Positions 1 through 64,000 of a stretch of 64,000 nt of DNA are shown in pieces. Below the pieces are notes generated by a model. The model saw nothing but the letters and a program-made list of their open reading frames with translations. It made no database searches and was not told the DNA's origin. The translations under genes and the position numbers were made by a program. The DNA is from Selaginella moellendorffii (lineage: Eukaryota > Plantae > Lycopodiophyta): assembly GCF_000143415.4 (NCBI RefSeq), contig NW_003314296.1, positions 1,401,858 to 1,465,857 of the forward strand, in the 5' to 3' direction. Positions within the stretch are counted from its first letter, which is position 1, and each line of letters begins with the position of its first letter.

Positions 1-29
1 GAAAACGAAAGCGCTCTATCGGCATTTAC

Positions 30-194
30 CGGATGGTGTTGTCGGTCCGCATCCTGATCCAGTGAGGGATTGGGCGATTCTGGCGCAGCTTCTTGCCCAA
101 TTTCTGCTTGATCCGGAACGTCTTGTGCGACGGCTGCGCAAAATCATAAGCTTCTCAATCCCTGAGCAATCAAACGCGAAGGAAATCATACCAT
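30..194 (-). CDS. RPL39: 60S ribosomal protein eL39, 5' part (exon 1 = ATG only at 194-192; exon 2 = 133-30; continues beyond the window start)
   Basis: Spliced translation [36 protein letters not shown] matches eL39; GT/AG boundaries at 191/134 and a donor at 29. Confidence 0.93.
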
Positions 195-248
195 GGCGGC
201 AGGGGCAGCGCTCGCTCTCTCCCGAAAATGTGGGGCTCCGCCGCAATC

Positions 249-352
249 AAACCCTAGCGCGTGAGCCCTAACCCTAGCTAGCACTTTAAAGTAACGTGGC
301 GAGTGACGTGGTAAAAACGTGGCGACATTTTTTGCCAACGCACATGCCACGT
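249..352. promoter_or_regulatory. RPL39 promoter: telo-box(es) and a cluster of ACGT/G-box-like elements
   Basis: AAACCCTAG at 249-257, TAACCCTAG near 269, and four ACGTGG/CCACGT motifs in 294-352 directly upstream of a ribosomal protein gene. Confidence 0.55.
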
Positions 353-466
353 AGACTTTCAGCTGAAAACGGCCTGTACATATTACTTCACTGAAGAGAA
401 AAAAGAACGAACGAAACGAGAGAAAGAGAGGAAAAAAAGAAAACTATCGAGGAAGAAGATCGATCA

Positions 467-3400
467 TTACGGCTGCTGTTGTTGTTGCTGCTGCTGCTGG
501 TTGATCCCCACACTCGCCGCCTTCTTGCTGCTCACAAGGTAGCCATTCCTCGAGTGATGCAAGCCTTCGAGCGTCTTGGCCTCGAGCTCCGCGATCGACT
601 TCTGGAGGAGCTGCTCCTTGCGCTGCTGCTCCAGCGTAGTCAATCCAATCTCGCCCTCCGAGCAAGCCTGCTTGTGATGCACCAGGACGCTGCTCGTCGT
701 CGCCGATCGCTCCACTCCCCTGCTCGAGGCCTTGTCTCTCTCGCAAATCCCACCACCAATCCTCAGAGCCTGCCGCTGCTCCAGCGATCCCTGTTGCTGC
801 TTCCCCGGCTCTACAGCTTCTCTACCACTAAACTCTCCCACCATCTCGGAGCTCGGCCTCTCCGAGCACGTCGCGTCCACGAATCTCTCCGAGCCGTCGA
901 ACAGCGTCTCGTATCTCAGCGCGCCCGGCTCGCAAAGCCCATTCTCCTTCCTGCCCGTCGCGTCTTGTTGGCTGAGGAAGCTACACTCGGGCCACGTCCC
1001 CGCCGGCTTGAGCGTCCGTTCCAGCTCCGGAGCTAGCGACGTTGCCTTGGCTATGTCCACCAAGTCGGCGAAGCAATCGTTGCTGCATGAAGCGGACGAT
1101 GGACTCGACGGCGGCCTGTGGTGGTCTTCCACTGCTCTCTCCTGGTCGAAGAAGCAAAATCCTTCGTCGGGCTTGCACACGGCGCTCAAAGAAGTTGATG
1201 GTGACGACGAAGTGCCGGCTGTGCTGATCCTGTAGGCTGTGGACGTCTCCCCAGCGTCGCAGTCGAATGGAAGAGCTTCTTGAGCTGCAGTGTCCACCGC
1301 CTGCGAAGCCACCAGTTGCTGCAAGTCGAAGTCCGTGTCCAGCAGCCGGCTCAACGAGTCCATGTTTTGGTTGTGCGGGCTGGACTGAGGAGAGCTCAGG
1401 CTGCTACTGCGCTTGCACCGGCACCTATTCCTTATCTCCAAAAGAGCCGACTCGTGCTTCCTTTGCAGCTCCCTCAGCTCCTGCTCTTGTCGCAGCGCTA
1501 GCAGCTTTAACTCCCGGGCAATGGACTCATCTTGCTCGGCCGAACTTGTTGTAACCGCGGCTACTGTTGTTGTTGTTGCTGCTGCTACTGCTGCTACTGC
1601 TATGTCGGAGCTACCTTCTGGACCGCTAACTGCATCCTCCGAGGTCTCCACCACCATCTGCTGCTCTGGACACCCGCTGCTCTTGATGGTAACCAGCACC
1701 TCGTTGCAGCCAGCCCCGTCCGAGTCCACGTTTTGATGCTCCACAATCTTGAGAAGATTCGTTGGCGTCTGCTCGGTTTTCACGTCCAAGCAAAAGGTTC
1801 CCTGACAGGTTGCCACCGGAGAGCTGACTTCTCCTGTGAGATCCCAGTCATCGCCATCCTCGCGAATTTCCGAGGAACCACTTGAGAAGATGTGAGGTGC
1901 ATCATACTGGTCGGATCCTTCCGGGTGATATGTGACCTCTTCAAATCTGCCGTGCATGGAGGACGAAGTGCCCTCCAGTCGAGGAGAATACGACAAGGGC
2001 CCTGTTCTCGGAGACCGTGATTTCACACTTGCTTGACCAGCCTCAACAGTCGGACTTTCGGTTCGTGTTTCGTCGTCCGAGGTCGCGTCTACTGCAGAAG
2101 GTGACTCAACTTCCTCCGGTACAGACACTTGAGCTACCGACGGACTTTCTTCTCTCGCTTGTGCTTGATCATCCACCTCTGTCACACCATTGTCCTCAAA
2201 AGAAGCCCCGGGTCGCCAGTCGGGAACCAAAGCCACGATTGCCGCATCAATCATTTCAGCGATGGTTGTGACATCCTGGTCTGAGAGGTCGAGTTCGGCA
2301 ACCATTTCACTGGCGACACTCATAGCTGTGTCCCCTTCAATGGAAAACGGAAAGTGGATGTTTCGAACGTGACCTGTAAAGCGAAAAGTTAAGCTACAGT
2401 GCACATAAAAAGCTGAGACCCACCTTCCAAGTCTGCAATGCGAACTCTCAAAAATATCGTGTCGTCGTCTTTCTTCTTCCCTTTCACCCTGAAGTCTCTG
2501 CTTCGTTTTCCTTCTTCCCTGAAAGAAACTCCCTTCTGATAGCTTCCAAGGCCGCCTTGATCTGAATCCGTCTGGCTTTGCTCAGGGCTAGAAGCTCCAA
2601 AAGGAGCGTCGTCACCCTCTTTATTTTCATCGCTCGTTCGGGCGGCGTCACCCATGATTCCGTCCCTGGTCGGAGAAGCTTCGGTTCTCCTGCTGGTCGA
2701 ATCAACGGACCCAGGTCTGCACGACGGCTCCTCTTTGATCGTTGAGAGACCTTCCATATCGTCTGCTCTTGATGTTGAGCGGGATATCGGTGGTACCAAC
2801 TCAAGCGGTTCGCGGTCTTCACTCTGAAGAAACGGGTCCATGAGTAGCTCTCTTGCTGGGAGCCTTTTGGAGACAGTCGCCAGGCATTTCTCAATAAAAG
2901 CTCGGACTTCCAGATCCTTCACTCTGTCAAGTGCAGCTGGCTTCTTCCCCTGATGAAACAGCGGTCAAGTCAAATGTTAATTTAGTGCTAACACGAGAAC
3001 TTACGGAGGTCACTTTCTTATATATCTGTGCTGCATTCGTACATTCGCTGTAGGGATACTCGAAAGTGACCATCTCCAACAAGCACATTCCAAACGAGTA
3101 AATGTCCACTAGCTCATTATATTCTTCTTCATACAGCTCAGGAGCCATAAACTCAGGTGTTCCTGTAACAAAAAACGCTGCTATTTAAAAGACCGTAACA
3201 CCGGAGCTTACCAATGACACTGTGTGCTGCATGCGCCTGTCGCAAGATAGCTGCAAGCCCAAGGTCTCCAATCTTCACTTCCCCCTGGTTCCCATTCACA
3301 AAGATATTGTCGCACTTTAAATCCCTGTGAATAATAGGAGGATTATGACTGTGAAGATAGAGCAAGCCGCGTAGTATTTGCTTTGCCCAATTCTTGACCG

Positions 3401-4034
3401 CTCTCATGTCGACATGCTTGTGCTTCTTGCGATACCTTCACACAAAAGACGATCACATGAGCTTCGAGAAACAATTACTAGATATCAAAACATACTGTCG
3501 CAAAGTGCCAGACGTGAAAATCTCCGTGATGAAGTTGACATTCTTCGTCTTGGTATCAACCCACGAGTTGTAGAGCTTGATGATGTTCTTGTGCTTCAAG
3601 GATTTGAGAAGATGAACCTCGGAGTAGAGACGCTCCAAATCCTCGGGGCTTTGCAGCACATCTTCCACCTTAACTTGGTTCCACGCCACCTCAATCCCGT
3701 CAACTTCATCGAAAGCCCTGTATCTGCGGAAACAAAGACAATTAAACAGAAACAAAACCTCTCTAAGTACCAAGAAGAAGCAAAAGTTTTTTTTGTTAAG
3801 CTAACTTACACAGTCTTAAACGCTCCCTTCCCAAGAATTTCATTATACTGCACACGCCAGACAAAAACCTTTAAAAAGCTACCAGAGAGATTTTAAGCGA
3901 TCAAAGCTTACCCGACCATATCGCCCTGTTGGATCACGCTCCACAAACTCGGCTTCCTCGTCCTCCCCTTCCTTGCCAGATTTTGATTCGTTGCGAGCTT
4001 CTTGCGGATGATCCTCTGGTTTCTTATCCGTCAT
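467..4034 (-). CDS. WNK: WNK (With-No-Lysine) Ser/Thr kinase, multi-exon, with a long low-complexity C-terminus ending in poly-Q
   Basis: Exons encode [87 protein letters not shown] and the autoinhibitory-type [24 protein letters not shown]; ATG 4034, TAA 469-467. Confidence 0.93.
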
Positions 4035-4602
4035 CTCGTCTTGCTAGCAACTAACCCTAGGACACAAACCCTAGCACCCGGAAGAACCTGGAAGAAACGA
4101 GCCCGGATCAGCCAGATCGAATGCCGATGCGCGATCGGCAGCGCGATAATCCGCCGATCCAAGCACAAGGCCAGGGACCGGGCTACTCTCGTTCATCTCG
4201 CGAAATGGCGCGCATCCCGCCGGCGAAATCTTTGATCTTGATCTTCCCGCGGCGATGGAGAGGAGAAAGAGGGAAGAGGAGGAGGCGATCGCGAATTACG
4301 CGGCGGTGGATCTAGAGGTATCCAAGAGAATGCCGGGTCCGCCAAGCGCCGCTCCATGCTGCTGCTCCTCCTCGCCCAGACCTAAGCTGCGGCGTGAGTG
4401 CCATGAATCACGTCCACGTTTTTTGCCCCGGGAAGGGAATCGAACCCGTGACCCGGCTATGAAAAAGAGACAAAAGGCTAGCGGATAATAAGTAACTTTA
4501 TCTCTTTACCGGCTTTATCCCGGCAAGTTGACACTTTCTTCGCGATTTGCATGTTCTTCATGCTGGCTCGAGTATATCTATATCGAAAATGGAGAGATTT
4601 CT

Positions 4603-6819
4603 TTAGTTCCCGGGAGTGTTTAAAGTTACCTCTTTTCTCCACATTTTCTGGAAGATCTCGTCGTCAACAATCGCAGTGGCGGACTCGTAGCTCAGGCAGC
4701 GTTTCGAGAAAGCACTCAAGGCACGCTTATCTTTGGCGCTGGATTTCTACATAAGACAAAGAGAAATGTGTGTGTGAGAGAGAGAATTGAGTGGTTAACC
4801 ACTTACGAAAGACTTCTTTTTGCGTATGATCTCCGCAACGTAGTGTATCCACACGCTGTTATTCTTTGGGAAACTACAATCAAAACGCAATCACTTCGCT
4901 GTCGATCAGAATCGTTAAACACTTGCCTGCCTTCCCATTGTCCGCCTGTTATATCTTTCATTCTTCTATACGTGTCAGCCTGCAAAATAAAAAGAATCAA
5001 GAAATGAATAACAGTGAACTTCCTGTTGGCTACCTGGACGTCTCCCTTTGGTCCTTCAAACCACGACGGATCTGACAAGTCACAGAATACGACTTGCTTT
5101 CCTGGGACAAAAATCAAGAAATGAAAGCCATTGTCATTGTCAAGAAAGAAAGCCGCATGACTGAAGGAACGTACCTGTGTCAATGCGGGATAAAGTAAAA
5201 TCTATCAATGCCACTGATAAACCGTGCGTATTCACTAGAAAATGCCTGTTTTCTAATCTGAAGTCAAGCTGCTCGTGTTGATCCCTGGACAAGACAATGT
5301 TGCCCCTGCACTACAAAAATTAGACACAACTTAAGAGAATAAACTCCTCGTACCAGTGCAAGTCCCGATGCTCGAAACCATATGCCTGCTCCGCAACTGC
5401 AAGCGAGAGAACAACCTGCGACAGAGTTATTGCTTGTTTGCTTGAGAAGCGAAGCTCACATACCTGTAGCAATAGGCTTTTAACTTCCTCATAGTTGAGG
5501 AGCTCAAAGCTTTCCAAGTCCGTGCCTCCGTCAGCAAGGACAAAGACAACATAAAGCTGACACAGATGTCAATAGATTTAATATCCAAGCCTTGCAGTGG
5601 CGACCAAACCTGTTCTTCCGGAAACGCCAATGGCTGATCGTTTTCAGAATTATGTTGTGTGTCCCACTTCTTCCACGCACGCACCAAGTTCTTATCNNNN
5701 NNNNNNNNNNNNNNNNNNNNNNNNNNNNNNNNNNNNNNNNNNNNNNNNNNNNNNNNNNNNNNNNNNNNNNNNNNNNNNNNNNNNNNNNNNNNNNNNCGCC
5801 ATTGACTTTAAAACTCCCGTCCATGGGAACGACTTTGAAAACATTCCCATTGCCTTTGTAAGCCTCTCCAAACGTCCCTTCTCCTATCTTCACTATTGTT
5901 TTCAGATCACTTAGCACAGATAAAACGAGTTAGTCCGGAAAAAAAATAACCGAAAATACCCACCAAAACTCTGAAAATCCTTGTGAAAGGCTGACAATAC
6001 TTTCCTGGTCCGACTCGTGTAGCAGGATGTCTATCATCGACATTGTGGGAAGCTCTGCAACTGGTTTCGAAATGCTTAAGCATTCCAGGTCCGATATAAG
6101 AGCGTCCATGGGCCTTGGTCTCAACACACCACGGACGGGAGGTGTTCTTAAGGCAGCGCTCAAAAGATCCTCTGGACTCGCAAAAATCTCCTCCGGAACA
6201 GCTTCCAAATGTCCATCCCTCGCAGGAAGAAAGCACGTACTGCCTTCGAAAATTGATCTCCGAGTAAAAGTTTTGGGAGAAGGACTCTCCTCCTGGAGCT
6301 CGAACGCATCCACTTCGGCAAAATGTGCTTGCTTCTCTCGAACAAAAGTGGCTGGAGGCTTCGAAGGAACCACCCTTCTCTGGGATCCATGAAAAAACTC
6401 AGGAACTCTCAAAAACCTGGAAAAACCCAAAGACTTACTTTCATCTGGGCCGAAAAACGTTGCAGCGGACAAGGTATCTTATGGTGCGCAAAATCCTTTT
6501 GAAAGACCACGCTTGTTCGTCTTGAAGAATCCAATCCACGAGTAAAGATAAAAGAAGAACACCGGAAAATCTCACCTGGAAGAAAGGCAGCGATCGATCC
6601 AGCTCTTGGTATGCGTTGTCTTCCTCTTCCCCTCATCGGCGGCGCCTCCATCCTTGGCCTTGCCGCGCCGCTTAAACACAGCAGCTGGCTTCTTCCTCTC
6701 CAATCTCGCGAAATCCCCATCTGGCCGATGGATCAAGATCCCAACAACACTAGCAGCGGTGAAAAGAACACACCTGGGAACAGCGCCTCCTCCGCCATGT
6801 CCAAGCTCAGCTCCTCCAT
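4603..6819 (-). CDS. Haspin-like Ser/Thr kinase, multi-exon, interrupted by assembly gap 5697-5796
   Basis: KIGEGTFGEAYK, LAVAEQAYGFEHRDLHW-GNIV, DFTLSR, FEGPKGDVQ-ADTYRRMK and FAEVDAFEL motifs; start and end inferred from splice sites. Confidence 0.88.
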
Positions 6820-7017
6820 CGCTAGGGCTCAAGCATTTTGAATTTTGGGCGGGAAAGGGTTTAGGGCATACACGTGGACAGAAAATGGCATAAAGAGTAT
6901 CGGGAATCTTTGCTGGATTAGTGTTCTTTGCGTGGGCTGTTTTCTAGGTGACAATGACAATAAAAAGGTCTTGGACGATGTTTCTCTGCTATTCTCCTCT
7001 AGAATTTGGGATCGTTC

Positions 7018-8150
7018 ATGGGTCTTCCAAATTTCAATTTGCTAGTGCTGATTATCAATGAGAATGTGTTGATCATATTTGCTAGTAAGTCTTCACCTGT
7101 GTTTTCCTTTTGATTAAATCTATGCGTTGCAGCTTTTAGTGCTGTGTGCTTGAAAGACTACATCAAAGCAGGAGTTTTAGTTTGTTTGTTCTTGCTTGGA
7201 AACTGGATCATAGCTTGGTCTGAGGCGAATAACAAAGATCACGTAAGAATTCCCAATCTCTTCATTTGATTTTACATACTCTTGTCCAACAGATCAACAT
7301 CTCCAATGATCTAGAATCCGCATCATTTGTGAAAACCACAAGCTCGTCTCGTAAGATAGAATCTCATAACAACAAATCTGGGGAGACAGTCACAACAATG
7401 GTCACCGAAGAAGCAAAGCTCTTCAAGCGATCACCGATTATAGACTTCTTTGCAAAATATCATACCCCAGGTTAGAAAACATTCTAAGAACATCACGAAA
7501 TCATTGATATTAAGAAAATCACTATTGTGCGTGCCTGTGCAGCCATGATCTTAGCTACAGCACTGGTCCCTCTCGTGCTGGACACGAGCAATAAAAAACA
7601 ATGGCTTTACTCGTCGCTCGTCGTAAGCCCATGCGCTCTTGTGATCTCTAGCACAGTCACAACCACTGTTGCAAAAGCCCGAGCTGCGCAATTGGGTCTT
7701 GTGATCCAGGGCGGTGCTGGCTGCCTCACGGCTCTCGCAAGGCTCAAGATCCAGAAGGAGAAACTCCGGGAGGTATCGAACAAGAAGGGCGAGATCACTG
7801 TGACATGCGAGGATGGCGATGGCAGCAGCGAGCATGCGCGGCCAAGTCTCGAGCCCGACGAAGTTGCCATGCTCACATCGGCAGCTTGGATTGGGAGAGA
7901 GTATGTTGCGGCAGTCTCTTCTTGCAATCTCTTCTTGCTCGTCACAAAGATGCTCGTCACGGGGTTTGTGGTTGCTGGCTACATTCCAGCGCTTGGGGCA
8001 GTGGCCCTCATTGCAGATCTTGGAGCTTGCACGGCGGTGGCTTTGAGAGGATTTGTCACACTCTTGTTGGTCGAGGAGAAGGGAGCTTCTCGACGAGATC
8101 TGGAAGAGCGGAAACAAGGTGAATGGGACTTGAGGACTCCGTTGCTTTAG
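7018..8150 (+). CDS. Mini-HMA copy 1: membrane-core-only derivative of a P1B-2 (HMA2/4-like) heavy-metal ATPase, 320 aa (exons 7018-7084, 7133-7242, 7293-7470, 7543-8150)
   Basis: Phase-consistent GT-AG introns give an open frame. Segments INENVLIIFA / LKDYIKAGVLVCLF / IDFFAKYHTP / VVSPCALVISS..AAQLGLVIQG / VTKML..IADLGAC align to HMA M1-M6. No TGES, DKTGT or GDGxND motif. Confidence 0.78.
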
Positions 8151-8604
8151 AATTCTCCAAATTGAAAGCAGAGTTAAGAATAGTGTATATGTATACATAA
8201 ATTCATAAATAAAAATGACAATACTTTACCAAATGAGCATGGTAGTTTGTAACTTTTGGAATACTCTTAAATAAATTGCTATACTTTGCATGTAGCAGTA
8301 GTGTTATTCTTATTTATTAATTTAATTGATTAAATAAAGTTTATAATTATAAGCATGTTTGTAATTTATAAACATAAGATTAATCTTATTGCCATTACAT
8401 GATAAAATAAATAGAATATACTGGAAAGGTTTAAGAAATTTTATAAATTATAAACAAGTCATCACAGGTTTGCTTAAGCAAACCAAAAATTAAGCTAATT
8501 ACTTGTAGAGTTTATGGCATATCGTGTTCTGTTTCCTAAGTGACGATGTTTCTCTAGAACTTTGGCTGTGTATTCTCCTCTAGAATTTGGGAAATCGTTC
8601 ATTC

Positions 8605-9657
8605 ATGGCTCTTGCACAAGTTGATTTGCTGTTGCTGATTATCAATGAGAATGTGTTGATCATATTTGCTTGTAAGTCTTCACCTGTGGTTTCCTTTTGA
8701 TTAAATCTATGCATTGCAGCTTTTAGTGCTGTGTGCTTGAAAGACTACACCAAAGCAGGAGTTTTAGTTTCTTTGTTCTTGCTTGGAAACTGGATCATAG
8801 CTTGGTTTGAGGCGAAAAAAAAAGATCACGTAAGAATTCCCAACATCTGCATTTGATTTTGCATACTCTTGTCCAACAGATCAACATCTTCAATGATCTA
8901 GAATCCGCATCATTTGTGAAAATCACAAGCTCGTCTCATACCAAGATAGAATCTCATAATAACAAATCTTGGGAGACAGTCACAACAATGGTCACCGAGG
9001 AAGCAAAGCTCTTGAAGCGATCGCCGACTATAGACTTCTTTGCAAAATATCATACCCCAGGTAAATTGCTCTACTAAATCATTGATATTAAAAAAAAAAA
9101 TTCACTATTGTTTGTTCGTGCCTGTGCAGCCATGATCTTAGCTACAGCACTGGTCCCTCTGGTGCAGCAATCGAAAACACTGGCTTTACTCGTCGCTCGT
9201 CGCAAGCCCATGCGCTGTTGTGATCTCTAGCACAGTCACAACCACCCGAGCTGCGCAATTGGGTCTTGTGATCCAGGGCGGTGCTGGCTACCTCACGGCT
9301 CTCGCAAGGCTCAAGATCCAGAAGGAGAAACTCCGGGAGGTATCGAGCAACAAGGGCGAGATCACTGTGACATGCGAGGATGGCGATGGCAGCAGCGACC
9401 ATGGGCGGCCAAGTCTCGAGCCCGACGAAGTTGCCCTCTTCTTGCTCGTCACAAAGATGCTCGTCACGGGGTTTGTGGTCGCTGGCTACATTCCAGCGCT
9501 TGGGGCAGTGGCCCTCATTGCAGATCTTGGAGCTTGCACGGCGGTGGCTTTGAGAGGATTTGTCACACTCTTCTTGGTTGAGGAGAAGGGAACTTCTCGA
9601 CGAGATCTGGAAAAGCAGGAACAAGGTGAATGGGATTTGAGGACTCCGTTGCTTTAG
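8605..9657 (+). pseudogene. Mini-HMA copy 2, frameshifted near-identical duplicate of copy 1
   Basis: Same exon layout (8605-8671, 8720-8829, 8880-9060, 9130-9657). An 8-nt deletion near 9164 shifts the frame to TAG at 9228-9230, and there are further in-frame deletions relative to copy 1. Confidence 0.75.
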
Positions 9658-9772
9658 AATTCTCCAAGTGTTTGCCTTCAAATTGAAAGCAACCAAAAGT
9701 GTGGTGATGCTACAGTTAAGAATAGAGCGTATATGCTGAATACATGTGTTTACAAAATGACAATACTTAGTT

Positions 9773-9808
9773 TGTATGTATGTATGTATGTATGTATGTA
9801 TGTATGTA

Positions 9809-9853
<45 letters not shown>
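9773..9853. repeat. Compound microsatellite (TGTA)n(AT)n
   Basis: Directly visible. Confidence 0.95.
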
Positions 9854-9857
<4 letters not shown>

Positions 9858-10734
9858 TCTTATAAACTGAAAATATTTATATTTAGTTTCAGATTTTTCT
9901 AGTCATTAATATAAGACAGCCAAAAGATCATGAATTGCAATCTCAGAAGTTCTTACCACAATTAATATACATATTCTCATATCATACAATTATATTTATA
10001 CATTTAATTTTTATTTCACTTAGCAATAATGTATGGTTTACTTTGAATTTTACCAATTTATAATATAAAATTTAAATAACAAAAGGCAATATATTCACAT
10101 AGGTTTCAACTTGACTTGGAGACTGAGGTCTCTTAACTATAAAATAGAAGCTTTTATATTTTACAGAATATATGAAGTTATTCTTAAATAACTAGATAAT
10201 AAATAAATAATAATAAAAAAAAAATTTTAAGCGTCAAATTCTGTTCCTTCCACTAGTTTTAAATATTGTTAAATATACTTTTCTTTTTAGATATATAAAT
10301 TGTTATAATAGAGAAGTGTCCAAAACAATATAAATTTCGTTAAATGTAATTGACATGCACAATATTAAGTAGAGGAATTTATATACTTGTGAAGTCTTGA
10401 GAGCCCTAAAACACCTATTACAATATTCACAATTGTCCATGAGCATGACATCAAATAGTATATTAACAAGTGATTCAACATCTAAAACTATTCTAGAAAA
10501 TTTTTTCTTCATTTTGTACAATATTTCTTTCTGCCAAAGGTTTGTAGAACTATTATAAAAAACATGTGATTTTTTTGTACTTTCATATTCAAATTCAATG
10601 AATGCAAAATGTTGTTATGATGGAATGACATTGCTAATGGAATATAGACTTTCAATTACTCTAAGGTCACCAAACTACATGTAGCTGAAAACTACCAACT
10701 TACCCCATTCCCCCTTATTCTTTGAGAAATGACC

Positions 10735-11856
10735 ATGGGTCTCCCAAAAATCAATATGCAATTGTTGATTCTGGATGCCAATATCTTGATCCTTTTTGCT
10801 AGTAAGCAATAGCTCTCATAGGCTAAATCTCTAAACTGAAATTTTGTGCAGCTTTTAACTCTGTGTTCCTTGAAGACTACACCAAAGCAGGAGTTTTAGT
10901 TTCTGTGTTCCTGCTTGCAAATTGGTTCATTGCCTGGTTTGAGGAGAATAATGAAAGATATGTAAGTTGATCAAGTCTTTTCATCTATGTTCTACTAATC
11001 TGGTTCAATAGATTAACCTATTAGACGATCTAGAGTCTGCATCAGTTCAAACCGTTGTGAAAGTTGCAAGTTCTTCTCATACTAACATGAACTATTGCAA
11101 CAACAAAATTAATGTGTTTGTGGAGACATTCACTACAATAATCATGGAGGAAGAAAAACCCTTCAAGCACTCAATGCTTATGAACATCTTTGCAAAATAC
11201 TACAGTTCTGGTAAATTAGTTGAAATTTAAACATCAAAATTATTGCTAAATTACATGAATCTGATGCAGCCACAATCTTAGCTACAGCACTGATCCCCCT
11301 CCTGCTGAGCACAAATAGAAAACACTGGATTTACTCATCACTTGTCATAAGCCCATGCGCCCAAGTAATTTCCAGCACAATGGCAGCAACTTGTGCCAAG
11401 GATCTAGCTGCACGATTGGGTCTTGTGATCCAAGGTGGTACTGGCTGCCTCAAAGCTCTCGCAAAACTCGATATCCAACTTTGTGAGCTATCGAGCAATA
11501 AGAGTGAGATCATCGTGACCAGTGAGGATCACAATATTGGAAGCAATGCCAACTCTGTATGTCACTCGCTTGTTCCTGATGACGTTGTTAAGCTCAGCAC
11601 AGCAGCTTGGATTGGAAGAGAGTACACTACTGCAGTGGCACAAAACAATCTTTTCTTGCTCATCATGAAGATGCTCATAACAGTGTTTGTAGTGGCTGGC
11701 TACATTCCAGCATTTGGAGCAATGGTCCTTATTGTAGACCTTGGGGCTTGCATGGTGGTGATTTTGAAAGGAATCAGCGCCCTCTTGTCAATCCAAGAGA
11801 GCTTTCCAGTGGGGAGGACTCCAAAGGCAAGTGAAATAGTACTATTAAGTTCTTAA
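10735..11856 (+). CDS. Mini-HMA copy 3, diverged intact paralogue, 320 aa (exons 10735-10801, 10852-10961, 11012-11210, 11270-11856)
   Basis: Open spliced frame MGLPKINMQLLILDANILILFA/TFNSVFLEDYTKAGVLVSVF../..FAKYYSS/..VISPCAQVISS..AARLGLVIQG..IMKML..IVDLGAC, with the same intron positions and phases as copy 1. Confidence 0.75.
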
Positions 11857-12299
11857 TATTAATCTTGAAGTAATAATAATTGAGCTTTTCTATTTTTTGC
11901 CCTATCCCTTCACTCTTAGGAGTTTGGCATCATCCTTTTGTTCAGTGGCCCAAAGCTTTAAATTTCATATTCCATTGCCATTGGCACACATATTCAAGGG
12001 TTAGGTTTTGCCCCATGGTAGGAAAATCAAATTTTTAATTGATCATTGTAACAATTTTTATCAAAGTTCACACTTATTACTCCATACTTTTGAATGTAAC
12101 AATATTTTTCAATTAATTAAAGCTCTTTTTGATATATCCTTGAATTTGAGTAATATTGAGATGGGTGACCTCTCAAAAAGTTTTGAACTAAAGAGGTTAC
12201 AAGGATTTGAACTAAAGAGGTTACAAGGATGGATAGAGGTCTTGACTCTGGAGTGGGAACAAATGATAATAATTTTAAAGCAAGAATAATGATATAAAT

Positions 12300-13860
12300 T
12301 ATGGAGCTAAAATGAGATAGTGAGTCCAAATGGAATGTGTGGCCTCAATTGAGCAAAGTTAAGTAGATACAATAGTGGAGTATCAACTTTAAACAAATTT
12401 CCTATAACCAATTTAACATTTTGTAGATATCATAGATATGCCCCTCCCACGTTTCCTTTGAGTGGATTAAAATATCATTGATGAAATCAATAATCATCTT
12501 TGGCATATCACAAAAAACCTCATCCATCATCCACTAAAAAGTTGCCAAAGTATTGCTTAACTCAAATGGCATCATAAAAAACTTATATAAATCAAATAGT
12601 ATACAAAAAGTAATTTGGGAACATCCTCCTTGGCTATTGGCATTTATTAATACCCAAAAGCAAGATTCAGCTTGGTGAATTAATGACTTCGCCCCAAATT
12701 GTGAAGAAAAGGGTACATATTTACGATTATCACATTATTTAATAGATATGCAAAATAGAATACTCTCATTAGATTTCATCACAAGATGAAGTTCACACAT
12801 CTAAAGAGTTCTAAACTTTCAAATAATATTTTTCTTTAACATCCCTTTGACATTTACTTATAAGATCTTGACCTCCTTTGATGACTAATGTTAAATAAGA
12901 ATTTTAATTGGACAAACACCCCTAGTTAGAATAGAATGATGCATTGCAATTTTAGCCCCCCTAAATGATGGGTCAAAATTAAATAGATTAGCATACTCTT
13001 GTTTGATCCAATCAACCACTGCAATATAAAAATTGTTTGAGGGATCTGAAGAAGGAATAGAAGTATAAGAAGGAAATGAGATAGGAAGTGATGAAGAGAT
13101 AAAAGTGATGGAAAAAGAGGTAAAAATAAAGGGATAAAGTGGAATAAAGTGAAAAGAATAGAAGAAATATGAAAAAGTATAAAATAAGGAGAAAAACACT
13201 CAAAGTGACACTTGACATTATTGCAATCTATACCAAGAGGGAGATAAAAAACTTGACTTAGTACCACCTATAACAATTGGAACTCAAGATCACCCACATA
13301 TACAATTAATTCCACTTCATCCCACACACTTGCATATGTATGGCCATTGCCATAAAGAATTAAGACTTGCTTTACCACATGACATAATTATAGATGGCAA
13401 TGTGTGGCAAGGCTAAGCAATAAAAAATAAACTTAAATCCATATCAACCAACACAAAGAGGATAACATGTGACCTCTTGTTATAAAATTGAGTTTGAAAA
13501 GTAAGCACTAAAACTTGGTGTTGAGTGAACCTTTTGATGGTATTCTTGGAAGAAGGATGAAGGGGTCATTGACTTATTCGCATAATGTCCTTCCACTACT
13601 TATGTAACTCTTAGTTTCTTGGAAGATCTCAATATCAAAGCCTTCATATAACATATAGGGTTTATGTTCCACTTCATGGTTATCTTATAATACATCACCA
13701 TAAAATAAAGGGTGAAAATGACATGCACTACATTTGTTATCAAAGGACTATAATAACACTAATAAGACATTGTTGATGCTATGGCCTTCCCCTAGAAAAT
13801 GGAGGACATCAATCCGGGAAATGCCGATAACACTAATGTTTGTCAAAATTGTCTCCTATA
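12300..13860 (-). mobile_element. Highly degenerate Ty3/gypsy pol remnant (RT and protease traces)
   Basis: The reverse strand near 12540-12610 resembles the RT segment 'YEFLVMPFGLSNAP', and VLVD-like protease trace lies near 13450; many stops; boundaries approximate. Confidence 0.5.
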
Positions 13861-13865
13861 GGAAG

Positions 13866-16800
13866 TGTATAAACCATAAATCTTTTCTTTCCAATTTGCT
13901 AACTTACCTCATTTATCCAATCACCACTACTTTGGCGTTAGTTAAGTTCTATTGCCAAGGTTCCCATATATTGTACTAGCTGCTACTTGGTTCTACTTAA
14001 TTTCAACTACTCACTACATGAGCAATAAAGTATTAGCCATTCATCCATGGATTCTTAAATTCTCTCTCAATGCCCTTCCTTGGGTTAAATTAAACTTAAG
14101 GTTTGGCTACACCCCTACAAACATAAGTAGTTAAACACACTAAGCCTTTAGATTCATAACATTCCTTGGTACAACAAAACTTAATCATAGGGGGTGCATC
14201 ACTTGCTTCAAGACTGCAAGGGGAAACACTATAACCTAACGGCCTGATATAAATATCTTTACTCCCCCACTTCCATCCCAAAGGGAAGGCCCAAGCTTCT
14301 AGGAAGGAACAAGGATCAATGAGCCACAAGGTACTCACTATAATAAGTTTCATTTATGAGAGTGGGAGTTAATCTTAAACACTTCCTTGAGTAGCTTCTT
14401 TGGCACCACTCGAGTCCATACTCACTCCCATCTAAGGCCCCTTAACCCCACATCTCAACCTTAAATTTGGTTTGAAAGCACCATTGAAGAGTTCCTTCAA
14501 AACTAATTCTTGGACCTTACTTTCCACACTATAGTTTTGGAACCTTTTACACCCCTTTCCCCCCCCCCCTTGCAGAGACAATCACTTTGGGCTTTCACCC
14601 TATGATTTGTATTAGTATTTGGATTTAGTCTTGGACTCGATCTCAGACTCAATCTTAAGCTCAACCTCAGATTTAGTCTCCGACTTGATTTTGGACTCGA
14701 CCTCGGATTAGGTCTCGAACTCATTCTTAGACCCAATCTCAAATCCTAGAATCGATCTCGAACTCAATCTCTAACTAGGTCTCGAACTCGATCTTAGACT
14801 CAATTTTGAACTCAGTCTTAGACTTCGTCTTGAACTTAGTTTTAGAGTCTATCTCGAACTCGATCTTGGACCCAGTCTTATCCAATAAATATTTTGTCAT
14901 TTCAGTCATGGTTTCAGGGATCCTTTAGCCTACAACACTTTAGGGAGTTGGTTCCTTACAACTCCACCACCCATTGAAGAAATTTGATGCCCATATTAAA
15001 CATCACTTTTAATTTTATGACTTGTTGACCATGTCTTTAGAGAACTTCCCCTCACTTAGTAGTGTGCTTAAGTCAGCCTCCATGGCTAAGAGCCCATGAC
15101 AATGGGATATAGATGTCTCTATACCCCTTACCTCACCGTGTTCTAGTATAGGGTTGGGACTTGAACCCAACCTCCATAAAAGATGTCTATGGATTCGATA
15201 TCCTCTAGGGGAGTCAAGCGTAGCTCCTTACATTTGGTTGACTTAGCTAAACCAATGTTAATTAGCTTACCTTTGGCACGCTTTTAAGTCCTAACACATA
15301 ACATTACTCAATTTCACAAATGGATACTTTAATAAGTACATAGAGTTTTACTTTGCAAAAATTCTTCCACTAGATCTTGCATATTTGCCAAGTTTTCTTC
15401 CAATTCCTATGTTTCTAATGGAAATCCTTTCCACTTTACATGGAACTCCTTCACCTCAGTTGTGCTTACGCACATTAAGGATGGTCTCAACCTTGTATTC
15501 TTCCTCCCTTTGGATAATTTCAGGTAAAGGTCTTACTTGGTTTTTGCAAAACAAGTTCTCAAAATATAGCTTGAGTAAGTTCACATGGAACATAGGGTGC
15601 ATCTTCCCCATCAAACCTAGGGAAGTTAGAGGTAGTAAGCCACCTTACTAATTCGAACCTCAAACTCATAAAACCCCGTGAACCTCAAGATTAATTCATT
15701 TTCAGAAATTCATGCATTTTATCTTTGGGTCAACTTCTGGTTGATCCCACTTGGTAACCTTAGGTTCTTGGTATTCAGCCACACCTTCTCCCTAGGTTGG
15801 AACTCTATGTTTTAGCACTTTTGATTTGCATATTTGGTTTGCCTTTGTTAAGCATGTTTTAAGGAATCCCACACTAGATCTGCTAGGTTGTTATCATGTT
15901 GGATATTGCCAACTTCAAGCTTACTTTTGACTTAGAGCATCTGTCATGATATTGCTCTTTCTAAAATCTTGCGATCGAACTTAACCAAAACATTAGCCCA
16001 CATACCCTATTTTCCTTACAAGTTAAGCTGTTATAAAAAGTGTTTCATTGCCACATTATCTGTGTAAACTTTGAAGTGCTTCTTAAGGTAGTGTCGCCAC
16101 TCCTTGAGCGTTTTGACCATTGCAAATAATTCCTTTTTGTGGGTAGGCCACTTTCATTGAGCTTTGTCCAACTTCTTCATGAAAAATGCTATTGGGTAGT
16201 TGTTTTGCTTCAAAACTGCACCAAATACAAAGTCTAAAATGTCCATTTCTACCTTGAAATTTTTACTAAAGTCTAGTAACACCAATAAAGGAGTTTTCCT
16301 CAAATTCACTTTAAGGTGAACAAATGCCACCTCACATTCTATTATTTATACTATCTTCTCTTTTCCCATTTGGTATATTAAAGGCAAAGTTACTTTTGAA
16401 TAATGTTTGATAAACTTTTGATAGTAGTTGCATAGCCCTAAAAATGCTTTTAACTCATATACATTCGATGATCATTCCCATTCTTGGATCGCTTGAACCT
16501 TCTTAGGGTCCACCTTGAGCTCGTCCTTGCCCATCACATGTTTGAGAAACTTTACCTTTTATTAAACAAAGTTACATTTGCTCTCTTTAGTATACAACTT
16601 ATGTTCCCTTAATTTCTCAAACACATTCGTCAAGTGTTTGGCATACTCCTTTAGTGTCTTGTTATATATTAGGATGTCATCAATGTAGACAACCATAATA
16701 TTGGGGGGTTGGGGGGGGGGGGGGGGGGGGGGGGGAAAAAACCCCACTGGGAACCCCCCCCAAAAAGGATCCCCAAAATAGGAATTTGGATAACCCCCCT

Positions 16801-19591
16801 TAAAACCCCAAAGGGGCCTCCCTTTTTCCCCCCTTTTTTTCCCCCCCCCCTGGGAGGAAGGATAAAAAAGCCATCTTAATTTTTTTAGGGGGGTAACCCC
16901 CCCGGGAAATTAAAATTAAACAGGGGGCTTTGGCCCTAAATTGGCCCACCCTTAAAATTTAAGCTTTCCCCCTTGAACATTTCCTTCCGGGATTTTCCAA
17001 AACCCCTAGGTTTTTAATTGAGGAAAGGGTTCCCCCAACTGGTTGAACCCATCTTTCCCAAAAAACCTGTTAAAACCCCTTTTGTCTAAAAAAGGGGGAA
17101 CCAAATTTTCTTTCCCAAACCCTACTTTGACTTTTGNNNNNNNNNNNNNNNNNNNNNNNNNNNNNNNNNNNNNNNNNNNNNNNNNNNNNNNNNNNNNNNN
17201 NNNNNNNNNNNNNNNNNNNNNNNNNNNNNNNNNNNNNNNNNNNNNNNNNNNNNNNNNNNNNNNNNNNNNNNNNNNNNNNNNNNNNNNNNNNNNNNNNNNN
17301 NNNNNNNNNNNNNNNNNNNNNNNNNNNNNNNNNNNNNNNNNNNNNNNNNNNNNNNNNNNNNNNNNNNNNNNNNNNNNNNNNNNNNNNNNNNNNNNNNNNN
17401 NNNNNNNNNNNNNNNNNNNNNNNNNNNNNNNNNNNNNNNNNNNNNNNNNNNNNNNNNNNNNNNNNNNNNNNNNNNNNNNNNNNNNNNNNNNNNNNNNNNN
17501 NNNNNNNNNNNNNNNNNNNNNNNNNNNNNNNNNNNNNNNNNNNNNNNNNNNNNNNNNNNNNNNNNNNNNNNNNNNNNNNNNNNNNNNNNNNNNNNNNNNN
17601 NNNNNNNNNNNNNNNNNNNNNNNNNNNNNNNNNNNNNNNNNNNNNNNNNNNNNNNNNNNNNNNNNNNNNNNNNNNNNNNNNNNNNNNNNNNNNNNNNNNN
17701 NNNNNNNNNNNNNNNNNNNNNNNNNNNNNNNNNNNNNNNNNNNNNNNNNNNNNNNNNNNNNNNNNNNNNNNNNNNNNNNNNNNNNNNNNNNNNNNNNNNN
17801 NNNNNNNNNNNNNNNNNNNNNNNNNNNNNNNNNNNNNNNNNNNNNNNNNNNNNNNNNNNNNNNNNNNNNNNNNNNNNNNNNNNNNNNNNNNNNNNNNNNN
17901 NNNNNNNNNNNNNNNNNNNNNNNNNNNNNNNNNNNNNNNNNNNNNNNNNNNNNNNNNNNNNNNNNNNNNNNNNNNNNNNNNNNNNNNNNNNNNNNNNNNN
18001 NNNNNNNNNNNNNNNNNNNNNNNNNNNNNNNNNNNNNNNNNNNNNNNNNNCAACTCTATAGTCCTTGGTTTACCCAACCATTGCACTATTAGTCTAGCTT
18101 GCTTAACTATGTCTACAGCCACAAAATTACCCGAAGCACCTGTATCAATAAGGATTTTAATATACTACCTTTGAGCTTCCCTCAGAGGCTAGTAGATATC
18201 AGAAACGACTCTCTACCAAAGTTGCTCATGTAATCAATAATTTTGAGCTAGAGACTTGATCAAGTATCTCAGTTTGAACTTCATCTGACTTAATAGCCAT
18301 ATTGATTTTGACTTTTTTTGGGTAGGGATATTCTCTCAAAAAGTGTCTCGCTTCACCGCAGTTGTAACATATATTATTTCCCACGCTACTAGCAAATTTT
18401 GCCTTCTTATTAGTGGGTTTGTCCTTTTTTGCCTAACTCCCTCATGTACTTGCTCATTGGCCAGTAGATTTGCTTTTCCAAAACTCTAAGGGCTCATTCT
18501 TAGAGAAACTCTTCTTGAATTTCCCTTTGCCATATCTCTCCTTTAATTTGGCTCATTTGCTAAATATGGATCTTAACCACATTGTATTCCCCTTTTGCAT
18601 GTTATTATTGAAGTGCACCTTAATAGTTGCATCCAATGCTTCCATGTAATTGGTTAGGTTCCAATTCATCACCTCACCTCAAGCCTAAATCTGTAAGCCT
18701 GATATGAAGGCATGGAATGCATCTATGTCACCCATGTCCGTAACAAAGATCCTTTTAGACATAAACACATTCACATATTCTTGAATGGTTTCTGTCTGTG
18801 TCAGTCTACTTAACTCATCTGTTAGGTGCAGAGTAGCATTCAGAAGAATATAAATTGTGTGAATCCTCACCTTCATCACTTCCTAAGTGGCCACTAGTCC
18901 TTTGTTGGCTTCTATTGTTCTTCACCAAAACTTAAGGATATCTGCTAAGTATAGTTTTGTATATGGGACCTTTTCTAAGCTTAGTAACTGCAACACTCAA
19001 AAGTAATCTTCCATGTCATAAAACTAATCTTCCACCACCCTATAGTCATTCACTCCCTTGAAGACCGGTGGGGGCTTTGGTTTATACTTGGGAACTACTT
19101 GAGGGACTGATTCTACTTCGATTTATTTGACTTTGTTCGGTTCCGCCTCAGTCCCTGCCAAAGGATCCATGCCGTTTGCACTGCCAACATTTGTAGTCTT
19201 TTGCCTTTTCTTCCATTTCTCGTCATGCTTTAACTTGCATACAAGGGTCTTTAAAAGAGCATTGGTTTGTGCCAATTATCCTTCTAAAATGTTCAATCGA
19301 GCTTTGGATGACCGAACCTCCCCATTAAACTTCTTTTTGGAAGCTTTCTCACTAGAATCCTCTTCATGCAAGGATTCATCATCCATAGTTTTTTGTTCCA
19401 CCAAAGGCTTTAGCTTTGGAGAAGGTTCTATCTCTACCTTGGTTCTCTTACACCATGCCTTAGCCATTTCCCAGCAATCTATCTTTATCCTTTACTAGAA
19501 TTGAGGAAAATGCTTTAATACCAAATTGTAGACCACAAATTTTTCCTTTCCAATTTGTTAACTTACCTTATCTATCTAACCACCAATGCCT
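13866..19591 (-). mobile_element. Degenerate Ty3/gypsy chromovirus-type LTR retrotransposon (3' LTR 13866-14551, PPT 14552-14570, PBS 19512-19523, 5' LTR remnant 19527-19591)
   Basis: Matching LTR ends at 13866 and 19527; PBS TGGTATTAAAGC; gag zinc knuckle CYNCGEARH (~18350); protease LIDTGASGNF (~18140); RT YIDDILIY (~16680); RNase H (~16050-16300); HPMFHVNLLK and chromodomain-like EYKVETILNVR (~15450-15600). Confidence 0.85.
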
Positions 19592-22500
19592 TGTGTGAGA
19601 CATAAATCCCTAAGCCCCAAAGTGGAGCCAAAAAGGTGCCATGTGGTAGTGGCCAAAGTGGAAGCAAAACAAACATAACACATTTGGAATAAAAGCTCCA
19701 ACTCAGAAAGCCAAGAGTGGGAGTGCAACTCCCAACAAACTGCTCAAGAAACTAGCACGAAGTGAGCAATAAATGAGTCGCTAAAAAAGGGACATAAAGG
19801 GACCAACACATGACACATAGAAGTGTCAAGATGGAGTCCGAGAGGGACCCGAGAAAGAGTCTAAGATGGAGTCCGAAATGGAGTCCGAAAAAGAGTCTAA
19901 GATGGAATTCGAAAAGGAGTCCAAGAAGGACCCAAGATGGAGTTTGAGATGGACCCCAGATGGAGTCCAAGGTCGAGTCTGAGATGGACCTGAGATGGAG
20001 TCTGAGGTTAAAATTGAGACCGAGACCAAGACTGAGACCGAGACTGAGACCAAGACCAATACCAATACCAATACCGAGACCAAGTCGAGACCGAGTCTGA
20101 GACCGAGTCCAAGTCCGAGCCTGAGGGTGAAAGCCCAAAGCGTTTGTCTCCCAAACATATAGAACAAAAAATATTCAAGTGTCAAAATAACACTTGCAAA
20201 AATTGTTCTTGTGAGTAAGACATAAATATAAGAAGTTGTATTTCAATAAAATGACACTTCAAAAGTAGGACTTTACAAGTTGTTGGATTAGCAAAGTTTA
20301 AAAGCTAGATGACTCAAGTGGAGTCAAAGAATGGTCCTAAAGAATTGGTGGAAGCATTTGAACTAAGGTATGTTATAACTTACAAAAGATAGAAAGGATT
20401 ATAAAATCCAAGTATAAGAATAGTGAGTATCTCATTTATGGCAAAATGTGCCATACTAAAGTCGTGGGAAAGGTGTTTCTGGAAAAAAACAACTTTTGCA
20501 TAGAGTTGTGTGTGAACACTATAGTGCAATAATAATTGATAGTTGGCATGAGAAACGATTGCTTTAATCTTGGCAAAGACCTAGACACAAGTGGAAAGTG
20601 TCGTGAGAGTAAGCTCGTGGAGCTAATGGGGTGGAGACCCATAGTATCTCAAGAGATGATACTTTAAAATCAAGTTAGCTAGTTCATGAGAACCCTTTGC
20701 CAAAGAAATCCTAACAGAAATAGGATTAATATAGCCTAAGTTAAAAGGCATGCGATTCAAGTGTGTGGACCTAAAGAATGATCGAGGTGTGGAAGCATTA
20801 ACAATGAGTTATAAGATTTAACAATTATGAGGCAACTAAGCAAAATATGTGGTATAATTGATTGAATTAGTGGAAGTAAACTTCCTAAGACTTTTTATTG
20901 GGATAAAAAGGAAGATAGATATATCACTCAGGGGATAAATTGCTTAAGTTGCGATATAATGAGTGTCAAGGTTGTAAAAGGAAATGCTCATTGTCAAAGA
21001 AATCCATCATTAAGACATTTAAGCACTCTTAAACACCTAGGAAGTGGTTTTTGGTATCATAAAGGCATTAGATAAAGCCCCAAGAACTAAGTCTCTAAAG
21101 AATAATGGAAAAAGTGTGTCTAAAGTAGTAGAAAGCTAGAGATGGGAAAAGTCCATTCATCCAAAATTGGACAAATTTAAAAAGGATTTTGGCTATGTTA
21201 GTGATGGATACACAAAAGCCCATGAGTAGCAATATTAATCCTAGTGTGTGGGATTACAAGATGAGCATATCCAGATTGAGGAACCACCCCGTAGGCCATT
21301 GAATAACTTTATCCTTAAAAATATTTGTTAAGGTATGGTAGAAAGTGCAAAGTTATTCTCCTAACTTAGAAGAAGATTAACCAAAGGGAACATATAAAGC
21401 CGAAAATAAGTAATAAGGAAATAAAACTAAACCATATGAATCAAAAGGCATATCCAAGGGTGGTTATGCAAGTTGAGAGTGGAAAATCAATTAAATGCTC
21501 GAATATGGGTAATCATGGAGCTATAGAGAGTCTAAAACGGCATATTAGACTTTATTACAATTGAAAAGCTTGCGAAACGAGGAGTTTTGGCAAGTTAGAG
21601 GATAGGGTTTTTTCAAAGTTCCCAAAGACAATTCTAGATAGGTTAGTATTTAGAAAAACAAGTGTAAATGGTTCATAAGAACATGCAAAATCAGAGTGGC
21701 ATAGTAGAAGTGTAGCCTTAAAGCTTGCCATGAGGAGTTCCCGAGTGTTTGAAGAGATGCTTTGAAAGAAGGTCAATGGTTAAGGACTTTCACCCTTATG
21801 CATGAAACCATGTTTCACTAACCAGGTGACTTGCTAAACAAGATTAGCGAGTCGGGGGAACAAAGACCCTAGTTGAGGGTGTTGACTTCAAAAGAGGTGG
21901 CTCATGGGGCAAAACATGGAGGAATTTATGCATGATCACAAAGTTGTTAAGTAAGATTATGGTAGTTTGGAGGAACTAAGTTCTTAAGCTGTGATTTACA
22001 CTTTAGGTATAAGTTGGTGTACTGGTGTAAAAAGTCATGCCAGACATTCTTAGTGATGCTACCTGTAAATGCATATATAGAGTTTGGGTTCGAGTCCCAA
22101 CTCTTTAGTGCTTAGGTTTGAGTCATAACTCACTAGAGCGTAGTGATGGTTTGGAATATGAAGACACTCATTTTTCGGTAATCATGGACTCTCAGTAAGG
22201 AGATTGGCTTGGGCATACTATCAAGTGGGGGGATGCCCCTGAGTCATGATGCATGGTTAGATTGCTTAGTGTGAGAGCTTAGCATATCTAAGTTGAACAC
22301 TTTAGTGGCACCAAGGACGTGATAAATGAGATGGCACCAAGGACGTGATGAATAAGATGAGGATATTGTAAGCTCTTGAGTTTGGATTTCCCGGGAGGTC
22401 ACCCAGCCCAGTACTATTCAAACCCAAGGCGCTTAACTCTAACTATCCCAAGACCCTTAACCGATTGGAAAAGGGGGTGCACTCTTATTCATGGGCCTTT

Positions 22501-23983
22501 TCCCTTTATATTTGAACCCCATGGACCGTCTCTCAAGTTGTTCCCTTTGGTTGCTTACAGATATTTAGTTTCAGTTGTTATGGACCCTTGGCTAGAAAGA
22601 CTAGCTTAAGCACATTGCAAAGTGTGGGGGATGCCCCCAGGGTTATAGTCAACAACTTAAATGTGTAGAAGACCTGTTATGGTATCAATGTGAGATCACT
22701 AGATGATCTTATAAATAAACAAGAATAAAGTCCTTGTTTGGTTAAATTTTTAGTTCAAAGTGTTGATTTAAACTATTAGTAATATTGTGATTTGGTCAAA
22801 GTGACAAAGTGAGAAGAACACTTAAGGGAAATGACTAGTGTCGATAAAATGGTATAATGAGTCCAAGAAAATAGTCTCTAGGAAAAACACATAAAAGGGT
22901 CACAAAGTTGGGCTGTGGATAAAGCCTACAACAAAAAATGTTAAAGAAACTTACTAGGGGTGAACACCCTTTAGACTTAGCAAAACAAAACATTTGTTAT
23001 AGAACTGAAAAAATATCTCGAAGATGGAAGTAGTGACTATATATTGCTTGGTGCAACAATAAAAGGATAGAAATAAAAGATTAGTAGCCAAAGATGGGCT
23101 ATAAGACTCATTGGAAGGGATTCAAATGACAAATTTAAGTGAGAAACACTAAGGTGTTAGATGTTAATAAATTATGGATTCCCAAATGCTTCAATTTGGC
23201 AAAAGTGAAAGCTCTAAGAGAAAGAGCGGCAAGGTAGTCAAATAATAAAGCTGTGGACAGCCTTAGCACAAATTATAATAACTAGAACTTAATGCTAAGG
23301 GTGGTATAAAACAGAAAAGAGGATGATAATGCCTTCAAGTAGAAAACTTCCTAAGATGGAAAAATGGAATTTGCATAATATGTGCAATGCAAAGTGTCAG
23401 AAACATCTAAAAAATTGACTTAGAGAAGTCAAAATTAAAAGTTCCAAAGCGCAATAATCATGTCGATAAAAGTTGAGACTACTCGAAAATGAGTAGTGGG
23501 ATTGAGATAGAGGAAGTGTCTGTAACAGGTTTAGCAAGAATTAAACCAATAAAAGAGAGATAACCACTACAAGTGGTCGAATAAATCTTTACTTTAGAGA
23601 GATTATACTCTTTAAAGGATGGGCAAGGCATAATGAGCCTTCAATGTCGAACCATTAATGAATATTAGCTTGGTGCTAAGGATGGAAAAGGTAATACTTG
23701 ATTCACTATCTATATTATACTTTTATCATATTCGATCTCGGACCCGGTCTCAAACCTCAAACTTGGTCTCAAACTCAATCTCTAACTTAGTCTTTAACTC
23801 AGTCTCTAACTCAATCCCAAACTCGGTTTTGAACTTGGTCTCAGAGTCAAGCTCGAACTTGGTCTCAGAGTTGGTCTCGGACTCGATCTCGAACTCAGTC
23901 TCATTCGATAAACTCTTTATTATTCACATTGTGGTTTCAAAAATCCTTTAACCTATGACACCTTAGGAAATTGATTCCTGACA
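19592..23983. mobile_element. Nested degenerate retroelement-derived block with 6/12-bp tandem arrays
   Basis: Begins abruptly inside the previous LTR with a sequence also found at 58405; GAGTCC/GAGACC arrays at 19830-20120 and GACTC-type arrays at 23730-23905; no intact ORFs. Confidence 0.55.
22367..22559 (-). mobile_element. Solo LTR of a Cassandra-like TRIM carrying a 5S rRNA-derived segment (22384-22438)
   Basis: TGTAAGC...GCTTACA inverted termini and a perfect 5-bp TSD GATAT; minus strand reads AGTTAAGCGCCTTGGGTTTGAATAGTACTGGGCTGGGTGACCTCCCGGGAAATCC, resembling the 5S A-box to C-box region. Confidence 0.85.
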
Positions 23984-24579
23984 AAGTGGAGCTAAAGTAT
24001 GTGCAAGTACAAATGAGAGAAGTGATGTCTCATAGCATTATGCTAATTGAAGAGTGTTATCAAGGTGGCTAGAGCAAGTGTATGCACAAGTCCTATTAGA
24101 TCTTGATGAAATGTTATCCACAACATGCCCAACTTGATTTATTTTGACATATTTAGTTTTGCACAAAGCAAAAGACTTCAAAAGTGAATACCAAATTGTA
24201 TAATTAACTCAAATACCCTTTAATAGAGATGGTGTAATTACTAATAAATATCACCACAGTCATTAGCATGTTCAATATATGCTTAAAGACATCTAGGAAA
24301 AGACTCCAATCCACAATTGAATGACTACACATAAACCATTGTACCATTGCAATCCCATGGGAAATTTAAGCATCATCCCAAAAATGATAGATGGTAATCA
24401 CCATAAAGTGATTAATCCAATAATATCTATCATCCTAGGATTTCCGTAGAAGAAATTTAGTAAAATGTGAAGATTGGTAGTAAAAGCAAGAGAAACTACA
24501 CCACACACCATAAAGGTTGCTATCAACTAAGTCTAATTGATCAACTCTAGCCACATAACATCAAATAATTACACTAATT

Positions 24580-24970
24580 ATTACTCTAAAGTCATAGAAG
24601 GAGGAGAAGGTTGTAGGAGTATGTTGTTTTACTATGAAGATAAATAGAAAAAAAAAGCAAAGAGAAGAAATAAAAAGTTATAAAAATAATAGAGATCTAG
24701 ACAATGCAAAATTTAAATCTAAATAAAAAGCACAAATCCAAGCATTTTTCAGGAAGAATTATAATTACTCCTCACCTCTTCTAATGTGAGTGCATAAAAT
24801 ACAGAAATGAAATATAAAAATGTACATATTTGATTATAATTTATCTACAATAGGAAGTGGTTTGGATTGAAACCAATCGGGTAACTATTAAAATCCCATT
24901 ATGCTAATAATAGTATATGGCATCGTAGTTGTATATTTGGTAATTTCTACTTAATTAATTTAACTTTAAT
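24580..24970. repeat. Dispersed AT-rich repeat, second copy at ~49120-49470
   Basis: Shared blocks such as TGAGTGCAT..AATACAGAAA and TTTGGATTGAAACCAAT..AAAATCCCA..TATATGG. Confidence 0.65.
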
Positions 24971-27488
24971 ATATTTTGGCTTTTTCCATTTTGAATATTT
25001 TTTTAATTTATTATTTATTGATCTCAATCATATAGATAGAGCTAGACAACTAAATATTTTTATTGAAAATTGAAGCTCACTTTATATAAGTTACTATTAT
25101 TTTTCTTATATTAGAGAATTATATTAAGAAAATAGGTTTATTGAAATATCTTTATTTTATTTTAGTTTCCTGAGAGAACAAAGCTACTATTAAGTAATAT
25201 TATTCTGTTTTTTTTCCACTTACTTAATACTTTACAAAAATCTGGGAACTCCTTAAAATATTAAAATTTACAGCTGATTTCTTAAGAACATTTTCTAGCA
25301 TAATGTCAAGAGCACAAAGTACAAAAGTGCTTAGCTCTAAAGTTCTCTTTAGTCATTTGCTCACAACCTCAAATACAGGAATGAATAGAAAATTTGATCA
25401 TTTATCCAAAACATAAATGTAGAAGTAAGAAAGCATTCTAGACTGATTTAAAATTAATAACTTGAAACATATACTATGAATGGGGTCAAAGTATACATTC
25501 TAAAACAGATAATAATTCATGGTAGGCTCTGTAAGATAGGATATTGAGATAGATCAACATCAGCAGAAGAACTACAGGAGTCACTTGAACATTTGCTCAA
25601 TTCACCTCTACAATTAAATCTTGGATCTAAAATCCCCTCACTTCACAGAGGATGCCGAAACCCGGCACATTTGCACTCAGGTAAGAAACGCTTGCCGGGG
25701 CGTGATCACAAGAACAATACACGTATTAAGACACGTGATGAGATCGGCATTTATGAGGACCTAACCTAACAAGCTCGGCTAAAAGGGCTGCCATAAATCC
25801 AGCATGTGAAAGCATTGTTTGTTTGTCAAGGAAACTTTCTCTGCTTTCTTTGTCTCGCTGCTGGGCTTAGCTGGCTGGCAACCAAAGATCGGAATTGACC
25901 TTTTGTTCTTTCTTGAAAGGGGGATTGCATTTGCCTTTAAACGGCTAGATTGCCATTGGATAACGAGTGTGTGGTTGGGTTGGCCCATCTCTCATATATT
26001 CTCCACCATTTTTTCTTTCTTCTTTATTCTATAATTTTATTTTATTTTGTTTGATTTGTCACAGTTTTATGCCTCTGCGAAACCCAAACCCCCACATTCC
26101 TGTTGACAGAGCGATAAGGTTTGTGTGATCCACGTTTCCCAGCACCGACTAAACAAATTCGAGGTACGGAAACGCGGACAGTACGAACTGGTGGTACGGA
26201 GATCTTCTAGAGATAATTTGAAAAAAAAAAGGAGAAAAAAACTAGAAAATTAAAAAGATGATGATTTAGACAACAGTGACCTGGCTTGACTTTGAGGATG
26301 TAAGTGGGACCAAGGTTTTGCCCTTTGCTTTGGAGACCAACGGGCTAACATCCATCCATTTATTTCTAGAATGAGCGCTGGCTTAAAGAGTAGCTTGCCG
26401 TGTCCTTTATAAACTTTGCTTACTCGCCAGAGGATTTCACTAAACAAATCCCGGCCTTTTAGTCTAATCAACCTCTCGATCCATCCAATGGGCAGGCGGA
26501 ATCTAGCGGCATCTTTTCCGCTTTGCGGACAGGGCGATGGAGAATTGAAGAAACCAGCAGTCAGGTCAATCAATCAATCAACAATTAGAAAGATCTCAAG
26601 AAACTAAAAACTAAGCGGAGATATCATGGACAATTGGGAGAGAGGGAATGGCGAGACCAGCCATGAAAACAAATCCGCCAGCTTAAACTATTCGTTCTGG
26701 GGATTTGCCTAGAGCACAGAAACAAGCACTTGTTTACACGCAACACAAGCCACAGGCTCTCTCTCTCGATCTCGATCCAGCAGCACAAAGAAATCTCCAG
26801 CGAAAAATCTTCTCACTGTTGATAGGAGCTGCTGCCCAATGTTAGCGAGCGCTTGCTGCTGAGATCAATTATAAACAAAGGCCTGGGATTTGTGCGTGTG
26901 TGTGTGTGATTGTTTAAAGTATCAACCAGTTTATACTTATACAGAAGGTAGTATACACTCGAGTCTACTGCTTGGCTGCAAATCCAAATCCCCTCGATGC
27001 AGAGAGGAAGAGCTTCACTTTTTGGCTTGCTGAAATTCCTCTGCCCATTGTGACTTGCATGCTTAAATAGAAGAAGAAAAAAAAAAAAAAAAAAATTGGA
27101 GAAAAGTACTGTAGTTTGTTGATTGGCTGCTGTTGTTGATGCTGTTGGTTGTCTCTCTGTGTACATATTACATAGGCCTAAGAATTTCTGTGAGGAAAAA
27201 GCTGAGAAGAGAAAAGAGAGCTCCCTCCACCCATGAGATCAAGATGATGGAGTCACCACAAAATGGTAATGAAACAAAGAGAGGGTAAACAGTTGATGGA
27301 GAACACAAGATTACAGAAGAGGACTACAGAAGAGGAGGGAGAGAGAGAGAGAACAGAGATTTTAAACAAAATTTTGGAGTTGGAGGAGATGAAAATGGAG
27401 GTGTTAAAAATGGAGGAAGTGAGAGGAGTGATGGAAGTAAGAAATAAAAGAGAGAGAGGGAGGGGGAGACAGAGAGAGAGAGAGGGGG

Positions 27489-28328
27489 TTAGGTGGGATC
27501 ATGAGGAGCATCTGTAGGTGACAACCTCTTGTTACCAAAAGTGTGCTTGTTATTGTGCATCCACACCTTGAGGACGTGCCGCTTGACGCCCGTGTCGGCG
27601 CAAAACTGCGCCACCTCCGCCTCGTCGTGCTTCTGGATCCGCCACCCCAGCTTCTCCGACAGCACAAACATCCGCTCCTTCTGCTCGTTGGTGAACTTCG
27701 TCCGGAACCTCTTCTTGAGCGGCTGGCCACCGCCACCACCGCCGCCGCCGCCACCGCCAAAGTCCGCCAGCCGCTTACCGCCGCCGTGCCGCGCGGTACC
27801 GCCCGGCGTGCCGCCCGCGGTGCCGTCGTCCTCCTTGCACAGGTCGCAGATTGGCTTCTCGCCCTCCACCTCGCGGCGGTGGAAGTTGCGGTGGCAGTCG
27901 CAAGCGCCGCAGCGCATGGAGCTCTCGTCCTCCTTGTTGGGCATGAACTCACCGCAGCCGTCTAGGGCATGGCCGCCGATCCCCGCGGCGTGGTTCTTGA
28001 GGCACTCGCGGTAGCGCACCGCCTTCTTGGTACCGTCGGGCTTGAGCAGCGCCAAATCTTTGCCGGGGTCGATCGATGCCGCTGCCGTGTTGCCGTTGTT
28101 GGATGCCGCCGCGGCCGCTGCCACTGCCGCGGAGGAGAGCTTGGCGAGATTTTGTTGCTGTTGCTGCTGCTGCTGCTGCTTGGCGGTGGGGGTGGAGGAA
28201 TCGTGGGCGGCGGCTGCCGCGGCGGCCGCGGCCATTGCCCCCGCGACGAAGCTCGGCGGCATGGGAATGGTGAGATCCGGGCGGATGCTGTTAGCGCTGC
28301 TGCTGTTGTCGTGCCCGCTCAAATCCAT
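27489..28328 (-). CDS. Zinc-finger homeodomain (ZF-HD) transcription factor, intronless, 279 aa
   Basis: [39 protein letters not shown] zinc finger and [26 protein letters not shown] homeodomain. Confidence 0.96.
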
Positions 28329-29530
28329 CCGATGGATGCTTGCCTCCGGGAGATGTCTATCTATCGCGATGGAAGATTTCTTCCTTCGTCCTCTTCCCTC
28401 TCGAAATATCCCTTGTGTGTTCTTCCCCTCTCTCTCACAGGTGGAAGAAACCCTGCCTGCCTTCCAGACGGCCCTGAAACCCCCCCGGAGAGCTAGCGGA
28501 CGAATGCCGCGCGGATTTCTTCCTCCTTACGGCGAGATGGATGAGGATTTCCTGTGGCAGCAGCAGCCGCAATGGAATGGAATGGTAGAGGAAGAACAAG
28601 CAAGAGAGGGAAATTTTTGCCGGAGGAGATAGAATCGTCGGCCCGGTGCGGCGGAGCGTCGTCACGAATTGAATCGAAGCGATGGAGGAGTGGAGCGAGC
28701 AGCGCCTGGGATTCCCTCCTCCTCGCTCATCCACGCGCGGCGCAGCGAATTCGGCCGCGGCCGCTGCTGCGCGAGAGGAGCAATCGCCGCCCGGGCGCCA
28801 TACAGCCCTGCCAAGCGCTCCAGCGAGAGAGAGCGAGGGAATCGAAGGAGAATAGGGATTGAGGGGGGGATTGAGGAGGGAAGAAACGAAGGAGAGAAAA
28901 TGAATGGATGAAGAACAACGAGAAGAAGATGGAGGAGGAGGAGGAGGTTACTTAAAAGTGCTTAAACACATGGCTTTGTTACGCCTAACTAACCCGGTTA
29001 TAACACGAGGGGGTTTAAAGTAAACGGAGGGGGATTAGGACACAAACACTCCGTCAGTCTGACGGCGGGCAAAGCCGTCGCTGTTGGTAATCAAGACAAG
29101 CAGCATATTCCTCCTGCCAACCACGTGTCGGTGTTTTAGTGGGTGAGTTGTCTGTATACGTGGCAGAATGTGGCATTGCCACGTCGTGGAATCCAAAGCG
29201 TTGGGCTCTTTGTTTTGGGCAAATGTGACGGCTCGCACGGAGAATTGGTTTCTAGGTCACAGACATCTCACGTCCAGGCAAACTAGTGGAATTGTGGCAA
29301 TGGGGTTGGAGTTATAAATTACTATGACATATGTAAAGGAATCTCCTTAGATGCGTTCAAATAAGATTTTATGCAAAATTCCTTCATGTTAGAGCATGGG
29401 ATCAATTCTCTATGCTATGCAACTATACACGACTTAAAGTTCGTCAAGGAAATTTGAATGTTGGCTAGCTGATCCTAGACTTTGATACCAAAATAAAAAA
29501 CATATAAAGTTCTCTAATCTATAATTTTTC

Positions 29531-30412
29531 TTATTTAATTTCTGAAATCCATATACAAGTTTGATTATCTGTATCATACACAACTATGTGACCTGTGTTT
29601 TCTATACAAAGTGAAAACATAACCCATTCATTTTTCCAATATATACTTTTAGACCATATAACATTTAGATATTTATCATATACAGCTAAATTGCCATCTT
29701 TTCTTATTTGAAAGAAACATCCAACACCTTTTCTATTAGTTTTTGTATTCCAAATTACTAGTTTCCCATAATAAAGAACTAAGTTACAATCGAATTGCAT
29801 ATATAAAATATATAGCTGATTTGAAGATAATAAAAAAGCCCCACTTACAAGCATTGAAAAATAAGAAAGTAATGGCCCACTTTTAATACAAGTTTTATAA
29901 ATAGGACAATCATAAGCATCAAGTTCCAAATGATAAATGCTATTTATATTTTGAACTGGGAGTTGAATATTTTCATATGTTTCTATGGTGTAAGATATTG
30001 AGTAACGCTCATCTATATACTCAACAGATTTATAAGTGACAAAATCATTTAGAACATGGTCATTTAGAAGTTTCATAAATTCTTCTCTTAAAAATTTACC
30101 ATTATTAGATAAATGAAGATTAGGAATAAGGCTACATAATACTTTAAAGTAAATAAAAGCACTTTGTACATCAAAAGCCTCTATTGTGACCATTATATCT
30201 TTATTTTTACCATGTATTACCTTTGAATATGAAAATCCTATAAAAGTTTCTTTTCTTTCACCTGCTTTTGAAATAAGTTCTAAAACAATTGGAATAATAA
30301 CATTTTGCCTAAAATCTATTGTTATTGTACCTTCCGGCTTTTCATAATATTTACTTAAACATAAGCAATATGAAATAAGAAAAGGAGAAATTATTTTTAA
30401 TATGCTATACAT
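29531..30412 (-). CDS. AT-rich 293-aa ORF: putative signal peptide, unknown N-terminal domain and C-terminal bulb-type (GNA-like) lectin domain
   Basis: QFDCNLVLY, RKDGNLAVY and ENTGHIVVY are three QxDxNxVxY-like repeats, each followed by IW; hydrophobic N-terminus. Confidence 0.72.
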   Translation of the reverse strand: MYSILKIISPFLISYCLCLSKYYEKPEGTITIDFRQNVIIPIVLELISKAGERKETFIGFSYSKVIHGKNKDIMVTIEAFDVQSAFIYFKVLCSLIPNLHLSNNGKFLREEFMKLLNDHVLNDFVTYKSVEYIDERYSISYTIETYENIQLPVQNINSIYHLELDAYDCPIYKTCIKSGPLLSYFSMLVSGAFLLSSNQLYILYMQFDCNLVLYYGKLVIWNTKTNRKGVGCFFQIRKDGNLAVYDKYLNVIWSKSIYWKNEWVMFSLCIENTGHIVVYDTDNQTCIWISEIK

Positions 30413-30759
30413 TTAACTGCTAAATTCCTCAACCTAGTTTAATAAGTGCTTCAAGTTTCTTGTCAGCTGACACATGTGTAGAAACTAGAAACAGCTACAT
30501 TAATATAATAAACACAATGCATATATATATATATATATATAAAACATGTATTATATTTTGGCAAGCAATAGCACATAGTGCTAAATGTTACAATTTCTTT
30601 AGTTATTAGATTATTATTAAAAATTATTTGTAATAGTTTTCCTATTGCTTCTTTATTTAATAATGGCATAAAATCTAATATATTTAATTTTGAACCCAAT
30701 ATAGGGCAATGATCTCAATTGGATGGCATTGGATCTAATGAGAGGATGTGTTAGTTCGA

Positions 30760-32682
30760 ATGGTCCATGGGAGAACTCACATCTCCCCCCACTTCCTTGC
30801 CAGCATCTCCCAGCTCCTGAAAGACGATCTCGCCCAGCAGCTCAAGAAATGCACCGATCTCAACACTGGGAAGCTCCTCCACGCCCGGGTCCTCTCCTGC
30901 GGCCTCTCCCAGCATCGCATCCTCGCCCATCTCTTGATCCAAATGTATACCCGCCTCGAAACCAATCTCGACTCCGCCACGCGCGTCTTCGATCAGCTCC
31001 TGGTGAAGGACTGCGTCTCTTGCTCCGTGATCATGACCGCCCACATCCAGCACCGGCAATTGGATCAAGCCGCGGCGATCTTCCACGGTAGCCCCGAACG
31101 AGACGTTGTTTGCTGGAATGGAATGATCGCAGCGTTTGGGCAAAGCTCTCACGCCGCCACAGCGATCCAGTTCTTTCACAGGATGCCACAATGGAACACC
31201 GTTTCATGGAACTCTCTCGTTGCAGCATATGCCCGAACTGGGCATCTTGTGGAATCTAAATCCACGTTCGATTCCTGCCAACATAGAGACATCGTGACAT
31301 GGATCAACATGCTAACTTCATACAGTACACATGGAAAGTTGGCGGAAGCACGTGCCGTGTTCGATTACATGCCGGAGTGGACGGTGATAGCGTGGAACTC
31401 AATCTTTACAGCGTATGCCCATGAAGGGTATCTTGTTGCAGCTAAAGGGGTCTTTGATGAGATGCCAGAAAAGAGCCTTGCATCGATCAACGCGATGATA
31501 AATGCCTACGCTCAAAAGTCCCAGCTCCAGGAGGCGCGTGCCATGTTTGAGAAGCTTTCGGCGTGGGATATCCTCTCGTGGACGACACTGCTCCAGGCAT
31601 ATGCCGAGAACGGGAATATCCCCGAGGCAGAGGAGATATACTCGAGAATGCCGGAGCAGGACGTGGTCTCCTGGACTGCAATGGTGGCGGTGTACGCTCA
31701 ATCGGGGCAATTGGATCAAGCGAAATTACTCTTTGATCGAATGCCACGAAGAAACGAGGTGTCGTGGTGTGCAATTCTCGCTGGTTTTGGTGGAAATCTC
31801 CACACTGCCGAGGCGAAGGGGTTCTTTGATCGGATGCCACTCCACTCCCCAGTGGCTTGCAACACCATGGTGTATAGCTTTGCGCAAAACGGCTGCCTCA
31901 CTCAAGCAGTGGATCTGTTTGTGAATGTGAGTGATCACAATGTTGTGTCGTGGAATATGATCATCACAGCGTTTGCAAACAAGCGCGAGATCGATCGAGC
32001 TAAGCACCTGTTTGATCGCATGCCCGGATGGAACTCGGCATCGTGGAGCACCCTCACAGCTGCATATGCCCAAACTGGCGATCTTGTTTCTGCGAGAAAG
32101 ATCTTTGAGACAATGCCCGAGCATTGTGCTTTCTCGTGGAACACGATCATTGCCGGGTATGCCCAATCCGGGCAGCTTGTTAACGCAAAGTCTGCCTTCG
32201 ATGCCATGCCCGAGAAGGATCTGATAACCTGGAACGCGATGTTGGACGGCTACTCGGAGAATGGTTGTGGGCAACAAGCCATGGATCATTTCAACTCACT
32301 CCAGCTCGAGGGAGTGATCCCAAACGAGATCTCGTTCCTGGCGGTTTTGATCGCGTGTAGTCACATTGGCGAGCTCCATCAAGCTTGGGAGAAGTTTGCG
32401 TCGATGACTTCAGACTATGGCTTACAACCCGTGAGAGAACACTACTCCTGCATCGTTGACAGCCTTGGGCGGTCGGGACGGCTGCTCGAAGCAGAGGAAC
32501 TGATCAGGAATATGCCGTTTTCGCCGGACATAGCGATCTGGAACTGCTTGCTCAGTGCCTCGAAGCTATACCAAGATGTGGCTCGAGGAAGAGTGGCGGC
32601 CGAGAATCTTATAGACATTGATCCTGATGAACCTGTAGCGTATGTTATGCTTTCAAAACTTTATGACTCTTTGTTCTTATAA
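30760..32682 (+). CDS. PLS-class pentatricopeptide repeat protein with E domain (no DYW), intronless
   Basis: About 31-aa S-type repeats (FDRMP..VVSWNAMIAAYAQSG) and a C-terminal HYSCIVDSLGRSGRL..PDIAIWNCLLSA..AYVMLSKLY; first in-frame ATG at 30760. Confidence 0.92.
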   Translation: MVHGRTHISPHFLASISQLLKDDLAQQLKKCTDLNTGKLLHARVLSCGLSQHRILAHLLIQMYTRLETNLDSATRVFDQLLVKDCVSCSVIMTAHIQHRQLDQAAAIFHGSPERDVVCWNGMIAAFGQSSHAATAIQFFHRMPQWNTVSWNSLVAAYARTGHLVESKSTFDSCQHRDIVTWINMLTSYSTHGKLAEARAVFDYMPEWTVIAWNSIFTAYAHEGYLVAAKGVFDEMPEKSLASINAMINAYAQKSQLQEARAMFEKLSAWDILSWTTLLQAYAENGNIPEAEEIYSRMPEQDVVSWTAMVAVYAQSGQLDQAKLLFDRMPRRNEVSWCAILAGFGGNLHTAEAKGFFDRMPLHSPVACNTMVYSFAQNGCLTQAVDLFVNVSDHNVVSWNMIITAFANKREIDRAKHLFDRMPGWNSASWSTLTAAYAQTGDLVSARKIFETMPEHCAFSWNTIIAGYAQSGQLVNAKSAFDAMPEKDLITWNAMLDGYSENGCGQQAMDHFNSLQLEGVIPNEISFLAVLIACSHIGELHQAWEKFASMTSDYGLQPVREHYSCIVDSLGRSGRLLEAEELIRNMPFSPDIAIWNCLLSASKLYQDVARGRVAAENLIDIDPDEPVAYVMLSKLYDSLFL

Positions 32683-33931
32683 TGCTTGAAGCCATGGCTT
32701 ACGTAAATTACAAACTTGTGACAGGAATGTTGGGCTTGATGCTCGATCTTGGTGGCTCCAAGGACCACACTACAACCTTGAACTCCTCCTCGCCAGTGGC
32801 CAAGAGGAACACCCCTCGACAAGCACCCCCAATATCTAGTATGGGATCTCCTCCCACTGTTTGACAAAAGGGAATCCCAACGTAGAGCTTTCTAAGCTTT
32901 ATGGAGCGAGCGAGCTTGAGGCGCTTGTCTTGGGAAACGGCGCACAGGCAGCTGCAGCATGGTAGCGCATCGTCTTGATACAATTCTTCCCAGGGAAGAA
33001 TCTAGGTTGGCGACGTCTACACCTTCACTCGCGGCCATGCGGAATGGTGTCAATGCAACAGTGTTGAGCGCTCTGAGATTTTTCTAGAGCACCCTGTACT
33101 CGTACAAACACGTTGGCTTGTATGAGTTTGATGTGGCGAGCAACACGATCAGGATCTGGGTCTCCATCTCAGTCCGTCTGCGTGGCGAGCTGGAGCGAAA
33201 AGCTTTACATGGATGGCGTATGTTTGTACCTAAGGAGATTTTTGCAAAGACGGGTGTTGAGATTGCTGTGGTGCAACATGTTGGATCTCCACTTTTATAG
33301 TCAGAAATTTAGACGTTACAAATTTTCATATGAATAAATGTGTAAAAAAGAATATATAAAATAATTTGTTACGAGCATAGTGTTTATTAATCTAATTGAT
33401 CAAATGGAAGTTTATAATTTATAAACACAAGATTAATCTTATTGAATATAGAATATACTAGGAAGTGTTTAGGAAAGTTTATAAATTATAAATACAAAAT
33501 TAATTTAAATGAATAACAACCGTTAGATGATAGAATATCCTAGCATATCTAAGCATATTTTAAGGGACTCACAGGTTTGCTTAAGCAAACAAACAAAAAC
33601 ATTAAATAGAGATCAAGCTAAAATTAAAAGCCTTGAATTATCTTTATTGTGCACTAAAACTGTAAGGCCAAAAATGAAAAACGTTAATTTATAAAAAGTA
33701 AAAGTTGGATTCCCATCAGAATTACTAATTGTCTCCTTAATCCAGTTGTGTTAATTAGAGAAAAAGTAATCTAAATAAAATATTGCTAAACAGAAAATCC
33801 TGTAAAGCATCTGAGATATTCCGCTATCTATGGCAGCATAAACCCTAGAAAAAGGCGAAAGGGATCCACCAGGTAAGCATACGCTTGCGCGATCGATCAC
33901 TCGCCTGGCCCGCAGCAATGCGGCAGCAGCA

Positions 33932-36374
33932 ATGAAGAGATTGCAGTCGAGCAATGCGAGACGGACCCGCTTCTCGAGGTCCGCCTCCCTGCCTGGAGCA
34001 GCGTCGCCGCGTCTCAAATTCCATGGCTGGAAGACGAGCGTCGCGGTGATCCTCGGCGGCACGCTGCTGCTCGTCTCGGTCTTCTATCTCCAGGCTCGGC
34101 TGGGCGGATTTGGGTCGGTACTGAGCGGATCGAGCAGCGTAGAGGAAGACAAGGATGATTTCTCGGTCCAAGCGCAGAGGCTCAAGACTATGGGAAGAAA
34201 AGCAGCGGTGGAGGAGAGTAGCGGCAAGAAGATGGAACTAACCGACTTGGAGCAAGAGAATGCCGAGTTTGAGAGCTTGGATAGAGCAGCCGAGGCCAAG
34301 ATGGAGGAGCTGGAAGACGAGGATATGGAGCTAGACGATGCGGTGATCGAGGACGTGGATGTTTTGAGGCAGGATCAGGCTCGGCGAGAGGAAGAGGAGG
34401 AAGATCTAGAGGGTGAAGAGGGCGATGAGGTAGAGGACGAGCAAGATCAGGAGGTTCCAGTTTCTTTTCGAGGGGGTGTGGATTCGAAGGGTGGTGATGG
34501 TGGTGGCGATGAGAAAGTTCCGAGGAACAAGACTGAGAAGAGGTTGGAAAGGCTGGGCCAGATCAAGAGTTTGGAGCGGCATAGCCCGGAGGAGAGTGGG
34601 AAGAACGAGAACGATACTGGGAGAGTTTTGTGGGACAGTGTTCTTGGTGTGATCAAGATGCCGGTGGACGCAAAGCCTGCGGTTTTTGGTGGACGGAAGC
34701 TTGGACTTGGGAAAGATTCCTTCCAAGCTGAAACCAAAGATGCTGGGAGGGAGAAGCTGTCCTTTAGCAGCGACGACGAGCCTTTGGATACGAACCAAGT
34801 TGTGGACTTTGAGGACGCTCTCTTTTCAAGGAGGGAGAAGCAGGCTAGCTCTAAGCTGCTAGGTGCGAGTGCCTCTCAGAAGCAACGCGTTCCGCCTAAG
34901 AACGTTTTCGACGCGAGGTTTGCGAAGAGGATCCTCCGGCCACCTTTCGATCCTACAGGGAGCGCGCTTTTGCAAGACCCAGACACTCTGGAGCCTTGGG
35001 GGCTCACCAAGAGCGACCGAGCAATGTCCCGGAGCTTTCGAAAATCCGCGATGGAGGAAGCTGCTACTAGCGACGCTAAAGAGAATGCGGAAGACAAAAG
35101 CGTCGAGGTGGAGGGGAAAGTAAAGGCCGGGAATGGCAGGAAAGAGCTGCTGGAAACGCACGAAAAGAGGAGAAAGCGAGCAAAAGGAGACACTCGGAGA
35201 TGGGGGTACTTTCCAGGTCTCGACTCGATGCTATCGTTCTCCGAGTTTATGGAGCGTTTCCACGGGGAGAATGAATGCGAGCTCAACGTTTTCCAAGCGT
35301 GGAACTCGCCACCCTGGTCGTACACAGTCCGGCATCAGCGAGGACTCGAGAGCCTGCTTCACTTCCATCCGAAAGCTTGCGTCGTGGTCTTCTCGGAGAC
35401 CATGGAACCTGGTTTTTTCGATAAGTTTGCGAAGAAAGGGTGAGGACTTTCTTAGATGTGCTGGTGACCCGAGTCGTTTTCTCTTTGGCAGGCTGAGAGT
35501 GGCTGTGGTACGTCCGAACCTCGAAGAACTCCTGGAAAATACACCAGCCGAGATGTTTGCATCCGTCTGGGTGGAGTGGAGAAGAGTCGAGCTTTTCTAC
35601 ATCCATTACAGCGAATTGCTGCGTCTGGCTGCTCTGTACAAGTAAGTTTCAATCTTTTCTCCGAGCACAAGATAGATCTTCTCTTTGTCTTACTTGTGTC
35701 TGATTTGTGCAGGTATGGAGGAGTGTATCTGGATTCCGATGTGGTTGTCCTCAAACCGTTAACTTCTTTGCAGAACGCGGTGGGGATGGAAGCTCTGGCC
35801 GATGGCAAAACGAGGCTAAACGGCGCGGTGATGGCTTTTAAGAAAGCAAGGTACGCAAAAGCCATCACAGGTTTTTATTTCTCACGCCTTTCTTCTCCGT
35901 CCAGTGTGTTCCTCAAAGAATGCATGGAAGAGTACACTGCAACGTACGATGACAAGCTTCTCGACTACAATGGCGCCGACTTGCTCACTCGCGTCGCAAG
36001 TAGCGCGATCCCTGGCCAGAGTAACCGGACATGGCAAGAGAGCGAGCAAGAGTTACGCGTACTTCCATCGTCCTCGTTCTTTCCTTTAAGTTCCTCCAAC
36101 ATCAAGAGGTAAAGAAAGAAACGCTGCGAGACTTCTTCTTTGGTGGTTTAATCTTTTCTTGCTTTGCAGTTACTTCTTCGGCAAGAGGAGTAGCAGCGAG
36201 AGTTATGGAATGGAAGACGATCGGAAAGTGAAAGAAGAGGCTTTATTACTACTCGATGGCGCGTACACGCTCCACTTGTGGAACCGCGAGACAAAGTCGC
36301 TGGTTCCAGAGAGCTACAGCCTCGTGGGATTCGCGCTGGAGCAGCACTGCATCTGGTGCAGTGACGTGATCTAG
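33932..36374 (+). CDS. Alpha-1,4-glycosyltransferase (GT32, DXD motif) type II membrane protein, 5 exons
   Basis: N-terminal TM, VFQAWNSPPWSYTVRHQRGLESLL, HYSELLRLAALYK-YGGVYLDSDVVV, LNGAVMAF, YNGADLLTRV and TLHLWN. Confidence 0.9.
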
Positions 36375-36930
36375 ACGATGGATGATCGATCGAGAGAAGC
36401 TCGCTCGCTCGCTCGATCGATCGTTCGCTTTGCTACGGCAAGTAAGTAACGTCCTAGGCGAGCTCTTCTTTCTCAAAGCGACGACGGGAAAAGCTCGCCT
36501 AGGCAGTAAAAAAGAGTAAAAAAAGTGTGAGAAGTGATGTATTGTAATCTACCTATAGGCTAAAAGCGCTATAGAACAAAGCTAGCAGCGTTTTGTACAT
36601 ATCTATCTAGAAATCCAAGCACTATCAACAAAAGATCTCACTAGTCACGAAACTTTGATCCATCCACTCTTCTCTTTTGGAAGTTCTTTCATTCCAACGA
36701 TTCCAGTATTGACTAGCGCAACCTGGATGATATCACAAACCAACAGTGTGGATTAAAGAAAGAAATGAAGAACGTGGCCAGACCAGAATTACTTTTTTAC
36801 CAGTGGAGCCCGGCTTCTTCGCCGTTTGCGGCCACTCTGGCGATGCCTGGCGATGTTTTTTTACTGTTGCCATTCCCTGTTTTTACAAGATCTAATGGAA
36901 CTCTACATACCGGTGTTTGATCCATGGAGC

Positions 36931-39900
36931 TCACGACACTTGCCAAAAGAAAGCCTCTTGCGAGTTAAACTTTGTCCACGCTGCCTGGAGAGGCACAAAG
37001 CAAATAGTTTTAAGCACAAAAAGATAGTGCATTGTTAATATTATTTGCAAACCTTGAGTAAATCGAAGACCTTCTCCGCGATGAGCTTCTCCTGCGTTGT
37101 CCTTTGCTGGATCTTGTCCGGATGGACACACAACGTGGCCTTGCGGTACGCTTTCCTGATGGAAGCCTCGTTGCTTAGCTCGGACGATGCCACGGGCTGC
37201 CAGCCGCTCCCTGGCCACAGTACCTGGCACAAAAGATATCGCCGTCAAACGCAATTCTTGCAAGAAAGTCGGTGCTGTATGCTTCTGGAAAAACTCACAT
37301 CGTGCAGGCTCGATAAAAGCGCTCGCAAGTTGCCTTCCTTACCAGCGACCCACGCACTTATTTGAGCGTCCACGGTAGAAGAAACTCGCTGAATGCACAG
37401 ACTTAACAGTGTGAGTTGAGATAAAAGCTTGATCGGAAGTTACCTGTCGCTCCTGTTGCTCTTGTTGAGCAGTCTGCTCACGTTGGTTTTTCTCCGCCAG
37501 GGCCTTCGCCTAGTCAAATGACTTAATACTTTAGAGTTCCCATGCTGTCAATATACTAGTAAATTTGTACGTACCGCGCGCTCCTCTAGTGCTTTGTCGG
37601 TTGATTCTCTTCTCTGCTTCTTATCTCTATCGAGATTCCCTGAATGGGCAATGTCAGTGTCATGTCCTCTGAGAATGCTGGAAAATCAATACCATTGGGT
37701 ACAGGGTCGGTAATGCTTGGGGAGGTTTCTGTTTTATTGGCAGGCCTGCATTGTTCACCGCTAAAGAACACTTTCTTCGCATTGCGCTCAGCTTCATCCT
37801 GCACAAGTAAAATTCTTGTTAGAGAAGACAGAGAAAGAAAAACGCTCAACTCTTTACCGAGACTCGCTGCTTTGGAGCGCTTGTTGACCGTCCATTCTCC
37901 ACACCCGCAGCAGCCACAGCTCTCTCGGCAGCTTTCTTCAAAGCTTTCTCTCTAAGTTCGTGCGCAGCCCTCTCGACAGCTCTCTTATCGATATCCCCCT
38001 CCTTTCTTGCTCCGTGATTGCCAAAGTCGTTCACCTTCCCTTCGCTTCGCTTCTCACTCTCAGTCATTTCAGGAAAAACCTCTGCAGACTTTTTCTTCTG
38101 TTTTAGTTTCGCCTCTGCTCGTTCCACAGCTTCCTTCATAGCCATCGCCGACGAAGAAAGACCAGCGAAATCTTCAGCTTGTGCCAGAGGTGGAGACATG
38201 TGTCCCGCTGCTTCCTTCAGATTGGAACCTTTGCCTAGAGGAAACTCGCAAGAGTTTCTACGCCACCGCTCATCTCTCTTGAACTTCGACAAACCGTCGA
38301 ACTCCTGCGCCTGCTCCACCATCTCGGGAGGTGCTCGCTTTGGAGGAGGGACATCCGTTGGCTTTGTCACAAGCTTCAAATCCCCAATCGTGAACCATGA
38401 TTTCGCTTTGGCCTTGTCCTCCTTCTTCCCGAAATCTGGAAACAACACTGCCTTGAGCCTCTCCGTAGCACTCTGCCTTTTCGACTTCCGAGGCGAAGAA
38501 TTCCCAGCTCCTGTATCCGATTTGTTCTTGCTGCCATTCTCCCTAGGCAGCAACCCCTCTTCGGATTTTTCTTTTGCACGATCTGTCTCGTGCTTTCGTG
38601 ATCGCTTCTCTGCTGCCTCTAAGCCCCCTGGCGTCCTGTTCAGATGAGCCTTCATCTCTGCTGCTTCCGAGGTAGCACTGTTAGCCTTCTCACCTGACCC
38701 CAGCCTTGGAGAGCAGCTGGAAACACTTGGCAAGCAGGAAGGCATCACTGTTGGTGGTGGAGGCGACGCGACTTTCCCTATATCTGAATCTGCCAACAAT
38801 GCCGAATTCTGAAAAGAGGAGCTACCTTTGTCTTGCGGAGAAGCTGAAACCTTCACGGCATATGGTGGCGCCTTGTTCTGTTGCGTTTGAGGGCCGCTGC
38901 TATCAACACGCTGATTTGGTCGGTCACAACTCCCCCCGGCACCTTTCACGTCTGTACCCGAATTCCGGAGGCGAGAGGTACCGTGAGGTCCGCCTGACGA
39001 CGACGACGAGCTCTCCCGTCCAGCCTTTGGCGAAAACAAGGTTGGTGGTGGCGAAGTATCAGCGCTGGTTTTGTTGTTGCCGCCGCTACCACTGGCTTGG
39101 TGTTGAGATTGGTTTGTTTCGGCATCACACCTGTCGCTACGCAAACGCACAAACACGATTAAAACGTCTGGTATATCCTACCTATAGAGTTTGAAAAATC
39201 AGTGACGCATGAAGTACGGCACACAGTGATCCTCGAAGAAAAATACTCGAGCTCCAAGAAGAAATCAAAGCAAGGACCATCTAAACTATTTCGTAAAGAG
39301 CGAAAGGATCTATAGCACCAAACACTAACGCACCAAATGGATAAAAAGCTCTCCAGGAAAAAATCAAATGAAGGAGCCTCTAAAGCATTTCGTGAAGAAC
39401 GAAAGGATCTATAGCACCAAATGATAAAAAGCTCTCCCTGTGCTAACGGGCAAAACACGATATAGGGATAAAAAATTCCTGGAAAGAATTCGTCCAAGCA
39501 AGGAGAAGAAACAATGCACAAGAGCTCAAGAAATCCATGCCCCAAAAACGATCCAAGCCAGCCAAGACGAAAAAGATCTACATATCCATACCTCTTTGGT
39601 TCGCCAGTCACTGTGTTGAGCCTCCGAGATCCCAGCGGCGAAGAGGAGCTCCGCTGATGCGTCGGGGCGGCGCTGCCACCGCTGGTGGTGGGAGAAGAAG
39701 AAGCATTGCCGCCGCCGCCGCCGCTAGCCCCAGCCATGGTGAAAATATCGTCATCGCTGCTGCCAGTCTTGCTCTTGATCCCTGGAACGCCCCCAAATAT
39801 GTCGTTGAAGCCATACAGCTCCACATTCGATCGCCCGATGCATTCGAATGGCGGTGCCGACGGCTGGAATCCCGCATCGCTGCCCCCGATCTTCGCCGTC

Positions 39901-40139
39901 GCCTCGCCCCTGGCGGCGCTGTCGGATCGCGCTCCCGCGGCGGCAGACAAATCCCCGGACGACGACGGCGAGTGATGCGCATTGATCCGACCTAGCGAGA
40001 ACTCGTCGAAGAGCTTCTCCGCCACAAAGATCGGCGGCGACGCTGGCTGCTGCTTGTTCCGGGGCGATCCGCCAATCCCACAAACCCTAGAGGAGGCGGC
40101 GCCGCCGGGAGCCATTGGAGCTGTGTTTCTGGCGGCCAT
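36931..40139 (-). CDS. Auxilin-like/JAC1-type protein with C-terminal J-domain, multi-exon
   Basis: [64 protein letters not shown]; N-terminal FNDIFGG motif. Confidence 0.88.
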
Positions 40140-40564
40140 AGCTCGCGGGAAGTAGCTGAGCGGCGCCGCTAATCAAAAAAATTTCGATTGCCGCCGTTGG
40201 ATCGCCCCGCCCATGGGATCCTCATTTCGATTTTAGGGCTCCTCTTTTCCAAGGGTATATATATCAACCCTGCTGACTCAGCCCACACGGTGACGTGGAG
40301 GAATCGACGAGCCTCTGACGTGGCTTCCCGGACTTAAATCAACCGCATTTCTGTTGCAAAAATCTAGCTGGCGGGCCACCCACCGTCGGATGGCCGAGGC
40401 ATCCGACGGCGCCGTACAGTAATAGCCGTTTAAAGGCATATCCTCGCGCGATTCCTTGTACGAACACGCTGGGAAGAACGCGTTGGAAAGATTCAGAGCT
40501 TTGTTTTATTTATTTGCGAGGGTGGCCCTTTGTACATGGTGAGCGATTTTTCTTTTGTTTTGTT

Positions 40565-43500
40565 CTAATGGTAGACTTGTGGAGAGGCGTAGTACTCACT
40601 CTCATTGAAAACTGGTCGCAAATCCTCATCGCACATAAAATTCAATGGGAAACAGACGAGATGTCCTCGAATCCCCTCAACCATGGTCGCATTACTACTA
40701 AAAAATGGAGCTTCTCCTCCGGCGTGAGAGCTATCGTCGGCCACGCCCAAGTCGATACTTACATGGTGGCCATTCTTTTCTTTCTCTTTTCGCGACGAGA
40801 TTATCTGCCGCAGTTGAGTCCTGGAATGTTTTCCGGTTAAGTTCTAGTTCTCACAAACAAAAACTCCGAAGACTTACCTTGTGTGTATGGAATCGTTCGG
40901 GATGCATCCAAAAATGGTGTCATACAATCCTGTGTTGAGCTGCAGTGACGAATTCGTCTTGATGAGAAAGACGAGACAAAGAAAAGTCTAGTTTTTTGTT
41001 TCGTGTTACCTCTGCTCTTGACGTCCAAACGTCCTTGTAAGTGGTCTCACAAATAGGATCTTTGATCACGTCTGCCTGGAAAGTTTCACATGTTAAGCAC
41101 GAGCGAGCTTCACAGAGATGTGCTTTCACTTACTTCGGACGCTTGGAAACCGAGATGCTCGACCCAGAGTGATTTTCTCAGTCCGTGAGCGAACCTTCCG
41201 GCTTTGTAAGCAGTGTTGTTCATTAAGGACGTGACAAATTCTTTGTCTTCGATCACGACCGCGATCTGGAAAGAGAATCGAGGATTAGCATCAAACAAAA
41301 AGCGAAACTTCTTTTGCTTCTTACTTCTGAGTCTCTCGACCCAAGTAAACTCCTATCGTTGATATTTGCCGAGCCTATAAGCGTCACCCTATCGTCTACT
41401 ATCAAAATTTTACTATGTACATATATCTGCGAGAATGGAAACAACATGAGCAACGGATGAGCAAAATTTCTTGAAAGTTTGCTAACCTGATTAGTTACAA
41501 GTGGCCCGTTTTCTTTCAGCTTGCCGTGTTGTCTCAGGCCGTAAAAACTAACAAAATCTTCCACTGCGTCCCCCATAGTGTCTCTTAGACGCTTCAACAA
41601 CGACGAATTTCCACGGCATATGGTTCTATATTGCCAATGAATGATGGCTCTAACAGATGCTGCTCCTGTATCATCGACACCACCCTACAAATGGAAAACA
41701 TGCTTAAATGTCGCCATTTAACGAGTTTGGAATCTTACCTGAAAACCAGGAAGCAGTGGCAACAGTATAATCACCCTGAAACACTGTTTTTCTTTGTACG
41801 CACGTAGTATCCTTGTATAAAGTGATTCCAAAACACGATTTTGAATCACGGAATCGCCATCCAGTCCAGAGATAAAGAACTGGTTCTGAATGAAAGATGA
41901 TACGTTAGGAGACATCATATGAAACAGTGTCGAAAAGTACCTCGATATAGATGAAGTGCTCGGCTTTGTCAATCAACGAGCAATATGCAGCTTCTATGCT
42001 CCGCTCTTCCACCTGGCTTGTTCCAGCAGACCACTGTCCAACACTTCGAACCACCTGACAGTTGCATTTAACTCGAGAACCGACTTCCTTCACGTCCTCT
42101 TGAGGCGAAGGATTATCTTTCTCCCACCAATCTTCTGCACTACCATTCGCATCATACCACTTCACACCGTCTGGACCGTCACTGGCTACGAAGTTGAGCA
42201 ATGGTAGATCAACGCTGTTGTTGCTACTGTTAAACTTGCTGAATCTTGCCAGTAACTTCGAATGTTTGCTGTTGTCCGCCAGGAGGTCTTTCAGCTCCTC
42301 AGTCTGATCCGGTGCTTCTACGGCGGGTAGAAGGGTTGGTATATCATCGGTAGATGACCTTGGTTTCAAGGACGCTTTTCTAAGCTCTTCCTGCGCTTCC
42401 ATGAGAGCCTCTTCTGCCTCCTTACCAGTAAGGTAATGAGGAATAACCATATGATGATGCGGCAGCAGTAGAGGTATGGCTTGTTCATTGGGTGCCTTGT
42501 TTCTCTGAGAACAAAACACTACAAAATTTCAGAAACAGATTGTAACACTGGTGCCTTACCTTTGCATAATTCCAACGCTGGACAAAATGCCGTGCGACAT
42601 CCCGACAAGCTGGACCCCATATTGCACACTGAATATCATGCCATGGCATGCGAGGTGTTTTTTGCCTGTTAATCTCGTCCTTTGTTGCATCTTCCCAGGA
42701 GTTTGGCTCCGATTCCCTGGAAAGCAAGGCGATTTTTCTGAGAAAAAAAATCGCTGATAAAATCTAGAAAAGATACCTGGGATTGTAGTAGTCCTTCCCG
42801 GGCCAGATAACAGCTTGATCATCCCTCAGAAGATGGTGAGGGTCATCATACCGTCCAAAACAGAGGTCCAAACCTCCTAAAAAACATATTCTTTGATCGA
42901 CAATCACAATTTTCTCGTGGTGCGACCTAAGAAGATGTTGGTATAGAAAAAATAAAAATAAGATTCTTACCACAAATAAACGCCAGAAGAGAAGTGATCG
43001 GGATATCTTAAAACTTTAATGTTTTCGTGTATTCCAAGTAGCTTTCTTTTCGTGTACAGGCTGTTGATTTTCAAAGCCAACGCAACTTCCTTGTACAGAA
43101 GAACATAAATCTAGAAGAGAAAAAGGACGATCAAAAAGATGAATACCAGCATAAGGACAACAAACCTGTACTCCTTCTCTTGCCTTCGCACCAAGCAAAG
43201 AATCCAACCGAGAAGACTCGTGAAGAGCAAACGGACGTCTGAGATAAAGCTCAGGACAGAACCACCAATCAGCTATAAAAATCTATATAAGAGATAGTGA
43301 GAAAAAAATGCCAAAATGAATTGTATGTTACCTCTGACTTCGCGGATGAAATCGTTGATGCAATAGCATCAAATGCCGACTTTCCATCTATGAAATATTG
43401 CGCCTTACTACCATCGCTTGTAAGTCCCCTTGGAGGAGCAAAAGAGCCAAAGCGATGAGGATGGCACCATCCTTCAGGTGGTCTTAGCCCGGCATCGTTT

Positions 43501-44745
43501 ATAGCAGCTATCCATTCAGCTGCCCCTCGCGCACCTTTGGTTCTCACGCGAACACTTCTATTGCCGCAAGTTACCTGCAAGTCACGTCAAATTCCCAAAC
43601 GGATGCAAGCCAGTCAAAACTCACGGCAAATCCAGATTGTAGACGACTCCTCTCTGGCTTAGCAAGGGATATCTGACCTTCCGTGTTGTTTGAGAGAACA
43701 TCAAAGACAATGATGTCCAAAGGTTTTGGATCGAAAGGATGAGCAAGAAAAGCGAGGAAACCAGGCTTTAATACTGCCCAAACCTGCAATTCATCAACGT
43801 TTACTTTCTTGAAACGCAAAAGAAGACGTGCCAAACCTTCATCCACCTTTCTCCACAACAATTGAAACAAGAAGAAAAGCATCCTTGTTCCTTGTCGTCC
43901 AGATGGCATACCCTGACATATCCCTCCTTCAGCTTAGAGCCGTATTCTGGTGCAAACGAAAGAGCTGAGACCCCGAAAAATTTGCAAACCTGACAAACGA
44001 CGATAGTAAAATTGCATAGAAACAAGCAGGCGAGACTAACCGCTTCACTGTTGAGCAGCTCGAGATTCTTGACAAAATGATCGAGGTATGTTTGCATCTC
44101 TGAGATGGAATTGTCTGCTATGCTCGGAAGTCTTCCCAGCGTTGGACGAATGACGGGAAGTGCTGCTGCAGAAGGAACGTCTCTGGAAAAGAAACGTTAA
44201 TCTGTCAATTTCTTCAATTTCTTCACAAAGACGAGAAGACGAGAAGAAGAAAAAGTTACCGTGGCATCGAATGCGTGCGAGTGATAGTTGCATCGTGTTG
44301 CTCGTAATCCTCGTGAGCTTGAGCGTCCCAAGACGATTGTAGCTTTTGTATCCATTCGATGATCTAGTCGCCAAGACAGAGAAAAGAAGGATAAAAAACA
44401 ATCCGAGAAAAGAAATCGCGAGCCTAGAAGCTTACTTTCTCATGCTTTTCCTTCAGATCCTCCAGAAACGCTCTCGTTTTCACGGCGGCGTGGAGCAATA
44501 GCGCCTGTGTGGCTTTTTTGTACACAGTCCATTTGAACTGCGCGCATCACAAGAATTTACCTCGAACGGGAATGGAAAGGTTTTACCTGTTTGTAAACCA
44601 ATTCGATCGTGTATCGCAGCTCCCCGCTGCTCTGGCGGCACACCGAGACGATCGACAATTGTGGCAGCTCCTCAAACACGCTGCACCGATCGGAGGCCGA
44701 TGCCCGCTCCGGGGAGCGCACGGGCATGTAGCGATTCTCGGCCAT
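40565..44745 (-). CDS. Phospholipase D zeta (PX/PH-PLD), multi-exon
   Basis: Two HKD motifs ([34 protein letters not shown]), [21 protein letters not shown], and C-terminus [18 protein letters not shown]. Confidence 0.94.
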
Positions 44746-47039
44746 CGCGCACACAAGCCCTAAGTTCTATGACCTACTTGGCCAGAAAAGGGCCAACATT
44801 ACACGGAATGTGAAGCGAGTGGTTTTAGTGAAGATAGGTAAAAAGGGCCTTTGATTTTCTAGAAGCTTTAAGAGTTAAACATTGTCCTATTACCCAAAGT
44901 GGAGGTTCTTCTTTGCTCTAGTGTTTAATAAGATTGTGTTTTTGGTTCTTGGTTCCAAGTCAATCTCCTCATTCTCATTATGCTATGGTGTAAGATGGTG
45001 TCATTAGAGGTTTCATCTTCATATTGGTGTGTTATCTTCAGATCAAGCTTTAGAATGTGTTATGGGGGCATGAATTTGTTGGTGTTATGCTTATCTTTGG
45101 TATTGCCATGATTTTATGGTGTCTTGCTCTCTCCCATTGATGTAGAGCCACTAACATTGATTGAAGGGGAAGATAGTGGCAGAAAAACAAAACAAATAAA
45201 AAAAAGTAAATAAACAAACTAACGCAGCCAAAAATGACCCTTCATACTTTCCAGGGCAGTTATTGGTTCTTGATAATGCAATTCTAACGTTTTGACATAA
45301 TTCCACAACAACTATATAAACTAATACTTAGAAACATTTGTTTTCATTTAGATTAGGGGCTGATCCATTGTGGGTGCTGTTCAACCAGCTATATCCACTC
45401 TACAAGATAGTAGCAAGGTGAAGTTTTTTAGTTACAGGTCTTTTAATGAGAAGAGAAGGTGTCACTATAGAAGCCTATAAAGCTAATGCTAGATACATAC
45501 TTTCTTTTATTGATCAACTTTTGTTTTATTTTTATTTTTTCTTGTGGACCAAAAGTAATAGGGGGTGAGTTGTGAAACTTGGATCATGCATCCAAGGCTG
45601 TTTTAAGATGAGGATATTTTCCATTCTGAAATGTCAAAATATTGATTTTAAATATTTACCATTATAAAAATTAGGTCAAACTAACTTCTAAACTCAATTT
45701 ATGTAAACCCAGATATAAAACTTTTTTCCAACCTTTTTTACATTGGTTTAATACCCTAAACCAATATAAAAACCTGGAAAGCTACTCCACAAAGGTGGCA
45801 TATTCAAACAAACAAAATCATTATAATGTGGTATATAAGAAATTCATAGTAATTTTAATTATTAATATATAATTAAAACATTTTAAATATAATTTAACAT
45901 GTAAATTAATGTAATATTTATAAGTCTATAAGTGTGACTTGTTGTTAATTATCTATATGAAAGTTTTTAATTTATCAGTTAATTTAATGAGAAGATTTTC
46001 CCCTAGTGTAGAAATTACTTAAAACTTTGTTCATTTGTTTGTAATAAATTGAAAGAGTAAAAGTAGTTATAGTGTGGTAGTTGATTTAAATATTATTTTA
46101 TTAGTTTATATAAATTAGTAATTTAAAAGTAAAATTTATGCAAAGAATATAAATATGTATCTAAGTTGCTAAAAAACCCTAGTTTATATATAGGAGAGAG
46201 TGGTCCAGATTGAAACTAATATGATGGTAGTAAAAACCTTTCTATACTAATATTAGTCTTTTCTAATAGATGAAGGGTCTTGGGATATTTAGGATTAAGT
46301 ATTAATTAATAACTTACATTGCCATCTCAAATATGGTAACTAACATACTTATTTAATACCACCAAATATTAACTCTTGAATTTTGACTTCATGAAAGATC
46401 ACCTAATCCAGTATTACTCAAACCTTAACCCTAAATATCTTAATTGATTAGAAAAGGAGATGCATTATTGTTCATTTAAATTTTTATAGATTGTTTTTTA
46501 AGTTATTATTGTTTGGTTACTTTAGACTATAAGCACTTGTGAAAGTGTGGCATATCCTCAGTCAAGATGTTAAGACATGAAATACCTTAAGTATAAATGT
46601 GGGATCATTATCCAAGAGAATCCGCTTCAAATAAAATTATTGGAACACCACTCAATTGAGGAAGAAATATTTATCAGTAGTTGTAGAGGCACTAGCAAGA
46701 ACATTGATTTTTATTGAACAAGCCAAATAGTTGGACGTAATAATGATATACTCATTAGTACTAGTTGATTGTAAAAAATGTTTTATCAAATCAAATGCTA
46801 CCAACTTAAATTAAAATTATAATTGATTCCAATTGTCCTTCCACATCACGAGGGGGAATAATACAAGCTTAGCACTAAATGCAACTATACACATACTAAA
46901 TATATCATATAATAACTTCAGCTAATAGAAAGACTTACCAAGCTTCTTTGTTACACAATAATGTCCTATATGCCCACTTATAATAAAAGAGTCATAGTAA
47001 ACATAGAAAAAGTATGGAATAAATATTTATAAGATCTTA

Positions 47040-47318
47040 AGGGGTAAGGTGTCAAGAGAACGAGACTCTCAAGAGAGCTATGACTCTCAACTTTCATTCA
47101 TGAGGGTGTGAATTTGTAAGGAAGCATAGTGAATTGTAAGAAACCAAAAAAAAAAAAAACTCAAGAAACAATTTATAAAGGTTTAAATATAAAGGGAACA
47201 AACCCATAAATAAGAGTGCACCCCCTTTTTCAATCAGTTAAGGGTTATGGGTAAGTGTCCTTGAGTTTAAATAATACTGAGCTAGGTGACCCAAGAAATC
47301 CAAATTTAGGAGCTTACA
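47040..47318 (+). mobile_element. Degenerate Cassandra-like TRIM fragment (internal end plus LTR 47135-47318)
   Basis: TGTAAG...GCTTACA LTR homologous to 22367-22559 with a decayed 5S-like segment; the upstream sequence matches 61141-61235. Confidence 0.7.
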
Positions 47319-48289
47319 CAAAATGCCAATTCTATTTGACAAACTACAACATAATTTATCGCAACACCTAATACCACCAACTTCATTTACAGTATAGACA
47401 AGTTTATACCACTCTCTTTTCTACCAAACTCAAAACTAGTCAAATACTAAAGTATTCATGGAGCAATAGCAAAGTTCCAAAACAAAAAAATTAATTATTA
47501 TAATCTAAGCTTTCTAATAGCAAGCTTAAGTAAAATAGTTTAGCACTTCATTACTATCTATCCCACAACTCACCACTTGTAAGACCATTATAACCACCAT
47601 ATATTGAAGGAGAGATTTTGATTGCATGGTGTGAACAAGAGCAATAAATCAAATCTTATTACAAATCATCTCTCAAAGAAAAGAAAATGATTTACATGTT
47701 TAATCTTTTGTCTCTGATGACTTTCTTTTCATTTTCAACTTGTTTAAACTTCAAGTATACATTTGCATTGCCCTTAGTCAAGTCTAAGAAATAAAAGAGC
47801 ATAACAATGACTATTTGAACCAATACACTAATTTTTATTGTCTTGATTGATTCACTTATAATCATGCTTAAAAGAGATCCATTAGTGTTGTGTTAAACAG
47901 TTATAGACTAGCCTATTCACCACTCTTTACAAATCTAGGGGAGGTTTACTTTTATCTATGGTAACATGGAATAACTCATGGTAACCACCAATATACCAAT
48001 ATTAATCTTGCCAACTCATAGTGTAATCTTAAATTGTTAATATGCCTTATCCATGAGCCTAAGCGCAAACTTGTACAAATGAAACATCTTACATTCATCC
48101 TATGAGCCTAAGTGAAAACTCACATAATATAACTAAAATCCATACCTAAAGGACACATGCAGAGTTATAGCAATCAAACATGTACCCACTCAAATCATTG
48201 TTTTCATCTTTATGTATACAATGAGAATAATTGCCCAATCTCATTAGATAACACTCATTGAAACATATTTTCTAATACCAAATATAGCA

Positions 48290-48760
48290 TACATGGTTTT
48301 CACCCTTTATCCTATGGTGATTTACCATAAAATAACCACAAAGTAAAACTTAAACTCTTGGACACGTGGCCAAGAGCAATAGAGTGAAACTTGAGCTTTA
48401 GGGCCTTAGGCCTCTGAATAAAGGTACAGAGTCAAACTCCTAAGCAGAGTTAGTCTCTAGGACAATCATAAAATCTTATTAAATATGGAATAGTGCTAAA
48501 TTGTAAATCTAAATATAGGAACAACACCATTGTGTTTAAGATAATCTTTATTTTTCTTTAAACTAGGCTAAATATACTTGGCTAAATAGACACTTAGGAA
48601 TTCCTTCATTATATTCATTCGGCTAAGTATAGATGCTAAATCAAATTTACTAACACTTGAGTAAGAAGGAGTGATAAAGGGTTTAGCAATGTCAATTTCC
48701 TATTATTGTGGTAGTAAGGAAAGAATATTTGAAAAGATTTGTCGATACATAACTTTCCAT
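48290..48760. repeat. Dispersed repeat, second copy at ~60690-61780 (interrupted there by the TRIM)
   Basis: Shared blocks TTATCCTAT.GTGATTTACCATAA, CTTATTAAATATGGAAT and TTGTGGTAGTAAGGAAAGAATAT. Confidence 0.6.
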
Positions 48761-49690
48761 ACCCACAATTACATTTGTGATAAAGCATCATCACAACTGT
48801 TAGTATGTTTAAATACATGCTTGAAGATGCTTAGGAGAAAACTCTAATCCATATGAGTGGTTACATTTAAATCATTATACCATTACAGTACTATCCTTTA
48901 AAGATATGTAGGAAACTCATGCAGATGCCAGACATTATTTTAAGAATGATAGGTAACAATCACTGTAAAGTAGTTAAACCAATAATATATTTCATCTCAC
49001 TATAGAAGAACTTTAGTTGGGGCAAGAGCAAGAGGAGTTACATTATACAATTACAAATGTTGCCATCAACTCAATCTTATAATTGCATGGCATTGAGCAA
49101 TTGCATTAATTGTTACTTCAGAGTCAAAGAAGGAAGGAGGTTGCTACTTTGCCATGAAGATGAGAAAAAACAAAAGAGAAGAAATAAAAAAATCTATAAT
49201 AATAAAAATGATGTAAAAGTTATATTTAAACTAAAATCATAAATTTAAGCACTCTTTAAGGACATTAAAATTGCCCTCAACTCTACTAATTTGAGTGCAT
49301 GGAATACAGAAACATGTATATCTAATTAGTCCAAAAACTATAGTTTATATACAGAAGTGATTAGTTTGGATTGAAACCAATTTGATGGCTATCAAAATCC
49401 CACTTTGTTAATATTAATATATGGTATTGTAGCTATATATTTAAGCCTCACACTTTAATTAAATTATTATAGTTTTTAATACATTTATAACTTAACTTAT
49501 TAATTTATTAATATTATTATTAATATTATATTTAAGAAAATTTACTTTTACTCAAACAACCAAAACTTCTCCTCAATATACAAAAGAATTTATAGAAGCC
49601 GACAGCTTGAGAAATCACAAGCACCCCCCAAAAAAAAGGCCTTATTGTAGCTCTCTTTTTTCCTCTTCCCCTCTTCAAAGTATATGGAAT

Positions 49691-52600
49691 TTACTTCCAC
49701 TCACCAACAACCTTCAAGGAGGAGTTTTGAGCCATCTCCTTCTCGATCTCTTTCCTCCGAACCTCTGCATATTGCTCCACGCCGTGAGCCATGGCCTGGT
49801 GCTGGAAGTCGAGCGATCTCGACAGCGCTTGGAACCGGGCGGGATCACAAGCTGATATAGCTGGAAAACAGAGAGCAAAACATTTCTACATGAGCGCTCG
49901 AAAGCGAAAAAGCTAACATACCTTTTATGATGTCTGCGAAGAATATGAACGGGTCTACGTTATCAATGGCCGCTTGAAACTCTTCGTCGTCGATAAAGTC
50001 ATCGTCGCTGTCGTCGTCGTCGTCTCTAGGCTGGAAAGATTTTGCCTGGCGAGAAAGAAAAAATAAAAGCACTTAGATCTATCTAAACAGGTAAAAGAAA
50101 ATCTATACGACCTGCGATGCTAGCTGTTGTAGCTTCTCGTTGTTCACTTCATCAGGGTCATCGTCGTCCCCGAGCTCTTTGTCCCAGTCCTCTTCGCCAG
50201 ACTCCCAGCCATCCATGTCGCCGTTCTCCGTCTCTTTCGCGTTTTCTAGATCACGGGAGTTTTCTTGATAGAAATGATCAAACAAATTGAAAGCTTTCTA
50301 GTTACCTGCAACCTGGTCCTTGTATGCAATGAGCAGTCTGAGAACAGCTCTGAAAATTTGATCTAGCCCCGATTGAAGTTCTGCTGGCAATGCTGAACCG
50401 GGCAAACTAAGTAGGGATGCCAATCCCAAGACACAGACTTTCTTGTCATGTTCCCTGTAAGCTTCCGACAATTAGTTTCCATACCCCATCGCGTAAGGAA
50501 AAGAATACCGTCTGAAATGAGCCGGTAGCCCGCTCCTCTTGACAGCATAGAGCATTTGGAACCAAGACTGGAAAACACTGGTGGTTAACCTTAACTTCTG
50601 GAGGACGTTGAGGCATAATGCTGGATTGTAATAGAGAGCATTTGCAACCTGCACAAGTGAATACGATAAGTACTGTTATCTGGAAAGAGTGCGCAAGTTA
50701 CCACTTCTATAAGTAGATCCTTAAGACCGTTTTTTGTAGTCGTACCATATCTATCGAGGCTTATTTTAAGGTAAGGCTCAACCCACTCATCAACCCGACC
50801 TTTGCAATTTTGAAGAACGGATTCAATAAGTTTTGGTGCGGCTATAATGTCGGAATCATCCAGCTTCTCGTCAGACATTACCTATAAGAATGGACAAAGA
50901 AAATGAGTAAGCGGCAGTTGAGTTATGCATACCATCGATAAGGCCTTGAACAAGCTTTGTTGATAATCAGGAGACTTGCATGTCAAAAAGTGCTCTGTGC
51001 TTCTTGATATGTAATTGTCGAGTGGAACGAGTATGTCTACAAGAAAGAATCGGAGTACAGGAAAAAAGAAATTAATAATGGATAAAAAAAACATAATCAA
51101 ACTTACTCTCGAAGTAGTCTACTGCCCACTCATTCAATGCCTCCATGATAAGAGGCCAGAGAGTCCACATTTCCAAGGATATTGAAGGCGAGTAATACGT
51201 CATGTATGACACAATCTCCAGTACTTCCTCAAAAACATCTGGAGCATATTGCGTTAAAAACAGACATAGAGTGCTTTCAGAACTTCACCTTGTCCATCAG
51301 TAGTTAACATCTTCCGCATGATAGGAAGTAAGGTTGGTTCCATCTGCGGGAAAAGGTGTGGCAGAGCACTAACCGATTCGAGAATTGTCCCAATGGCTCT
51401 TAAACAGCCCATGGCAGCGAGTGCTCCCGAGTCATCGTCATCCTCATCGGTCTCTGAGGACTGCAAGCACTTCCAAAAGGCGGCCGCCTGTCATGGAAAA
51501 ACGGAAAAGATGAGAAAATCCGCTGCTAGAGGTTTAGACAGTACCAGATTCTGGCATAAACCAAGAGCGTAAGGTGCCATCTCTTCGCCAAACTTGTTCA
51601 CGATGGTCTCCAGAGTGAACACAAGATCCTCGTTCTCAACCTCGTTCATCAACTTAAAGAACTCTGTAAAGAAGAACTGAAGTTAGAAAGAATTTCAAGA
51701 GTGTACATGCACTTGCCATCCAAAAGTTGAGGTAAGATTGCCCGAATCTCCCCAAGATCTGCCAAGAAAAAAGATTCAAGAATAAGGATAACAAGTCGTG
51801 ATCTGGAGTTACCTTGAGATGCTTCGACAAAGGACCTGAGAGCGATCACAGAATCTACGCGCACTGGAAGGTCGGGATCTTTCAGAGCACATACAACACT
51901 TCGTAAAGCTGTCGTAAAATTTGCAGGGTTAGCAAAGGTGATACGCGCATATTGTCCAGAAACCCACGCAGCCTGTAATAAATGATGAAGTTACTGACTG
52001 TCAAACAATTGAAGATGTTCCTCTACCTTGGCTCTCAAATGGCCAGCGGGACTGTTAAATTCTGGGTAGACATGCTGAACGAGCATTTGCTCCAGCTGAT
52101 GCTTGTAAGGAGAGATTTGCTTGAGCCGATCGCTCAAGGATCCGACAGCCAAGAGGGCGCCATCCTTTTGTCTGTATGGCTTTTGATTTGCGGGGGCGGC
52201 ATCATATCTGTCCAAAATATGAATGTCAGTACATTACATATATGAACAAATAAAGACACCTGTTAAAAACCTCTACGACAAACTGCAAAAACTTTTGTAG
52301 ATGTTCTTTACGCCTTCTAAAAAGCTCCAAAATAAAGTTTTGTGCAGCAGTTCGAGGGCTGTATAAATCTTCGATTATATCTGCGAAGTGGACAAAAAAT
52401 AAGGAAAAAAAATCAAGGAACAGAAGAAACAAGGAAAAGTAATGACGAGATGCATACCATATCCTTTTCTCACATACTCATGAGGGTCGTCTCTCCAAAG
52501 TTGCTCGTCAATCGAGTTAAAGCACATGAGAGGAAAGATAATCTCGAACAGTATTAAGTCGAGTTGCGGCTTCATCTGTTGGTATGTTTGAGGTTTGGAC

Positions 52601-54228
52601 ACGCTGTCAAACAAATAAAACGTGAGATGGCATTGAAGCACAAACTCTTACCATGTGGAAAGATATTGAAGAGAAAGGTTTAAAACTCTATCCGTCAAAT
52701 ACTCGCCCCGCTTGTAGACGCCCAAAAGATTCATGTAAGACTGCAGAAACTTGTCAGCAAAGTGTGTCTGGAACATTTCTGAGAAGTCCGAGCACTTGGA
52801 TGATTTTGGATCACCAAAGCTGCAAAAGAAAACCCGCCTTAGAGACAAAACCACACGCTAAAAAACTTACCGATTATATAGCCGGTTCACAATGTGCAGA
52901 GTCCACTTCTTCACTTTCCACCATCCCCACGACTTACGCATCTCTAGATCGGCTGGCTGGCCCTCCGAAGGAACAGGTCTCTCGACAAGATTAAGGAAGC
53001 AGGTCATCCATCCCGTACACGTATTTAGATTACATAGAATGGGTGGAATATCTAGCTGCAAGATGAAAACCGTAAAGATCAGTCACGAAAAGGCGTGAAG
53101 AAAGAAATCACATACATATGTTGACGACCAAAAGATCTTGCAGATGAGCTTGATAAGGTCCGCAACCTCAATGGGAGGATTTGGTAACGAAATAAGATAC
53201 TTCAGGATCTCTAAGAGCACTGGAAACATTGTGTCAAAAATCGCGTTGATAGGCATTCGATCACTATCCTCTTTAAACCTTGACACGCAAAGAGAGGAGC
53301 GTAAGTTTGTAAACTCTTGACATGATACTTTCTTACTCGTATTTCCGTGTAAGGATCCGCAATGCGTGCAATGCACCGTTGATCCGTTGTTGATCCTGAG
53401 ACTTTAGATTACTATCGATCCCCGGTACGAGGGAGGGCCAGCGGTCGGGAAAATCACAGTGCACCATTGTTTTCAAGCATTCGGCAAGCTGGACCCTGTT
53501 CATATACGCAACCATTAAACAAATCTCATTCAAGCGCACTGAAAAAGCAAAGCTTTTCCCATTAAAGAACAGAGAAATAAAAACGAAAGAAACTATTCAA
53601 GCATGGACGAGGAACTAGTAAATCATTCAAGCATACATAGAAGAAAAAAGAAGAACTAGTACAGACCTTATACAAGCATGAATGAAGAACTAGTGAACCA
53701 TTCAAGAATACATCGAGCAAACCATTTTTTCGAAGAACTAGTTACAGACCTCAAGAGAGATGGAACGTGAATGAGGGCCTCGAGAATGTTGTTTCGTATG
53801 GTGTTCCTATCGGTCTCGGATAGCTTGGGAAGATGGCCTGGAAAAGCAAAAACAAAGCTTTCTATGCTTTTGATCGACTCCTCGCACATCACGTACCATC
53901 TCGAGGACTCCACTCGCGAGAGAGCACATTCTTGAAATAAATACTCGCAATCTGGCGCACGGAGAGCTCCAAATTCGTCGAGACGATAATCTGTAGCAGT
54001 CGCACCAAATGCCCCTCGGCAAGCTCACACTGCGAGGAAAAAGGAATTCCATTCACATCAGCGCTTCATCCGATCGGATCTAAGACAGAGAGAAGACTGA
54101 CTGATCGATCTCTCGATCAAACGATCGATCGCCATTACCTGCTTGAGGCGCTCCTCTCCAGCTTTTCTTTCATCGAGGTTCCGGCTGAGAGCTAGCTGCA
54201 AGACGGCGACGAGCGACTGGACATCCAT
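49691..54228 (-). CDS. Importin-beta family, importin-7/SAD2-like, many exons
   Basis: [76 protein letters not shown], acidic C-terminal loop and [10 protein letters not shown]. Confidence 0.93.
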
Positions 54229-54335
54229 TCCCAGTCGTGCGTGGGCCAAAACCCTAGCGCCTCCAACGCAATTTCTGCCCCACTCTAGGGTTTAGGGCTC
54301 CTCTTCTCTCTCTCTCTCTCTCACACGGGCGAGAC
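54229..54335. promoter_or_regulatory. Very short divergent promoter region with telo-boxes, a TGGGCC site-II-like motif and a (CT)n tract
   Basis: 107 bp between opposing ATGs; TGGGCC ~54242, AAACCCTAG ~54249, TAGGGTTT ~54286. Confidence 0.6.
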
Positions 54336-55535
54336 ATGGCGGCATTGGCACGGCGCTGCGGCATCTTCCAGCAGCTCGCGGCGCGATCTTCTCCTCCTAT
54401 CGGTTCGTGATCCTAGTCGTGGCAGATTCACCAGGTCTTAGAATATTTTCAAGCTGAGGATCAGTGCGATGTCGCTCGCGATCGATCTTTGTGCCTTGCG
54501 CTGTATATGCTTGATTGCATTTCGGGTCTTCGTGTGAGAGGAGAGGTTTTCTCGCTGAGAATCAAAGTTTTGTCTTTGTGGCATTTTTTATTCGTTCCTT
54601 GCGCTACATGCGTGATCGCTTTGTGGTCATTTGTTTGTTCTTGTTACTTCGCTGTTTTGGTGATCAGTTTGTGAATTTATAGTCGTGGAAAGTTTCTATG
54701 GGAAAACTCGTCGTTCGTTCTCTTACTCGTTCTTTCAATCTCGCTGAGCGTGTTTTTCTTTCTTCCAGATTTTGATCCACAGGCTAGAGCGCTACCACTT
54801 CTCTTCAAGAGATGGGCCACGAAGAAGGCCGGAGGGTCTACGGACAATGGCAAGGATTCCAAGCCAAAGTACCTGGGTTTGAAGAAGTCTGGTGGAGAGG
54901 TATGCCGTTCTTCACGCTTCTCTAGATGAATTCTTTCAGGTTTAGCGAGCTTTCGTTGACACGGGTTTTTTTTCTTGGACGATCAGAAAGTTATTCCTGG
55001 GAACATCATCGTTCGTCAGCGAGGCACGCGATTCCATCCCGGTGACTTCGTTGGCATGGGCCGTGACAGAACCATCTACGCGCTCATCGAAGGCACGGTC
55101 AGATTCGAGATGAACAAGAAGACCCAGCGAAAGTGGATTCACGTAGACCCGGCCAATCCACCACCTCTTCATCCGCTCTTCCTCAAGCCGGAGGAGATCG
55201 TGAAGCCCAAGCCGAGGAAAGTGAGAGTCCAGTCCAAGCAGCAGAAGATGAAGTGGTGGAAGCAGGAGCACACTGGTCCCGGGCCGACCGAGAAACGAAC
55301 GCTCCCAGCGCTGTGCCTGCTGGATCCATCAGCAACACCAGCGGATCCGGGTGACGCTCCTCGGAAGCCAGCGACTAGAATGGCTCGTAGAGCGGCTCTT
55401 GCGAAGAAGAGGATCCGCTCCAGAGAATTCAACGCCAAGAAAATGGAGAGGGGTACTCTCAAGGTCTCTAAACCGGAGGAGAGGATCGTTAAGGCAGGAG
55501 GGAAGAACACTAAGACAGAGAAACTCCCGGCTTAG
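54336..55535 (+). CDS. RPL27: Mitochondrial-type ribosomal protein bL27 with presequence exon and long basic C-terminal extension (exons 54336-54402, 54769-54899, ~54987-55535)
   Basis: [70 protein letters not shown]; Arg/Ala/Ser-rich N-terminus. Confidence 0.9.
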
Positions 55536-55559
55536 CAGCAGCTCCTGGGATCGATGTGA

Positions 55560-57884
55560 ACTATCTTCTTAGCTAGGCTGGCGTCGTCTCTGGAGGGATT
55601 GGATCAGCTCGACTCCACAGCTTTTGCTTCGCTTCTTTCCAAATGCGGGGCTACCGGGGACCTGGCACAGGCAAAGCGTCTCCATGCTCGGCTCGCGAGA
55701 TGGGAGCTCGACACCTTTGTGGGAAACCACGTCGTCAAGATGTACGCAAGCTGTGGCAGCGTGGAAGATGCAAAGGCAGCGTTTGAGAGGATCCGGCCGC
55801 GCAATGTTTTCTCCTGGAACATCATGCTCTCGGCCTATGCCCAGAAGGGACACCTTCGCGAGGCAAGGGAGCTGTTTGACAAGATGGAAAAGAGGGACGT
55901 CGTTTCGTGGACGACTTTGCTCAGTGGCTATGCTCAGATGGGGTATGTGGACGAGGCCAGGGGATTGTTCGACAGGATGAAGCAGCACAGTGGAGTGTCG
56001 TGGAGCTCCATGGTTTCGGCTTATGCCCAGAACGGGTATCCCAGTGAAGCGCTGGAGATCTTCTGGGCGATGAGCCTGGAGGGTGTGAAGCCGAGGACGA
56101 GCACTTGGGTGTCCGTGATTGATTCGTGTGGCAGTGCTTTGGCTGTTAAGGACGGTGAAGTGCTTCGCCAAGCAGTGAAAGACGCGGGGCTTGAAGGAGA
56201 TGTCGTGGTCGGGACTGCTCTCGTCGATATGCTTGGGAAGTTTGGCAAGCCCGAGGAAGCCTGGCGGGTCTTCGCTGGGATTTCGGAGAAGAACACCATA
56301 TCCTGGAATGCTATCATGTCGGCGTTCGCGCGGAATGATCGTTTCCAGGAGGCACTCCGGGTGTTCCAGACGATGTGCTTGGAAGGTGCCGAGCAGGACA
56401 ATGTGACTTTTCTCAACGTCTTCAGCGTTTGCTCCAAAGCTCCCACACTGGCTTTCGAAGGTGAGTGCTGGTACCAGAGGCTTTTGGAAGCTGGTTTTGC
56501 ATTCGACTGCTCTTTGGAAACTGCTGTGGTTAACATGTGTGTCAACTCCCGTAGGCTCGAGCAGGCATTTCGTGTTTTCGACGGGATGATTCGAAGGAGT
56601 ACCGTGACATGGACGATTGTGCTAAGAGCTTGCGGCCAAAGTGGTGATGCGAGAAAGGCTCTCAAGATGCTGGCGCTCATGGACCAAGACGGAATTCCTC
56701 CGGACAAAATCGTTATCCTCAGCGTTTTGGAGTCTTGCAGCTCGAGCCTGAGCTTCGGCAGCGTGCAACGAGTCATCGAACTTCACAGAGATGTTGTCGA
56801 AGGTACCAGTTTTCATTCAGACTCTAAAGTTGGAACCGCGCTTATCATGCTCTATAGCAGGTGTGGGAGCTTGGAGCACGCAAAAGCGTCGTTCGATGGC
56901 ATTGTTCGCGGCAATGTTGCTTCCTGGACTGCAATGATCGTGGCATACATCCAGAGTGGTGAGTGCCACAGCGCCTTGCAGCTCTTCAGCACAATGGACT
57001 TGGAAGGTATTCATCCGGACACCGTAACTTTTGGCTACGTTCTCAGCGTGTGTGCCAATGCAGGAGCTCGTCAACACGGGAAAGCAATACACTCGGCTAT
57101 TTTCGAGGCTGGGATCGACACAAGCGGCGCACTGGGAATCGCCCTGGTAAAGATGTACGAGAGATGCGGCAGCGTGACTGAATCCACAAAGCTCTTCAAG
57201 GAGATGCCCGAGCGTTCTCCACACCGGCTGATAGCAGGCTTGCATTGCCAGCAGATGGACGAGAAAGAGGTGGAGGAGATGTTCCAGGCCATGGACTTGG
57301 AAGGCCGGAGTTTGGACAGGGAAGCCGCCATCGCCACCATCAGCGCGTGCTGGCAGAGCTCCATCGCCAGGACGATCCACGCTCGAGTTTTAGAGTCCGA
57401 GTGGAGCCTCGACTCGAACTTAGCGGCGGCGCTCATCAACATGCACGGGAAGTGTGGCAATCTCCGCGAGGCCAGGAGAGTTTTCGACGAGCTTGGCAGT
57501 GGCCGGGACAGTGTGTTGTGGACGAGCATCATGGCTGCGTACTCCCGCGACAGTGGTGCCAAGAGCTGTCAAGAGATCTTCGAGCTGTTTGGGATGATGA
57601 GCTTGGAGGGCGTGGCTCCCAGCGGCGTGAGCTTCATCATCGTGCTCACGACGTGCAGCCATACCGGGATGCTGGGAAGAGCAGTGGAGTGCGTGAGGTG
57701 GATGATCCAGGATTTTGGAATGGAGGCTGGGGGTTACCATTTGGCGTGCGTGGTTGATCTGCTGGGACGCGCTGGTCGAGGTGATGATGCGGCGGAGGTT
57801 GTAAACAGGATGCTTGTAGAGAATAGAGCGGCATTGTCTTTGATGTATTTTGACACACTGGTAGACGAAAAAAGCTTGCATTGA
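55560..57884 (+). CDS. PLS-class PPR protein, single long ORF; translation start uncertain
   Basis: P/L/S repeats (e.g. NVFSWNIMLSAYAQKG, MDLEGIHPDTVTF) and C-terminal HLACVVDLLGRAG; frame open from 55560, preceded by ATG-TGA at 55554-55559; first in-frame ATG at 55740. Confidence 0.85.
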   Translation, partial: TIFLARLASSLEGLDQLDSTAFASLLSKCGATGDLAQAKRLHARLARWELDTFVGNHVVKMYASCGSVEDAKAAFERIRPRNVFSWNIMLSAYAQKGHLREARELFDKMEKRDVVSWTTLLSGYAQMGYVDEARGLFDRMKQHSGVSWSSMVSAYAQNGYPSEALEIFWAMSLEGVKPRTSTWVSVIDSCGSALAVKDGEVLRQAVKDAGLEGDVVVGTALVDMLGKFGKPEEAWRVFAGISEKNTISWNAIMSAFARNDRFQEALRVFQTMCLEGAEQDNVTFLNVFSVCSKAPTLAFEGECWYQRLLEAGFAFDCSLETAVVNMCVNSRRLEQAFRVFDGMIRRSTVTWTIVLRACGQSGDARKALKMLALMDQDGIPPDKIVILSVLESCSSSLSFGSVQRVIELHRDVVEGTSFHSDSKVGTALIMLYSRCGSLEHAKASFDGIVRGNVASWTAMIVAYIQSGECHSALQLFSTMDLEGIHPDTVTFGYVLSVCANAGARQHGKAIHSAIFEAGIDTSGALGIALVKMYERCGSVTESTKLFKEMPERSPHRLIAGLHCQQMDEKEVEEMFQAMDLEGRSLDREAAIATISACWQSSIARTIHARVLESEWSLDSNLAAALINMHGKCGNLREARRVFDELGSGRDSVLWTSIMAAYSRDSGAKSCQEIFELFGMMSLEGVAPSGVSFIIVLTTCSHTGMLGRAVECVRWMIQDFGMEAGGYHLACVVDLLGRAGRGDDAAEVVNRMLVENRAALSLMYFDTLVDEKSLH

Positions 57885-58404
57885 TCAGTATTAAAAAAAT
57901 GCCTATTTTGGGATTGTCTTTGATAGTATTTTAAGAATCAGAAAATTAGTACTGTTGTTTGTTTATGACAGAGATATGCTCAAAATGAATCACAATGAAA
58001 TACTCATTTTGGGCATTTGCAAAATCTTTGGAATTCTGCAACCATATGATGATTTAACAATGTTACATTTAGAAGTGATGTTATTATTAAGTCTCTTAAC
58101 AAAATTATGTTTATTTGATGAATTTTTCATTAAAAAAATTTAATTATTTCATAGCAATCTGTGAGTGCTTGGAACTTTATTTACAAGAATGGATGGACCG
58201 AATTTAGTCCCTATATTATAATATTATAATTAACATATTAGCTAAGTGTGTGTGTGTATATATATATATATACACACACATATATTTATAAACCTTACAT
58301 CATGCTCCTATTCAGTAGATGAAAAATGTGATGATGATAAATCATGTAGCATTTGGAGCTTTTACTAAACAATTGTAAATTACTACAAGAATTTAAAGTT
58401 CCTA

Positions 58405-58935
58405 TGTATGAGACACAAATTCCTAAACCCCAAAGTAGAGCCAAAAAAATGCCATGTGGTAGTGGCATAAGCAAAAGTCAAACAAGCATAACATGTTTGG
58501 ACTAAAAGTTTCAATTTGAACAGTTAAGAGTGGGAGTGGAACTCCCAACGAAGTGCTCGAAGAACGAGCATGAAATAAGTAATAAATGAGTCTTTAGAAA
58601 AGAGACACAAGAGGACCAATATATGACACGTGGAAGTGTCAAGATGGAGTCCAAGAAAGAGTCCAAGATAGAGTCTAAAATAGAGTCCAAAAATAGACCC
58701 AAGACCCAAGTCTGAGATAAAGTCAGATAAGGACTCAAGATAGAATCCGAAATAGACCCAAGATGGAGTCCAAGGTCAAGTTTAAGATGGACATGAGATA
58801 GAATCCGAGGCTAAGACCAAGACCGAGATTGAAACTAAGGGCAAGACCGAGACTAAGACTGAGACCGAATTTGAGACTGAGTCCGAGTCCGAGTCCAAAT
58901 CTGAATCCAGAGTCTGAGAGTGAAAGCCCAAAGCA
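58405..58935. mobile_element. LTR-like repeat with GAGTCC/GAGACC arrays, homologous to 19592-20140
   Basis: Colinear similarity TGT.TGAGACA..AAAGT.GAGCCAAAAA..TGCCATGTGGTAGTGGC...GTGAAAGCCCAAAGC. Confidence 0.75.
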
Positions 58936-59058
58936 TTCATATAGAGTTTGGTGAGCTCCAAAAGTATAGTAAAGGGAGGACTCCAGTAGAGTCAATTTGA
59001 CCAGGAAAGGTTAATATGACTAAGAAAGACTATACCCACATATTGGGTGATGATATAT

Positions 59059-60371
59059 TGTAAGCGACTAAATTTTCCATTTTACTTTAGTCACTTAACC
59101 TCACCTCCGACCACTTGGAAGAGTCTCACTCACAACCTCCGTGAGTCCTATTTTGGACTTGGGCTTACTAGCCCCGAGAATGGCATCCCCGCCACTCAAC
59201 TTCGTGCACTTGGTCCAAGTGCTTCATGTGTCCGATCCCATGACCGACACCCCAAGGTACCACCAACATATCAGTCTGTTACGCTAAGACTATGCCCATT
59301 CACCTTGGTCACAACGATGGTCTGACACCACCTGCATCCCAGTCCCGTCACTCAAAGACTGGGCCATCCATCCATGAGTGATCATCCCAGATCCACTCCT
59401 TAGCATCCTTAGGATGCCCACCGATATGAGGATTAGCCTTCCCCAATATCTCCGTTTCAGTCCCCACTAAGTCCCTTTTCGTCCATGGCCGTGTTCGCCA
59501 ACACTGCCACTAGATCGAGGCCCACAAGCCCAACCACTAAGTCCCACGGTCCTCTGGGACTTCCTCACCACACGATTGTGTCCTTGGTCACTACCNNNNN
59601 NNNNNNNNNNNNNNNNNNNNNNNNNNNNNNNNNNNNNNNNNNNNNNNNNNNNNNNNNNNNNNNNNNNNNNNNNNNNNNNNNNNNNNNNNNNNNNNATCAC
59701 TCGCTCTAACCCATGGCTAGAGCATTTAAAAATGGAAGGTGGGGAAAGTACCTATGAGGCTCATATAAGGCTACGGTTTGTAAAATGTTGTCTCAAAGTC
59801 CTAGACTATGGAAAAGAATAAGAGCAATCCTTTGGTGTAGTGACCAAGGATACAATCACATGGTGAGGAAGTCCTAGAGGATAGTAAGACTTAGAGGTCA
59901 AGCCCTTGTGCATTGACCCAATAGTAGTGTTGGCGAGCATGGCCATGGATGAAGAGGGATTTAATGGGGACGGAAGAAAGGATATTGAGGAAGGGTGTTT
60001 CCCATGTCTTTGGGCATTCTAAGGGTGCTAAGATGTGGTCAAGAGATGACCACTCATGGATGGATGACCCGCTCTTTGAGAGACAGGATTGTGATGTAAA
60101 TGATCTTGGACTACTAATGTGATAAGGGTGAATGAGCATAGTCTTAACATATTGGGCTGATATGTTAGTGGTACCTTTGGGTGTCAATTATAGGATCGAA
60201 CACATGGAACACATGAACAAGTGCAAAGGCTAAGAGGTATAAATGTTAGTTATAGAGCTAGCATGTCCCCAAATCTTAAATAAAACTTATGGAAGTTGTG
60301 AAGGAGACTCTTTCAAATGGTCAAAGGTGTAGTTAAGTGACTAAAGTAGAATGGAAAAATAGTCATTTACA
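59059..60371. repeat. Long diverged inverted repeat (arms 59059-59594 and 59837-60371) around an assembly gap
   Basis: The reverse complement of the right arm aligns colinearly with the left arm over ~535 bp; termini TGTAA...TTACA. Confidence 0.85.
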
Positions 60372-60835
60372 CTATGGAATTTCTAATATAGTTGCTATCA
60401 ATTAACAATTATAGCAACTATTGATAAAAAAAAACCTAAAGCCATAGTATAAGCATTAGTTGACTATTGAATTTATTGCAATTTTGTGCATAACTACCTC
60501 AACAAAAATACATCCATATTTAAATTTACCCACCAACAATTCTCCAAAACCATTGTTAAATCAGACTCATGACTATAAGTAGAACTTGCCTTTGCATCTT
60601 CCCTTTGATCAACATTCAATAATTATATTAATTTAAATTCATGATCTTCATCCTTGTCTAACATTGCATATGGGAGGTTGGTGTAACATACGTGGTTTTC
60701 CCCTTTTATCCTATAGTGATTTACCATAAGATAACCGTGAAATGGAATTTAAATTGTCTATATGTTATGTGTCATATGCTACATGCCATATGCCACATGT
60801 TGAAGGAACCCAAGTTTCAAGGCCTTGAGCCATTA

Positions 60836-61241
60836 TGTAAGCAACCAAAGAGAATTACTTAAGAAAGGATTCATGACATTTAAATATAGAAGAAAAGGGC
60901 CCATGAATAAAAATGCACCCTCTTTTCCAATCAGTTAAAGGTTTTAGGATACTTGGGGTTGACCATCCTTGGGTTTGAATAATATTGGGCTAGGTGACCT
61001 CATAAGAAGTCCAAACTCAAGAGTTTATATTTAGTATCAAAGCCAATCTTTAGTTTAATTCTATTGATTAGTTAGGGGAATCACACTATATATTAATTGA
61101 TATTTGGCAGGTTCAATTTGCTCTAATTAGGCTCGACCCGAGGGGTAGGGTGTTAAAAGAGTGAGGCTCAAGAGAGAGTTGCAGTTCTTAACTTCCATTC
61201 ACACTGACATGAATTCGTAAGGAAGTGTAGTGGATTGTAAG
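60836..61241 (+). mobile_element. Cassandra-like TRIM: 5' LTR 60836-61029, PBS-like 61031-61044, ~200-bp internal region, start of 3' LTR at 61236
   Basis: LTR homologous to 22367-22559 including CCTTGGGTTTGAATAATATTGGGCTAGGTGACCTC; followed by TAGTATCAAAGCC (cf. iMet PBS TGGTATCAGAGCC). Confidence 0.75.
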
Positions 61242-63359
61242 TCATATTTAGTACCAAGAGTTAATCTTTGGAACTAACTTGAGACTTATTAAATATGGAA
61301 TTACACTAGAATGTAAATTTGGCCATAGGACTAATACCATTATGTTCAAAATAATCTCTACATTCTGATGATATGCCAAATTAGCAAATCTAGACACTTT
61401 TTATAAATAGCAATTGGGACTGAACGAAACTAACATAAGCTGTATGATAGCGAAAGCATTTAACAAACATAGTAAGGTATCATTTGGCGAATATTGAAGG
61501 ACTAAACTCAATATCGTAGAGGTTCCCAATAGTAGCAAGTGTAAGTCAATGAATGAGTTTTTTTAACCAAGTCAAATATGATTAATAACACTTTAGAATT
61601 CTATTCTTATACTCATTTAATCAAGTGCATATGTGAAGACTAATTTCTTAACTAGTTTAGGCAGAAACTGAAAAAAGGACTAACAATACCAACCTTCTAC
61701 CGTTGTGGTAGTAAGGAAAGAATATCCAAAAGAATTAATTAACTAGTAACTTTCGATACTTATAGTCACATTCATGATAATTAAACTCATTCTATTTATC
61801 CTCTATATCCTTTTTCTCTCCTCTTCAAAAGAGAAAAAAATTTGAAGCACTAGTTTTATTGTGACTTATTATACTCATCTTTACTCTATTATTTATGTTC
61901 AGCCTCATTCCACTATCACATCCATTGAGGTTAGATTTATCATATTCATCCTCACTCCACAATTCATATTGTTATTCCTTACTCAACTATCATATTCAAT
62001 TGTCCTCATTTTATTGTTAAAGCCTCCTCTCTACCCCATCCTCCAAAGGAAAAAAAGTTTGAAGTTTTAGGACGAAAACAGAAAAAAAAATAATAATTGA
62101 GGAAGAATAATTGTGGAAGAAGAAAAAGTAGATAAAGAATTATTAGAAAAAGAATTTTTAACAGTTATCAATGCAAAAAAAGGAAAATAAAAATAAAGAC
62201 ATATGCTCAAAGCTTGGAAAACATGGGATTTCTTGTTATAAAATATATTAACCACCACAATACAAACAAGAAATTCACACTACTCAACTTCTTCAACACA
62301 CAACTTAACACTTAAGACAAAAAAACAATATATAAACTCATCAACAAATGGTAAAGTAAAAGCTATTGCTGACATCCACAATTTGGGATATCCACTCAAC
62401 CCAAAACTCTAGCAAAAGTGATTGAACTTTTGGAATAAGGGAACATTTAATATCAAAATTGATCAATGACTCTGTCAATAAAATAAAAGTAAAAGTTTCA
62501 ATTTCATACATATGCTCAACATTTATATTAATATAAGGAGGATAGAAAACACTCAACTCTAACATTATATTGAGAAGGAGACTCATAAGAGTCATAAATG
62601 ATCAATGTGCAAAGAAAATAAAACATTGCAGATGACAAAGAAACATTAAGAATATGAAAAGGTGAAAGATAAAAAAACATGGGAAACATTCTTCAAAAAT
62701 TAGACTCTATCATTTATAATTCTTTAATCGATATTATAAACATACTCCATATCAACAAAGATAGCAAAACATTAAAAATAGAAAAAACCATGTAATCATA
62801 TCTTATAAAATCTAAAAGATAACAATACATTAAAGATGAGCACAACATCAATATAGAATTGCAAAAGGTTGTGGACAGAATTTAGAAGGTAAGCTTATTG
62901 TTTATGAGTGTATTATTTCTAAATATTAAAGTTCTAGGTAAATATGTTTCCTAGAAGAATTTTATGGTGAATCAACAATGCTACATTGCAACACCAAAAT
63001 GAACAATTTAGCATTACATTAAGGGCATGTTTATCACATAAAATTAATGGTATACTCAATGCAATGATGCAACAAAATGCCCATTTTGGGCATTTGCAGA
63101 GATTGGTAAGATTTCTATGACAACTCAACAATTGTACATGACAAGAACACCAACAATGAAGAGATTTAGCATTCCAAAAAGGACATGTTTCTTGTATTGC
63201 ATTCATCCTCCTCAGAAAATTCATGCATTAGATTCTTACCCATTCTGAATTAATCCCTGACTGGGCCGCACCTATTTCTTCCTGCTGCTCTTGCCAGCAG
63301 CCTTGGCCTCTGCGTTGGTATCCTACTTGTCCACCTTCACAAATGCTTTGGTTGAGTGA

Positions 63360-63460
63360 GTGCCAAAACTCCACTGCTCCATCGTCCCAAGGCTTCACTT
63401 CATAGATGAGACTCTGGCAAGGGGAGTGCTTCTTCTTCTTCATCTCCCAATTCCAAGCCC
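63360..63460 (-). pseudogene. Possible eEF1B (EF1-beta/delta) fragment
   Basis: GDEEEEA followed, after a frame change, by SLIYEVKPWDD (cf. KSS.LLDVKPWDD); short match only. Confidence 0.3.
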
Positions 63461-63612
63461 CATCCCTTGCCAAGAAAGCATATTCGTTCTAGCCACGGCA
63501 TATTCTGTCTGCCTCCTAGAGTCAGAGACTGTTCCGTTTGTTTGTCCAAGAATATGCTTAATTTGAAAATAAATATTCCTGAATATTTTATCTCCAAGGG
63601 TCAAGGTAAGCT

Positions 63613-64000
63613 ATGGCGATGGCGGCAGTGGCAGCGTCTCTCCGCGCAAATCTCCGCTGCAAGAGGCCATGGCAGGAGGCGAGCGGCGCGCTGGGCGACC
63701 TGGGCACATTCGTCCCGATCGTCGTGGCGCTAACCCTAGTGAGGGGCCTGGATCTCGGTACGTCGCTCATCGCCACCGGCCTCTACAACGTCGTCACCGG
63801 CGCGGTGTTTGGCGTGCCAATGCCCGTCCAGCCGATGAAATCCATCGCCGCGGTGGCCATCACGGAGGGCGATCGGTCGCTCAGCATTCCCCAGGTCATG
63901 GCCGCGGGGCTGTGCGTTTCCGGAATCGCTTTCTTCCTCGGGATCACTGGGCTCATTCGAGTCGTGGCGTGGATCGTGCCCCTGCCGGTGGTGCGAGGGA
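63613..64000 (+). CDS. MOT1-family molybdate transporter, 5' part (runs off the window end)
   Basis: EASGALGDLGTFVPIV..GLYNVVTGAVFGVPMPVQPMKSIAAVAI..IVPLPVVRG family signatures. Confidence 0.93.
   Translation, partial: MAMAAVAASLRANLRCKRPWQEASGALGDLGTFVPIVVALTLVRGLDLGTSLIATGLYNVVTGAVFGVPMPVQPMKSIAAVAITEGDRSLSIPQVMAAGLCVSGIAFFLGITGLIRVVAWIVPLPVVRG

What the first reader, a model, noticed from the sequence alone, without database searches (positions are those of the whole stretch)
7018..11856. Tandem family of ATPase-less 'mini-HMA' proteins: a heavy-metal pump stripped to its six-helix membrane core
Seen: three 4-exon genes. Copies 1 and 3 are clearly diverged yet both splice into uninterrupted 320-aa frames with identical intron positions and phases and only in-frame indels. 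Known: the exon blocks match in order M1 (DINIL-like), M2 (DY.xA..VFLF), ..YYTP-M3, M4 (xPC..L.LS), the AAxxGLLI stalk, M5 and M6 of P1B-2 Zn/Cd ATPases such as HMA2/HMA4/ZntA. The N-terminal metal-binding domain, the actuator domain (TGES), the phosphorylation motif DKTGT and the N/P domains (HP, GDGxND) are each absent or replaced by short hydrophilic linkers of roughly 40-60 aa. Inference: the deletions predate the duplication and the frames survived long divergence, which suggests selection for a new, ATP-independent role such as a passive metal channel or carrier, a metal sensor, or a regulatory partner of full-length HMAs. I do not know of a described family like this.
Basis: partly seen in the sequence, partly recalled or inferred. 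Interest (0 to 1): 0.88.

Follow-up and report, generated by a model that had tools for sequence, protein, structure and literature searches.

The report
Engine-less heavy-metal pump genes in Selaginella
The spikemoss Selaginella moellendorffii carries a small, transcribed gene family that descends from a zinc/cadmium pump and keeps only its six-helix membrane core, so it cannot pump; what it does instead is untested.

Summary
Window 7018-11856 (Selaginella moellendorffii) holds three tandem 4-exon genes. Copies 1 and 3 give intact 320-aa frames; copy 2 is frameshifted here but in frame on the other haplotype.

The proteins are homologous to P1B-2 Zn/Cd ATPases. Their closest relative is the species' own HMA3-like pump, and the three introns sit at that gene's intron positions and phases.

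Lost from the parent:
- the N-terminal metal domain and helices MA/MB
- the A-domain exon (TGES)
- about 1 kb running from DKTGT through GDGxNDxP
- the Cys-rich tail

AlphaFold plus VIA-align recovers the P-type M1-M6 bundle (ZntA Z 12.1). In the metal site the M5 Lys, M6 Asp and the Pro-Cys of CPC are kept. CPC has become SPC, and the entry Glu has become Lys.

Spliced RNA contigs confirm introns 2 and 3 of copies 1 and 3. For copy 1 versus copy 3, dN/dS is 0.52 (p = 8e-5 against 1), and all indels are in frame.

So this is a real, expressed, weakly constrained domain-loss family, seen only in this species so far. Function is untested. No paper found mentions it. This scan had not noted it before.

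The parts
7018..7084 (+). Copy 1, exon 1: start codon and the first half of M1 (the counterpart of the DxNxL motif).
   Evidence: Frame and GT donor. The intron position and phase 1 match parent intron 4. No RNA coverage of this exon.
7133..7242 (+). Copy 1, exon 2: rest of M1 and M2. DYIKAG lies at 7156-7173, with Lys where pumps have the invariant entry Glu (ZntA E202).
   Evidence: The exon 2-3 junction is present in an RNA contig of run X1.
7293..7470 (+). Copy 1, exon 3: a hydrophilic linker that replaces the A domain, followed by the pre-M3 helix ending in FAKYHTP.
   Evidence: Corresponds to parent exon 7 plus a 40-nt 5' extension; parent exon 6 (TGES) is absent. Both junctions are seen in X1 contigs.
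7543..8150 (+). Copy 1, exon 4: M3; M4 with SPC (7626-7637); the stalk GLVIQGG; a roughly 45-aa linker replacing the P and N domains; M5 with Lys (7947-7949); M6 with Asp in DLGAC (8016-8030); stop codon.
   Evidence: X1 contigs cover 7540-8214 without a joint and run past the stop into the 3' UTR.
8605..9657 (+). Copy 2: a frameshifted pseudogene allele of a copy-1-type gene. It has 8-, 12- and 60-nt deletions and the same four exons.
   Evidence: The counterpart on GL377642 (P0003, 300 aa) is in frame but shares the 60-nt deletion. Most RNA reads over this region carry the GL377642 variants.
10735..10801 (+). Copy 3, exon 1. The GenBank model starts two codons earlier, at 10729.
   Evidence: No RNA coverage.
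10852..10961 (+). Copy 3, exon 2: M1-M2, with DYTKAG at 10875-10892.
   Evidence: The junction 10961|11012 is in a 717-nt RNA contig of run X3.
11012..11210 (+). Copy 3, exon 3: linker 1 and the pre-M3 helix.
   Evidence: Both junctions are in the X3 contig.
11270..11856 (+). Copy 3, exon 4: M3; M4 with SPC (11350-11361); linker 2; M5 Lys (11668-11670); M6 DLGAC (11737-11751); stop codon.
   Evidence: The X3 contig covers 11269-11744 without a joint.

Best explanation
These are real, transcribed, protein-coding genes of a young lineage-specific family. The family was born when a copy of the S. moellendorffii P1B-2 pump gene (HMA3-like, XP_002970998) suffered DNA deletions.

The deletions removed:
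- the 5' exons (metal-binding domain, MA, MB)
- the A-domain exon
- about 1 kb fusing exon 8 to exon 12 (DKTGT through GDGxNDxP)
- the Cys-rich tail

The truncated gene then duplicated in tandem and between scaffolds.

The product is a roughly 320-aa, six-helix membrane protein with the P-type M1-M6 fold. It has no phosphorylation site, no nucleotide-binding domain and no actuator, so it cannot hydrolyse ATP or pump. That much follows from the sequence and from established P-type ATPase mechanism.

It keeps a remodelled intramembrane site: Ser-Pro-Cys in M4, Lys in M5 and Asp in M6.

My inferred working model is an ATP-independent protein that binds a divalent metal at this weakened site and lets it pass or senses it (facilitator or leak), probably in an endomembrane. 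Selection on the family is relaxed, and copies are gained and lost.
For: - Homology and descent. The profile search finds only full-length P1B ATPases beyond the family itself. The best is the species' own HMA3-like pump (E 3e-31, three stretches). A tree on 198 core columns puts the family sister to that pump (99/96). Mini introns 1-3 coincide in position and phase (1, 0, 1) with parent introns 4, 5 and 7.
- Domain loss. See the alignment and the conserved-column table. Pfam is below threshold. No A, P or N exons exist anywhere in the 64-kb window.
- Fold. AlphaFold2 gives pTM 0.70 and six long helices. The 22 best VIA-align hits are all P-type ATPases, with ZntA 4umw at Z 12.1 and 233 residues aligned.
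- Expression. Spliced contigs of copy 1 (X1) and copy 3 (X3) come from different studies. Both alleles of copy 1 are present, and stranded raw reads indicate plus-strand RNA.
- Selection. Omega is 0.52, with p = 8e-5 against 1. Identity by codon position runs 2 > 1 > 3 in most segments, and all internal indels are in frame. In a neutral simulation only 0.16% of frames stayed stop-free at 0.32 substitutions per site.
- Shared derived residues. Glu to Lys, Cys to Ser, Thr-Pro to Ser-Thr and Trp to Gly are identical in copy 1 and copy 3. Pro, Cys, Lys, Asp and Gly of the site are kept.
Against: - Constraint is weak. Omega is about 0.5 overall and 0.55 in the helices. It is 0.56-0.77 and not significant among recent copies and alleles.
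- The stem branch is about 8 times longer than the parent's (2.25 against 0.31).
- Indels inside M3 (-3), M4 (-4, just before the Pro) and M6 (+2), with loss of the first Cys and the entry Glu, may have destroyed metal binding.
- Copy 2 is a null allele here.
- Expression is low: 36 reads in 9.2 million records of X14.
- Exon 1 and the start codon are not covered by RNA.
- There are no protein-level data and no orthologue in another species.
- Intron 2 is 76% identical between copies 1 and 3, so neutral divergence may be lower than dS suggests.
Confidence: 0.55

Rival explanations
1. Transcribed relics. The truncated gene lost its function when the domains were deleted. The copies are pseudogenes decaying slowly, and their intact frames and omega below 1 reflect a short time since constraint was lost, gene conversion, or chance.
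For: Omega is high (0.5-0.8). The stem branch is very long. There are indels inside helices, and invariant pump residues are lost. Copy 2 is frameshifted, and P0001 and P0003 carry 12- and 20-aa deletions. Expression is low. Third-position identity in exons 1-2 is as high as at positions 1-2, which hints at gene conversion. The family is known from one species only.
Against: Two copies with dS 0.64 both keep 320-codon frames, and all six internal indels are multiples of three. The LRT rejects omega = 1 (p = 8e-5). In the neutral simulation only 0.16% of frames stayed stop-free per lineage. Splice sites are intact and used. Derived residues fixed before the duplication stayed identical afterwards.
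Confidence: 0.27
2. Regulatory partner. The pump-core protein has no transport role of its own. It associates with full-length HMA pumps or their partners and modulates or poisons them, like plant microProteins or the truncated SERCA1 isoforms.
For: It retains the helices of its parent pump, which is still present in the genome. There is a precedent: SERCA1 truncated proteins cannot pump, lower ER calcium and induce apoptosis (PMC2192035 title and abstract).
Against: There is no evidence here for any interaction. P1B pumps work as monomers in the solved structures (my own knowledge, not tested here). Core identity to the parent is only about 40%, so interfaces may not be kept. Retention of a buried Lys and Asp is not required for a pure interaction role.
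Confidence: 0.1
3. The transcripts act as RNA, for example as decoys or small-RNA sources related to the parent pump gene, and the open frames are incidental.
For: There are patches of high synonymous conservation in exons 1-2. Expression is low.
Against: Frame retention, in-frame indels and position 2 > 1 > 3 conservation point to selection on the protein. Nucleotide similarity to the parent is too low for tblastn to find more than the M3-M4 and M5-M6 blocks.
Confidence: 0.04

Closest known systems
P1B-2 Zn/Cd/Pb P-type ATPases (plant HMA2/3/4; bacterial ZntA, PDB 4umv/4umw); specifically the S. moellendorffii HMA3-like pump XP_002970998.2
   Same: Common descent: sister in the tree at 99/96, with shared intron positions and phases. 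The M1-M6 fold is the same. The Pro-Cys of M4, the M5 Lys, the M6 Asp-x-Gly and the FAKYxTP pre-M3 motif are kept.
   Different: No metal-binding domain, MA/MB, A domain (TGES), DKTGT, N domain (HP), TGDN, GDGxNDxP or Cys-rich tail. CPC is SPC, the entry Glu is Lys, and Thr-Pro after M4 is Ser-Thr. There are indels inside M3, M4 and M6. The protein is 320 aa against about 1000. It cannot be an ATPase.
Truncated SERCA1 proteins (S1T), Chami et al. 2001, PMC2192035
   Same: P-type pump derivatives that cannot pump yet are expressed. They lower ER calcium, a precedent for a pump remnant acting without ATP.
   Different: S1T are splice variants of the pump gene itself. They are C-terminally truncated, so they keep M1-M4 with part of the cytoplasmic domains and lose M5-M10. 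Here separate genes keep all six core helices and lose the cytoplasmic domains.
Pump pseudogenes and fragments listed in surveys of plant P-type ATPases (Pedersen et al. 2012, PMC3355532)
   Same: That survey footnotes P-type ATPase genes missing DKTGT or other core motifs as possible fragments, pseudogenes or chimeras.
   Different: The cases it lists are single disrupted genes. The survey counts SmHMA1, 2 and 4 as the P1B-2 pumps of S. moellendorffii and, in the passages I searched, does not mention this family. Here several diverged copies keep frames and splice sites.
Domain-deleted bacterial P1B proteins from metagenomes (P0082, 395 aa; P0073, 270 aa)
   Same: P0082 also lacks the A-domain core and nearly all of P/N while keeping the helices. 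It recurs on three contigs and lies just downstream of a FUR-family regulator gene.
   Different: These are of independent origin. P0082 keeps MA/MB, CPC and DKTG. They are uncharacterised, so they give no functional information.

Membership tests
P1B-2 P-type ATPase (functional pump) | Phosphorylation motif DKTGT in the P domain | tested here: not met
   The aligned columns read E/gap-K-L-R/C-E. The Asp is absent in all copies.
P1B-2 P-type ATPase (functional pump) | Actuator domain with TGES | tested here: not met
   The columns are deleted. The parent's exon 6 has no counterpart, and RNA joins exon 2 directly to exon 3.
P1B-2 P-type ATPase (functional pump) | N domain (HP) and P-domain motifs TGDN and GDGxNDxP | tested here: not met
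   All of these columns are deleted. Exon 4 is continuous in the RNA contigs. Pfam Hydrolase gives no hit.
P1B-2 P-type ATPase (functional pump) | CPC motif in M4 | tested here: not met
   SPC in all five family members. Pro and the second Cys are invariant.
P1B-2 P-type ATPase (functional pump) | M5 Lys and M6 Asp (ZntA K693 and D714) | tested here: met
   K and D-x-G are kept in all copies.
P1B-2 P-type ATPase (functional pump) | Eight helices (MA, MB, M1-M6) and an N-terminal metal-binding domain | tested here: not met
   The protein starts at M1. The model has six membrane helices.
P1B-2 P-type ATPase (by descent) | Significant sequence similarity, a shared fold and shared gene structure | tested here: met
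   E 3e-31 to the parent pump and 1.2e-7 to ZntA. Z 12.1 to 4umw. Three shared intron positions. Sister in the tree at 99/96.
Processed or decaying pseudogene | Disabling mutations, omega near 1, no proper splicing | tested here: not met
   Not met for copies 1 and 3: the frames are intact, omega is 0.52 (p = 8e-5), and spliced RNA is present. Met for copy 2 of this haplotype.
Pump splice isoform (S1T-like) | Produced from the full-length pump gene by alternative splicing | tested here: not met
   These are separate loci on another scaffold than the parent (GL377581). There are no pump exons in the 64-kb window.

The most novel reading that the evidence does not exclude
A P-type ATPase membrane core has been converted into a stand-alone, ATP-independent metal permeation or sensing protein. 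That would be a natural pump-to-channel or pump-to-carrier transition, maintained by selection in a lycophyte. It may be paralleled by FUR-linked domain-deleted P1B proteins in bacteria.
Probability: 0.15. Interest if true: 0.85.

Novelty: new variant of a known kind. Interest (0 to 1): 0.6.

Why it matters
P-type ATPases are regarded as strictly coupled machines (review PMC10654040). I know of no stand-alone membrane core with a function. A naturally occurring, expressed and selectively retained M1-M6 core would offer three things:
- a test of what the ion pathway does without its engine (leak, facilitated diffusion or binding);
- a minimal scaffold for structural and biophysical work on P1B metal sites;
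- a documented example of gene birth by domain loss, with the steps still readable in exon structure.

If it proves to be a slowly decaying relic, it is still a useful annotation. These loci are labelled 'hypothetical protein', escape Pfam, and one GenBank model (SELMODRAFT_417745) wrongly fuses copies 1 and 2.

Tried and rejected
- Pfam on exons and on whole proteins gave only a sub-threshold E1-E2_ATPase hit (17.4 bits against a cut-off of 28.1) for P0002, and nothing for P0004.
- Foldseek against the PDB gave no significant match, with ZntA on top at E 0.4. It handles the discontinuous match poorly. VIA-align wide resolved it.
- Transposon capture (Pack-MULE type) was considered. There are no terminal inverted repeats around the units, and the shared intron positions argue for plain DNA duplication.
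- A longer gene joining distant A, N or P exons was rejected, using tblastn of the parent against the whole window and the continuous RNA contigs.
- Partitioning omega into helices and linkers did not show stronger constraint in the helices (0.55 against 0.25). The linker estimate is saturated (t = 3.1) and alignment-dependent, so I draw nothing from it.
- Orthologues elsewhere: two word-indexed searches and one exhaustive profile search found only S. moellendorffii members. The control search with the parent pump found no named protein of another Selaginella species, and nothing above 56% identity outside S. moellendorffii. The absence is therefore informative for Diphasiastrum, ferns, bryophytes and seed plants, but not for the genus.
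- Literature searches by locus tags, and by HMA or DKTGT with 'truncated', found no description.
- The search of earlier findings returned nothing relevant.
Full report
**What is in the sequence.** The region 6900-12000 contains three head-to-tail units with the same four-exon structure.
- Copy 1 has exons 7018-7084, 7133-7242, 7293-7470 and 7543-8150.
- Copy 3 has exons 10735-10801, 10852-10961, 11012-11210 and 11270-11856.
- Each of these two splices (GT..AG, phases 1, 0, 1) into a 963-nt frame of 320 codons.
- Copy 2 (8605-9657) is of the copy-1 type, with exons 84-95% identical. It carries 8-, 12- and 60-nt deletions, is out of frame, and has stops.

Copies 1 and 3 are 57% identical in protein. 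Their flanks are unalignable, and their introns are 36%, 76% and 62% identical against 67-83% for exons.

**Source organism and the wider family.** Copy 3 equals SELMODRAFT_417746 of Selaginella moellendorffii, so the window is from that genome. The protein databases hold only five members, all from this species and all labelled hypothetical:
- P0004, which is copy 3.
- P0160, a 544-aa model that fuses copies 1 and 2.
- P0002 and P0003 on scaffold GL377642.
- P0001 on scaffold GL377620.

GL377642 is collinear with the window at 97-98% identity. [quoted passage not shown] P0002 is then the allele of copy 1. P0003 is an in-frame counterpart of copy 2 that shares its 60-nt deletion. GL377620 carries one copy-1/copy-2 recombinant copy.

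**Homology.**
- An exhaustive profile search of 1.84 billion representatives found the family itself. After that it found only P1B-type ATPases, each matched in three stretches (M1-M2, M3-M4, M5-M6). The best hit was the species' own 'HMA3-like' pump at E 3e-31.
- ZntA (4umv) is the only PDB sequence hit, at E 1.2e-7.
- Pfam does not reach threshold, which explains the 'hypothetical' labels.
- AlphaFold2, run with an 84-row alignment, gave pTM 0.70 and mean pLDDT 71.6. It shows six long helices and two disordered or low-confidence linkers.
- VIA-align against 48,161 chains returned P-type ATPases as its top 22 hits. ZntA 4umw scored Z 12.1 with rmsd 4.2 over 233 residues, spanning chain residues 165-730. 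Z values in this range can occur for helical bundles in general. What is informative is that the top 22 are exclusively P-type ATPases and that this agrees with the sequence evidence.

**How the gene arose.** The parent gene (L003, GL377581) has 12 exons.
- Mini introns 1, 2 and 3 lie at the positions and phases of parent introns 4 (phase 1, inside M1), 5 (phase 0, after M2) and 7 (phase 1, after FAKYYTP).
- Parent exons 1-3 and most of exon 4 (metal-binding domain, MA, MB) are missing.
- Parent exon 6 (the A-domain core with TGES) is missing.
- Mini exon 4 fuses the 5' part of parent exon 8 (M3, M4, stalk, and a remnant of the strand before DKTGT) to the 3' part of exon 12 (the end of the P domain, M5, M6). 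That corresponds to about 1 kb of genomic deletion removing DKTGT, HP, TGDN and GDGxNDxP.
- The Cys-rich tail is missing.

Every one of these changes is shared by copies 1 and 3, so they predate the duplication. The same holds for a 3-aa deletion in M3, a 4-aa deletion just before the M4 Pro, and a 2-aa insertion in M6.

On 198 core columns the family is sister to this one pump (99/96). That excludes the two other S. moellendorffii P1B-2 pumps and the pumps of Diphasiastrum, ferns, bryophytes and seed plants. The family's stem branch is 2.25 substitutions per site, against 0.31 for the parent. There are no terminal inverted repeats, and there are no pump exons elsewhere in the 64 kb.

**State of the metal site.** I examined the columns conserved in at least 80% of 80 full-length pumps.
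- Kept: the M4 Pro and second Cys, the M5 Lys, the M6 Asp-x-Gly, FA.Y before M3, and the stalk AA..G.
- Changed identically in both copy types:
  - the invariant M2 Glu (ZntA E202 by the numbering) is Lys;
  - the first Cys of CPC is Ser;
  - Thr-Pro after M4 is Ser-Thr;
  - the M6 Trp is Gly;
  - the stalk Lys is Gln.

From my own knowledge, SPC is the M4 motif of P1B-4 pumps such as HMA1, so it is not in itself a dead motif. That was not tested here.

**Expression.** One read-laying run was made over 6950-11900.
- Run X1 has contigs that join 7242 to 7293 (the tool reports 7241, with one substituted base at 7242) and 7470 to 7543. They cover exon 4 continuously to 8214, past the stop codon.
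- Two X1 contigs differ by the ACC insertion that distinguishes P0002 from copy 1, so both alleles are expressed.
- Run X3, from another study, has a 717-nt contig joining 10961|11012 and 11210|11270 of copy 3.
- Spliced forms cannot come from this genomic DNA, so these runs contain RNA.
- Stranded raw reads (X14) lie with the first mate on the minus strand, as expected for plus-strand RNA, at low depth.
- Over copy 2, 11-13 of 14-16 reads carry the variants of the in-frame GL377642 counterpart.
- Exon 1 has no coverage in any run, so intron 1 and the start codon are predictions.

**Selection.** I used a pairwise codon-model fit (GY94-type, F3x4, my own script).
- Copy 1 against copy 3: omega 0.52, dN 0.33, dS 0.64, and the LRT rejects omega = 1 at p = 8e-5.
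- Comparisons of copy 3 with the other copy-1-type genes give omega 0.45-0.50 with p of 3e-5 or less.
- Among copy-1-type genes and alleles omega is 0.56-0.77 and not significant, with few differences to work from.
- Identity by codon position is 2 > 1 > 3 in most segments. The exception is M1-M2, where third positions are as conserved as the others; this may reflect gene conversion.
- The six internal indels are all multiples of three.
- In a substitution-only neutral simulation, 0.16% of frames stayed stop-free at 0.32 substitutions per site.

Together these show that the reading frames were maintained by selection for much of the time since the duplication. The constraint is several-fold weaker than is usual for a pump (that comparison is my own general knowledge).

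**Interpretation.**
- Shown: descent, architecture, loss of all catalytic motifs, transcription with the predicted internal splicing, and weak but significant purifying selection.
- Follows from established P-type mechanism: there can be no ATP hydrolysis or E1/E2 cycling without the Asp of DKTGT and the N and A domains.
- Inferred: a six-helix membrane protein with cytosolic linkers. The linkers are Lys/Arg-rich, consistent with the positive-inside rule.
- Speculative: what it does. I favour an ATP-independent metal-binding or permeation role at the remodelled Ser-Pro-Cys/Lys/Asp site.
- Next most likely is a non-functional transcribed relic, then a regulatory partner of full-length pumps, with the truncated SERCA1 proteins of PMC2192035 as precedent.

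**Known or new.**
- The survey of plant P-type ATPases lists three P1B-2 pumps for this species. In the passages I searched it does not mention these genes.
- No paper in the library mentions the locus tags.
- Searches for truncated HMA or DKTGT-less proteins found nothing comparable.

I file it as a new variant of a known kind: a P1B-2-derived, engine-less pump core. It fails most membership tests for a functional pump but is a member by descent.

**Side observation.** Metagenomic bacteria encode P1B proteins with analogous deletions. P0082 keeps eight helices, CPC and DKTG, but lacks the A core and nearly all of P/N. It occurs on three contigs and lies just downstream of a FUR-family regulator gene. 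This hints that domain-deleted P1B cores may recur, but it was not pursued further.

Noticed in passing
L004:3355-4542 (P0082); L005:6001-6813 (P0073): Metagenomic bacterial P1B proteins show similar domain loss. P0082 (395 aa, three ENA contigs) keeps MA, MB, M1-M6, CPC and DKTG but lacks the A-domain core and nearly all of P/N. It lies 129 nt downstream of a FUR-family regulator gene on the same strand, next to a GTP cyclohydrolase I gene. P0073 (270 aa, from ENA and JGI) lacks the N domain and most of P.
   Followed up: partly
window 9130-9657 versus L001:17774-18321: Copy 2 is frameshifted in the window, but its counterpart on GL377642 (P0003) is in frame. In stranded RNA-seq run X14, 11-13 of 14-16 reads over 9402-9463 carry the GL377642 variants. 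This would fit lower abundance of the frameshifted transcript (nonsense-mediated decay?), but the numbers are small.
   Followed up: partly
window 7018-7242 and 10735-10961: In exons 1-2 (M1-M2), third-codon-position identity between copies 1 and 3 is 0.80, as high as positions 1 and 2. Elsewhere it is 0.47-0.68. Intron 2 is also 76% identical. This may reflect gene conversion or a constraint at the nucleotide level.
   Followed up: no
window 7018-9657: The GenBank model SELMODRAFT_417745 (P0160, 544 aa) merges copy 1 and parts of copy 2 into one protein. RNA contigs end in the 3' UTR of copy 1 (to 8214, just after an AATAAA), so the merged model is probably wrong.
   Followed up: partly
L002:9539-11647 (scaffold GL377620): A third scaffold carries a single family member (P0001). 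Its 5' part is copy-1-like (89%), and its 3' flank matches the region downstream of copy 2 (94%), as expected from unequal crossing-over between copies 1 and 2. Its upstream region matches window 5797-6549 at 98% but is interrupted by about 7.5 kb.
   Followed up: no
window 9775-9855: A compound microsatellite, (TATG)n followed by (TA)n, lies between copies 2 and 3.
   Followed up: no
window 467-2404(-), ~4500-6830(-), 30748-32682(+), 55599-57884(+): Neighbouring genes: a kinase with an OSR1 C-terminal domain, a Haspin-kinase gene (assigned by collinearity with L001), and two PPR-repeat genes. None is related to metal transport.
   Followed up: partly
window 16001-18200: A very AT-rich stretch (GC 0.23) has ORFs of about 350 codons open in several frames on both strands and no Pfam hit. 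It is probably low-complexity or repeat DNA.
   Followed up: no
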